Source: Oikopleura dioica
Taxonomy: Eukaryota > Animalia > Chordata
Assembly (NCBI GenBank): GCA_907165135.1
Contig: OU015566.1
Span: 6,200,001-6,264,000, forward strand
DNA: 64,000 bases
Direction: 5' to 3'
In this document: in pieces, positions 1 through 64,000 of the stretch
How positions within the stretch are numbered: the first letter of the stretch is position 1
Layout of the letters: every line of letters starts with the position of its first letter
Notes under the pieces: model-generated
The model's input: only the letters and a program-made list of their open reading frames with translations
Database searches by the model: none
What the model was told of the DNA's origin: nothing
Position numbers and translations under genes: made by a program

Positions 1-360
1 TATAAGGGTTGGGATTTCAAGAAGTCCGGCTTCCGCTGGACTGTCTTTTCACAATTTTTAGCATAGTCAATGCCTTATTTTTTCTCCTCAAAATTATTTT
101 CTGGCTATTATCTACTTCTTTTGGTCGCCAAAAATTTAGATTTCCTCTGATGTTGAGGTCCCACAATGCAAATCTGGCACCTGCGATTGTTGTCAAAATG
201 AACATTTTAGGAAAGTAAGTGATGAGGATTGATGATGAATCAAAAACTAAAAAATTGCAAAAGGGCGCTCCGATAGAACTGGGCCGCCCGTCACCCTGTA
301 AGGAGGTCATTATGTAAAATTTCGAAAAATAGCTGCAGCAAATAACGATTCTTGATATCG
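1..360. mobile_element. Partial MITE-like repeat related to the TTAA-flanked element at 19111-19510
   Basis: Segment ~170-220 (GCAAATCTGGCACCTGCGATTGTTGTCAAAATGAACATTTTAGGAAAG) resembles ~19287-19338; ATTCTTGATATC near 348 matches that element's TIR; left end may lie outside the window. Confidence 0.35.
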
Positions 361-599
361 TCAAGTGTCGATGAGACTCAAGTCTTCAGGATAAATAAAT
401 CGTGGCGATAATTCGCTTTTATAAAAGCACAGATCTATCAAAAATTTCTCATGTTATAGCTCTGTGAGGGAATCTTTCGCGCCATCATTATAACGATCAT
501 CAGATCATTAAAAATCCCTTTATATGGACTAGTTTCGGCCTATAAAGTTCTGTGGCCTCCCTCTATGCTATGGGTTTTTTGGAAAATATTATCCTAAGC

Positions 600-830
600 T
601 TACCTTTAAAGTGGAATAACTCCACCATCACTGATCGAGACGCCATTATTGACAACTGAGAAGCCGGGACTGAGGTCTAAGAAGCTAGGATTGAAGTGAC
701 GCTAGGATAAGCGTAATGAAGCCGGAATCGACGCTGGAGATGCCAGGATTGAGGTTTGAGCCAACAGGATTGACGTCTGAAACACTAGGATCGAAGTTAT
801 TGAAGCCGGGATCGACTGTGGAGAAACCAA
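600..830 (-). repeat. Degenerate 21-bp tandem repeat (about 9 units) encoding a 7-aa repeat, frameshifted
   Basis: Minus strand reads VDPGFNN FDPSVSD VNPVGSN LNPGISS VDSGFIT, then a 16-nt unit shifts frame, then FNPSFLD LSPGFSV. Confidence 0.4.
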
Positions 831-879
831 TAAAATACTGTCAGTCTTAGGGTCAATCAATTAAAATTAATTCACATCC

Positions 880-1235
880 CCAAGTTGGGGAAACGGCGAC
901 TTGGGCGAGCGTCGGGGACTCGCAGTACCAAAAAGCTTTGGTACTGGCAGTACCAATTTTGGTACTGGGAGTACCAATTCCGGCTTTTCGGGTGATATTT
1001 TAACGAAATATTTCAGTCGGAACAATAGTAGGCGGGTGAATAGAAGTGCAGCCTGTCCGAATCAGTAAGTTTTTTACTACAGAACCCGCGGAGCGGGCGT
1101 TCCTGGCTGACTAGAATTTTGCCTTGCCAAAATTGATACTGGGAGTACCAAATTGATACTGGCAGTACCAATTGGTACTGGGAGTCCCTGGTAGCCACTT
1201 GGGCAAACGGCAACTTGGGCAAACGGAGACCACTC
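880..1235. mobile_element. Truncated MULE-like non-autonomous element with GTACTGGGAGTACC palindromic repeats
   Basis: Ends in ...CTTGGGCAAACGGAGACCACTC, the same terminus type as the element at 43345-44065; left terminus missing. Confidence 0.45.
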
Positions 1236-1260
1236 AATTTATTCCGATGAAAGAAGACTC

Positions 1261-1583
1261 ATATGCGTAGGCCTCGGACGTAAAAAAGACGATTTTTTCC
1301 ATCCGGTTATCGTACAGGGACGCGAGTAGGCTCATTCAAAAGCTCTTAGAAAGAGCCAATAAAAAAACTGGGACCTCCCTCCCTGTTTCGAGTAATTTTG
1401 AAAAATATTTTTCCAAGCTTACCTTCAAACTCAAATAACTCGGAGCAGGGAAAGAAGGGTCCAATTTTTTATTGTTTCAAGAGAAAGCCCTTTAGCCCCT
1501 TTAGAGCTTTAAAATGAGCCTACTCTCGCCTCTGTACGATGACCGGATGATGCTGTCGGTTTTTTCGTCCGAAGCCTACATAT
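1261..1583. mobile_element. Foldback MITE with long imperfect TIRs
   Basis: ATATGCGTAGGCCTCGGACG...ATCCGGTTATCGTACAGGGACGCGAGTAGGCTCATT mirrored by AATGAGCCTACTCTCGCCTCTGTACGATGACCGGAT...CGTCCGAAGCCTACATAT. Confidence 0.6.
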
Positions 1584-1811
1584 GCGGCCCGCATAATGCG
1601 GGCTAATGAACATTCCTCGGCAAATGACTGTTTTTTTCGGGCGAAAGCTTGTTTTAGTCCGTACATGTAATCAAACGGTGACGCAAAGGTAACAAAGGTA
1701 ACTCAAACTACCGTTTTTATCAAAACCAATGAATAATTTTCGCATTTTCACGAGCATCTCTTTGCGGCTTATTTCCGGTCTACGCGCGAAAATATACGAA
1801 AAGCCACCATC

Positions 1812-1871
1812 GAGTCTATTTTCATTGAAAACACTTTTATCTGGGTGGCTTCCTGTTCAGAAGGTATATAA
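1812..1871 (+). promoter_or_regulatory. Conserved CAP-gene promoter block (GTCTATTTT...CTGGGTSRCTTCCKGTT + TATA)
   Basis: Same block recurs at ~8161-8216, ~13547-13606 and reverse-complemented at ~35761-35806; contains an ETS-type CTTCC(T/G)G core followed by TATATAA in copies A and C. Confidence 0.55.
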
Positions 1872-1947
1872 TCTTCGTATACACACTCCATATTTTCAAA
1901 AATAATCCGAGAAAACCGACCCTTTTTAGGCCGATTTTTTGAGAAAA

Positions 1948-2975
1948 ATGACTGACGCGGAGACAAAGTAAGCCAGAAAATTTCCGAAAAAAAAATAAGC
2001 TGACGGTTTTCAGCCTTGTCATTGGCACCACCGAACTTCCAGCTAATGAGGTTGAGCACGACGAAACCGACTTGAACATTCCCGAAGTGATAGAATTCTT
2101 CAAGCTCAACGCAGCAGCTTTGCGAGCTGGACGAGAGGCTTGCTTAGCTCGACACAATGAGAAGCGTGCGCTCCACCTTAATACTGACCCTATGACGGTA
2201 TGCAATTTTTACGGGGTTATCGGTCGGACGCCCTTAAATGCCTGTTACCTATTTTTAACAGACTATTAGCCCTTATCTCGGTTAGGGTAAGGGGACAGGG
2301 GGTTCCTACTAGGACTCCCGGGGCCCCCTGGGTTAGGGTAAGGGGGGTCCCGGGGGGGGGGACGTTGTCCCCTAGGTTAGGCTTACGGCTAGGGACTGCC
2401 TGACTTTTAACCCCCTACTACCACTCTGTTGTCCCGCTTTGACAAAGCGGCTTTGTGATTAAATAATTTTCAGCTCGACATAAACATAACTCGCGACGCT
2501 CAAAATTGGGCTGAAAAAATCGCTCGCGGTGAAGTAACCGGATACGATCCTGATACGTAAGAATCTATTCACAGCATTTCGATAGTTGAAAATTATTTTT
2601 TGAAGGATCTGTGGCGAAAACATTTCGCTCATTCCCTTTTCGAGCGCCTTGCAATACTTGACCCAGGGAGACTACGTTGGCGTCGCAGAATTGGTCGTCG
2701 ACAACTGGTACAGCCAGGTCAGCAATTACAACTTCGCGCATCACACAATGACCGACCCAAATGGAGCCAAAGTCTCAAGCTTTGTCCAAACGATCTGGAA
2801 GAATTCCACGCTTTTGGGCGTTGGAATAACCCTCAAACCTGATTTTTCAGAGGTCATCGGTAAGAAATTCCAAAAAAATAACGGAAATGATTATTTTTAA
2901 GTTGTTTGCCGATACTTCCAAAAGGGAAATATCGAAGGCAATCGACCTCAGCAAGTCGGACAATTGAAGCCGTAA
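1948..2975 (+). CDS. CAP/SCP (PR-1/GLIPR2-like) protein, copy A, 5 coding exons
   Basis: In-frame GT-AG spliced exons give AGREACLARHNEKRALH, AQNWAEKIA, CGENI, DNWYSQ, SSFVQTIWKNST.LGVG, VVCRYFQKGN, stop at 2973-2975; no signal peptide. Confidence 0.85.
2270..2420 (+). mobile_element. TTAGGG-rich short element in CAP-A intron
   Basis: GGTTAGGGTAAGGGG repeats and ...CCCCCTACTACC end shared with 12090-12290, 17806-18030 and 61255-61365. Confidence 0.5.
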
Positions 2976-3118
2976 AAAACTCAATAAGAAGAAAAAAATG
3001 ATGAAGAATCATAAAAATTAGTCGAGAGAAAAAAAATTATCTAAATTTCGTTATCACATTGTTGTTTCTGTATTTTCATCATTGTAAAATTTGAAAATAA
3101 ATAAAAAAAAAACAATTA

Positions 3119-6100
3119 TTACTGGACACAATAATCTACAGGAGAAACGAAGATGATCGGACTCATAACTTGCGTTCCTTGATCTGCGACAACATCAGTC
3201 GATATAAAATTATCTTCGGCGTCTTTTTCAAAGGTTCAAAAAACTCAAAACATTTTTAACTGATAAAATTTTGAGAAATTTAGCAGCTGGAGCCTTTGCC
3301 TAAACTTATTTTTTGAACTGAAGATTCGTATCCTAAGAATGCGAAGATCATTGCAGCTGAAGACTTTTCATCCGCAGTATAACCAGGAAAAACAAAGACA
3401 GAGTTTCCCAAATTAATTGCTGATGGATATTCAACAGCCTAAAAGAAGAAAAGTAGCTCAAGAATGAGAAGCCATTACCAATGACTCATTAGTGAATCCT
3501 CGAAAAAACTAAGAATACCTTTGAAAGAGAGCCAATTTTCGACCACTGGTTGTTCTTCAGTTTCCAAATTTCACTCGACTTTTCGTCTGCCGTTAAATCA
3601 TCACCTCCAGCGGTCAAAAGAACTCCTGAAGGTAGTCCCACAGTTGCGCAGCTCTTCAGCGATCTTCAACTTTTAAAAGGGTTCAGCAAAAGCTCGCTTA
3701 CCGTGGATGCTCCTGAAGTGAAGTCCATCCTGCTCCGTCCCAAGCTTCAACTGCCCCCTGTGCGCCTTTTCCTCCGACAGCCGTCGGCTGGCCATTGTAC
3801 AGTCCAAATCCACCGTAGTAGTGTTTTATTCTCGTTTCGTCTATTAAATCGGAAGTAAGACCATCGAACACCTCGCAGTTTTGATCATTGACTTCGTCGA
3901 AGCAAATGATGGCTTGAAATAAGTTATCATAAATAATTTTCAACAAAAAACCCAAAACTCTGATGAGAGGAGAAGATGGGCATTCTGTTACCTTTATCTC
4001 CTGTTTTAACAGAAAGAGCGGCGTGACTATAAGAATAAGAATAAATCAAGCGCACCGGTAATTCGGTCATCATGCAGCCATCTAACCGAGCAATCTATAA
4101 TTTTATAAGTGTTTTATGAATAAATTATGATAGAAGTTAAAGTTACTCTATTTTCGTCGTCGTATCCGCCAAAGATATGGAGCTGGTCGTTGACGAGTGC
4201 TTGCCTTGAGTGGAGAGTATAGGACGAGATTTTATTTTTGTAGATGTTTGCCGCCATATCGTATAATTTATAGTCAGCAGGAGATTTGAGGGATAGTGAT
4301 TTGCTCTCTCCGTTCTCGAGTAGCGCGTACGGGCGGTACGATGCAAGGGGAACAGGAAGAATCACATTTATCTGTCTCATCTGATTCGGAGAATAATAAA
4401 AGTTCTTTAATTTGGTGCCTTTGTCAAACTTGAAAAGTCGGACTTTTTTGTTTCCTGAATTTTGAAGGCCTGTCATTTTTATCGTTGATTTTGCCTTTGG
4501 CATTCTTTCGCCATTCTTTATGATTTCCAAAATCGACGATTCTGAGGAAGCACTAGAATGGAAAAGAAATTCAAGTTCCTCAATTTCGGATTCATTTGAT
4601 TTTGAAATTACTGTCTTCTGGAAATAATCAGAATCGACCCAAATCGAGCTATTAGCACCCATTCCAAAGCTAAATAGACTCTGCCCGTCGAAAAATTTCA
4701 GCTCGAATATCTTTGCTGTTCTTCGCGTTTGGTGATGACTCTGATGCGGTTGGAGATGAAGTCGGAACCTCTGCGTTCCATTGAAATTCATTTCAAAAGT
4801 CGAAATGTGGCTCAATTCTTCGAGCGATGAAAAATAATTGTCTGGAATCAGAGTTTTGAACTGGAAACTTGGGCGAGAAAATTGAGACTGAAACACTGGA
4901 TTTTTCGAAAAAAGAGGAAAGACGTCGTCGTGAAAGGCAAAAAACGGATTGCTTGTGACATGCATTTTCTTGGACGATTTTCGCTGGACGAATTCGAGCT
5001 CGATTCTGTCGAAAAGGAAGACGATTTCGAATGTGATCTCGAAAACGTAGCTCTGAATAAAGATCCTTTCATCATTCACGATTCCATTGCCGAAGTACTC
5101 GCACTCGTCTTTGTTGAATCCCATCTGATCAGTGTAGTAAATGTCGTCCGAGGCAAATAATTTCGAGTAACAAACTGATTTTTCCTCGTAGTCAACAAGA
5201 GAGCCGATCCATTCGCTGTCTAGCACCAGAAATTTTCCGTCTGCCTCTAGCAGTACTGAGTAGAGCGTGTTGGAGAGTGGCACACTTCTTAAAACCAATA
5301 TCAAAATCAGTTTTCCCAAATCGATCTATTCAGAGTTTCACTTGATTTTCGGGGGATGATAAACGAAAATTATATAGTAATGTTCAGTTGAAACTCTTGT
5401 CAAGGGGATCACGTGAACAGGATCCAAATCCCTAAAATCAGCCGGAAGAAAAATTTCGTTCTTTTTCCATCCTTTTTCAAACTCTTCGCTCCTTCTTATT
5501 CGATTCAACGCCATTGTCGTTGAAAGCTTGATGTATCGATCGCCAAGCATCATGCTCATTAGATGGAAGACCTCGTTGAAGCTGACGGAAGAGAGCTTGG
5601 CATTGAAGTGATTGCTAGCGATGAAACCTTGCGCTTCTTCGAAACGATTCAAGTTGTAGTCTGGAGCGTAGTAGTAGCATTTATCCGACCTTCCTGTTGG
5701 CGAGCTTTTCAAGGTCAAAATCAAAGAACCATCTTAGCCCACATTAATTTTTGACCATTTTCAAATAACGACGACAGGAAAAACTTTCATATTTTTGTCT
5801 TTCCGACGGATCTCAATTTGGTGAGTGCCGATTGATGAACGAAAATGGAAGATGTAAAACCCTCTTTTGAATGCAGTTTGTTCAAATTGCAAAGAAAAAT
5901 AAAGAACTTACATATCATTGCGTCTGTTTGAAATAAAAGTCGGGAAAAATCCGTCTTCTTTCACGATCAAAAGATTTCCCTTTGCATCAACCAAGTAATG
6001 CTCGCCATTGAGAAAGGCAGCACCAGTTGACTTTGCCGTTTTGACGATTATTTTAGAAAAAAAATTATTGTCAGTTTCAATAATTCAACAAAAACCGTTC

Positions 6101-7437
6101 ATATGGAACAAGAGAGTCAAGAGCATTTATGTTGACATTTTTGGAATTCTCCGACAAGTCATGAAGAAGAATCGAAAATTGATGAGTTGGTAGAGACTTG
6201 CGACCCTCCCATCGGCCAGTTATCTTTTCGATTGATTGGTATTCGTGTGTGTTCTTTTTTGCTTTTGGCACTGTACTTGACTGAGTCGTTGCTGAAGAAG
6301 TTGTTGGTGGCTCGACAGCATTCGCTTCTTGGAGATTAGACTCTTCCGCTTCGCGCCCTGAAAAAAGTGCGAGATACCATTCTAGTGACATGCTAAAGTC
6401 TGTTTCCTCGTCTGTATCGTTGTGTGTTGACATCGTCGATTGCGCTGTCGTGGATGTTGGCTCATACGAAAACGTAGAAGTTAGCATTGCCTCGGCGAAA
6501 TTCTCTTTTTCGCTTAGATCAAAGACAGGGATGAATTTTTGCGGCGACTCGAATTTCTCACATTTGTAAAAAGGACAGGGACACCCACGAGAACAGTATT
6601 TCTGAGTCGGGCAAACTTCTCCCGCCGAGTCAAAGGATCGAGTCAGCTTGAAACAGATCGACTCGCAAGGCGGAATCGGGTTCGTCCTCGTTGATTCCAA
6701 AACAAGCGTTTTCGAGCAAAGATGGCGGCAGATTTTTTGATCGTAAAACTGCTTCTTTTGACAGCGGCGGAGATTGACGCGATTTTCCTCCGCTGAAAAG
6801 AGGATCGGGTCGCTTTCTTTTGGTCTGATGTCGAAAACTCGCTCAGAAAGGACGAACTTGCCCGTTTCACGGCATCTCTTCATTAGATCAGCGCAGTAGT
6901 CCATCGTTTCAATTCGCACGCATTTTTTGTAGTTTCGGTGGCAAGTCGAAGTCAAAAATGTTCTAACGGCTCGGGATTGTTCCAGAGAATAAAAATTTGC
7001 TGATAATAAAGAATTGAAAAACCCGATTAATTCAAGAAAATTTACCCAAGAGCATAATTGAAACCCAAAAAAGCGTGCCCGTGCCGAGATAGGTAAGCCT
7101 TTGAGGCGTCGTTGAAAAGCCATGCTCAGCAAAGCTTAGTTTATCGTTCACCTTCTTCTTCCAAGTTTTTTCTTCTTTCAGATCTGCTTGTTGTGTTTTT
7201 ATGTCTCGAGTAGTAAGAACTTCGTCGGGAAATAAGAAGACTTTGCCGTTTTTTTGTTTAAGAACGCCGATGCAGTCGCAGTCCAAACACTAATTATGCT
7301 TTCACAACCAATTGAACAAACTACAGGGCCTCTTGTACAGGCATTTTAAGGACAATCAACTCTTTAAGAAAATGAACCTGAACTTTAGATGTGTTCTTTC
7401 GTCTCAAATTCGTCTCATTTTCGATGATCAAAACCAT
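3119..7437 (-). CDS. Multi-exon type II membrane protein with Cys-rich CPC-C-GCPC module, Ser/Thr-rich stalk and C-terminal kelch-like repeats (gene X copy 1)
   Basis: Exons include CDCIGVLK, TM segment LTYLGTGTLFWVSIMLLG, CPTQKYCSRGCPCPFYKC, HIFGG, LYNGQPTAVGG, end SPVDYCVQ*; homologous to 50706-54603. Confidence 0.75.
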
Positions 7438-7641
7438 ACCGAGTGAATTTTATCTCAAAAATATTATTCTCAAACTAAACCAGCATCATTTCTGACAAGT
7501 TCTTCTGACAAGGCTGTGCTTACAGGACATCATTGGCATTTTAAAGTTCACAAGGTTGCCTCGGTTTACAACTTTAAGTTGAACTCTTGAACTCTTTTTG
7601 CCTTTTTAGTTGAAACAAAGATCTTCTGCACCCTTTGTTAA

Positions 7642-8027
7642 GGGGGTAGAAACAGCTTTTATCCGAAAAAGGCGATTTTTGACCGGCGCTACAGACAAGA
7701 GAATCTTACATTTTCAAATTTTCTCTTCAGGTTTAGATAGATAAATCTTAGATCTAGGAACATCTCTCTCGAAATTTGTTTTAGTCATCGAATTTTTGAG
7801 TAAATGGGCTCAGAAGCAGCTCATCTCTCCGAAATTTTCGATTTTCGCCAATTTTCAAACACGAATATATCGAGTCACCTGATAGTTAAATAAATTTCAT
7901 TCACATTTTTGTGAAGCTCAACCCTTTTTCTAGGAACATTTATGAGGAAAGTTCGAGGAAATAAATAAATCTTATGTTTTCTTTTATGTAGCTGCAGTCC
8001 AAAATCGAGGAAACTGTTTCTACCCCC
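7642..8027. mobile_element. MITE, TTAA TSD, 14-bp perfect TIR
   Basis: TTAA-GGGGGTAGAAACAG ... CTGTTTCTACCCCC-TTAA. Confidence 0.85.
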
Positions 8028-8254
8028 TTAAGCATCATATATTCTTTATCGATTCATTAAGAGCTTCGCCCCTTTTTGATGATTTGAAGCATCGTTTAGA
8101 GCAACTTGCTTCGAAGGTTCTTTCCTCTCCATGCGTAAAATAAACAGAGAGCCATTTTCCAGTCTATTTTTATCGAAAACACCTTTTTCTGGGTCGCTTC
8201 CGGTTCAGCATCATAAATGCTTGCGGTGCCTTCTCAAGCATCTCACTTCAAGAG

Positions 8255-10704
8255 ATGGCTAGGTTTTTGTTAGATACAATCCACGACGCAACCGATAACG
8301 GGGATTTGATTAATCAAGACCCTGATGATATAATAGCAAATAACACCGCAAGGTGAGGCGTAGGTATTAAGACATAATTAATTGATGTAACTTAGTGATG
8401 TCTATATCACTGACACGCATATTATACCCGTTGGTAACGAAGAAGTAAAGAGGGGTCCGGTAGACAAAAAGGAAGTACAGAGGATGTTTCAAACTGACAT
8501 GGAAGCTATCAAAGCTGGTCGCAACTCCACCCTGGCCAGGCACAATGCGAAGCGTGACCTGCACCGAGGGACAGCTCCAATGCAGGTCCGCGATATCTGA
8601 CTTATCTTTTCCGATTACTTAATTTTTCAGCTAAACCAGCGTGCAAGTGACAAGGCGCAAGACTGGGCGGAGAAAATTGCACGTGGTGAAGCATTTGGTT
8701 TCGATCCAGATAATACGTATGAATCATACTCTATGTTCCACAACCTGTGTAGAAAACCTGAGTCTGGGTCTGAAAAATATTTGATAAAAAGGAGCGCAGT
8801 GGCTTTTAAGGAAATAAGGAGAGTAACTGAATAGCGCCGCCCGATTTAAGTCGCCGTGACCCCTAAAAACCCGATCCGATCCGATCCTGGTTTCAGGGAA
8901 GAATATAGTATTCGGATTATCAGTTCAAGTGCCAGTAGACTCGGATAAGCAGCCAGGGAAACGACAGCGCCATGACCCAGAAAAGAAGTGGGAGATGATA
9001 CGGGCGTAAGAGAGCGAGTCATTTAAGCGGCTGTCCGGTACTCACGCAAACCAGTTCCGAAAATTATAGTCAAGGGCTATAATATTCTTAGGGGAAAAGT
9101 TAAGAGAATTTTGAGAGTATCAAAACTCGCGAAGCCGAGAATTATGCAACTCTCAAAATTCTCACTCCATCCCTAGAATAAGCTCATTTATATTTCCCCT
9201 AGCCTAGGCTAATTTCAAAAAAATTCTTTCGGGCCCGAAAATCATGAAAAAACTGCTTGTGTAGGATTGTAGAGCTCGTCGAGACGAGTCGATTGATACC
9301 TGTAACTCTTGAAAATTCCAAGATTTTCCGCCTACGCAACTGATAAGAAGGTTGCTCAAACAAAATCGTAATTCCACTGCCGTTTTTGTTCTAGAGTAGC
9401 TACGAGGGAGTTCGACCCCTAGAAATGATCCTCATGAAAAGTTGTACTGACAGAGGAAGTTTGAACCTCTTATCTCGTGTCATGCCGAGCTTATCAGTGA
9501 AAAATCGTTTTTTTTCCATATATTCTCACAAAACATGTAAAATGATCAGTTTTTTGCACTGAATTCATTAATGAATGAAATATTTAACCTAAACAAACGA
9601 TTAATATCAATCTTAATATCGCTTTGTAAGAAAATATGGAAAAAACGATTTTTCACTGATAAGCTCGGCAGGACACGTGATAAGAGGTCCAAACTTCCTC
9701 TGTCAGTACAACTTTTTATAAGGATCATTTCTAGGGGTCAAACTCCCTCGTAGCTACTCTAGAACAAAAACGGCAGTGGAATTACGATTTTGTTTGAGCA
9801 ACCTTCTTATCAGTTGCGTAGGCGGAAAATCTTGGAATTTTCAAGAGTTAGAGGTATCAATCGACTCGTCTCGACGAGCTCTACAATCCTACACTAGCAG
9901 TTTTTTCATGATTTCCGGGCCCGAAAGAATTTTTTTGAAATTATCAGGTAGTGTGTAGGTGATGAGCACTTGCTTACATACTACCCAAACCGTAACCTTG
10001 ACTCTAAGGCTGCTAAGAGTCATCCATAGTATTGTTGTCGCGCGTGCTCGGGAATATTCCTCTTACCATAGCTGTTATGCGTGATTACTATACGGTAAAG
10101 TCTATACGGTATAGACTATACCTTTCTTGAACCTAGGTTGGCGGGGTCAAGCTCTCGCTCTTTTTCCGAACATTTTGTTTGGTCAGTATTTGGTCTGACG
10201 AGACCCGGTTCGTACCGGACCGGGCGGCGCAGGGTGGCGCAAGGCGGCGGTATTCAGTTTCCCCGAAATAAGGGGCAAAACCGCAGAAAAACAAATATTA
10301 TATTTGAAATATATTTTCATTTCTAAGCGGTTTATTTAGAGTCTGTGGGGAAAACGTCATCTTGCTCTACACCAATAATGACTTGGAATTCATGACCATG
10401 AACAATTTTCAAGAAACCGGAAAAATATGCGTCGATCGTTGGTATGAGCAAATCAACAATTACGATTTCGACAATCATGCGGCCCGTCAAGCGGGAAAAC
10501 CAATTGGTAGTTTTACTCAGGCAGTCTGGAAGAATTCCACATATCTCGGCGTCGGAATTGCCAAGGAGAAAGATGGAAAATACATCATTGGTAGACATTT
10601 TCCTCTTTGAAGAAATAACTTTATTTTCAGTCGTTTGCCGCTACTTTCAAAAGGGGAACATCAAGGGTAAACGAGCCCGCAATATCGGCAGACTTAAAAA
10701 CTGA
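8255..10704 (+). CDS. CAP/SCP protein, copy B, with ~1.6-kb MITE-filled intron
   Basis: AGRNSTLARHNAKRDLH, AQDWAEKIA, CGENV, DRWYEQ, GSFTQAVWKNSTYLGVG, VVCRYFQKGN; N-terminal exons less certain. Confidence 0.8.
9210..9943. mobile_element. Foldback element with ~315-bp near-perfect inverted arms, in CAP-B intron
   Basis: 9210-~9524 is the reverse complement of ~9628-9943 with few mismatches; ~100-bp AT-rich spacer. Confidence 0.85.
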
Positions 10705-10830
10705 TTATTGATTTATGGAAATTTCTGAGTTCTTGAGAAAGACTGACTCTGTACTTCATTAAATTTGTTGTTTTAAATTTATTGAAATTTTTATAATTTC
10801 TATTGCAAGTTATAGCGGTTCCACTGGCAG

Positions 10831-11770
10831 CAGAGTTGCAAATTTTGTGAGCTAGCTGAGCTGAGCTATCTGAGCTAGCTGAGCTTCAGCTCAGCTCAGC
10901 AATTTTGAGGTGAGAGTCAGCTCAGCTCATCTCAGCTCAATTTTTCTGAAGAAAGCTAGCTCAGCTCAGCTCAGCTCAATGGTTTCTCGAAAAAAGTCAG
11001 CTCAGCTCAGCTAGCTCAATTTTAACCTCAGCTCAGCTAGCTCAGCTCAGCTCAGTCTATTGAGCTGACAAAGATCGAACCACTTTTGATTGGTCCTTCT
11101 TTCAAAAAAAGTCAACGTATTTTCTATACATGCTTTCCTGTTGGTCAATTTCAACAGATAGAAATAATTCGAGTTTTCTTTGAAGCAAGAGCGAAATTAG
11201 ATAAAAAAAGGGTTTCCAATAAAAAATAATAAAGTACAGATGGTAAATATGTGATTGCGAATGTGAGAGACTGGTCTAGGGGTGTGCGAGGGCAGGAGCT
11301 CCCTGTCCATCTACTCTAGAAGGTTGAAACATTGGCTCACCCACATAAATGATACCACTGTATAATATTTTGGAAGATTTCTTATTTTTAAATGACAGAA
11401 TAAGTTTTTAATGTCAAAAAAATGCGATGTTGCGAGTGATATGCTGGTCTAGGGGTGTGTGAGGGCAGGGGATCCCTGTCCGTCTACTCTAGAAGGTTGA
11501 AATTAGCTTCAACACATTTTTTTGGCATTTTTTGTAACAAATGAAAATCAGTTCTCTCAGATCAGCTCAGCTAAAAAAATGGTCAGCTCAGCTCAGCTAG
11601 CTCAGTCTGAGAAATCGTCAGCTCAGCTCAGCTCAAAAATAGTCAAATATACCCCAGCTCAGCTCAGCTCAATTTTTTTGAAAAAATCCAGCTCAGCTCA
11701 GCTCAGCTCAATTTCGACCTCAGCTCAGCTAGCTCAGCTCAAAAAAAATTTTCAAAAATTTGCAACTCTG
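10831..11770. mobile_element. hAT-like MITE with (GCTCA)n subterminal repeats
   Basis: 8-bp TSD ACTGGCAG (10823-10830, 11771-11778); TIR CAGAGTTGCAAATTTT; internal ~60-bp direct repeat at ~11270 and ~11445. Confidence 0.85.
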
Positions 11771-12089
11771 ACTGGCAGCAATAACAAAAAAATGGTACAG
11801 TTGGTTTTCTAATTTCCGGACTAATTTTGTCCCCTGGTTTCCAAAAAAATGTCCGGAAATTTGGGTCACCGGAAAAAATTTTATGTCCCACCAAGTATTC
11901 TTAAAAAAGCGTTGGTACGGACTCAATACAAAGAGATTATGAAAGAAAAACCAGTGAATGACCCTTAGTTTTACTGTTCTTCTTCAACCTCGCGAACAAG
12001 CTCAGCTTGCGCCCAAAAAGAAGTTAATTTAACCGTAAATTGATCGCTTTTTAGAGAAAATGATCGCTCATCAATAAAATTTTGAAAAA

Positions 12090-12290
12090 AGAGGTTATCA
12101 TTCGAGCCATCCAATTTCTCTAGAATATGGTCCATATTATATGGACTAGTGAATAGGGTAAGGGACTGGGAACTCTTAACGGGGAGTCCGGGGCCTAGGC
12201 CTTAGGTGGGGGCCCCCGGGGGAGGAGTAGCCCCCTTTGGTTAGGTTAAGGGTTAGGGGCAGCCCGAATGATACCCCCCTACTACCCCCA
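12090..12290 (+). mobile_element. TTAGGG-rich short element with subterminal inverted repeats
   Basis: 5' GAGGTTATCATTCGAGCC and 3' GCCCGAATGATACCCCCTACTAC. Confidence 0.55.
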
Positions 12291-12332
12291 ATATAATATT
12301 GGCAATATTCTTTGCTTCTTAAGCGTCTTTAG

Positions 12333-13466
12333 CAGGGTTCGAAATGTAGCAATATATTGCTGCTACATGCTACACGTGCTACATCCCTCAAAAAAAGTCC
12401 CTGCTACATGCTACATGTGCTACATTCCCCTTAAAAAACCGCTGCTACATGCTACACTTGCTACATAAAATTATGCCGGTCTGCTACCATTTTCGATTAG
12501 ATCTCAATAATATATGAATTTTTTTATGTTTTTCAATTTCTTAAAGTCAAACTAGATAGAAATTAAGCTAAATATCATCATTTTCTATCAAAAGATACAT
12601 TAAGGGTATAGTCATCGCTCTTTGGCAAGTCTCAAATTTTTAATCTGAGTGCATTTTTAGAATCCTCATGAAATTCTGAACAAAAAAGTCCTTCTGACCT
12701 TTATCTCTATCTCAACCAGTTTTTCGGAAAACGCGACAGAAAATAGCGAAATTTAATGCATTTCGCCCAAAAGCCAAATTTTGGCCATCTTTAGAAACTT
12801 CAGAAAGGCTTCATATGACACATTTTTAGAAAGCTTATGCTCAGGGCTTCAAACTGGTAAAAAACGGTTGAGTTTGGGCAGTGCCCTCAGGGCAATTAAG
12901 GAGGTTATTTAGGTCAAAATTAAGTACAATCGATTTTCGAAAATTTTTATAAGAAAAAATTTAGTAATTGAAAAAAGCTCTTGTTAATTTTTAGATAAGG
13001 GTCTCATCTTCATAATCCACGCAAAAAAAATCTGGACCTTATTGAAAACTTCCGAGGAGTTCGGCCGTTTATATAGCCTATTTTGGCCGAGATGCCAACT
13101 TTAAGGAGTTGTCACGTGGTAAAAATGATGGAATTTCAAAAAAAGCTCTTGTCAATAGTAAGATCTAAGATAGATCTTTAATTCTAGCCATTTAGGCTAT
13201 TTTTACTACTTATAGGTGCTGAGGAGTACGAGCTCAAAGTAGGCCTGAGCGATTACTATACCCTTAAAATATATTTGCTATGAATAAATCGTCTTTTTTG
13301 ATAATAAAAATCCTCACCTCCTGAAAAATGTAGCAATGTAGCAAGCTACACTTCGCTACACGCTTTTTGAACGCTGCTACATGCTACACCTGCTACATCA
13401 ACATGTAGCAAAAATGTAGCAATTGCTACATTGCTACATTACTACACTGCTACATTTTGAACCCTG
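12333..13466. mobile_element. hAT-like MITE with GCTACAT subterminal repeats
   Basis: 8-bp TSD GTCTTTAG (12325-12332, 13467-13474); TIR CAGGGTTC(G/A)AAATGTAGCA. Confidence 0.85.
12604..13263. mobile_element. TTAA-flanked MITE nested inside the hAT-like element
   Basis: TTAA-GGGTATAGTCATCGCTC ... GAGCGATTACTATACCC-TTAA. Confidence 0.8.
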
Positions 13467-13680
13467 GTCTTTAGCCCCCAACTGAGAGAATTCCTTTGCG
13501 GCTTCTTTCCGGTTTGCGCGCAAAGATAAACGAAAAGCCATTTTTCAGTCTATTTTCAATAAAAACATTCTTATCTGGGTGGCTTCCTGTTCAAAAGCTA
13601 TATAATCTTCGCATATCTACTCCACAAATTTAAAAATATACTGAGAAAACTGACCGTTTTGAGGTTGACTTTTTGTGGAG

Positions 13681-14921
13681 ATGAGTGCTACTGAAACTCG
13701 AGCCAAGTAAGCCAGATAATTTTTGATAAAAAACATATTTTAATCACGTTTTAAGTTTTGAGATTGAAACGTCTGAAGTCCCGACTGATGATAATGAACA
13801 CGAGAACCTTCCGGATATTTCTGAAGTGATCGAATTCTTTGGGCTCGACGAAGCAGCTTTGCGAGCCGGACAAGAGGCTTGCTTAGATCGACACAATGAG
13901 AAGCGCGCGCTTCACCAAAGTACCAAAGACATGAAGGTATAAAGATTTTATCTTGTTATCATGATAAAAACCCCCTTTTCAGTGCCTTTCAATAAGAAAA
14001 AGTATTAAGGACACCCCGTCGGCTTTTTCCTTCGAAAAATGGAAATTTTTAAAAACACCATATTTTTGGTTCTTAACGCGTCTGGAAGTTAAATTTGCTT
14101 CAAAAAATTGATAAGAGGCATTTTTGACAAAGAAAAATCAATATTTTTGCCAAAATTAGGGCAAATTCGTCCATTTAGGTCGAAAAGTCCAATTTTCTGA
14201 AAATTCATATCATCATAAATCATATTTGACACAAATTGACAAACATGATTTTGAGGGTGTTAGAGTTGAGATAGACCCCCAAAAAAAGAAGCCTCAAATA
14301 CGAATCCATTTCCGAGGTCAAAATTTAAAATTCTGAAATTTGATTTTTCGAAAAAAGCTGACGGGGGGAGGGCAATATAAGCACTGTTACCTTCGGTTGT
14401 GTGATGAAGTTTTTTTTAGCTCGACAAAAATTTGACTGACGACGCGCAAAAATGGGCCGAAAAAATCGCTCGCGGCGATGCGACCGGATACGATCCAGAC
14501 ACGTGAGAATTAATTTACAAATTCAACTTGCCTATCACTTTTTTTAAGAATCTGTGGCGAAAACATTTCAATCATTCCCTTTGAGAGCGAATTGCCTTAC
14601 TTGACTCAAGGAGACTACGTTGGTGTCGCACGATTCGCCGTCGACACCTGGTACAACCAGGTCAGCAATTACGACTTTCCGCAGCATACAAAGAAGAATC
14701 CGAACGGCATCACCGTCTCCAGCTTTGTCCAAACAATCTGGAAAATTTCAACGTATTTGGGCGTCGGAATCGCCCTCAAACCTGATGGATCAGAAGTCGT
14801 CGGTAGGAACTTTTCGAAAAACTCGCGGATAATTTAGCCGTTTTAAGTTGTTTGCCGATACTTACAAAAGGGCAATATCGAAGGCAATCGACCTCAGCAA
14901 GTCGGACAATTGAAACAATAA
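13681..14921 (+). CDS. CAP/SCP protein, copy C (close paralog of A)
   Basis: AGQEACLDRHNEKRALH, AQKWAEKIA, CGENI, SSFVQTIWK, VVCRYLQKGNIEGNRPQQVGQLKQ*; exon phases join in frame. Confidence 0.85.
14009..14372. mobile_element. MITE of the GGACCCCCGTCAGC family in CAP-C intron
   Basis: TTAA-GGACACCCCGTCGGCT ... AGCTGACGGGGGGAG; internal sequence similar to 35963-36292. Confidence 0.65.
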
Positions 14922-14984
14922 GAATAATGAATAAGAAAAATATAATGAAAAAAGAATATTTTAATGTTTGTTATTTCTTTGCAT

Positions 14985-15243
14985 CTGAGGTCGGCACCGA
15001 CCCGACCTGGTCGGAAATGATCGGGTTAATATGAGCACCGATCGACCCGACCATGGATTTTTTTTTCTTGATTTGGTCGGTGGTCGGGGTTGGTCAGTGC
15101 GTGGTCGGTTTTGTCAGTTTCTTTGAGTATTTTGGTCGGGTTAGTCGGATTTTGGTCGGTTTAAGCCTACCACAAGACCGACCAAACCGACCACGAATTC
15201 GGCAAAACCGACGATGATAAATGGTGGTCGGTGCCGCCCCTAG
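14985..15243. mobile_element. hAT-like MITE with CGACC subterminal repeats
   Basis: TSD CTTTGCAT/CTTTGCGT (8 bp, 1 mismatch); imperfect TIR ...GGCACCGACC. Confidence 0.65.
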
Positions 15244-15713
15244 CTTTGCGTATTGACAATACGGTATTGTTCATGAATCGTTTATTGATATCGTAAAGTT
15301 GACGAGCATTCCAGTAAACTCAAAATTCTCTCTAGTCCTGCGGATCTCTAGTTGTAGTGGTCGAGAAGAGTCGAAGACAAGGAAGAGGGAATTTCCCAAA
15401 AAGTTGTTTTATTCTTTTTCTGATTCTACAAGATGGCCTTGGTAATGAGGATATTCATTTATGAGATTCATGAGCAGATGCTCATGCACGAGCATGTAGC
15501 TATTGTAAGGTGTAATTACGCGCACGGCGCTAGAATTGGTTACGAATGTAGAATGAGCAGAATCGCAAATGAGATTACTGGTCATCCCTCCCTCTCATAA
15601 AAATTTTAAAGCAAACACGTGTACGATAAATAATAACAGCGATTCTAGAGCATAAAAACAGAGTGGAAAAACAGAAATTCATCAAATTCGCAAAAACACT
15701 TTTTTGACAAGCA

Positions 15714-16210
15714 ATGAGCGACAGCGATTCTTCAAGTTGTTTTTCGGATTTTGCGCCAGAGATTTCCAGATCATCGACGGAGGACTCGACCAAGCCGCGG
15801 CCATTGAATTCGACAGCTGCTCATCGACGGTTCGAAGTTCGTGATGTTTTCAGAGAGGCTAGTCAAGCGATTTTTTGGGTGGCGGACCTGGCCAATCATT
15901 ATCCGGAAGTCTGGTTTTACGGCGGTTACATCAGTTATAGGCAAATCGGAAGCATCCCGAAAATTACGAGCTGACCATTTGCACTGACGCTCAGATTGCG
16001 TTTGAAGGGAAGACAATGCGCTGCGTCGCCAAATGTCCAGACCGAGACCGGACATGGTTGGTTGCTTGTGAAGGGAGTTACGGTTTCGCTGAAATGGAAG
16101 AGGGAGCGCCAGTCACTTTCCAGCAGCGAACAGCAGTGCCAGTTCTGGACATGATCAATGGTCCTCATCCGGCGCCACAATACAACACATACTTCTTTTA
16201 TGATTTTTGA
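15714..16210 (+). CDS. Hypothetical protein, probably two exons
   Basis: Two adjacent ORFs in different frames can be joined by a short GT..TTATAG intron near 15880-15939; no recognisable domain. Confidence 0.35.
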
Positions 16211-16249
16211 TTATGATTTACTGGAATAACGAGTATTTAATAGATAATC

Positions 16250-19200
16250 TCGTTTATTGCAGAAGCTTTTCGCCTTTCGGCATCATCAGTGCTACAGGAA
16301 GTTAGAAAACATACAGAAAACAAAAAAGCAGTTACCTTTAGAGATGCAAAGTTGTATCTGACAAAACCACGAAAACAAACACCGAAATCCCTTCTATTCT
16401 AGAGAATTTTTCCTTTAAAAACAATAACAAGCGCAAAGATGTTGACAATGAGACAGGGGCAACCGTTGAGGCCCATAATCGTTTATTGCTTATCTGTAGG
16501 AATGGTTAGTGCAGATAGTGCGGATAATACAGAGAATACAGCCAGCATGATTATATCTTGGGAATATACGCGTGAGTGAACTTCATCTCCGAAATGTGAA
16601 CTGGCTTGCCGTAAGGAACATGAACTTAAATTACATAAGGGCTTGCTAATAACGAGCTTCGATACCAGAAGAAGAAGGCGCGTTCATTCGGTAGAATCTC
16701 CTGTCTAACGATCGGCTCGCCAGTTGAGGCGAATAATCCGGCTCCTAAGGAGGGTTAAAATGAGGATAAATAAAAAATGGTCTTACGATAGCTCTTGTTC
16801 TGTAAGGTGATTGGAGGGTGAGGTATTCAGACCGGATCAGCTCTTGGTAGATCGCTTCTCGATGCAGGCGTCGTCTAAATATATTTTTCTAGCGTTATGC
16901 AATTGTTTTCAATGATAATATAAATTTCATTTTCGACCTTGTCTCTAGAACCAAAGTTGTTGTGAGGACGAAAATTTTCAATATTCTCAGTCTACGGATT
17001 TTTTTAAGTCCGACCAAGCAAAAAGAGGAGGTGTGTCGATTATTTTTATGAAGGCGGAATTTGTGTAACGCAGTTTTAGGAGCACAGCGAACTCGTCATC
17101 GGTGAATTCAAAGCGAAAAGGGATCCAAGAGGTGGATACCTTGACGACGGGAGGATGAAATGGATCGCAAAAACGCCTACCTCGAACGCGATATTGCCCA
17201 AAAAAGCAATAAAAACCTATCTTTTCAAATGCCTTTGTTAAATGTCTTTTTCTTGGCAGGTCCGAAAGGCGGTCCGAAAGGTTCTTTTTTGACAGTTGAG
17301 ATTTCGAAAGTGATTTACCTGAGTTCCTCTTCGAGTTGCCTTTTACGCTCACGGTAGAGAATAAGTTTGATTTCTAAATAATTTATCAGTGCGGCTTTTA
17401 AGATCTGAACTTACCGCCGTTTTCAAGTACGCTTTCGTGAATTTTTGATTTTTGGACTTCGCTGCTCATAGTTCAATAGAATTCTTGGCCGCTATTCTGA
17501 GTAGTGAAAAGAACCTTATTTGCGGTTATGAGGATGGAGCTTCTTTTGAACTTGTCCTGATGCTCAGCGGTCGAGGGATGATTTCGGGAGAGGAAGGTAG
17601 CGAAAAATCGGAAGTATTTTCGTTGTAAAAAGAAGTCCCATGAAGAATGCTGGCTTGCTTCTGTAGTGGAGGATTTCTGAAAAGGCGGTAATTAGATGCT
17701 TTTGCAATAAAAACTAAGATGCCAACACTGCCAAAGTCGGTAGGGCCTACCGGGTTGTCAGTAAGGGGCAGATGTCCCCTATGTAGAGAGGGGCTATCAA
17801 TGATAGCCTATCATTCGAGACTATGATTCGAGCCATCCAATATCTCTAGGATCCGAGCTAGTGGTTAGGATTAGGGACTGGTGACTCTTAAGGGGGGTCC
17901 GGGGGCGAAGCTCCCTGGTTAAGACCTTAGGTGGGGAGGCGGGGGAGGTCCTGGGGCGTAGCCCCTGGGTAGGTTTAGGTTTAGGGGCAGCTAGAATGAT
18001 AATCCCCTACTACTGTCCCCCAGTAAATCATAGCCTATGAATCATAGCCCACTATACAGGCATCCCACTCAAGGACATCCAATCCCACTTCTAGTTTAGA
18101 GTCTAAAGTCTTTAGACTGGAGGCACTAGAGCAAGAACATACTTCTTCCTGGAAGATCTTGATGACTTTGTAGGAGACTCTTCGACAGATGTAACAGGAC
18201 TAACTGACTTTAGAACTTCTTCTTTTTTGACTTTTGGATCAATTTTCTTGATAAAATCATCGGGGCAGTCCTTGAAAACGAGATTTGTAACGGCCCGTCT
18301 GGCGACTGGATCCTCAGTTCTTGGGTCAAGCGTCTTCACTTCTACAGGAGCAATGAATTTCGAGTTTCTAAAGGAGATATTCTCAATTGATAGAGAAGAG
18401 CTGTAACAACCTGTAATTTGCTTCCAAATCTCCATCTGGTGATTTTTTCATCGAATTCGACAAGCTCGCAGCTTTATTCGACACGATTTCTGCCAAATTC
18501 TGCGGCTTCTGACAACACAGCCAGGTTAATCCGCCCGTAAAGAGGACCATTCCAGTGCCACTAAAAGCACAGGTTATTTTGATTGAGTGTGTTGACGCGT
18601 CAAATACGGTTTTGAGTCACTTAAGAAAATGAACATGGCGCTACTTACCAAATGCTCATCCCCAAGATGAGCCCAAAGAGGCCAGTTTCTGCATCATCAT
18701 CGATAAACTCGAGGGTTATTGCTATGCTGCCAGAAATAAACATCACGATGCCGATTATCTATAAACAGTTGATTCTCTTCCTTGATTTCAAAAAGCGCCA
18801 AATTCTTACCACTGTGCAAATTGACGGTCTCTGGTGCATCTTTATCTTTGCTTTTTTGAGCCGCTCTGAAGATGAGAGTAAGTAGAGACCATAATGGCTT
18901 GTTAAATTATGCTGATGATGTTAGTTACTGCGCTTTTCTAATTGAGTCGAAAATAGAAAAAAGCAACTGTATGTTGATTGTAACAAAACAGGTCGATAGG
19001 AAAGGTATTGAGAGAAGCGATGATGATAATGATCATTAATAATTTATATTGCGTAAAGGATAGTCTTGATTTGGAAGGGTTGCCGTCATTTAGACCTACT
19101 CTTACTTTAAGGGGGTTGATATCAAGAATTTGATTTCCTGTCAGTGTTTTCCCGAATTAACAAAGTCTTCTTAACAAAAGTGATCTTAACAAAGTGACTC

Positions 19201-19621
19201 CCTTATTTTTTCTGCTCAAGATTTATTTCAATCAACTATCTATGGAAGCCAAAAATTAGACTTCTTGAGCTTTCGAGGTGCTACAATGCAAATCGAGCAC
19301 CTCCGATTGTCGCCAAAATGACCATTTTAGGAAAGTTAGCGATCTTTGACGAAAAATTTTGTGAAAAATTTTTTTGAAAGTCGAAATTTCGGCTTCATAG
19401 GAAATAGAAAAAGCTCTAAATTCTTGTTTTCAAAGTTAATTAAAGGTGTTACTACTTTAACTTTTGGAGAAAAGTCTGGCAGAAAATCCTAATTCTTGAT
19501 ATCTACCCCCTTAAATGCTGAGTAATAAAATACCAGAACTAGCCGAAGTTACCTCTTCTTTTTGCTTCTCTTTCTCTAGCTCGCTCTTTCCGTCCTTGTT
19601 GCTGCGTCTTGGCAAATACAT
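16250..19621 (-). CDS. Fragmentary multi-exon gene(s) encoding hydrophobic/membrane segments, possibly degenerate
   Basis: ATG exon MYLPRRSNKDGKSELEKEKQKEE|GT at 19621; exon-like pieces IIGIVMFISGSIAITLEF..GLFGLILGMSIW, ORF 18112-18435, MLAVFSVLSALSAL; no full model could be built. Confidence 0.3.
17806..18030 (+). mobile_element. TTAGGG-rich short element
   Basis: TATCATTCGAGACTATGATTCGAGCCATCC ... TTAGGGGCAGCTAGAATGATAATCCCCTACTAC. Confidence 0.55.
19111..19510. mobile_element. MITE, TTAA TSD, 20-bp TIR
   Basis: TTAA-GGGGGTTGATATCAAGAATT ... AATTCTTGATATCTACCCCC-TTAA. Confidence 0.85.
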
Positions 19622-20676
19622 GGTTGATTAGCTATCCAGCGAGTCACTCAGTAGCTGTTTTTACTAATTAATAAATTCGTTAATTAAGACTCTAGCGAAA
19701 AGTAGGCCGCGCAAATCATTAGGGCGCTAGTCTATTACTCGATTGGATTAAAATAGACCCTCCAACGAGTCGCTTTATTGATGCAAAATTACAAATATTA
19801 ATGCGCTTCAAAGATTTTCTCAATAAGAGAGTGGTTCAATACACCGAAAGGAGGAAACGCCCTGTCAACGTAGAATTAAAAATGAGTCCTCCATGATTCC
19901 AAGTGATACAGCGCTCTTTTTTGATAAAAATATATTCATAATTTTTTAAGTTTTGAAGTTGAGCGACCCAATATCGAAAGCTTTAACGGGCTGGGTGGAA
20001 TTTCTCTTTATTTGAAGATTTTACGCCTTATATTTGAGGGTATGGTACGCGCACAGGGTCAAGTCTCAGAATCGGTTTTTGACCATATATTCTGAATCCC
20101 CATGAAATTCTGAGTGTAGAAAGATGTGTCAAAATCTCTTCTGATTAGACTTTAGCGTTATTGATTTTTTGGAATCTGATTGGATGATCCGCCGAATCCA
20201 GATATCTTATTGGTCTTTAATTTGACCCAAGTTTCAGTAAAAATTGTCGCATTTTTTCCCTTTCTGAATCAAAATTCTTTATTAAAAAAAAAGTTAAAGT
20301 AATTAACTTTTAAAAACTCGATCTTATTGAAAACATAACTTATAAATAATTTGTCGAATTCTTACCAAAAAGCCATATTTTGTCTCTGTTTCAATAATCG
20401 TTATTCTATTCTCAAGTCTGAGCGGAGCGTAATGTTTTGAATTGATTTATTAAAAATGCATCTGAATCGGTGCAGAATGATGATCTCCGCACGCTCTGCC
20501 GTCTCGCCTCATCGCAACCCACGGCAAAGCTCATCCCCCTTTTTTCAAGAAAGCGGATTAACGTCCTGTCACTGCCAGTCCGTCTCAGAAGGCTATTTTT
20601 GTCCGTCTATTTGCGACGCCTTTATTATTGAAAAAAAAATTAGACCGTCCGACTTATTTTTAATAAAGGGCGAAAA

Positions 20677-21088
20677 TGTAGTGTTTCTCATTAGTCATCC
20701 GCCACTTGAGTTCACCGCGCTGCGCCGCGCGCAGTTCACGACCCGCGAAGCGCTATTCACGACTCGCGAAGCGCATTTCACCACGCGCAAACGCTCCGCC
20801 GCAAACCGCGAAAGCACAGTTCACCACGGACTAGGATCAACTCACGACTCACGAAAAAGTCACTCACCACGATCTAACAGCTCACCACGGTTTATGAAAA
20901 CCATATATAAACGATCTTATTTCTCACTGACACAGTTCACACACACACAACTCTACTTTTTACTCAGAGACACCACAATAAAACTTGCTCTTTTTAACAA
21001 CGTTCGTCGCTCACTATTTGTATTCCCGCTCGCGAATACGATAAACGCAATTAGTTATCCAACTTATGTACTGTGAGAAACACGTACA
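20677..21088 (+). repeat. 5' LTR
   Basis: Direct repeat of 27543-27954; TATATAA 20904-20910, AATAAA 20977-20982. Confidence 0.97.
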
Positions 21089-21093
21089 TATTT

Positions 21094-21110
21094 TGGTGAC
21101 TGAAGAAAAC
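21094..21110 (+). promoter_or_regulatory. Candidate primer-binding site TGGTGACTGAAGAAAAC
   Basis: TGG 5 nt after the LTR end; primer RNA not identified. Confidence 0.5.
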
Positions 21111-21238
21111 GGAACTACAATCCAGCTAGAGACAGAGAATTCCTGCTGAAATTATCCTGACGCTCTACAGACCGTGGTTATCGAAGAACTGACTCAAGTT
21201 ACTACAGGTTAGTCCATTTGCTCCATTTTAACGGTGTC

Positions 21239-22507
21239 ATGGGAGAACTTTATTATAAGTTCGTAGTCGATTTGACTGCGAAAGAAATTATGCTTATCTA
21301 TGACGAAAATCCGAGGCGAAAATATCCGCTCCCTATTCCTCGATTTGACAAGTCTGGATGTGTCCTGAATTTGCTCGATATTCAGCCTGACTTGTTCGAT
21401 ACTATGGATAAGAAATATTTCTTTCGAAAAACGGGTCAAAAACTCGAATATGATCCCGATTTCGATGTGAACAACATTCAAGAAGCAGTTCAGAAGACTG
21501 CCCGGGCGGATCATAAAATTGATATAGCTAAAATCAACGAAATCGTTGTTGTAGATAACCTGAACTCAATTTTTGCTCGAATTGAGGAGTCTGAAAAGAA
21601 GGAAACAAAGTTCCAACCACCACCCTCTGACTCTAAACCAGCTGGTTCTGCTCCAAAAACCGGAAATGCTCCTAAACCAGATCCTGCTCAGAAAAAGAAG
21701 GAAGCATCACCGGATCGATCAAAGCCCTTTGGACAAATAAAAATGAAAACCCCGAAGTTCGACTCGCAACTACCAGTTGAAAATTGGATCGTCAACATGG
21801 AACTCTATGGAAATTGCTCTAAAATTTCAGATGCAGATCTTATAAGCGTCGCTCTATCTCAAATTCTTATGGAAGAAAGTGGAACCTCTTTGATTGAAGC
21901 CATTACAGAAGAAGAGAAGAAGAACTGGGAAAGTTTCAAAACAAAGCTCATCCAAGTTCTCGGCAAAGATAAAGAACACTTTAAATATCTCTACACTTCG
22001 TTCCAGAGAGGCCAAGAGACTCAGCAAATGGCAGTTACGAAGCTTCAAGCATACTTCAAAAAGGGATACGGAAAGCTGGTACTTGACGCTGCAGATGAGT
22101 CAATTATTTGTGACCGATTTATCGAATGCCAGGATCCGCGACTTGCCGAATTGCTACGACGAGAAAAATCTCTGCTCAATCTTCAAAATATCGCTCAACG
22201 TGCTATGGAACTAGAACGTAGCTTCTACAAACGAGAAAATATCTTCGCAGCTGAATGCCTAAATAATGAAAAAGAATCTGAAATGGCTCAGCTCTGCTCT
22301 ACGCTCAAAGAAATGATCGCTACCGCCAAAGAACCTGCAAAGGAGAAAAAACGAAAACCAAGAGCGAGAATCCCTACTGACAAGCTCCAAGGACACTGCA
22401 TCGCCTTTGTTCGAAATGGTCGATGCCGATTTGGCGAAAAATGCAAATACCTCCACTCAGAAACAGTTCCAGAAGAAGTCGAGAAGATCATCAAGAAAGA
22501 GGCATGA
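21239..22507 (+). CDS. gag: Gag with C-terminal CCCH zinc finger
   Basis: 422-aa ORF from the first ATG; capsid-like KFDSQLPVENWI region; CIAFVRNGRCRFGEKCKYLH. Confidence 0.9.
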   Translation: MGELYYKFVVDLTAKEIMLIYDENPRRKYPLPIPRFDKSGCVLNLLDIQPDLFDTMDKKYFFRKTGQKLEYDPDFDVNNIQEAVQKTARADHKIDIAKINEIVVVDNLNSIFARIEESEKKETKFQPPPSDSKPAGSAPKTGNAPKPDPAQKKKEASPDRSKPFGQIKMKTPKFDSQLPVENWIVNMELYGNCSKISDADLISVALSQILMEESGTSLIEAITEEEKKNWESFKTKLIQVLGKDKEHFKYLYTSFQRGQETQQMAVTKLQAYFKKGYGKLVLDAADESIICDRFIECQDPRLAELLRREKSLLNLQNIAQRAMELERSFYKRENIFAAECLNNEKESEMAQLCSTLKEMIATAKEPAKEKKRKPRARIPTDKLQGHCIAFVRNGRCRFGEKCKYLHSETVPEEVEKIIKKEA

Positions 22508-25500
22508 CTATCAAAAGTCATTGAAACTTGCGAAAGTGCTCTTTTCGCACCGGCCTCCCTTAAATTCGTCAACATTCAGCTCAACGGACTAAAATTTCCC
22601 TGCCTTATCGATAGTGGCGCAAGTAGGACATGTTTACGCTCAGACGTCCTAGATCTCCTTCCGTCTACTATTAACAAACAAATCCCATCTTCAATAAAGC
22701 TCAAGTGTGCGAACTCAGAAATCGTCAATGTGAAAACGCTCAGCTCTCCAATCGACGCCAAATTTGAAACCAGCTCCTCGCCACTTAAATTGAAGCTGGA
22801 CCCGCTCATCGTTCAAAACCTATCTTGCCCGATCATTTTGGGGATGGATATCCTTAAAGGAATAACAATCGAAGAAAACTCAATTACGCTCAAAAATAAG
22901 GTTATTCCAACAATTGATCCAAATTCCTCTGATATGTTCCTAACTGGTTTGATCGAAATTGATAAGGAAACTAGTCGCGAAAAAGAAGAGTACGAAAAAT
23001 TCGTAAAACTACGATCAGAAAAAGCTCGCAAAATAAACTTTGTTCCCAAAATTGGATCTTATGGCTCGACTGATCCAATACAGAAGAAACAGCTCGAAAC
23101 TTTAACTCACAAATGGCGACTCTCCTTCAACATGGACACAAACGATCTTGGTCGACTCTTTGGTTTCAGATATTCGCTCCCATTATATGACGAAACAAAA
23201 TCGGCACACCAACCGCCGCGGAAAATTCCCATTCACCTAGTGCCAAAAGTCAGTGACCAGATGGAAAACTGGAAGCAGCTCACTGTCATTCAAGAGACAC
23301 AATCAGCATTTAACATTCCGCTCATTATACTCCGTAAAAACGATTCTTCAATCAGAGTTTCTTTGGATGCGCGAATGATCAATGAGCTGTTGCAGAAAGA
23401 TCGCTTCCCATTGCCAAGTATGCAAAGTGTTTTTACGTCAATTGGGGAGAAACTTACTGGTAAAGAATGCTACATTAGTTCAGTAGATTTCTTTCGCGGA
23501 TATTGGCAAGTGCTCATTCATGAAGCTGATGCCCACAAGATGGCCTTCAGTTACGACAACCGACATTACCAAGCTAACCGGATGCTCTATGGATCATGCA
23601 ATGCCCCAGCCTGTTTTTCTAGAATCATGAACAAGCTGATGGAACATGACTCTATTCTGCTTTATTTGGACGATTTGATCGTGATTGACAATAATTGGGA
23701 AAACCATCTGCAAGCACTAGAATTTGTCTTTAAAACCTGCTACGAACATGGGCTAGTCCTGAATGCCGCAAAGTGTAAGCTCGCCAGTACAGAATTAGAT
23801 TTTCTTGGTCACAGAATCACTTCTGATGGTATCAAACCGCTCCGAAAACATCTTGAAGCGATTGAAAAGATGGAACCACCGACAGACAAAGCTGAACTGA
23901 AGAGATATTTGGGCATGGTTAACTTTAATGTTAAATTCATCAAACGCGGAAGTGAAATCCTGTCCCCGCTCTATCGTCTGACATCAGCAAAAGCGAAATA
24001 CGAGTGGTCCGACATCCACCAGAAAGCTTTTGATACAGTAAAAAGTGAACTCCTGAAAGAGCCGACTCTCGCGCACTTCAAACCCGGATGCAAACTCGTC
24101 CTTGTTACCGACTCATCTGGATACGCAGTCGGAGGAACACTTTATCAAGTTCAAAACGATCGATTCGCACCCCTTGGATACTTCAGCAAAGCTCTTACGG
24201 GTCCCGACCTCAAGCGACCAATGAGAATCAAGGAACTCTTCGCTCTCTGCTGGGGAATCCAATTTTTTGAGTACTACCTGATCAACTGCGAATTCGATTG
24301 TTATGTTGACCATAAATCATTGCTCTATCTATTTCGGGAATCACGAAAACAGAAATTGGACATAAAATTATGTAATGTACATAATTACCTCCTCGCTTTT
24401 AACTTCACGATCATTCACAAAAGCGGATCAAGTCCTGAAATGGCCTCTGCAGATTTCTTCAGCCGTTTACCAAAGTCAAAAAGCTCTGACCTTGAGAGAG
24501 ACTCCGAAAACTTCTTCGACGTTGATGAAACAATCTTTGCATTGTCAACGTTAACAACAAGTGATGTTATCTTCTCGTTCGAAAACCGATCATTTACAGC
24601 AGAGGAAATGGCAACTGCTCAAGACGCATGCTCAGTTACAAGAAATCTTCGAGTGAAAGCGAAGCTGAACAAGTCACCGAAAAGACTTATGCTCAAAAAT
24701 GATGTTCTTTATTCAAATAACAGATTGGTTCTTCCAAGCGCTGTTGCTGATGAATTTATCTCTTATCTGCACTCCCTGACAGCTCATGCCGGAAGTCAAC
24801 AGCTCCTGCAGATGCTACGAAAATTCTTTATAAGCAACATACAACAGAAAGTTCGCGCGATCACAAGCTCCTGTGAAACATGCATTCGACTCAAGCCGTT
24901 CAAACAAATGAGACCTTCGCTCATAAAGGATCGCCAATTTGCTCAACTCCCTTTTGAAAAGGTCCATATTGACCTTGTGGACTACGCACGACCAGATCAA
25001 GCTGGAAAACGATACCTGCTCACCGTCGTTGATAGCTTAAGTGGCTACCTCGATGGAGAACCGCTCTCAAACAAGTCCGACAATCTCGTTGCTAAGGCTC
25101 TTCTGCGAATAATACTGAGACACGGAATATCCGAAAATTGTATTTCTGATAATGGCAAAGAGTTTGGTCCGAAAACAACAGCCATCCTCGACAGATTTGA
25201 GATACGCCGCAGTACTACAAGTGCCTATTACAGTAAGTCAAATGGAAAGTGCGAACGAATCCACCGAGAAATTCACCAGAAGCTCAAAAACCAACTCGCC
25301 ACAAATCGCACTTGGTCCGACTACTGGCCAATGGTACAGTACTTTCTAAACAACACTCCAAAAGGCTCCTTGGATGGTTTATCAAGTAATGAAGTTGTGT
25401 ACGGAAGACAATTTCATGTTCCTTATTCGCTCAAAGAGCCGATCACAGAAAATATCCAGCCATTCATTAGAGGGTTAAATTCATATTTCAAGAAGTTACA

Positions 25501-26041
25501 TCCTGCTCTGCTTAACTTCCAAGTCCAACGATACCAGTCATTGTTAAAACGTGACAAGAACAACTGTCCGGTTTTACCAATTGGAAGTAATGTTCTCTGT
25601 TGGAAACCTGATCCTTACTCTGGAAAACTTGGATTGTCCTGGTCTGGACCGTTCAAAGTTCATAGAAGGCTTTCAAAAGACAGCTACATTCTGAAGTGCC
25701 CGCTCACCAGAAAAGAGTACCGTAGAAATATTAGTCTGATCCGACCGCTCAAAGTCAAAACTGAGGACGATAAAACGCAAGTGATCTGCAGTGACAAGCC
25801 TCAAAACGACTTCAAACCAGAAAAAGTTCAAGCTCAAAAATCAGCTCCTTGTTCAAAACACACTGAAGATCCAAAACAAGCTAAATCTAGTAAATCTGCT
25901 CTGAAAGATGAAGAAGCTCAAGCTCACAATCCTTGCTCAGAAGACCCTCCTAGTACAGTCAATGATCGACTGCTGATCAATCAAAAGGATAAGAAGGATT
26001 CAATATGGAAAGATCGTCTTCGCTCTAGACAAAAACAATAA
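22508..26041 (+). CDS. pol: Pol polyprotein (protease, RT, RNase H, integrase), in frame with gag after a TGA
   Basis: LIDSGAS (~22604-22624), YLDDL, VTDSSGYAVGG, VDHKSL, H-x4-H..CETC, DLVD/SDNGKEF/KCER, WSGPF; open frame from 22508. Confidence 0.97.
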   Translation, partial: LSKVIETCESALFAPASLKFVNIQLNGLKFPCLIDSGASRTCLRSDVLDLLPSTINKQIPSSIKLKCANSEIVNVKTLSSPIDAKFETSSSPLKLKLDPLIVQNLSCPIILGMDILKGITIEENSITLKNKVIPTIDPNSSDMFLTGLIEIDKETSREKEEYEKFVKLRSEKARKINFVPKIGSYGSTDPIQKKQLETLTHKWRLSFNMDTNDLGRLFGFRYSLPLYDETKSAHQPPRKIPIHLVPKVSDQMENWKQLTVIQETQSAFNIPLIILRKNDSSIRVSLDARMINELLQKDRFPLPSMQSVFTSIGEKLTGKECYISSVDFFRGYWQVLIHEADAHKMAFSYDNRHYQANRMLYGSCNAPACFSRIMNKLMEHDSILLYLDDLIVIDNNWENHLQALEFVFKTCYEHGLVLNAAKCKLASTELDFLGHRITSDGIKPLRKHLEAIEKMEPPTDKAELKRYLGMVNFNVKFIKRGSEILSPLYRLTSAKAKYEWSDIHQKAFDTVKSELLKEPTLAHFKPGCKLVLVTDSSGYAVGGTLYQVQNDRFAPLGYFSKALTGPDLKRPMRIKELFALCWGIQFFEYYLINCEFDCYVDHKSLLYLFRESRKQKLDIKLCNVHNYLLAFNFTIIHKSGSSPEMASADFFSRLPKSKSSDLERDSENFFDVDETIFALSTLTTSDVIFSFENRSFTAEEMATAQDACSVTRNLRVKAKLNKSPKRLMLKNDVLYSNNRLVLPSAVADEFISYLHSLTAHAGSQQLLQMLRKFFISNIQQKVRAITSSCETCIRLKPFKQMRPSLIKDRQFAQLPFEKVHIDLVDYARPDQAGKRYLLTVVDSLSGYLDGEPLSNKSDNLVAKALLRIILRHGISENCISDNGKEFGPKTTAILDRFEIRRSTTSAYYSKSNGKCERIHREIHQKLKNQLATNRTWSDYWPMVQYFLNNTPKGSLDGLSSNEVVYGRQFHVPYSLKEPITENIQPFIRGLNSYFKKLHPALLNFQVQRYQSLLKRDKNNCPVLPIGSNVLCWKPDPYSGKLGLSWSGPFKVHRRLSKDSYILKCPLTRKEYRRNISLIRPLKVKTEDDKTQVICSDKPQNDFKPEKVQAQKSAPCSKHTEDPKQAKSSKSALKDEEAQAHNPCSEDPPSTVNDRLLINQKDKKDSIWKDRLRSRQKQ

Positions 26042-26318
26042 GATGAGATGTTCAACTCATGAATTGCTCAATAGAAACTCGAATAATGAAGTATAAAAGC
26101 CCTGTTTGCCGTTCGAACGATGCTCAAATACAATGATCACAACTTTAGCGATATGATGCACACTCGTAAAGAGAGAGAGAGAGTCAAGTTCCGTTCAATC
26201 GCCGTGAAAGTTTATACAGGCCACTGTGGATTTACGACCGCATAAAATTGATTATGTTCAAGTAATCGGCGCCCTCTACTTGCACCGCTATTCCTAACCT
26301 TGCGCCGTACTTCCGCAG

Positions 26319-26531
26319 ATGTTGGCAATGTGTGCAGTTGCCAATCACCTTATTCGAAAATATGTTCTTGCCGCATTCTCCCAGCTCGAATGGAACGATG
26401 CGAATCTCCTTGTTCTTAAAGGGGGAAGAGAAGAAATGAAAACTGCTCGTTTGCTCACAAATGTTCAATTGCTCACTTGGTTTTTCGAAAAGCTCCTGCT
26501 CGAGTTCGCAGTCGAGAATCCAAATCGATGA
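26319..26531 (+). CDS. Retroelement accessory ORF-a (70 aa)
   Basis: ATG directly follows CTAAC..TTCCGCAG acceptor; stop overlaps the next ATG (ATGA). Confidence 0.55.
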   Translation: MLAMCAVANHLIRKYVLAAFSQLEWNDANLLVLKGGREEMKTARLLTNVQLLTWFFEKLLLEFAVENPNR

Positions 26532-26818
26532 AAATGGCTGTTCAAACAGAAAAAAACATCCCCGCGCGCTGCAACACTCGAAATCTCCCGCGCCAGGACA
26601 AAAGGGACCCGTCGTCACATCCCTGTTCCCCCAACGTGAAAATGGAAATGCACCGACTGAAACAAGCCAAATCGAAAAATGACTTTACAAGAAGAGACAA
26701 GAAGCTCAACAGATCAACCACGCTAGTCACAGTTCCTACGATCACACTTATCCGTGTTTCAAGTGGCAAAAAGAGAAGTCCGGAAGTAATTAAAAGAAAA
26801 AGTGTTTCTATCATGTAA
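26528..26818 (+). CDS. Retroelement accessory ORF-b (96 aa, Lys/Arg-rich)
   Basis: ATG overlaps the ORF-a stop; basic clusters RRDKKLNR and GKKRSPEVIKRK. Confidence 0.5.
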   Translation: MKMAVQTEKNIPARCNTRNLPRQDKRDPSSHPCSPNVKMEMHRLKQAKSKNDFTRRDKKLNRSTTLVTVPTITLIRVSSGKKRSPEVIKRKSVSIM

Positions 26819-26837
26819 ATTGCTAAGCAGAAGAGAA

Positions 26838-27521
26838 ATGCCGACTAACCTTGAAACAGATATTTTCCACCTTCAGAGATGCTGCATAAAACGAAGATAC
26901 CAACAATTCGCGCTCAATTTTGTCATGGGAATAAAAATACCAATTGTGGAAGAAATCGACTGTGAGAAAACTCTAGTTATTAGAGAGCTTCTCGAAGAAA
27001 TCGAAGTATCTATCAAGGAAAAGACAAATTGGTTCCAAATCTTGACTCAAAAATCGCTCAATCTCAGCACGATCGACAGTAACCTGAAGTGTCTCCTTAT
27101 CTTTTCCTGCAAATGCCTAATACTTACTGCCCAAGGAGCAAATCCGGAAACAAGAAATTCAATTGTCTCCGAATATGCAAGGAAATGGGCAAAACAAAGG
27201 TCTGTTTGGAGAAGACTTGAAAATATCGAAATTTCCGATCTACGAATTCTGAAATCTGAGGTCACCTTCATAATTCACGAACACCTGAAGCACCTTGGGT
27301 TGAGAGACTCACGAACAAACACCTCGGCTCATTCAGAAATACAGTTCATCGAAGAAGTAAATGATGTTCCGGTTGGCCCAGCTCAACAGCCGCTCGTTGA
27401 CTCTCCCGTCAACCAAAACGATCCTTTCGCCACGATTACTGCTTATGGACAAAACATCCTTGATGAAATCTTGGACTTTCAAACACAGGACATTCCTCTA
27501 CCAGAAAGACAAACGATCTAA
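26838..27521 (+). CDS. Retroelement accessory ORF-c (227 aa), not Env-like
   Basis: Long open frame ending just before the PPT; no signal peptide or TM helix; acidic C-terminus. Confidence 0.65.
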   Translation: MPTNLETDIFHLQRCCIKRRYQQFALNFVMGIKIPIVEEIDCEKTLVIRELLEEIEVSIKEKTNWFQILTQKSLNLSTIDSNLKCLLIFSCKCLILTAQGANPETRNSIVSEYARKWAKQRSVWRRLENIEISDLRILKSEVTFIIHEHLKHLGLRDSRTNTSAHSEIQFIEEVNDVPVGPAQQPLVDSPVNQNDPFATITAYGQNILDEILDFQTQDIPLPERQTI

Positions 27522-27529
27522 AAATAAAT

Positions 27530-27539
27530 GGAGGAGGAA
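27530..27539 (+). other. Polypurine tract
   Basis: GGAGGAGGAA three nt upstream of the 3' LTR. Confidence 0.8.
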
Positions 27540-27542
27540 TTA

Positions 27543-27954
27543 TGTAGTGTTTCTCATTAGTCATCCGCCACTTGAGTTCACCGCGCTGCGCCGCGCGCAG
27601 TTCACGACCCGCGAAGCGCTATTCACGACTCGCGAAGCGCATTTCACCACGCGCAAACGCTCCGCCGCAAACCGCGAAAGCACAGTTCACCACGGACTAG
27701 GATCAACTCACGACTCACGAAAAAGTCACTCACCACGATCTAACAGCTCACCACGGTTTATGAAAACCATATATAAACGATCTTATTTCTCACTGACACA
27801 GTTCACACACACACAACTCTACTTTTTACTCAGAGACACCACAATAAAACTTGCTCTTTTTAACAACGTTCGTCGCTCACTATTTGTATTCCCGCTCGCG
27901 AATACGATAAACGCAATTAGTTATCCAACTTATGTACTGTGAGAAACACGTACA
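27543..27954 (+). repeat. 3' LTR
   Basis: No differences from the 5' LTR seen by eye. Confidence 0.97.
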
Positions 27955-28406
27955 AAAAGGGATCAGAATATCAAGGGATTAATCAAGAGTTCACTTTCCA
28001 GCCCAGCCCTCGTTGGACTTGTGCTTCTTTCCACTCCATCTTTGTTTGACTAATGATTTGAAGATCGCTTTAGCCATTTCGTTTTTCTTTGATTCTCTCT
28101 ATCTAAGCAAAATCAAGACCTGCATCCTTCTTTGTTTCAATATATGGAATTTTATTCGACCCAAATGGATCGCTAACTAGTAAAGCTAATCCAGCATTTT
28201 AGAAAGATTAAATTTTTATGTCGGGATAAAATGAGTCCCGATCGATTCCGAAAATCAATCGAGAATTATGAAGAAAAAGCTGAGTTTAAAAATTATTTTT
28301 CAGGAATCAGGGATGCATTTATTAAATAAAAGGTCAGGGAAAATCAGGAAAGTCGGGAAATGGGCTGATAGTAGGCCGCTGATTATAAATATTTCTTTTC
28401 AGATTT

Positions 28407-31400
28407 TCATGAAGTCATTTTTTCTTCAATAATATAACTTGAGTCGATCGACATTTTGTGGCCGCTGGTTTTGGGCGCTTGTCCATGCGGCATATCCCAG
28501 TAACGGCAGACAACTACGAAGCAATTATGACGCTGAAGTAAGAATAAAGAGGCAGTACCGTAAACAGATCTGCCATCTCTGGAAGCGGCTATTCCTACAC
28601 CGACTTTTGTGGCGCCTTTCCACACGATTTGGGTGAAATTGGTGACGTCTCCGGTTCCGTCTTTTGAATCATGAGTGTCGAAATCGTAGTTGTAAAAGCC
28701 GCTGTACCATGCTTCGACAGCACTTCTTCCAGCCGCTTCCAAATCTTCTCTTGTGAAGGATTCACGAGGCGCTCCGGTGCCCTTGTAGACGTTTTGTCCA
28801 GTATTCGACTGATTTGGTTGGATTCGTAACTCATCGTTTGATGCGAGATGCTCGGCCCATTGTTGCGCGTAGGTATCAGGAACGTACGGCATAGACTTGT
28901 GTAAAAGGGAGTTTAAAGAAAAAGTAAAATCACTCTTACAAAGTTCGGCGTATTTCTATGCTTGGCGCGTTTTTCATTGTGCGCTGCTAGACAGGCTCGG
29001 TAACCTGCCTCCAAGACTTGTGAATCGAGTTCAAAAATGTTCCTGAAAAATTCATGATAGTAGAATTTAATCGAAAATGATAAATATATATTTAATCATT
29101 TTAATAAGAAAATCACAAAAAAAATATTTGAATTTTTATGTTATTTTGGACTTAACCAATTTATGGAAATGAATTTTCAGATGACCAATGAGAATGCTGT
29201 ATTAAGCCTACCGGCCAATCAAAACCCAGATTGATAAAATCACCTCCATAAATTAGTTTAACCCAAAATCCGCAAAATTCTCAGGCGATTTTGAATACTC
29301 TATTTAGTCTGAAAATCTTACTTGAGTCGATTGACGTTTCCAGGTCTGACATCATCGTCGACGTTCCAGTATCGACAAACAACTTAAATTCTATAATTGA
29401 CTTTTCAAACTGGATTGATCACCGTAAAGAAATTTTTTATCCTGGGACAACGCGATGCCTACTCCAAGGGCACTGGTTGCTTTTCTGACAACTTGCACAA
29501 AGGAATCGACACTTTCTCCATATGGATCCTTTTTGCCGTGCGTATCGAAGTTGTAGTTGTCAATCTGGCTATACCACTCCTTGACAGCATCTCTGACACT
29601 TTCTTCAAAATATTTTCTATTGATTAGCGTTATTGGAGCCTTGTAGATGTTCTGTCCAGTTCTTTCTCTAGGAAAAGGATAATCAAAAATGAAAAATCCT
29701 GTTGGCCAAACTGATTTGCTTGAATTTCGAAAACAGCACCACCTGCGAGACGTTCGGCCCAGCTTTGTGCCTTTGGATCTACACGGCCATACTGTATGTA
29801 TGACTCATACGGCCTCGACTTTTGGAGAAAAATAGTTAAGTGATAGAGCTTTTATCGTTTTTACCAAGCTTCCAGTGTTGGTATGCTGTTGACGAAGTTC
29901 ATTGTGCGCGTTCAAGCAAGCAACTCGTGCTGCGTTGAAATCTGCTTCGTCAGGAACAAATTGGGATCTTAAGTATCAATATTAAGGAGTTGTCCTTTTA
30001 TTCAATAAAAAAATGAATCAAGCTTGTCTGTTTCAGCCTCACATTTGTCGCTCAACATTTTGCCCACAATAGTGAACGGAAGTTAGTGGCCACTGTCCAT
30101 CCGGCATATTCCAGTATCGGCAAACAACTTAGATTAAAATTATCAGACGTCGATAATAACCCGGGTTATTACCGTATACGTGCTTGAGATCTCTCGAAAT
30201 CGCTATTCCAACTCCGAGATATTCCACACTTTTCCAGACAACTTGGGTAAAAGAGTAGACTTCTTTTTCATGCCAGTCATTCGAATTATTGTAATTGTAT
30301 TCGTTTATCTTGCTGTACCATTCCTTCACGGCATTTCTACCAAACTCTTCGAAATCTTCTCTTGTGAAAGATCGTCGACCAGCTATGGAGGCCTTGTAGA
30401 TGTTCTGACCAGTGTTATCTCTTAAAATGAATGTTTAAAAATCATTCAGCCTTTAACTTAAAGTAAATTACTGATTGGGTTGGATTTGGAATTCACCGCC
30501 ATTTGCAAGATGTTCGGCCCAGAACTGCGCTGGTGTATCCGGAGTCCAAGGCATCCACTTGTTTAAAAATGAATCGAATTCATTCAAATAGTATAAACTG
30601 CCCTTACCACACTGTTGGTATTTCTATGCAGTGCGCGAAACTCATTATGCGCCGCTTCACAGGCTCGGCAACCCGCCATCAAATCCTCTCGATCAATTTC
30701 AAGTTGGTCGCTGGAAGATTATTATTGAATTTGAGAATCATTCTCTTCATTTTCATCTTACCTTGCTGGTTCAACGTTTTCCTCTCTATTGTCATCATTC
30801 ACGCTCCAATATCGGCAAACAACTAAAAATTTTGATTCAAAATTATGTACAGCCCTATTATCATTAATAATTTATTAGTTTTGGTATGATTAATAAATCA
30901 ATCATATCATATGATATGGGCAATCATATTGTCACATCAATCTGGGCTGGGCAACCTGCGGGAACAAATCTGGCCGCCTTTTAACTCAGGTCAGGCTCAG
31001 GCTCAGGTTTTTTTCTTTAGCCTTAACTTTACTGAAGCCTGCAGGTGAGGACACAGGTTTTTTTCGAGGTCAGATTGCCAATCCCAGATATGATATGAGT
31101 TATATCATATGACACAAACAAGGATCTATCGCGGTGGTAGTAGGGGTTATCATTCGAGCTGCCCTTAACCTTACGCCGCCAAATCTATATATATCATAAT
31201 ATATATATCATCATATATGATATATGGCTGGGGTTGCGCCAGTGGGAAAATGGACTTTTTTTGCACTTGACCTGGATGGATGAAATTTTGTGGACATATT
31301 TCTGAGGTCCTAATCAAGAAAAAAATCAAAAAAAATTTTCGAAAAATTAAGGGTATAGGGGTCGAAAAATCGATTTTTTCATTTTTGCAAAATTAAGCCT

Positions 31401-34069
31401 GAGAAAACCTAGACTATCATTTTAAAGGCTCAAAAAAGTCGAAAAAGTCGATGCGAGATAAACAATCCGCAAATAGAGAAATTAAAATTTTAAAACATTT
31501 AAATAAAAACCATAATAAAAAGAAAAACTTGAATAATTTGTATTTCCACCTCGAATGGAAGTGGGTTGGGTTGGGGACATAACTGAGATTGATCACCTCA
31601 GAGTCCAACGCCGATCTCAAGCCCCTTAAATTTAAAAATCAAGGAACGGGGCTGAGACGGCCCCTTCTATGACGTGCTTTTTTAAGGTTGTGCAATTTAT
31701 TTCACCTACTTCCTCATGTTAAGACCCAGAACACCATACATATTTGGGATCAGTGAAAAAATCTAGAAACTTGACCGTTTTAGTTTTCGAAATTCACTTC
31801 CGGTTACGATTCTAGAGCCGGAAGTTCACGAAATTTATAAGAAAAACGTGCATATTACCTATCAAATTGAAGCTAACAATGAATCAAGTCATTCTTTATC
31901 GGAAAAGAGTCCAACCGCAGTCAAAAACCGCCGGTAAACGACCGGTAAAAATTGAAAAATTCTCATTAAATCATGCTTTTTCATAATTTTACCGGTCAGT
32001 TTAACCGCGTTTGAGACTGTTTCTTCAAATAAATCGATGATGAGATGACTGAGAATCTTCTGCGCATCAATTTGATAGGTCACACTTTACCATGACTCCA
32101 AAATTTCGCCTACTTCCGGCTCTAGAATCGTAACCGGAAGTGAATTTCGAAAAACTAAAACGGTCAAGTTTCTAGATCTTTTTCACTGATACAAAATATG
32201 TACGGTGTTCTGGGTCTTAAAATGAGGAAGTAGGTGAAATAAATTGCACAACCTTAAAAAAGCACGTCTATACATTTTTGAGCATTATTTATTATATTTT
32301 TCCAAAGAAAGGTGATTTTCGGCCAAAACGGAAATTTTCAAATCGGCCGCATTTTCGTTACCGGGCGTTACCGGACGAGATTAGAATGGATCTATAGAGA
32401 GCATCGTCTGAGCTTTCTTGTGGTGGTCTCGGTTTGGTTGTGGGTCGTTGTGGTTTCGAGTTATTCGACGAAATGTCCGAAATTCGTGATATTTTTCCGA
32501 AAAAATCGCGATTTTACCACCAAAAATCAAAAATTATTAATTTTAACTATTTTTTATGAAATCTCCGCCAATTTTTACACATGGTCTCTTGGTTTCAGAA
32601 TTTTTTGAAAACAAACCATTTTTGGCCAAAATCCCACCAGCGCAACCCCATATATGGCACATCATCTTTTCCGTCGTCCTAGGCCCCATATAATGGCCGA
32701 ACCCGAACCTTAACCAAGATCCGAATTCAAACCAGAACCCGAGCTCAAAAATGAACCCAAACCCAAGCCCAGACTATTGCCCGAAAATGAGTAAAAATGG
32801 AAGAGCACGAAATGATGACGGAGAGAAAAATGGGTGTTGGAAAGCCCTTGTGCCATATATTGCACATTTGGCGGCGTAGGGTTAACCCTCAACCTAACCC
32901 AGGGGGCTAACCTAACCCTAACCCCCATCAAAGGCATAAACCAGAAGGCTCTGCCCTCGGACGCCCCCGCGTTCAAAGTTCCAAGTCCCTAACCCTAACC
33001 ACCAGCCCAGATTCTAGAGAAATTGGATGGCTCGAATCATAGGCTCGAATGATAACCCCTTTCTTTATCGCGGCGCGGGTAAGGTGAAAGAAGAGGTTCT
33101 TACCGAAAACTTGTCTTTTATCGCTTGACAATGCGATCCCAATTCCGAGGTGACTCGTATTCTTCCTCACAACTTGGACAAACGAGTCGACAGGTTCTCC
33201 ATTGGGATCTTTTTGCTTATGCGTCTGGAAATTGTAGTTGTTAATCTGGCTATACCATTTTCTGACAGCATCTCTGCCAATCTCTTCGTAAACTTCTTTT
33301 GTTATTTCTTTGTTTTGGTTGTTTCCGCTTAGATTAGCCCTGTAGATGTTTTGTCCAGTTCGGTATCTACGAATGATATTAATAAAAAGAAAAAGAAAAT
33401 TTCTCAAACTGATTTGGTTCGATTTCAAATGAAGCACCAGATGCAAGGTGTTCGGCCCAGCTTTGTGCTTTTGGATCGGGCTTATACGGCCTCCACTAAA
33501 GAAGGAAAAAATAAATTAAAAATGAATATCGCTTTTAAATCTACCAAGTTGTTAGTAAACATGTACGAGTGTCGTTTTCGATACTCATTATGCTGTACTA
33601 GACAGGCTTAACCCGGGCTCCGCAACCTCTGTAGAAAACCTGAGCCAGGGTCTAAAGGATTCTCAATAAAAAGCCGTGGCTTTTCGGGTAGGCTTCATTT
33701 CCGCAAGGGCTTCATTTCCCCAGCCTTGGATAATGGAGGTCTTGGGGAAATGAAACCTACCAAAAAGCCGTGGCTTTAGGCTCTCACTCAGCTTTTTTAC
33801 ACAGCTTGTCGAGCCCGGTCCTTTTCGTCCCGCTTCTATAGCTTCTTCTCGCAAACGAAGTGTTTTTATCACGTCTTCGGCACTCAATGCAGTATACGCG
33901 TTTGTTTCCTGCTTATCAGGAACACTTGGATTAAAGTATCTTCCTCTTTAAAACGTTTTATTTTTTGAACAAAGTATTTGAAAAATTACTTCTGATAAGA
34001 TTGATTGAGCTCCAATCCCAAATCACCTATCAATTTAATAGCTTCTTTTTCAGGATCTGGGACCAACAT
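28407..34069 (-). CDS. Single gene encoding four tandem CAP/SCP domains
   Basis: Domains at ~34069-30762, ~30710-30043, ~29967-29322 and ~29042-28407 join in frame through phase-2 GT-AG introns 30711-30761, 29968-30042 and 29043-29321; each has AC...HNE, WAE, GQN, WY, FxQ(V/I)xxK, VVCRYW. Confidence 0.8.
31671..32268. mobile_element. Foldback MITE (~165-bp arms) nested in a larger TIR element (~31213-32655) inside the 2.28-kb intron
   Basis: GACGTGCTTTTTTAAGGTTGTGC... mirrored by ...GCACAACCTTAAAAAAGCACGTC; outer GGGGTTGCGCCAGTGGGA / TCCCACCAGCGCAACCCC. Confidence 0.8.
32690..33060 (-). mobile_element. TTAGGG-rich element, reverse orientation
   Basis: CCTAACCCTAACC tracts; terminal GGCTCGAATCATAGGCTCGAATGATAACCCCT. 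Confidence 0.55.
33607..33820 (-). mobile_element. 214-bp TIR-bounded insertion forming a GA-AG intron
   Basis: Removal restores AGRK-A-CLVQHNE; ends GACCGGGCTC ... GAGCCCGGGTTAAG. Confidence 0.7.
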
Positions 34070-34650
34070 TTCCCCGAATGACTCGTTAAAAAGAGATAGG
34101 CACCAAGAATAGGGTTTCAAGATCGTAAGAAACGAGCTGTTTACATAGAAAATTTAAACAGACCTTGGCCGAGTTTATTCGCATTATTTGGCCCAAATTT
34201 GGGGTTTGTTTTTGGGTCCTGGGTCCGGGTTCGGATTAAGGTTCGAACTTGGGTTCGGGTTAGGAATCGGATTTAGATTTCGGTTTCAGCATGGCTCTAC
34301 CTGAAATAGCCGAAAGGTGGCCTTAGGGTAGCTCATCGATATTTAGCCCAACAGTTTCTTTCCTTTTTCAAATTAAAAATCACCTTACCGGAAGAGTAGA
34401 TTCTTTGACCGGTTATCCACAGATGGTGAAAGCTGGCCGGCTAAGGATAACTTGCCTAGTCAAGCGATTATTAATTTTGTATGCCTAGCCAAGCTTCGCC
34501 CAGCAGTTTTTGTGTATTATTAAGAGCCCAAGCGCCGCACAGGAGCGGAAGTAGATCAAATTTTCACCAGTCTCTCTCGCGCGGGCCGCCTTAAAGCATT
34601 TACATGGCTTGGTATCTTGCATTTAGCATACTCTGACCCAGTAAAGTTAA

Positions 34651-35238
34651 CGCTTGAACGCACGTTTGAAAAGTTTCGCTGAACGCATATTGCGCAGATT
34701 TCTGCGCAGTGCCTTTGAAGGGTTCTAGCGTCGACTTATTAAAAGATTTTAGAATATTGAAGATACCTGATTAAAGCTGAGACGCTTGGCGACAAGAAAA
34801 ATATAGTTATGAGTCCTAACCCTAACCTTAACCTAGCTAGAACAGGTGATTTCGAGTACCCAAAAATATGCCATTTTCTCAAGTTTAATCGAATCAAATG
34901 CAAAAGAAGTTATTATTTTAAGAATAAGTCGTCATTTTGATTCTTCAAAGAAGTTAGTTTTTACTAAAATTTAAATAGACCATGAAAAAACAACTGATTT
35001 CGCCAAAAAGAGTCAGTTTACTTGTAAAATTTTGAGGATTTGAAATCCACGGAAATTTTCGGTCTGAAGCCAAAATTTTTACCTGAGGTAGAAAAATTTT
35101 TTGATGTCAGATTCAGATTCCTCGTCGAAAAAGAGTCTGAAAAGTGGGGGTTCATTTTAAATTTTGATCAAGTAAAGTTTGAGTTATCGAGCTTCGAAGG
35201 TGCTCTGCGCAGAAATCTGCGCAATATGCGTTCAAGCG
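34651..35238. mobile_element. TTAA-flanked MITE
   Basis: TTAA-CGCTTGAACGCA...TATTGCGCAGATTTCTGCGCAG mirrored by CTGCGCAGAAATCTGCGCAATATGCGTTCAAGCG-TTAA. Confidence 0.7.
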
Positions 35239-35242
35239 TTAA

Positions 35243-35582
35243 GGACCCCCCCGTCCCCCGTCAATAATTTTCGAAAAATCTATTTTCGGAATTTCAAAAT
35301 TTTGACCCCGGAAATTGATTCTACGGGTCAGAAAACGATTTCGACCCCTACTTTCTGGGGGTCTATCTCGGCTCTAACACCCTCAAAATCGCGTTTGGAA
35401 ATTGGACTTTTTGACAAAAAATGACAAAAGATCACAATTTTGCCTTAAATTTAGATTTTTATTGGTCAAAAAGTGCTCCTTACAAGTTTCTATGATAAAT
35501 TTGATTTCCACACTCAGAAGCCAAAATATGGCTGTTTTGAAATTTTTGATTTTTTGAGGAAAATTGTTGACGGGGAGGGTCC
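35243..35582. mobile_element. TTAA-flanked MITE, GGACCC family
   Basis: TTAA-GGACCCCCCCGTCCCCCGTCAA ... TTGACGGGGAGGGTCC-TTAA. Confidence 0.75.
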
Positions 35583-35744
35583 TTAAGGGATTCTCCCCGG
35601 GATACAAAATGTTTGAGCCTGCTTTGCTGAGTATCTGCTCACGTGGTAGTTTTTCGGTCTTCAAAAGTAAATATTAGTGCCTATCTCTTTAAAACGACGT
35701 CAATATGCCTAATCGATTTTTAAGCGAATTTTCAATATAACCGC

Positions 35745-35806
35745 AGCATAATATAGCATCAAACCGGAAGTGACCCAGATGGAAATGTTTTTATTGAAAA
35801 TAGACG
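35745..35806 (-). promoter_or_regulatory. CAP-family promoter block for the four-CAP gene
   Basis: Reverse complement GTCTATTTTCAATAAAAACATTTCCATCTGGGTCACTTCCGGTTT matches the upstream blocks of CAP A/B/C. Confidence 0.55.
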
Positions 35807-35962
35807 GTGCGAATAGCTTTAGGTTTTTTTTTTGCGGTGGACCGGAAGAAGAATCCTCCAAATACTCAGCTTATGTATCATTTTATTGCTCGATCAAGGA
35901 GATTTTTATACCAGTTAAATCAGCTGAAAAATCTGTTATCGGATTGTTTTATGAAAATTTAA

Positions 35963-36292
35963 GGACCCCCGTCAGCTGTTTTCGAAAAATCATATTTCGG
36001 AATTTTAAAATTTTGACCCTGGAAATGGATTCTACGGGTCAAAAATGATGATGAGGCTGCATTTTTGGGGGTCTATCTCGACTCCTTCACCCCCAAAATT
36101 GCATTAAAAATTGGACTTTTCGCTGAAAATTGACAGATTTGCCCTAATTTTTGCAAAAATATTGACTTTTCTTGGTCGAGAATCTCTCTTATCAAGTTTT
36201 TGAAGCAAGTTTAACCAGAAGACGTATATAGAACCAAAAAATGATGTTTTTAAAAATTTCTATTTTTCGGAGGAAAAAGCTGACGGGGGTCC
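35963..36292. mobile_element. MITE, 15-bp perfect TIR
   Basis: TTAA-GGACCCCCGTCAGCT ... AGCTGACGGGGGTCC-TAA. Confidence 0.8.
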
Positions 36293-36717
36293 TAAGTACC
36301 GTGAAAATCCCAGGTTAAAAATAAAAACGATGGCTTCTTTTCTTCTGTGAAGCCACAATAAATTAAATTATCTTCGGCTTTTCGACGATACTTGGAACCA
36401 ATAATTTGAATAATTTATTGAGTGACAAGAGTCGACAAAGGATTCCAGTGCTTTTTGAAGGTTCATCGAATTAACAAACGTTTTCATAAAACACTTGACA
36501 TGTCCCTTGAACAGGGAAACGACAAGCGCAGGTGTTTTTTTAATAAACAATTGTTCAAAACGAAACGTCTAAGAAAGAAAAAAGGTTCCTCTTCATGTTT
36601 TTCATAACACAGGTGCTTATATTCTGCGCCAGTATATAATCAACGGGTTTCGTCTTTAATTTCATTCATTTATTAATCCGCTCTATTAGAAATTATTTTT
36701 CTATAAAATAGGGAATA

Positions 36718-38254
36718 ATGAAGCTCTCGCTGTTTTTTCTCGCCAGCAACGTCGCCGCCAACTACGAAAAGAGATTTCAGAATTTCGTGTGGCAAGTTCA
36801 AGCGCAGCGGGCCCAACTTTGCGCGGACAAGTTAGAAGAGACCAGAGACCAGGGAGAGTTAAAACTTATTTCGAAAAATTTTGAATGTTGGAAAATTCAA
36901 TAACTCTGAAGAAAGCTACCAATCGAAAATGGATATTGGAACTGTCCCGATCTCGACGAGATCAAATCGAATAAGCAATGCTTTCCACGATGCAACGATG
37001 GATTTAAGAAAACTTGGCAAACTAAACCAAGAAAAATTCAGCCAACGATTCTTGCTACATGCTACAAGTCGCCGAAAATCGATAAAAAGTATGAAAAAAT
37101 ATAATAAAGCCTTGCCATCCTAACTTTCTTTCAGAAATCTCCCAGAAGAAACATCGCTTTCTTGTGCTCTCGACGTAAAGCCGCCTCATCCGTGTCAAGA
37201 AAAAGCTGCAACAATCGAGATTTTCAACGGAACCCTCGTTTTGACCGACACAATCAGCCCGAAGAGGGCGACATTCAACATTGTCTGCGATGATGGAACA
37301 GTGAAAGACGAAATCACTTGTGCAAAGCAAAAGAAAGGTGTGTTTTTCAAAAAGCCGAGCTGGAGCGATCAGATCACCTACTGGCAAGACTCGTGGAGAG
37401 ATGTTTGCATGGAGTTCGCGCCCTTGACCAACTCGACGACTACCGATCTTCAAACTTGCTCTGAGTCTGACAACTTCCCCCAACTTGCAGGAACTACGGA
37501 CAAAATCATCGGCGGAGTGCAAGTCGAGGAGAACGAGTGGCCTTGGATCGCCCATTTGACATTTGACTTGAACGATGGCGAGGAGCGACTTTGCGGAGGA
37601 AGCGTCATCGCCAATAGATGGGTCATCAGCGCCGCCCACTGTTGCCTGGACGTGCTCAACATCGTCGGGCGCTTTGGAGATCTGAACGCGACGGAATTTG
37701 ATAGCAACGAGTATGAGCTCGAAGCCAGCGCCTGGTTCAACCATCCCGAGTACGACCGCCATGCTGATGACAAAAACAACGATGTCTGCCTCATCAAATT
37801 CAACGGAGACATCATTGCCAGTGACCCAGACAGCAAAGTTCAGCCTGTTTGTCTTCCAAAAGAAGTTCATCAACACGGCGCCGCTTGCTGGGTCGCTGGG
37901 TGGGGATCCTTTGAATTTATGGGTGGTCCCCAAAACCCGGATCTGCACTCAGTCGGAGTGAATGTCTTTAGCGCAGAATATTGCCTTGCGAATTCCCTTA
38001 TTTCCCTCGCGGCTGACGACATCTGCGCCTACAAACCAGATCTCAACGGTGACGGACTCGTCGATGCTGGCGCTTCCTTTTGCGATGGGGATTCAGGCGG
38101 ACCTCTCATCTGCCCAACCGATGGAAAAGCAACTCTCGTCGGGGTCGTTTCTAGAGGAACCGGATGTACCTTTGACGGATATCCTAATAAGTACACTTCG
38201 ACCTTCGCTACTTCCAATTGGATCCACGAGACTGTCGCTGCCGAGGGACTTTAA
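36718..38254 (+). CDS. Secreted S1 serine protease with two sushi/CCP-like modules, paralog P1
   Basis: Signal peptide MKLSLFFLASNVAA, K|IIGG activation site, SAAHC, DVCLIK, GDSGGP; 3 exons. Confidence 0.92.
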
Positions 38255-38699
38255 CTTCTGTTCCTTTGAAACTTATTAAATATCTTCATTAAATTTGTCT
38301 CAGTTATATTCTTCCGAGCGTAAAACCTGCCAAAGCAAGTTCAACTTATTTAAGCGAATTCTGTCTTGCGGTTAATTTTAGACCAAAATAACTCTCACTG
38401 CTTCTCTTTGTTATGAATACATGAAAAGATCCATCAGAGCTTCTGCTTCAAAAGTCTTGTTTATCGCACGCATGCTGCTATCTCGATTTAACGAATGCAA
38501 ATAATTGAAAGCTCGTCAAAAATTGATTTCTCTTTTCGATCTTCTAGTGAATTCAACACAAACATCAGCCATTATCAAATCTGATAATCAAAGAATCAAG
38601 AACAAAAACAAACGTATTGAAAGTATCATTTTGTACCTCTGGAATTTACTGAAATCACTTCTTCTTCCTTGTCTTGATTTTTGATAACACAACGAGTCT

Positions 38700-38905
38700 A
38701 CCGAAGGGTCGGCGATCCAACAAAAAATCCGAAAAAACTGAAACTGCGAAAATCAGCCCGAAAATGGCGACATTCAACCTTGTCTGCGATGATGAAGGCG
38801 AAATTACATGTGCAAAGCAGGAGAAAGGTGTGTTTTTCAAAGCGTCGAGCTGGAGCGATCATTTTTCGCTCCATTGACCAACTCTATCACTGCTGATCTT
38901 CAAAA
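38700..38905 (+). pseudogene. Internally deleted protease exon fragment at the duplication junction
   Basis: ISPKMATFNLVCDD..EITCAKQEKGVFFK..WSD fused to FAPLTNSITADLQ; no upstream exons or catalytic domain. Confidence 0.7.
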
Positions 38906-39132
38906 AGTATACAATAGGCCCTGGGCTCAGAGCCGGGATTCGTCTCAAGAGAAACCGCCGGGTCTCAGACCTGGGATACCCCCTAAGAAGTGACGTCCGG
39001 ATCCACTACCCAGGATTCCTCAAAAGAAGACCGAACCTTCAACCTAACCCTTACTTTGTTGATTGATTCTTTAAAAATGCCCTCAAATCTTAGTAAACCT
39101 CCCTAGCCTATCCCTCTCGGGTGATTTTTTCT

Positions 39133-40109
39133 GAGACGGGAGCTTTTCCAGCCATTAGCTTTTCCAGCCGTTAGCTTTTCCAGCAAATTAGAATTTCCAG
39201 CAAGGCTGGAAAAGCTAACGGCTGGAAAAGCTAATGGCTGGAAAACTTCTTTCTGATTGATATTTTTCTAATGAAAATATAGTTTGATAAATAAGTACTA
39301 TTTTTATTAAAATGTATTTACTTTGTGAAATATCATAAATTATGATTCATAATTAATTAATAATCGTCGATTAATATAAGAATTATCAAGAGATCGTTTT
39401 CAAAGGAGGTCAGGATTCTTGGTACTCCTTTTCCAAGTTTGATACTGGAGTAATGCTACCCTTTTTGCCACTGATCCCTTTGAAGGGATTAGCGCCCGAC
39501 GCCGGAGCCACTTTCCGCCCAGAGCGAGAGTTCGAAAAGTCCGAAAGTCGAAAGTGACAAAAAGGTTGAACATTACTCGCAGTACAAAAATCGGAACAAG
39601 GAGTACCAAAATCCCGACCTCCTTTAACCCTACCCGGCCAAAAATGATTTTTCTCGGGTACCGGTCAAGATACCCCATATTTGGCGCCGGAGATTTACCC
39701 GCAAATAAGACTATACAAATGATAAAGGTCAAATTATATGTCTTTGAGGATGCAATAGAAAAACCGCTCTAGAATGAGTTTCTTAGAAATTATACGTTAA
39801 ATATTGTGAGGTACTTGGAAATGAGTAAAAACCTGCTCCATATTTGGAGTACCTTGACCGGCTAGGGTTAAAAACGATCTTTCGATAAATTTCATATTAA
39901 TCGACGATTATTAATTAATAATGAATCATTCTTAATGATATTTCACTAAGTAAATACACTTTTTAATAAAAAGTACTTATTTTATCAGTTTATATTTTCA
40001 TTAGAAAAATATCAATCTGAAAGAAGCTTTTCCAGTATATTAGCTTTTCCAGCAAATTAGAATTTCCAGCAAGGCTGGAAAAGCTAATGGCTGGAAAAGC
40101 TCCCGTCTC
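39133..40109. mobile_element. MULE-like non-autonomous foldback element
   Basis: 9-bp TSD ATTTTTTCT, GAGACGGGAGCTTTTCCAGC TIR extending to ~280-bp arms; absent at the paralogous site near 48335. Confidence 0.9.
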
Positions 40110-40473
40110 ATTTTTTCTGTCATTTTGCCCAGTGCCCCTAGCCCTTACCTCAAAAATAGATAGTATTTTCAGCTAGAACTAATTCTCATCAGCAAAAGTC
40201 TTTTCGCCATTAGATAGAGGCTGTTCACTGATTTTCGACAACTTCCCTCAACCTGCAGAAACTTGAAGGATTAGTTGTTTTCAACTACAAGTACTTTATC
40301 AATTGAGAGCCGCACTTTGCGGGTGCATCTGTCTGCCTAATAGCGGTTCTAGTTCGGCGTCTTATTTATATCAAACCACAGGCAACTGCTATAAAATCCG
40401 CGGTTGTTCATCCACAAGATCACTTTCATCCGCTCAGAAAGAAATTGACTTTCAATTTTGAGTTGAAATAGAG

Positions 40474-42014
40474 ATGAAATTTTCCAATATTATTCTCGCC
40501 ACTAATGTTGCCGCAATATACACGGATAAGTTTCAAAATTTAGCAGCCCCAGTTCAAGCGCAACGAGCAGCAACCTGTTCGGATAAGCTAAAAGAGGCGA
40601 GAGACAAGACAGAGTTTTAATTTCTTTAATTCAATTGATCTGAACCAGGATCAAAAAGGTTTTAACAAATTATAACTCTGATTCAAGCTTACCATTGAGG
40701 ATGGACATTGGGAATGTCCTAATATCGATGAAGTAAAACATCATCTCCGGTGCTTCCCAAAATGCGACAGTGGGTTTGAACCAACATGGTCCGTCAAGCC
40801 TGGTAGAAAACAACCAAAGCTCAACGCAAAGTGCTTTCAGTTCCCGAAAATCATCAAAAAGTAAGATTCAGCGACCATTTGAACAGCGTTTATCTTTTTT
40901 AAGAAATATTGAAAAGGGAACTTCCCTCTCCTGCGTTCCACGAACACCTCATCCGTGTGAAGACAAAGCTGGCTTCATGGAGATTCTGGATGGGTCTCTC
41001 GTTTTGACGGAAAAAATCAACTCAAAGAGAGCGAAATTCAACCTTGTCTGCGATGATGGAACAGTGCAAGGCGAAGTCGTCTGTGTCAACAGAAAAGAGC
41101 AGGTCTATTTCCAGGAACCGGAATGGAGCAATCAGATCACGTGGCAAGACTCGTGGAGAGATATTTGCAGAGAGTTCGCGCCTCTGACCAACTCGACCAC
41201 TACTGATCTGGAAACTTGCTCTGAAGCCGACAACTTCCCAGAACTTGCATCAGTTGAAGGAAGAATCATCGGTGGAGTGCCAGTCGAGGAGAACGAGTGG
41301 CCTTGGATCACCCATTTGACATTTGACTTGAACGATGGCGGGGAGAAACTTTGCGGAGGGAGCGTCATTGCCAATAGATGGGTCATCAGCGCCGCTCATT
41401 GTTGCCTTGACGTGCAGAAGATCGTCGGTCGCTTCGGAGATCTGAACGCGACGGAATTTGACAGCAACGAGTATGAGCTCGAAGCCAGCGCCTGGTTCAA
41501 CCATCCCGAGTACGACCGCCATGCTGATGACAAAAACAACGATGTCTGCCTCATCAAATTCAACGAAGACATCATTGCCAGTGACCCAGAGAGCAAAGTC
41601 CAACCCGCTTGTCTTCCAAAAGAAGTTCACCAACACGGCGCCGCTTGCTGGGTCGCTGGGTGGGGATCTTTTAAATATTTTGGTGGTCCCCAAAACCCGG
41701 ATCTGCACTCAGTCGGAGTCAATGTCTTTAGTGCAGAATATTGCCTTGCGAATTCCTATATTTCTCTCGAGGCTGACGACATCTGCGCCTACAAACCAGA
41801 TCTCAACGGAGACGGACTGGTAGATGCTGGCACTTCCTTTTGCGACGGAGATTCAGGCGGACCTCTCATCTGCCCAACCGATGGAAAAGCAACTCTCGTC
41901 GGCGTAGTTTCCAGAGGAATCGGATGTACCTTTGACGGATATCCTAATAAGTACACTTCGACCTTCGTCACTTCTAATTGGATCCAAGAGACTGTAGCTG
42001 TCGAGGGACTCTAA
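40474..42014 (+). CDS. Secreted S1 serine protease P2
   Basis: VEGR|IIGG, intact H/D/S triad; first intron 40612-40687 is GA-AG. Confidence 0.92.
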
Positions 42015-42406
42015 CATCTGGTGCAATGAAACTCGTTATATCTGCATCAAATAATTATAACTGCTTCTCTCTACTATGAATAAATAAATAGATCCATCAG
42101 AGCTTGATGATTTGTTACCTTCACAAAGAAACAGTCATTTGAATTAATCGCGTAGTCTTAAAAGAAAAAACAAATAAGAATTTTTTTGAGTGAAAATTCA
42201 ATTTAAATAAAATCCGCTTTCAATGCTATCAGGAAAGTTGAACTCGGCTTCAATGACATTCAGGAATGAACTTGAACTGCGCAGAACCTGCTTACTTGGG
42301 AGCGTCAACATGTCAGAGTGAAAACGGCGGGTTCTAGGTTTGTTCCGCTACGAACTCATAAAAGCGCTCTCTTCTTTCGACATTCGTTATTGAAGTAGAA
42401 AACGCG

Positions 42407-44849
42407 ATGATAGAAAAATCAATTTTGAAAACCAGAGTCAGGGTAGAGCCAGCTTCAATCTTTGTTTGAAATCTTACTTTTTTAAAGTGTTTCGACTGCG
42501 ACTGCATCGGTGTCTTGAGAAAAAAAGGGAAAAAGGTTTATTTATTCAGCGACGAAATTTTAGCAACTCGCAGTATTCATACTCAAGAAGCCGATTTGAA
42601 AAAGGAAAAATCATGGAAGAAGAAGATGACCGATCAACTGAGCTTTGCAAAGCACGGAAACTCAACGATGCGCCAAAAGATTGCTTATCTTGGAAGTGGC
42701 TCTCTTTTCTGGATATCGATCATGCTCCTCGGTAATTTTTCCTTTGATTTTTTGAAAAAAAAAATTTTTTTTTTCAGCAAATTTTATTTCATTAGAGAAT
42801 TCTCGAGGCGTTTTAACTTATTCGACTTCGACTTGTCATCGAAGCTACAAGAGCTGCGTCAAAACCGAATCAATGGATTTATGCGGACATCTGATGAAGA
42901 AGTGCTATGAAACGAAAATATTCCTCCAGCCCCCGAAAATTGTCAAAATCAAAGCCAAAGAACACAAAGTCCCTGAGTTCACCAAAGAAGACAACGAAGT
43001 CAATCTGCTCCGCTGCCAGAAGAAACAGTTTTACGACCAAAAAATCTGCCGACATCTCTGTTCTCAAACGCTTGTTTTGGAGTCGAAAAGGAACGGCCCG
43101 ATTTCGCCCTGTGAGTCGATTTGCTTCGGATTGACAAGATCGTCGGATGCCGCTGGAGAAGTTTGCCCAACGCAAAAATACTGCTCCCGAGGCTGTCCAT
43201 GTCCCTTTTACGAATGCGAAAAATTGGAGTCTCGTCAGAAATTGATTCCTCTTTTCGATGTCCAAAATTCAACACAAACATCAACCATTTACAAATCTGA
43301 CCGAGAAATAACGAATGGCGATGTTGAATCAATCACTGGCCGATGAGTGGTCGCCTCTCGCCCAGATCGCCTCTTGCCCAGATCGCCTCTCGCCCAAGAT
43401 CGCCTCCCGCCCAAGTTGGGCAAAAGGCGACCTGGGCGAGAGGCGATCTTGGGCGAGAGGCGATATGAGATTATTTTAAATGTAAAATATCAATGACTTG
43501 GGCGAGAGGCGATCTTCGGAAGGAGACGACCACTTCGAAATGACCCGATTTAGAATTCCCTGTCATGATATTTACCCGCTCAGCAGGTACCTTTAGCCGC
43601 TATAATGTTAGGCAGTCTATCTTTGGCAAGCTTGAAATGTTCATAGGGTGAGCTTGAACTGTGGAGAAAAGTTCGAACTTATGACATCACAGCACGCTAC
43701 TGAAGTTCCATAAGTACCAAACTTTGGACACTGCGCGTCGGTTAAAGTAGCAGGGGATGCGATACATGAAAATATTTCTTTCAAATGAGTTTATTTAAGG
43801 ATGGTTTAGGCTTAACGACGATAGGTACTTGCTGAGCGGGTGCAAGTCATGATAGGGAAGTCTAAATGGAGTTATTTAAGAGTGTTCCAAGCCTTCTTCC
43901 TTAGATCGCCTCTCGCCCAACTTGAATTAGTCCTTCTTAGTTTACATTGAAAATAATCTCATATCGCCTCTCGCCCAAGATCGCCTCCCGCCCAAGTTGG
44001 GCAAGAGGCGATCTGGGCAGGAGGCGACTTGGGCGAGAGGCGATCTGGGCGAGAAGCGACCACTCCTGGCCGATGGGAGAAAAGAAAGACGAAAAACCAA
44101 AAGTTTCCAATAATTCTGTCTGATTTTAGTGGTCTTGGCGATCTAGTGATAACAAATGCTTCATCATTTTTATTTTCTTACGAACGGTTTTCTTAAGATA
44201 CAGTAATTAACAGTTAGTACTTACACTTTTTATGGAATTTTTGGACATTTTTGAGCAAATCATGGGACAAAAAATGTCCAAAAATTCCATAATTAATTGT
44301 AAATAACATACCCTGATCGAAAATTAACAAACCTGGAAAGTCGACGGGTTCCACTTTTCTCAACGGCGAGCATTACCTTGTCGATGCGATTGGAAACATG
44401 ATGAGAATGCCCGAAGATGGTGATGCCCCGGTTTTTGTATCGAATCGAATCAATAGTAGAGGAATGTAAGTTGCTGTCTTCGAGTCAGATTCTTCCTTTC
44501 CTCCTTTAAGGGGTTTCTTTGTTTTCCACTTTTGCTCTTCAATAGGAACTCATCAAATTGAAATCCGCCGCAAAGAGAAAGGCACGAAGATATTTTCTGT
44601 GGTTGTTATCTGGCAAAGGTCAAGAAAATTCTAGTTTATTTTTTTTCGAATAAGTTCTTGAGCCCTAAAACCTCACCGACACAAAGGGATGAGAAGTGCT
44701 ACTACTACGCGCCAGAATACAACTTGAATCGCTTCGAGGAGGCCCAAGGCGTCATTGCCAGTAAGCACTTCAACGCGAAAGTCTCGTCAGTAAGCTTCAA
44801 AGGGGTCTTCCCTCTGATGAGCGCTCTGTTGATTGCGAACACGTTCTAA
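42407..44849 (+). pseudogene. Gene X copy 2, MULE-disrupted and 3'-truncated
   Basis: Exons match 50706 onward; 721-bp insertion within the ITGRW codons; homology ends at 44824. Confidence 0.8.
43345..44065. mobile_element. MULE-like non-autonomous element in a coding exon
   Basis: 9-bp TSD CTGGCCGAT (43336-43344, 44066-44074); TIR GAGTGGTCGC(C/T)TCTCGCCCAGATCGCCTC with tandem subrepeats. Confidence 0.92.
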
Positions 44850-44950
44850 GGAAAAACTCGTTTGTAAGCGTGAGCTGGAATTTGAAGTCTAATTGACAAG
44901 AAAGACTGATAGTCTTGGGAGTCGAGGAATTTAATATTTGATAAAGAGAG

Positions 44951-46790
44951 TTAGACGTAGCAGAAATCGTTGGAGCAGAATTCAGAGCATTGATCTGGAT
45001 CGGATTCGAAAGTTATTGGCCGGATGCAGAAAGATTCGTGCGAGAAAAGGGTTTGAGATGAGGTCACGTGAGTGCCATTCCATTCAGCGCGCTCAACTTG
45101 ATTGTCATTACTGAATTTTATAAGAAGGAATTCTTTTATCATGTTGATATACCTGTCACCATCAAAAGCAATAAAATAATCATTGAACATCATCATCGAT
45201 CCTTTGTAGAAATTCTAAAAATACGCAACTCGGAAATTTGTGAAACTTACGTTTTTCAGTTCGCCAACAGATGTCCATTTTCCATTCTTGAATAAATAAA
45301 CTGTCTTCGTATAGCTGTAATTATAGCCGCCAATAGTAAGAACTCCACCATCGATTGAAGCGCAAGAAAGTCCAAAAAGTCTTCCTTCTGGATGCTCCGC
45401 TTCTGATTGCCAGCCGCTTAAAATATTGTTATTTGTTAGTTTTTCTTATCGATCTTACCTGACGCTGAGAACTTCCACTCCATTTGTGTAACCAGCAATA
45501 ATGATGGCCTTGAAATTGTAAAGCGCCATACAGCTAGATTGATGCATTTCTTTCATCTCGCTGATGGCCAGGGAAGTCGTTCCGTCGAAGCTTTCGCAGG
45601 ACTTTGCACTAAATCCGTCGCACAAAATCGTTTCCTCGTGGACCTCGGGAACCGTTACAAGAGCACCATCGTTAGAATAGAAGTCGTTGATCAGTCGTTT
45701 CCCAGTGTCGCGCAGATTGCAGCCGTCGACTCGCCCGATCTTAATTTCGTTTATTTCAATGAAAAAAAGCCATAAACATACCTTTTTCAAGTCTTGATTT
45801 CCGCCATAAATCATCATCTGGCCATTAAGAAGAGCATGACCAGCGTTTTGAAGAAACGGAGTGCTTCCTTATCAAGCTTACTCAAAATAAATCAGAAAAT
45901 ATTTACAGTGGTTTTCCAAAATAAGAGGACCCGAAATAAGAGGACTTTTGCAAAAATTTGGCTTATTTTGTCATCTGAAAAAAATCCAAAATAAGAGGAC
46001 TTTTTCACTATTATTACTCTAAACAAGGAATAATTCAGACTCACAGCGAACCAATTACTTAAATGTTTGTGATCTTTGAATTCGCGTGTTTATAGACGGG
46101 TTTTCGGGGACTCAAAGTCGATTGCTTTTTAGAGTTGGCTATACTTCTTTTCCTTAACCCCTTTTCTTCATCCAAAAAGTCCTCTTATTTCGAAAAACCA
46201 CTGTATCATAAAGAAGGTCAAAAGTAAAAGCCATGCCTTGAGGACTGTTGTAGAATCGATTTTCCTTGTAATGCCCATCAGCAGAGATAACATATCCAAA
46301 GTGTTTCAGATTGTACGAGGTCCTGTACTGGCAAATAAGAGTGATAAACGGCTGGCATTTGTATCCATCATCACATGGGCAGCCGAGCTCGCACTTCGCA
46401 TTACAGGGGCATTTCTCGCTGCTTTCCGCAAAGGTCGCGTAGCAACCATCGTAGCATGTTTGACTTGCGGTGCAGCTCTTCACGCATCCGGTGAACTCCG
46501 TCGTGACCTCATCAATGCACTGTTTGTACAGGCTGTTATTCTCCTGGGGCGAAACGCAAGTACAGATGGAGTTCGCGCAGTCAACACAACCAAGTGGACA
46601 ATCGGAGAAACACGGGCACGCATGAAAGCACCCTATGAACTCATTAGATCATAAATAGATGACTTTTTCGTACGAGTATAAGTTGATGAACATTCTCTCT
46701 CGCATCCGCTAGATTCGCAAGAATCCTTGCAAGTGACGTAGTCTTTATAACAATAAGTTTCACATTTGAGCGCCAATTCCTCATCCCTTA
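44951..46790 (-). CDS. Cys-rich (CPC-C-GC repeats) plus kelch-like repeat protein (gene Y); 5' end not located
   Basis: CFHACPCFSDCPLGC, CPCNAKCELGCPC, MMIYGG, GRVDGC, SCESFDG, LTIGG, end CSNDFCYV*; one GC donor near 46230. Confidence 0.7.
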
Positions 46791-46861
46791 TTTTAATTTA
46801 ATTTAGGATTCTTAAAAAATTAATGATTCGATTAAACGAAGCCTTTTTCAATAAAATCTGA

Positions 46862-47270
46862 TACCGTCGTTTTCCATCTTAAGAGCGTTTTTCAGATGAC
46901 AAGGGTAGACCAAAACGCTCTTAAGTTGGAAAATTTACGATCAAACTAGGATGACAGTGGGAAAAAATGATGAATGAAAATGCATAATATGAATTTTTTC
47001 CAAAACTCTAAAAATGCATCTGAGGTCATTTTTACCTATTTATGATAAAAAAATTACGATCTTTGAATCAGAGGCTATGATTTCACCTGAAACAAGCGTA
47101 GAAAACAATTTTTTCAATGATTTTTCAGGTTGAAATAAACGTTATTCTAATTATTAATTAAAAATTCCAAAAAGCGCTCTAAAATTGGGATTTTTTCAGA
47201 TAACAAAATTTGGAAAATATTGGCAAAAACGCTCTTAAGTTGGGCGCTCTTAAGATGGAAAACCACGGTA
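46862..47270. mobile_element. Tc1/mariner-type MITE
   Basis: TACCGTCGTTTCCATCTTAAGAGCG ... CGCTCTTAAGATGGAAAACCACGGTA. Confidence 0.75.
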
Positions 47271-47330
47271 TAAAATGTTGCTTACGGGCAATTAGCGCGG
47301 GGTGTGGGTCGCAAAGCTTCAAGAGCAGGA

Positions 47331-47805
47331 ATGAGCAAAATCCATACGAAATACATCTCTAACGATCTGTGAGAATACCGCACTTGTCGGCTTATTTAAG
47401 TCGCGATATTTGCTTTCGGTTAATTTTATTGAATGAAAACACTTCTTTTTCCTCCGTGAAAACGCTTACATTAGATCAAGAAATACAAGGTCAGAAAGGA
47501 ATTTTTTATTACTGTATCAAAGACAGGCAAGTGTTTTTATTGAATAGCCATTGGGTTGACCATTGGGGTTTGTCTTCGATTCGGCCTCCGTGGATGGTGA
47601 TGTCCCGTCATGCAGGGAAGAGCATGCGATGCACATTTCGATGGGCCACTGGAGTCGACCTGCTGTTCCGGAAATGATGAACCATGCTCATCACAAAATG
47701 GAAGAAGACGAGAGTGATCATGATGAGATGCATAGAGGAAATCATGAATCTATAGGCCATGAAGATCATCTCAGAATGATGCATGAAATGAATGATCATT
47801 CTTGA
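47331..47805 (+). CDS. Small His/Met-rich protein (~75 aa), two-exon model
   Basis: ATG exon 47331-47368 (phase 2, GTGAG) joins in frame to the TGCAG| acceptor at 47615; 13 His and 9 Met in the last 62 aa. Confidence 0.45.
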
Positions 47806-48137
47806 CATTATTAGACATGTTAAATTATTTAATTTCTAATACTGTATCTTAATTTTAGCGGAATCAAAGACATTTAAAAAGGGTCACCGAAAAACCTTCG
47901 ATGAAAATGTTCCTTCTCTTTAATTTTTTGATTTTCTTCGCATTTGCAGGCGATCCAAACAAGCAGCTAGCATTTTCATATCTGAAATATTTGAACGATA
48001 GTTTTGAGAGTCCACTTTGCGCCATTCTACCGGGTAAGACATTTTAGTTTCCGATGAAAATTGAGCTTAGAAGAATGGAAAAACTCCTCGACAAATTGTA
48101 AGAACATCGAAAAACGCGCAATTGGGCAAAAACAAAA

Positions 48138-51100
48138 CTCCATTGACCAACTCTATCACTGCTAGTCTTTAAAAGTATACAATAAGCCCTGGTCTCAGAC
48201 CAGGAATTCGTCTCAAAAGTGACGCCCGGGCCAAATACCAAGTATTCCTCAAAAAACGACCGAACCCTCAACCTAACCCTAACTTTGTTGATTCAAATCT
48301 AAGTTAACCTCACTAGCCTATCCCTCTAGGCTGAGTTTGTTTTCTCATTTTGCCCAGTGCCCCTAACTTTTACCTCAAAATAGGAAGTACTTTCAGCTAG
48401 AATCAATTCTCATCAGCAAAAGTCCTTTTGCCAGCAGATAGAGGCTGCTTCTTGATTTTCGGAGCCTGGCGTCACTTTTGGAAGACCCGGGCTAATTCCA
48501 TCCGGTCACCAAATTTCCTCTGAGTCCGACAACTTCCTTTAACCTGCAGAAACTTGAAGGATTACTTGTTTTCAACTGCAAGTACTTTATTAATTGAGAG
48601 CCGCACTTTGCGGATGCATCTGTCCGCCTAATAGCACATCTAGTTCGGCGTCCTGTTTATATCAAACCACAGGCAACTGCTATAAAATCCGCGGTTGTTC
48701 ATCCACAAGATCACTTTCATCCGCTCAAAAGAAATTGACTTTCAATTTTGAGTTGAAATAGAAATGAAGTTTTCCAATTTTATTCTCGCCACCAATGTTG
48801 CCGCCAAGTACGGGGAGAAGTTTCAAAATTTAGCAGCGCCAGTTCAAGCGCAGCGGGCAGCAACCTGTTCGGATAAGCTAAAAGAGGCGAGAGACAAGAA
48901 AGAGTTTCAATTTTATTTATTTTCAATTGATCTGAACGAGGATCAAAAAGGCTGGATCAAACAAATTATAATTCTGATTCAAGCTTACCATTGAGAATGG
49001 AAATTGGGAATGTCCTAACATCGATGAAGTAAAACATCATCTCCGGTGCTTCCCTAAATGCGACAGTGGGTTTGAACCAACATGGTCTGTCAAGCCTGGT
49101 AGAAAACAACCAAAGCTCAACGCAAAGTGCTTCAAGTTCCCAAAAATCATCAAAAAGTAAGATTCAGCGACCATTTGAACAGCGTTTATCTTTTTTAAGA
49201 AATATTGAAAAGGGAACGTCCCTCTCCTGCGTTCCTAGAACACCTCATCCGTGTGAAGACAAAGCTGGCTTCATGGAGATTCTGGATGGGTCTCTCGTTT
49301 TGACGGAAAAAATCAACTCAAAGAGAGCGAAATTCAACCTTGTCTGCGATGATGGAACAGTGCAAGGTGAAGTCGTCTGTGTCAACAGGAAGAACCAGGT
49401 CTATTTCCAAAAGCCGCAATGGAGCAATCAGATCACTTGGCAAGACTCCTGGAAAGATATTTGCAGAGAGTTCGCTCCATTGACCAACTCGACGACTGCT
49501 GATCTTCAAACTTGCTCTGAAGCCGACAACTTCCCAGAACTTGCATCTGTTGAAGAAAGAATCATCGGTGGAGTGCCAGTCGAGGAGAACGAGTGGCCTT
49601 GGATCACCCATTTGACATTTGACTTGAACGATGGCGGGGAGAAACTTTGCGGAGGAAGCGTCATTGCCAATAGATGGGTCATCAGCGCCGCTCATTGTTG
49701 CCTTGACGTGCAGAAGATCGTCGGGCGCTTCGGAGATCTGAATGCGACGGAATTTGACAGCAACGAATATGAGCTCGAAGCCAGCGCCTGGTTCAATGAT
49801 CCCGAGTACGACCGCCATGCTGATGACAAAAACAACGATCTCTGCCTCATCAAATTCAACGAAGACATCATTGCCAGTGACCCAGAGAGCAAAGTTCAGC
49901 CCGTTTGTCTTCCAAAAGAAGTTCATGAACACGGCGCCGCTTGCTGGGTCGCTGGGTGGGGATCGTTTGAATATATGGGCGGTCCCCAAAACCCGGATCT
50001 GCACTCAGTCGGTGTGAATGTCTTTAGTGCAGAATATTGCCTTGCGAATTCCCTGATTTCCCTCGCGGCTGACGACATCTGCGCCTACAAACCAGATCTA
50101 AACGGAGACGGACTGCTTGATAGTGGCGCTTCCTTTTGCGACGGGGATTCAGGCGGGCCTCTCATCTGCCCGACCGATGGAAAAGCAACTCTCGTCGGGG
50201 TTGTTTCTACAGGAATCGAATGCACCTGGGAAGGATATCCTAATAAGTACACTTCGACTTTCGTCACTTCTAATTGGATCCAAGAGACTGTAGCTGCCGA
50301 GGGACTCTAACTTCTGCGCTAATGAAGATTCGTTATATCTGCATCAAATAATTATAACTGCTTCCCTCTGCTATGAATAAATAAAAAGATCCATCAGAGC
50401 TTGATGATTTGTAACATACACAAAGCAACAGTCATTTGAATTAATCGCGTAGTCTCAAAAGCAAAAAAAAATTTAAAATTTTTTTGAGTGAAAATTCAAT
50501 TTTAATAAAATTCGCTTTCATTGCTATCAGGAAAGTTGAACTCGGCTGAAATAACATTTAGGAATGAGCTTGAACCGCGAAGAACCTGCTTACTTGGGAG
50601 TGTCAACATGTCAGAGCGAGAACGGCGGCTTCAAGGTTTTGTTCCGTTTCGAACTCATAAACGCGCTCTCTTCTTTCGGCATTCGTTATTGAAGTTGAAA
50701 ACGCGATGATCGAAAAGTCGATTTTGAAAACCAGAGTCAGGGTAGAGCTAGCTTCAATCTTTCTTTGAAATCTTACTTTTTTAAAGTGTCTCGACTGCGA
50801 CTGCATCGGCGTCTTGAGACAAAAAGGGAAAAAGGTTTATTTATTCAGCGACGAGATTTTAGCAACGAGAAGCATTCATACTCAAGAAGCCGATTTGAAA
50901 AAGGAAAAATCATGGAAAAAGAAGATGACCGATCAATTGAGCTTTGCAAAGCACGGAAACTCAACGATGCGCCAAAAGATTGCTTATCTTGGAAGTGGCT
51001 CCCTTTTTTGGATATCGATCATGCTTCTCGGTAATTTTTTTTGATTTTTTTTGAAAAAAAAAATAATTTTTCAGCAAATTTCATTTCATTGGAAAATTCT

Positions 51101-52295
51101 CGAGGCGTGACGACCTACTTGACTTCGACTTGTCATCGAAGCTACAAGAACTGCGTAAAAACCGAAGCGATGGATTTATGCGGACATTTGATGAAGAAAT
51201 GCTATGAAACGAAAATATTCTTCCAGCCCCAGAAAATTGTCAAAATCAACGCCAAAGAACACAAAGTCGCTGAGTTCAGCAAAGAAGACAACGAAGTCAA
51301 TCTCCTCCGCTGCCAGAAGAAACAGTTTTACGATCAAAAAATCTGCCGACATCTCTGTTCTCAGACGCTTGTTTTGCAATCGAAAAGGAACAGCCCGATT
51401 TCGCCCTGTCAGTCGATTTGCTTCGAATTGACTAGATCGTCGGATGCCGCTGGTGAAGTCTGCCCGACGCAAAAATACTGCTCTAGGGGCTGTCCCTGTC
51501 CTTTTTACGAATGTGAAAAGTTGGAGTCTCGTCAGAAATTGATTCCTCTTTTCGATATCCAGAATTCAACACAAACATCAACCATTACCAAAATTGCTCA
51601 AGAAATAACAAATGGCGATGTAGAATCAATAACTGGCAGATGGCGCAATAGAAAGATGGAAAACCAAAAATTCCCGATAGTTCTTTCTGATTTTAGTGGA
51701 CTTGGCGATCAACAAATAACAAATGCTTCATCATATTTGTTTTCTTACGAACGGTTTTCTTGAAATAATTAATTAACATAACCTGATCGAAAATTCATAA
51801 ACCTGTGAAAGTCGACGGGTTCGACTTTTCTCAACGGCGAGCATTACCTCGTCGATGCGATTGGAAACATGATGAAAATGACCGAAGATGGTGATGCTCC
51901 GGTTTTTGTTCCGAATCAAATCAACAGTAGAGGAATGTAAGTTGTTGTTCTTGAGTCAGATTCTACCTTTCCCCCTTTTAGAGGTTTCTTTGTCTTCCAC
52001 TTTGGCTCTTCAATAGGAACCCATCAAATTGAAATCCGCCGCAAAGAGAAAGGCACGAAGATATTTCCTGTGGTGGTTATCTGGAAGAGGTCAAGAACAT
52101 TCTAATTAATCTCTTTTTGGAGGACTTCTTGACCCCTAAAAGCTCGCCGACACAAAGGGATGAGAAGTGCTACTACTACGCGCCAGAATACAACTTGAAT
52201 CGCTTCGAGGAGGCCCAAGGCTTCATTGCCAGCAAGCACTTCAACGCGAAAGTTTCTTCCATTAGCTTCAAAGGGGTCTACTCTCTGATGAGCGC
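48138..52295 (+). repeat. Segmental duplication unit 2 (protease P3 + 5' part of gene X copy 3)
   Basis: Colinear with 38869-44824. Confidence 0.9.
48764..50310 (+). CDS. Secreted S1 serine protease P3
   Basis: VEER|IIGG, intact triad; first intron 48902-48983 is GA-AG. Confidence 0.92.
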
Positions 52296-54603
52296 CCAGA
52301 TGAGTCAAAATTGGGTGAAGCTCTCCACTACTATCGCTTTACACAAGATCAGAAAAAGCGAAGAAGCAGAAAAAGGCTGGAAAAAAGACGAGATCGCTCT
52401 TCCAGCTCAATTCAGAGATTTGAATCCGGTGCATGTGATTCCATTGATCGATGTTGGCAGACTGATGCTGGTCCTTGTGACCAGGAGCATCGAGCTCTCC
52501 AACACCCTCTATTCTCTTCTGCTTGAAGCGGAAGGAAAGTATCTTACTCTAGGCAGCGAGTGGATTGGTTCTCTTGTCAAATACGAAGAGAGATCAATCT
52601 GCTTTTCGAAGATATTTTCTCAATACGACCCTTACTACACCGATCACAGTGGAATCAACAACGATGAATGCGAGTACTTTGGCAATGGAATCGCCAACAA
52701 CGAAAAGATTTTTATCCAAAATACCGTTTTTGATACTGTTTTCGAAATCGGCTTTGATTTCGCGAAAATTGATCTTCAATTCATCCAACTCAAAACTAGA
52801 AACAAAATGCACGTGACGAGCAACCCCAATTTCGCCTTCCATGACGACGTTTTCCCTGCTTTTGCCAAAAATGCAGCCTCTCAACGACAATTTCCTCGTC
52901 CAAGTTTTTACTACAAAACTATCATTCCGGATAGTAACTTTTCTTCCTTTGAAGAAATCAAGCATATTTCAACGATTGAGATGGAACTCAATGGAACAGA
53001 AAAATTCGAATTTGAAATCAATCTTCCCTCGAAATCACGCGTTTTTGACGAGAAAATTCTCGAATCTCAGTTTTTTGATGGAACCTCGCTTTTCAGCTTT
53101 GGAGTTTTTCGAAATAGCTCGATTTGGATCGATTCTAGTTATTTTGATGAACGTATAATTTTCCAAACAAAATTGGAAAAGGTTACAAAATTCGCGCTAT
53201 ATTTTCATTCAAATCACTCATCGGAATCGGCTTATTTTGAAGTTTTCCAGGAAACGTTTTTAAATAAAAAAAAATTAAAATTATCATTGCTTAAATTTTA
53301 ATACGCGCAAAGAATGACACAGAATTATCAACAAATCAAACGAAAATTGAATTGTTCGCATTTCAAAGTTTAGGGAGCAAAAAATTGTCCATTTTTAAAT
53401 ACGACCGCGGTACAAAAATCTCGAACTTTATTTATTCGCCGGACAAATCGACAAAGATCAACGCAATCTTACCGGCAAAAAAAGCGGGTCAAGAAAAACA
53501 TTCATCGGCTTACGCTCTCCTCGCTGGTGGAAAAATATATAAAAACGTCTTTTTCGAAGCTCCGAGTGAATTTTCTAGCCTTGGAAAATCTCTGTCTCAG
53601 TATCTTCGGGGGTCTAAGCAAGCGCTCGTCAATGGACAGCTCCATGTCTTTGGCGGAGAAAATAACGAAAGAGATAGCTTCAGAGTAATTTTTACTTTTA
53701 AAATCTTAATTAATACTTTCTGATAGATTGCGCGGCTAGACGGTTGTCAGTTTAACCAGTTATCTTTGTCGCTTTCTTCAAGATTTTTTCTTGGCCATTC
53801 GGCGACTTCATTTAACGACGGTAGACAAGGTAACTAGACTCCTGAGTTAGGTTTAGGGATAGCTGACCGTTAGGGGCAGCTCGAATTTTTGCCCCTACTA
53901 ACTATTCAGACTTCAAAAAAAAAATAATAGCCATTTAGCAATTGTTTGCTTTGACCCAAGAAGCGAGAAAAACTGCGAAATATTCGATGGATTTTCAGTC
54001 ACTGCAGCCCCGCCGACGAAAGGAAGACACTGGTTTGGAGGAATGAGCATTTACAACGGTCGGCCAACTGCAATCGGAGGGGACTTCGCAAAAGGACAGG
54101 TTGAAACTTTTACTGGTGGAGCTTGGGTTAAACTGACAAGACATCCGAGGTACGGGAATGGATGCAAAACTCGGGATGGACATGTTTTAGACCGATCACC
54201 GATTTTTGTGCGATCGGACTGCCTTCAGGAAGTCTTCTGACGATTGGAGGAAGAATGGAAACAGACTCGATTTGGGACCCTTTCGGCTATCAAGTGGCTG
54301 AAATTTGGATATTGAAGAACAACGAGTGGTCAGAACTCGGCTCCCTTACGACTGTAAGCGTGAATTCACCTCTGTGTCGTTAAAATATTTCAGCCCTCTT
54401 CTGCTTCTTCAGCGATTCTTTTCGACAACTCAATTTTTCATTTTCCAGGCTCTTCGGATGAAGGCAAACTTCCAATTCACAAGATCACCCTGGACCCAGA
54501 AGAAAGTTTGCTCTCGGTAAAAAAGATTGCAGAGCAAGAAAAGGAAACTTTCAATCCGATTGTTTTCGTGTCTCCCGTTGATTACTGTACTAAGTTGAAA
54601 TAA
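50706..54603 (+). CDS. Gene X copy 3, apparently full length
   Basis: MIEKSILKTRVR|CLDCDC.., TM segment, CPTQKYCSRGCPC, HVFGG, YNGRPTAIGG, LTIGG, end SPVDYCTKLK*; not every junction checked. Confidence 0.78.
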
Positions 54604-55079
54604 AAGACGAAACGGAAAAAAAACCTTGAACCCGTCGTTTTCGCTCTGTCATGTTGACGCTCCTAAGTAAGCAGGTTCAACGCCGTTCAAGCTCATTCTT
54701 AAATGTCATTGCAACTTTGATTTTTTACGAATATGTTTGGTTGCCATACAAAAATCTATATTCTCTTTATTTCCTTGAGATAAGAAAGTCTATTTTTTTC
54801 TTGAGATTGACCCACCATAATCAACGAAAAAGACCCAATGTATCGAAAACTCTTCAAAATTATCACTGGCAATAATCAATATTAAATCCCAAAACTCAAA
54901 TTACGGTCCGTTTATATTTTTCAATTATTGAATCATATTTATGCTGCAAATGTTATGTTAAGATAATGCATCAGCTTAACCGTAACACAGAGCATTTTTC
55001 TGAATGATGATTTATTCGAAGAAATAATTCTCAGACAATCAAAGAAAAAACCAGAAATTGTTTTCAAATGGCTGACATG

Positions 55080-56277
55080 TTAGTTGCCACATTTCATCTG
55101 CTTCAGTTTCCTGTTAACAAGCGCCTTTCTTTGGCGATGAATTGGGCTCAGAACCTTCGAAGGTTTTGCTTTTCTATCGGCCAAGCAGACGAAAGAGTCG
55201 GTGAAGGAGACGAGAGAGGCGAAAAGTCCTTGCAATTCTTCGCAAGCATTGTCGGAATCGACCGGTTTCACGAAAGTAGTGTGATCGTTTGAGCCAGCGG
55301 GGAAGGCGCACGCTTCATCGGAAGATAAGTCCTGAGAAAAAGGGTTGATATGTTATCGATTTCGATTTCGCGACTATTCTTTTAAATTTGACCAAGATAT
55401 TTCGCAAAATTATCGCAATATTTGTCCATTTTTGCCATCTAAAATAAACAATTTTCAAGAGAATACTTAGTTTTTAATTTATCTGACCCTTTCCTTAAGC
55501 CTTTTCATCGTATTCATGAAGAAATTGAATGAGTTGACCTTTCTTGTTCCGATTTTAGAGCCGATGCTGCCGTAGAAGTCGGAGATCTGGGTGGAAACTT
55601 CTGCGGCTTTCATTTCAATCTGGCGCCAAGCCAGGTCGTTTGGCAAATCGTTGATCTTGACTTCGGCTTCGTAGCCTCTCTTGGTAACCTTGTCGTCGGT
55701 GATGAAGCTTACTTGCGCAGTGTTTCCGGAGATGGTGTAGGTTGTCAGTGGATTTCCAGCGTAGGGCGGGTTTTCTTCGTTGGCATCGCCGCAGAAGTTC
55801 ACTACGACGCCGTCGCCGTCGATGATTTGGAGCCTGTCGCAGCTGCAACCGGTGCAAAGGTAGGGATCAGTCTCATGATCTGGGGCTCGATAGCTCCAGC
55901 TCTCGACGTTGAACGAATGGGCGATGATGCTGAAAGAGGTGACGGCGGGGTCAAGTTCGATCTCGTAGTGGCAGTTCAGGTTGTTGAGGTAGAGGGAACC
56001 CATTGCAGGGTTGCCGCTCATGGCGGGCGAAGCGAATCTTCGCTCATTTTCAATTCGATAGACTCCAGTGCAGACATCCGAGCCGTCCCAATATGGGCCA
56101 TCAGAATCGGAGCTGGAGCTGGAACTGGAACTGGAGTAGGCACTGGCAGCAGCAATTATATTTGCCAAAAGCTGAATAAAACAATTTTATCAAACTGCTT
56201 GAAATTAAGGAATCATCTTATAATAGAACCGCAAGAATCATTTTATTTTATGTTCATTCTCTATTTTTTACCTTCAT
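55080..56277 (-). CDS. Secreted CUB-domain protein
   Basis: MK|LLANIIAAASA signal, poly-Ser, YLNNLNCHYEI, CDRLQI, FCG, VSFITDDKVTKRGY; last exon ends KQMKCGN*. Confidence 0.85.
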
Positions 56278-56753
56278 TCTGAATCTCTCTTAAATCCTAT
56301 GAGTTTTTCCTTTGAAAAGTCTTTCTTTTTATTTCGGTTTTACTTCGGCGCCACCACTTGCGAAAGTACGGTGGCGCTACAGCCAGCAGAACGGAGTTTT
56401 CTTGAGTCCAGTGAGAGCAAGTGACTCTTGAAATTCATCCGCAATTGACTTGAATTACAGTAGACCTAGTAATTCCTCAACCCTCTTTTTGACGCGAAAG
56501 AAGCTAGCTCACCTGAACTCAGCTTATAAAGGTGGCAGGCTGCTCATGTTTCATGATAAATTGTCGTTATTCCCGTAAGCCAGATATCCCCGTTTTTCAT
56601 CGTTAGGTTAGGCTTTTACAATTGGCATCCGAGTAAGGGGGTCAGCTTCAGAAAGACCTAACTTAGAGATACGATTGGGAAGATACGACTTAGAGATTTG
56701 CGAAGGGACAGCGGATATAGCAAGCCAATCTCTTGAGAAGTGCGGTGCGGACC

Positions 56754-56806
56754 GAATCCTCGATTGGGAAGCGGCGAGTCAAAGTGACCTTCCCAATCGA
56801 GGATTC
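56754..56806. other. Perfect 18-bp stem hairpin
   Basis: GAATCCTCGATTGGGAAG - 17 nt - CTTCCCAATCGAGGATTC. Confidence 0.85.
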
Positions 56807-57337
56807 ACCACTGTACTGTAAATGAACAAGCGCTAGTCGCGGAATATAATAGAGCTTTTTAACATTTATACAAGTTGTAATGTTTCTTATTGGAGAGGCA
56901 AAGTCTTACTACAACAGATCATTCTAATCTGCATTTGTAAATGACAATTTTAGAATTCCACCGACAATAAAAAATAACAAGCATTTGAACTATGTCTTGT
57001 GCATTTTCGCGTTTCTGTTTGGCGTTTAAACACAGACTGCGAGGAGACAAGATTGCAGTTAAGTTTTAAAGTTTGTGGCGAATACAAACTCCAAGAGTCT
57101 GACGATTCGTAAGCCGAAACCGTTATGTTGAAACATGCTTACCCAACAGAAAGCGCAATTACAGCAATACCGAAAAACCCCGTTTTAAAAACAGTCAAAT
57201 AATGCTTTTTCTTCTTCGAATTCATCGAATTCAACTTGTTTAATCTAATTGCTTCGCAGTATTTTCCTTGAAGGAAATGCCGAAAGACTTCTTTTAGTTT
57301 TGAACTTGATCGTACCAGTACTTCTTCGTAGCTGGTA

Positions 57338-57671
57338 CAGACAAAACGGACAATTCCGGAACGGGCAATTCCGTAGATTTGAGGGAAATTGGAAAAATTT
57401 TGCAAGCGCACAATTCCGGATAGTTAAGACAAAAAATTCAACTTAGAGGCCTATTCTCTATATAGGGCCACCTTTTTCAAATAAAAAGGAAAAAAGAAAT
57501 CAGAGAAGGGTCAAAAAAGCCTTGTGCAGCACTAAAAAAGCCCATTTTCTGGTTGACACCCTTAAAAAGGCACTTCTGACGCAAAAAAAATTTCAAGTCG
57601 AGTTCGGACAATTCCGGAGATTTGGCGCTTTTTCCCGAAAAAAAAACTTCCGGAATTGTCCGTTTTGTCTG
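57338..57671. mobile_element. Tc1/mariner (pogo-like) MITE
   Basis: TA TSD; 24-bp perfect TIR CAGACAAAACGGACAATTCCGGAA. Confidence 0.88.
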
Positions 57672-59075
57672 TAAATAGAACGGTGTTTAACAAGATAACA
57701 CTGGTTAGTTTTAAACATTCATTATCGCATCTTAGTATAAATGCAGGAACGAGAGGTTCTTTGCAATTAAAAATGTCGAATAGAAGCAAAATTTACTTTT
57801 TCTTTTTTCTTTTTGCAGTTGTTTCGGCAGGGCCTTGGTCGAAAATGCTCGATTTTATTAACGAAGAGATCCATGATTGTTTTGATGGGTAAGCAACGGA
57901 TTTTGGGAGCAAGAGAAGGATGCAAAGGAGATCATCTTCTTTTGCCTAGGGCTTAATTTGTATTTCAGTTGGACGATACTGTCGAGAGGGGATTTGAGGC
58001 AACTCTGGTCCGCGTATGAAATTCTCCACGGAAAGAATTAATGGTCGAAATGGTTCAAAATCGGGTCAGCTTTTGCATTTTCTGTACTTTTCTTTGTTGA
58101 TTCGTAAAAATAAACCTCCTAAAACGTGAGAAACTGTATCGAACTTTGAGAATGTGTGTGTGCCTCAGGCAAGTGTCAAAAGTGTCATCTTCATCCTCGC
58201 CTGTTGCGAAGATCAGGTGATCTGATCCCAGTTCATTTCAATAACTTCAATACACTTTTCACTGGTTTATTCTGTGCGAAAATCTTCTCGGATAGGATCT
58301 TCATTTATCTAAGCAGCTTTTGTGGCGCACTTTTAACCTGCTTTTCTTTTTCTCGTTGTCTGGGATTCGCAAGATCCGTTTTTAGCGAGAAATAATATTG
58401 AGAAAAAAGTTGAAATCAAGGAAGAAAACTGACTGTTGTCTATTAATGATGTTGATTGTTTTCAAAGTTTTTGTGCTCTTTATTGGCTCTTGCTCTGGAT
58501 TTACTGTTGGCTTACAGTAAGTAGAGCTAAAACTTCGGTTTAAAAGTTTTCAAAGTCGTTTGACCCCGAAATAGGGGGTTGGGGGTTTGGGTAACATCTC
58601 AGCCTATCAGAAGTCAGTATTTTCTGCGTCAGCCAATCACACACGAAGAACCTCTCCCCCCTTTCAGGACCCAACTCCCCCCCCCTTCTCCAGCTTTTGC
58701 CCACCCTAGCTCCTAAAATGATCGCTTCTCAGCCAACTTTTCAGCCAACTGATGTCCGGGGATCAGAACGCTGTCCAAACCGCTTGGAATTCCAGAGAAA
58801 AGCCCACATATTATGGAGGAGCCTACTGGCCGTACAGTAACGATTCACCAGCTCTCCCCGAGAAAATAGAACGGCGAACATTTGCTTACAGCTCTCAACC
58901 ATACATTTTTATTCCAACATTATTCTAAATTTGCAGAGAGGAGAAAAATAACGAATGAACTTATTCGAAAAAAATACAGGTGTTTTTTTAACTTGATGAA
59001 CTGATAAAATGATAAATAAAGAACGCAATTTGTTCACTAGTATTTACAAGTTTTCTTTATAAAAGATAAGCGTTG

Positions 59076-62000
59076 CTATCGGATGTCATCTTGAGCTGAG
59101 CATGTGGCGCAGCATTTGGTTCGGAAGAAACTTTTTACGCAAAAGTCGAATCGCAGGACCATCGCACAGTAGGTTGTCTGAATAAGTGTATCTTCTTGAA
59201 AAAAATTAAAAAAAATTGTGCTAGCCCGAAAATCCATACACCTAGATTCTAGACGATTTTTAAAAATTAGGAACCATAATAAGGGACTCTCAAAAATAAG
59301 TTTAATCTTTAGACAACTATATTCTATGATGTCTATTCAACAGAACAGTTAATCCACGACTGGTTTCGCATGGAAAATGTGCCTATGTAACAGGCTATGT
59401 TACACCCCCTGATCTCAAGTTTGGACGGTCAGAAAATGCCTTTATTTTTCTCTAGATGGAGTAGAAAACAATAGAAAGCTATCCAGATTTGGGATCAGAG
59501 GGTGTATAATAATTTATTAATAATAAATATTTAAATTATACAGTTTTACTATTCAATAGTGCCTAAACTTACCTCAGGAGTATCAACACATGCATCATCA
59601 GGATTTGCGCCTTCAATCACCACCGGGTGGAGACATTTTCCCTTGCAAGTTTCCGAGCTGACAGGTTTCGTACTCATGTTGCATCGATAATTCGGCAAAA
59701 TGCGATCTTGAGAAGATTAAGCGCCTTTTTGCCCGATTTATTACCTCGAATATCGACACATTCGACATTTCTATGTCTCGATCCTGTTCCGCATTCTGAG
59801 TCGCACTTGAAAATTTGATGAGAGACAACAGTTCTAAAAACGCCCACCTCATTCCACTTTGACGTCCTCCATTGCGGGGCAGGGCAAGGTCGATGACAGC
59901 GCTTTCGTTTTGACGGCCTCAGAGCTTGATTGCACGAGCTCAGGTCCAAGTGCACCGTCGGGTCTGTCATGGAATTCAATTTGAAGGGGTGAAAGACCGT
60001 AAAAGAATGGTTCCATTCCTAAGCTATCAACGCAATTGACGTTTCGTGTTGTCCAGCCGGGTCTACCGCACGTCGGATTGCACTTATTTTCAAAGTTAAT
60101 TTTTTAAGAAATCAAAAGGCACTTACTTCTCCCCATTTGCTTACTGTCCAGATCGGTGGACAACGCTGAGTATTACAACTTTGGAAGTACTCTGGCTTGT
60201 CTGATTCACAATCCGTGTCAGCAACGAGCTCCTCTTCGTACTTATCCAGTCGTCGTTTGCAAACCACGGTTCTTAGTAGTATTATCAAATTAATATCAAG
60301 CCCTCTGAACTTGATTTACCGATGCTGAAATCCACCTCCGCAAGTTTGCGAACAAGGGAGCCACTTTGACATGTGCCAAACTGGAGCGCAGGGTTGATTG
60401 TTGCACGATTCGAGGAGAATATCCGGCTGGGTAGCACTTGGGCACATTTCTTGATCAACGATGTTTTCTGGCTCGGAAGGGGACGATTGAAAGTGACACA
60501 GGGGAATCTTTTCGCGATAGCCGCCACCACATTCTGACGAGCATTCCGTCCAGTTTCCGAATTTCCAACTGAAAAATCATTAGAGATTAAAGAATCCAGA
60601 ACCATAAGTGGATACTTTTAAAGAGGACTCAGTTTTTTCATACAACTTAAAAATTGATATTAAGTTCAAAGAGTGCCTCTTGAAGTGATTATCCAGACTA
60701 CCAAATCTTACCTCAGTGATCCGGCTGTTTTCTCCCTCTTAACTGGAACATAATAAGATACAGTTAGGTTTAACGAATACTGTCTCGGAACAACCCGAAT
60801 CCGCAGTGGTGCTTGCAGCGGACCGAAGCTGCTAACATCCCATGCTCTTGTCGCATCTTCATTCAAAAGAACTCTGAAATAAGAAGACGACACCGAGTCG
60901 TATTTGATCATCTTGTTCTCGCATGATTCGCATTTTTGAAAGTATTCTTTGCCAATGACTCGGTTTCCCATTCCGGTGTCGATCAAAATCAAATTCTTGT
61001 CTCCCTCTTTTTGGGCAATCTTTATGCTTGTCGCGTGGACAGGAATCGAGAAGTTGTCGATATCTTCGAAGGAAATCGGGAATTCGCTGTTGCAAGAATC
61101 AAGGTTTTCGTCTTCGTCGCATATTTCCGTCGTGTTTGGATAAACTTTGGCGAATTTCTTGGTGACGAGTTTGCAGGCTCGATTGTCGCCATTACAGACT
61201 CTTACAGAAGCTACAATTATGAAACCACAGATCACAATCTTGTTGGGTGTAGCGGAGTTAGGGTTAGGGTTAGGGCATTTAGGGGGACCGGGGCGAGGCA
61301 CCCTGGGTTAGACTAAGGGTTAAGGGCTGCCCGACTTATGAGTCATAAGTTATGACACCCTACTCCTCTTGTGTGTTTGAAGCTTTTCCTGCAATTATCA
61401 AACTTCTTATTTCCATTGAGTGATCTATCGCAGCCAATTTCTTCGCAACCGCCTCTTATGCATAAATTAAACTGCTCCGGGTCATTTGTACAGCGAGTTC
61501 CATCCACTACCTGCGGCGACAGTTCAAGAAAGAACCACGACTCGTCCTTTGAAATATTGATTTCTCGATTTCCAGAAACAAGTGTACCTTTGGTTTACAA
61601 GTGAGCGAACATGAAGGGCCATTGGAGGAAATGTGCGGGACCCAGTCGTAGAACTTCCCGGAGAATCTTTTGCTATCGTATCTTGAGCACTGTTTCGCGC
61701 GAAATGATGGCTCTTCTGGATCGCAATTCTGAGTGTTGCAGGTTCTACGATTCTCGATTTCTAGCTGTAATTCAAGATCTCTACCTGTAACGACGCCGCT
61801 CTCCTAGGCAGTATTTCCCTCCATACGCCGGCCGTGGTTTATCACAGCTTCTCATTTGGTAGCTCACTCCCACTCCACAGCTTCTAGTGCAATGAGACCA
61901 GCTACTCCAAGTATTCCAGCGACCATCAACAGGAATAGGCTGAAATCCATCAGGAACACATTCGCCTTTGTAGCACCATCCAGTTGCACCTTTGCTGACC

Positions 62001-63647
62001 TGGGGGTCGAGATATGATGGGTTGAGAATTCGACATGTTGTTCCCTGCGCTGCTGGAATGCCGTTTGTGATGCATTTCATGTTGGAATGATAGCAGTACA
62101 GCTGCATGCAGATATTTCCATGCATACAGTGTCGGCTGGATGGACCGTAGATGAAGCGGCACTAAAAAATTATGGGTTAAGGATAAATTAAAATCGAGCA
62201 TCTTGCAGCCAATCATAACCAAGTATGGTCAGGCTAAGCCAATCATAGACGAGCTACGCCCTTTCCTCCCACCCCATCTATTCCCTATTGTAAGAGCTAC
62301 CTGAGCATCAGCATCGAAATTCCGTCCAACAAGGCCCGACCTCCCATCATTGGTATACGCAAGTCCATTCATATTAATCGGGTTATTGAGAAGACAGTGT
62401 CCAGCACCCGAATCAAGAAAATTATTAATCGAGTATCGAGAGCACCTTGACCAGGAAAAAGGATACGCGCCGGAATTAATCTGCGGCGCCATGATTTGCT
62501 TGTCCACGTCTTTCGAGCAACTCTTCGAGCTGCCATCTTCGTAGCCGTCGTGGTGCATTCCGAAGTTGTGGCCCATTTCGTGGGCGATGATGAATGCACT
62601 TCCAAGGCCGACGTCCTGGTTGATGTTGCAGCTTTTCAACGGATTGCACATTCCGTTTCTATGGGCAATTCCAAGAGTGCCACAAGGAATGTTGTGCTGC
62701 GAGCAAATGTTGTACCCAGTCAGCAGGATCGCATTGTCATGATGGAGGATTCCAGAGTCATCAGCGACAACAGAATCGACGTTTTTCAAGTTTTGAAAGT
62801 TGCAAAATCCATGCAGCGAGTTTTCAGCGTGGTGGACTAGTTCGAGGGCTGGATTGTCTTCGACGAGGACGATGATTCGAACGAGAACGACCTTCACGCG
62901 GTTGCCCAGCGTCGGATCGGCGTACAATTCGGAGACAATGTGCATGATCGTTTGTGTGTACAAGTCCACGTACTCGCGCCCGTGGGTCATGACGACTCGT
63001 TTGTCTAGAGTGACCATTGCTTCGACGATGTTTTCATGCGACTCGATAAGGCCATATCGCCTCTGGCTGTTCAAAGATCTTCGTTTTCTTCTTCTTCTTG
63101 GAGGAGGTTCCTCTTCTTCGTCGACTACGCTACAGCTTTCGACGGCGCTTTCAAAGCCCTCAAGCTGCATAAAACTAGATTCCTTTTCGATCATCACGTG
63201 GGGATGCTCCTCATGGTCTTCCATCGTCACATTCCAGAGCGGCTCGAGAAAGTAATCTTTTTCTCTCAGCCTCATAAAACCCTGGAGGCCGTTGCAATTG
63301 CTTATCGCGATTTTTGAATCTTGATGCTCTTCATTTGAAAATCGACCGGAAAAGTGGCAGTGTTGGTGGCGATTTCCAAAAAAGCGCTCAGTAGAATTTG
63401 AACTTTCGAACTCTATCGTGAAATTGGGGTGGATGAAATCGTCTCGCCGGGAGAGCTCCATCCGATGCTCAAGTCCATCGATTTCGACTTGGTAATAAAT
63501 ATTTTTTGGGCTTTCTTCACTCTCTGAACTCGAATCTCTTTTTCTCCGACTTCTTCCGCTTCTGAGGACATTTTTTCTGACAACTTCGCCAAGCTCGTCG
63601 ATTTGGACCGGATGAATGATGTGAAACGAATCTGATCGCTTCAGCAA
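59076..63647 (-). CDS. ADAMTS metalloprotease, ADAMTS6/10-like; signal-peptide exon not located
   Basis: Prodomain, furin sites RRKR, HEMGHNFGMHHD, Met-turn IMAP, disintegrin-like, TSP1 (WSSWSHCTRSCG), Cys-rich, spacer, further TSP1 repeats, PLAC-like end CCATCS; subfamily assigned from memory of the CGTLG..GMC..SC.IN.D.GLGSAF motif. Confidence 0.92.
59401..59506. mobile_element. Mini-MITE in ADAMTS intron
   Basis: TACACCCCCTGATCTCAAGTTTGGA / TCCAGATTTGGGATCAGAGGGTGTA. Confidence 0.6.
61255..61365 (+). mobile_element. TTAGGG-rich element in ADAMTS intron 61201-61388
   Basis: GTTAGGGTTAGGGTTAGGG ... GGGCTGCCCGACTTATGA...ACACCCTACT. Confidence 0.55.
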
Positions 63648-64000
63648 ATCATCTAAAAAAGAAGGATCATTCTGCGAGACAGAATAAGAGAGCGAAGCTA
63701 CGGCTTTCCATTACACAAACACTCGAACTTTTCAACATCAATCTTCTCTGCCGATCTTTCCGGCGCGTCTAACTAAGATGAATCTATAATTAGAAGCCAA
63801 GGTTGCCAGTCAAGTTTTTTTTTTCAAGTCAATTCTATCATGAACTAAGCAGATGATTGTTAATTAAATCAGTAGTCTATTAGACAAGAAAATTTTTACC
63901 TTGCCGTTTTCGAATTTCATCGGAGTACGCGTCAATTACCAGAGCTAAGTTTGACCAAAGTTTTATTGCTGAAAATTTGGTCAAAAAACAAAATATAATT

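Follow-up and report, generated by a model that had tools for sequence, protein, structure and literature searches.

In the genome of Oikopleura dioica, which ranks among the most compact in animals, the Tor elements are the principal LTR retroelements, and they have been studied as possible endogenous retroviruses because many of them carry an env gene. In Tor3b and Tor4b, near-identical LTRs enclose gag, pol and a third gene, and the insertion is flanked by a target duplication of 4-5 nt (Henriet et al. 2015, PMC4402516). The product of this third gene is a membrane glycoprotein with a C-terminal helix, the motifs F-x-G and N-[L/V]-G, seven cysteines and furin cleavage. In Tor4b its mRNA is made from an internal promoter (Penv) in the spacer behind pol, while Tor3a obtains it by splicing of the transcript made from the LTR, between a non-canonical (GA) donor near the gag start and an acceptor ahead of the third gene (PMC4402516). 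Third ORFs other than envelope genes have been described in the LTR retrotransposons of bdelloid rotifers, also Ty3/gypsy-like animal elements, where ORF3 varies among lineages and encodes a GDSL esterase, a DEDDy exonuclease or small membrane proteins (Rodriguez et al. 2017, PMC5408684). As to the host, at least 39% of O. dioica genes are trans-spliced, and in its spliced-leader-resolved operons the cistrons are no more than 60 nt apart (PMC7986045); PMC1488885, citing Ganot et al. 2004, gives 23-30 nt as typical.

The stretch of O. dioica DNA analysed here, which we call the window, comprises 64,000 nt (assembly GCA_907165135.1, contig OU015566.1, forward-strand positions 6,200,001 to 6,264,000) and holds an LTR retroelement with three ORFs in its 3' part (Table 1). 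In possessing LTRs, gag, pol and a region in the place of the third gene it resembles Tor3b and Tor4b, and the putative target duplication, although weak, agrees in size with theirs (PMC4402516). The domains of pol follow the Ty3/gypsy order, namely protease (DSG), reverse transcriptase, RNase H, and the zinc finger and core of integrase. Its closest relatives, on metagenome contigs, are 70-73% identical and named O. dioica proteins 52-56%; across Oikopleura and marine sequences identity is 44-73%, as against 30% or less for other Ty3/gypsy pols. None of these matches bears a Tor subgroup name, and the element is placed as probably Tor-type by its identity to Oikopleura pols. The copy appears young, because its LTRs are identical and gag and pol unbroken. 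No further copy of the element and no tRNA gene was found across the window. We consider it fairly probable that this is a Tor-type LTR retroelement (Ty3/gypsy, Oikopleura lineage), young and to all appearance intact, whose env slot is taken by a non-envelope cassette, a reading that includes the proposals on expression and on an adaptor role made below.

Table 1. Features of the retroelement, in window coordinates (nt).
Feature	Position	Strand	Remarks
Retroelement	20677-27954		7,278 nt
Putative target-site duplication AAAA	20673-20676 (left copy); 27955-27958 (right copy)	+	4 nt; read off sequence; low-complexity, weak
5' LTR	20677-21088	+	412 nt; TG...CA ends; 100% identical to 3' LTR; TCACSAC x7
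21-nt repeat unit x3	20735-20795		in 5' LTR
TATATAAA	20904-20911		in 5' LTR
AATAAA	20977-20982		in 5' LTR
Primer-binding-site-like stretch	21094-21105	+	begins TGG; 5 nt past LTR; read off sequence
Splice-donor-like CAG|GTTAGT	21205-21213	+	leader, 31 nt ahead of gag ATG at 21239
gag	21239-22507	+	422 aa from first ATG; C-terminal CCCH zinc finger; unbroken
pol	22508-26041	+	same frame as gag after single TGA; unbroken
Non-coding spacer	26042-26318	+	277 nt; behind pol; codon score about -0.23 in all frames
TATAAAA	26092-26098	+	in spacer; wider motif TATAAAAG at 26092-26099
Branch-point-like CTAAC	26294-26298	+	then pyrimidine-rich acceptor-like tract, CAG ending at 26318
CAG|ATG	26316-26321		acceptor-like site exactly at ORF-a ATG
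ORF-a	26319-26531	+	70 aa; predicted helical/hydrophobic; gag/pol-like codon usage
ORF-b	26528-26818	+	96 aa; pI 11.3; 24 K+R; overlaps ORF-a by ATGA; weak coding signal
ORF-c	26838-27521	+	227 aa; starts 19 nt past ORF-b stop; ends 21 nt ahead of 3' LTR
ORF-c, basic domain	26838-27308		residues ~12-157
ORF-c, acidic disordered tail	27309-27518		
Polypurine-tract-like GGAGGAGGAA	27530-27539	+	directly ahead of 3' LTR; read off sequence
3' LTR	27543-27954	+	100% identical to 5' LTR

ORF-c, the longest of the three ORFs, is a real protein-coding gene, and the orphan family to which it belongs has members in Oikopleura dioica and on marine metagenome contigs. Its length was reached in none of 2,000 dinucleotide shuffles, and its codon usage score of 0.148 falls inside the in-frame range of gag and pol, on which the score was cross-validated (0.165 +/- 0.08 in frame, -0.30 +/- 0.15 off frame). 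A search for conserved relatives, proposed in an earlier note on this DNA, was successful for ORF-c: nine cluster representatives were recovered as distant relatives (E 4e-13 to 1.5e-4), all aligning over ~155 residues from residue 1, each with its own first methionine. In the family alignment, Q13, K18, R20, Q23, G31 and L86 are invariant and M1 is present in at least 90% of rows; the relatives are complete proteins of 212-323 aa. The family is multi-copy and spread over many short contigs. Outside it, matches were lacking. A word-index protein search gave none with ORF-c and only the O. dioica member with the family profile, ORF-c has no family in Pfam, PHROGs or NCBIfam, no family member matched Pfam at E up to 1, and none of the three ORFs matched a PDB sequence, an interleukin-8 hit at E 0.11 being taken as chance. 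An origin of ORF-c as a duplicate derived from gag was rejected (hhalign probability 0.1%).

The sole named relative of ORF-c, O. dioica OKI2018_I69 YSR g17201, is annotated as an ordinary gene model. On the same 2.9-Mb contig, and two places away in the gene numbering, is g17203, a PR-RT-RNase H protein that shares 52% identity with the window pol. The ORF-c family would thereby be tied to Tor pol, as judged from gene numbering in one genome, which carries no orientation.

The basic domain of ORF-c, of ~150 residues, has a pI of 8.6 and the fast-evolving tail one of 4.05; the tail ends in the acidic/hydrophobic stretch that the earlier note had described. In an AlphaFold2 model the domain forms seven helices with core pLDDT 80-95 and the tail is disordered, the alignment behind this good model consisting of only 10 sequences and a single-sequence model (pLDDT 35) being useless. 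Foldseek comparison of the model with PDB and BFVD returned nothing at E of 0.001 or below, and the predicted structure, a check that the earlier note had suggested, lends no support to Rev/Tat/Tas-like roles. Several Bcl-2 folds were listed at E 0.7-5, with TM of 0.38 or less where a TM above 0.5 was required, and were rejected. As claimed before, none of the three ORFs contains a membrane helix, the 19-residue hydropathy maxima (1.27, 0.73 and 1.51) all lying below the level of one. The ORF-c product is not a membrane protein, and in the model it consists of an all-helical basic domain and an acidic disordered tail.

These properties set the locus apart from Tor3b and Tor4b, whose third-gene hallmarks are absent from all three ORFs. 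Across the ORF-c family we found no membrane helix, furin site or F-x-G among the published Env features (PMC4402516), and the number of cysteines varies from 0 to 7. No named Tor Env was among the matches of any search, and the comparison with Env was made by these published features, which support the view that the region behind pol is not an envelope gene. What the family does share near its C-terminus is a [PW]Px[YF] motif, found 7-28 residues from the end in six of seven full-length representatives; the window ORF-c contains no PPxY-like motif.

ORF-a and ORF-b lie ahead of ORF-c. Judged by codon usage, ORF-a is likely to be translated (score 0.287, above the gag/pol mean) and ORF-b is perhaps translated (0.056, in the lower tail of coding). 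ORF-a occupies the same frame as ORF-c, and the third frame holds an ORF of 73 aa that overlaps each of the short ORFs, whose lengths are borderline against dinucleotide shuffles (P about 0.02 for ORF-a and about 0.05 for ORF-b). Neither has relatives in Pfam, PHROGs or NCBIfam or, by local search, among 146 proteins, and on reading the sequence we found no in-phase slippery heptamer for a -1 frameshift at their overlap. The non-Env coding cassette proposed in the earlier note therefore holds firmly for ORF-c, a conserved non-membrane gene, and for the two short ORFs to the extent that they look coding by codon usage, ORF-b weakly so.

The ORF boundaries, the ATGA overlap, the 19-nt gap and the four motifs pointed out previously (TATAAAA, CAG|GTTAGT, CTAAC and CAG|ATG) are all present where described, and the splice and promoter motifs are indeed placed where Tor elements have their env splice sites and internal env promoter (PMC4402516). 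The motifs occur in the window at chance frequency: TATAAAAG is found 4 times against 3.3 expected, YYNCAGATG 11 times against 8.2 and CAGGTWAGT once against 0.4. It is their position alone that speaks for them: CAGGTWAGT, counted on both strands, occurs a single time in the 64 kb, and this one falls in the roughly 150-nt leader. As in Tor3a, a candidate donor precedes gag and a candidate acceptor lies at the start of what follows the spacer, here the ORF-a ATG; unlike in Tor3a, the donor is a canonical GT and the product is not Env. As in Tor4b, a spacer separates pol from the genes behind it, here with a TATA box. This spacer holds five ATGs, and in all 13 ATGs precede that of ORF-c, one of them in the gap between ORF-b and ORF-c; AGs end 2-10 nt ahead of the ORF-c ATG. 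An mRNA 5' end of its own is indicated for ORF-c, because its relatives keep their own start methionine and it lies behind 13 ATGs.

The arrangement also recalls the operons of the host, in that same-strand cistrons lie no more than 60 nt apart with an AG ahead of the downstream cistron, the hallmark of spliced-leader operons (PMC7986045). The cistrons here overlap or are 19 nt apart, and an AG precedes each downstream ATG. In contrast to the host cases, the arrangement here is a candidate read from sequence, and operons are not known inside Tor elements. Every expression step considered below is inferred from motifs of chance frequency.

Accessory genes under an internal promoter, such as Tas/Bet of foamy viruses, are a feature of complex retroviruses. 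The locus is like them in having additional non-structural ORFs towards its 3' end and perhaps, apart from the LTR promoter, an internal one, but unlike them in sequence, family and fold, and in the lack of any response-element-like RNA structure. The earlier note took the three ORFs for a polycistronic set of Rev/Tat/Tas-like regulators, translated from one spliced mRNA, possibly by termination-reinitiation, and this we regard as unlikely. The ATGA stop/start overlap and the short gap to ORF-c would suit it, as would the very basic ORF-b with its clusters of lysine and arginine, the layout of ORF-c (a basic domain and acidic tail being common to many activators), the seven copies of the U3 repeat motif as a possible response element, and the use of internal promoters for accessory genes by complex retroviruses (PMC4402516). 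Against this, no ORF matched a Tat, Rev, foamy Bel/Tas, Tax or Rex family in Pfam or a PDB sequence, and no viral structure, solved or predicted, matched the ORF-c model; in folding stability neither the ORF-b region (z +2.3) nor the spacer (z +1.15) surpasses shuffled sequence, no Rfam family rises above threshold in the cassette, and TCACSAC is absent from the spacer. Reinitiation in eukaryotes is unlikely after an ORF of 96 codons, and here 13 ATGs would have to be passed as well, to reach a start methionine that the relatives of ORF-c retain. Termination-reinitiation is thus unsupported, fitting the ORF-a/ORF-b overlap only, and separate mRNAs, made by splicing or by host spliced-leader trans-splicing, are at least as likely. 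A simpler possibility, which we would give about one chance in several and thus more weight than the regulator set, is that ORF-c is the sole gene and that ORF-a and ORF-b are chance ORFs or regulatory uORFs in the leader of its mRNA, or lie in a removed intron or outron. The borderline lengths of the short ORFs, the third-frame ORF across them, the codon score of ORF-b at the low edge of coding, the lack of relatives of either and the candidate AG acceptors just ahead of the ORF-c ATG all point this way. The codon score of ORF-a, which stands far above that of the adjoining spacer in every frame, and the acceptor-like site exactly at its ATG point the other way, and ~500 nt of filler would be improbable in so compact an element of 7.3 kb.

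Two further readings concern the origin of the region. Frameshifted pieces of a decayed env might mimic three ORFs, and the region does occupy the env slot of Tor3a, Tor3b and Tor4b, behind a spacer resembling that of Tor4b (PMC4402516); yet the identical LTRs and unbroken gag and pol mark a young copy, the region is merely 1.2 kb long, the relatives of ORF-c are complete proteins with a conserved start and mostly a conserved C-terminal motif, and the C-terminal membrane helix, seven conserved cysteines, F-x-G and furin site are all missing, which leaves this reading close to refuted. That ORF-c is a host or domesticated gene that merely sits in or beside retroelements is scarcely more credible. 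It would accord with the annotation of g17201 as an ordinary gene, but in the window the element encloses ORF-c, which has pol on one side and the polypurine tract on the other and ends 21 nt from the 3' LTR. Its codon usage is moreover that of the element, g17201 itself neighbours a pol gene, and the family is present in multiple copies across many short contigs.

Under the reading that we prefer, a Tor-type element with a non-envelope cassette, the cassette would be read from a subgenomic RNA and not from the genomic RNA. Two origins of this RNA can be envisaged: transcription from a promoter inside the spacer, in the manner of env in Tor3b/4b, or transcription from the LTR followed by splicing of the leader donor (21207) to the acceptor (26318), in the manner of env in Tor3a. 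For ORF-c, a separate mRNA 5' end would be created at an AG among those that end 2-10 nt ahead of the ATG, through alternative cis-splicing or host spliced-leader trans-splicing of the close cistrons, and not through reinitiation.

PPxY-type motifs are bound by the WW domains of Nedd4-family ubiquitin ligases. With this general knowledge and the motif of its relatives in mind, the ORF-c protein may be an adaptor, an idea to which fold and sequence matches lend no support: its folded basic domain would bind a partner, either a component of the element or a nucleic acid, and short linear motifs in its disordered tail would recruit host machinery. In most relatives the recruiting motif could be the C-terminal PPxY-type one; the window ORF-c lacks it, and recruitment would therefore rest on another motif of its tail. 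The fullest version of this scheme, in which a Tor lineage swapped env for a multi-cistron accessory cassette that is split by spliced-leader trans-splicing and whose main product hands a partner to the host ubiquitin-ligase/sorting machinery through tail motifs, is speculative and rather improbable as a whole. If it were true, a chordate would harbour a 'complex' Ty3/gypsy retroelement and, with it, an accessory protein family previously undescribed.

Calling the element a possibly undescribed class, as the earlier note did, is too strong, given that non-env third ORFs are known (PMC5408684). What we see is probably a Tor-type element whose third gene is of a type new to the Tor family, a conserved gene for a soluble helical protein with two short ORFs ahead of it, and not a demonstrated Tat/Rev-like set; where the rotifer ORF3s are enzymes or membrane proteins, ORF-c encodes a helical orphan whose tail is disordered. 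If this is true, the position behind pol would prove to be modular in a chordate as well as in bdelloid rotifers, and an orphan protein family is added that is apparently confined to appendicularians and whose short linear motif is of the kind associated with the hijacking of host machinery. A further question would be how a retroelement expresses tightly packed cistrons in a host with operons and trans-splicing, which existing Oikopleura transcript and ribosome-profiling data (the latter published for O. dioica, PMC6883708) could answer. On the opposite strand of the cassette, two ORFs that belong to no family (26232-26618 and 26542-26814) are of lengths within chance (P 0.05 and 0.12).

By its pol sequence, the single LTR retroelement that carries the three ORFs between pol and the 3′ LTR appears to be a Tor-type element, that is, a Ty3/gypsy retrotransposon of Oikopleura (PMC4402516), in an Oikopleura-like genome. 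This assignment follows from a protein search with pol, in which the nearest relatives, on marine metagenome contigs, are 70–73% identical, named O. dioica proteins 52–56% identical, and other Ty3/gypsy pols 30% or less; none of the matches bears a Tor subgroup name. The LTRs are 412 nt each, with TG...CA ends and 100% identity, and AAAA, a possible 4-nt duplication, flanks the pair. No breaks were counted in gag or pol, and none was seen in ORF-c against its family's domain; no further copies or fragments of the element were found within the 64-kb window. Pol has protease, RT, RNase H and integrase in Ty3/gypsy order and shares the frame of gag, with a single TGA between them, followed by CTA (TGA and CTA at 22505–22510), which implies stop-codon read-through rather than frameshifting.

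Positions of the element, its cassette and neighbouring ORFs
Feature	Position	Strand	Remarks
LTR retroelement	20677–27954	+	7,278 nt; contains ORF-a, ORF-b and ORF-c in its 3′ part
Donor-like site CAG/GTTAGT	21205–21213	+	31 nt ahead of gag ATG
gag	21239–22507	+	ends with CCCH zinc finger
TATAAAA	26092	+	
ORF-a	26319–26531	+	acceptor-like CAG directly at its ATG
ORF-b	26528–26818	+	ATGA overlap with ORF-a
ORF-c	26838–27521	+	19 nt past ORF-b stop; 21 nt short of 3′ LTR
Trypsin-like serine protease ORF	37241–38254	+	three paralogues; Pfam Trypsin, E 1e-39 to 1e-41
Trypsin-like serine protease ORF	40770–42014	+	as preceding
Trypsin-like serine protease ORF	49066–50310	+	as preceding
Reprolysin/ADAM-type metalloprotease ORF	62229–63647	−	with propeptide
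Long ORF	4114–5319	−	no Pfam match; four such ORFs, 240–401 aa
Long ORF	6077–7132	−	as preceding
Long ORF	51041–51763	+	as preceding
Long ORF	52117–53301	+	as preceding

Several smaller features of the element deserve mention. The finger in the C-terminal part of gag (22390–22507) matches families of the form C-x8-C-x5-C-x3-H (E 1e-6 to 2e-5), whereas the usual zinc finger of a retroelement Gag is the CCHC knuckle. The 5′ LTR contains TATATAAA and AATAAA, and the U3 of each LTR (20735–20888; 27601–27754) holds a 21-nt unit three times and TCACSAC seven times. These 14 copies are among 19 in the window, where about nine are expected overall, and the cluster looks like a factor-binding array. 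Another AATAAA (27523–27528) directly follows the ORF-c stop, before a polypurine-like stretch and ahead of the AATAAA within the 3′ LTR itself. Long ORFs also run through the LTRs (20456–21076, 206 aa; 27361–27942, 193 aa, overlapping the ORF-c tail); they matched nothing in a family search and probably reflect stop-poor repeat sequence.

Re-reading the sequence bore out the ORF coordinates, the ATGA overlap and the 19-nt gap described in the earlier note, as well as its TATAAAA, CAG/GTTAGT, CTAAC and acceptor-like CAG. As to coding capacity, dinucleotide shuffling of the region, repeated 2,000 times, never produced an ORF as long as ORF-c. The lengths of ORF-b (P ~0.05) and ORF-a (P ~0.02) are borderline, and both are overlapped by a third-frame ORF of 73 aa. 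Codon usage is the more telling evidence. Under a cross-validated model trained on gag/pol, scores per codon were 0.165 ± 0.08 for gag/pol in frame, −0.30 ± 0.15 off frame and about −0.23 in all frames of the 277-nt spacer behind pol, as compared with 0.287 for ORF-a, 0.148 for ORF-c, 0.056 for ORF-b and −0.065 for the 73-aa ORF. On these scores ORF-a and ORF-c look coding, and ORF-b weakly so.

The earlier note had suggested looking for relatives of the ORFs. A word-index protein search with ORF-c gave no match, but nine relatives (E 4e-13 to 1.5e-4; 111–323 aa) came out of an exhaustive search through 1.84 billion representatives. In each of them the alignment begins at the protein's first residue and covers ORF-c residues 1 to ~155. 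Q13, K18, R20, Q23, G31 and L86 are invariant in the family alignment, and M1, L12, L26, L59, I109, R121 and W124 occur in at least 90% of its rows. Retention of the start methionine at 22–31% identity speaks for ORF-c as a cistron in its own right and against an exon continued from upstream. Of the nine relative clusters, all but one derive from marine metagenome or run assemblies, and several of these eight are multi-copy; the exception is O. dioica OKI2018_I69 YSR g17201. On the same 2.9-Mb contig lies g17203, which the search with pol picked up as a PR-RT-RNase H protein with 52% identity to the element's pol. Judged by names and gene numbering, the family thus appears to travel with Tor-like pol genes. 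One relative has a lysine/arginine-rich extension (residues 1–31) in frame before the conserved methionine; it recalls the basic C-terminal portion of ORF-b, though no similarity between the two could be detected. A [PW]Px[YF] motif lies 7–28 residues from the C-end in six of seven full-length relatives and is absent from the window's ORF-c; the strict PPxY form is the type bound by WW domains of Nedd4-family ligases.

What, then, might ORF-c be? Membrane helix, furin site, F-x-G motif and conserved cysteine set are absent from ORF-c and from every relative found, which extends the earlier note's remark on missing TM helices to the family and rules out the Tor Env described in PMC4402516 and, very probably, the decayed form of env that the note had allowed for. 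A profile comparison with the element's own gag was likewise blank. The note's preferred alternative, Rev/Tat/Tas-like roles, gained no specific support: with the window's own proteins as separate queries, nothing resembling Tat, Rev, foamy Tas/Bel1, Tax or Rex emerged from Pfam, from the sequences and folds of the PDB or from predicted viral folds; RNA of the ORF-b region and of the spacer is no more stable when folded than shuffled sequence (z +2.3 and +1.15); Rfam yielded no family above threshold; and the TCACSAC motif of U3 does not recur in the spacer. The basic domain (pI 8.6) and acidic tail (pI 4.05) of ORF-c are compatible with an activator, so that a regulatory role keeps a low probability, though nothing specific supports one. 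An AlphaFold2 model built on the 10-sequence alignment predicts a domain made up entirely of helices, seven in number (residues ~12–157; core pLDDT 80–95), and a disordered tail in which the acidic/hydrophobic stretch pointed out in the note forms a single helix of low confidence. Profile searches of Pfam and PDB gave no match, and Foldseek against PDB and BFVD nothing significant. Below significance (E 0.7–5, TM ≤ 0.38), Bcl-2-fold proteins recur in both Foldseek lists, as a lead only, among them poxvirus A49 and A46, BAX, A1, a sheeppox inhibitor, herpesvirus BALF1, an iridovirus BCL2-like protein and adenovirus E1B small T.

With regard to expression, Tor3a obtains its third-gene mRNA by splicing the LTR transcript at a donor close to the gag start, and Tor3b and Tor4b start theirs at an internal promoter, which in Tor4b is situated in the spacer behind pol (PMC4402516). 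The present element has sequence features for both routes. Taken alone, its splice and promoter motifs occur at chance frequency across the window; their weight comes from position, as the 64 kb hold just one CAGGTWAGT, found in the short leader ahead of gag, and CTAAC with a pyrimidine-rich CAG directly adjoins the ORF-a ATG. Five upstream ATGs would precede ORF-a in an RNA starting ~30 nt past the TATA box, and splicing at the 26318 acceptor would aid translation by removing them. With 13 ATGs ahead of ORF-c, leaky scanning is implausible, and reinitiation after a 96-codon ORF, as the termination-reinitiation model would have it, is unlikely. AGs end 2, 4, 7 and 10 nt upstream of the ORF-c ATG, and O. 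dioica trans-splices at least 39% of its genes, resolving operons with cistrons ≤ 60 nt apart (PMC7986045); PMC1488885 gives 23–30 nt as the typical spacing. For these reasons ORF-c more likely has an mRNA 5′ end of its own, which could arise by cis-splicing or spliced-leader trans-splicing. The ATGA overlap is compatible with coupling of ORF-a and ORF-b and proves nothing.

Published Tor elements resemble this one in spacer, donor position and young intact state, but not in what fills the third-gene slot; env-less Tor groups and env-less single elements are mentioned by Henriet et al., and no third gene other than env (PMC4402516). A non-envelope third gene is not new in principle, since bdelloid rotifer LTR retrotransposons carry non-envelope ORF3s (PMC5408684), and what the note took as possibly an undescribed element class is better read as a member of the Tor kind. 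What is new is a lineage of Tor elements that carries an orphan family of accessory genes, that of ORF-c, and perhaps two further small genes.

The ORFs neighbouring the element encode trypsin-like and reprolysin-like proteases, of which the former look like a family of host genes arranged in tandem. Short arrays of 16–17-nt units, in both orientations, flank the trypsin-like genes (39141–39245, 40025–40072, 43351–43464 and 43963–44060).
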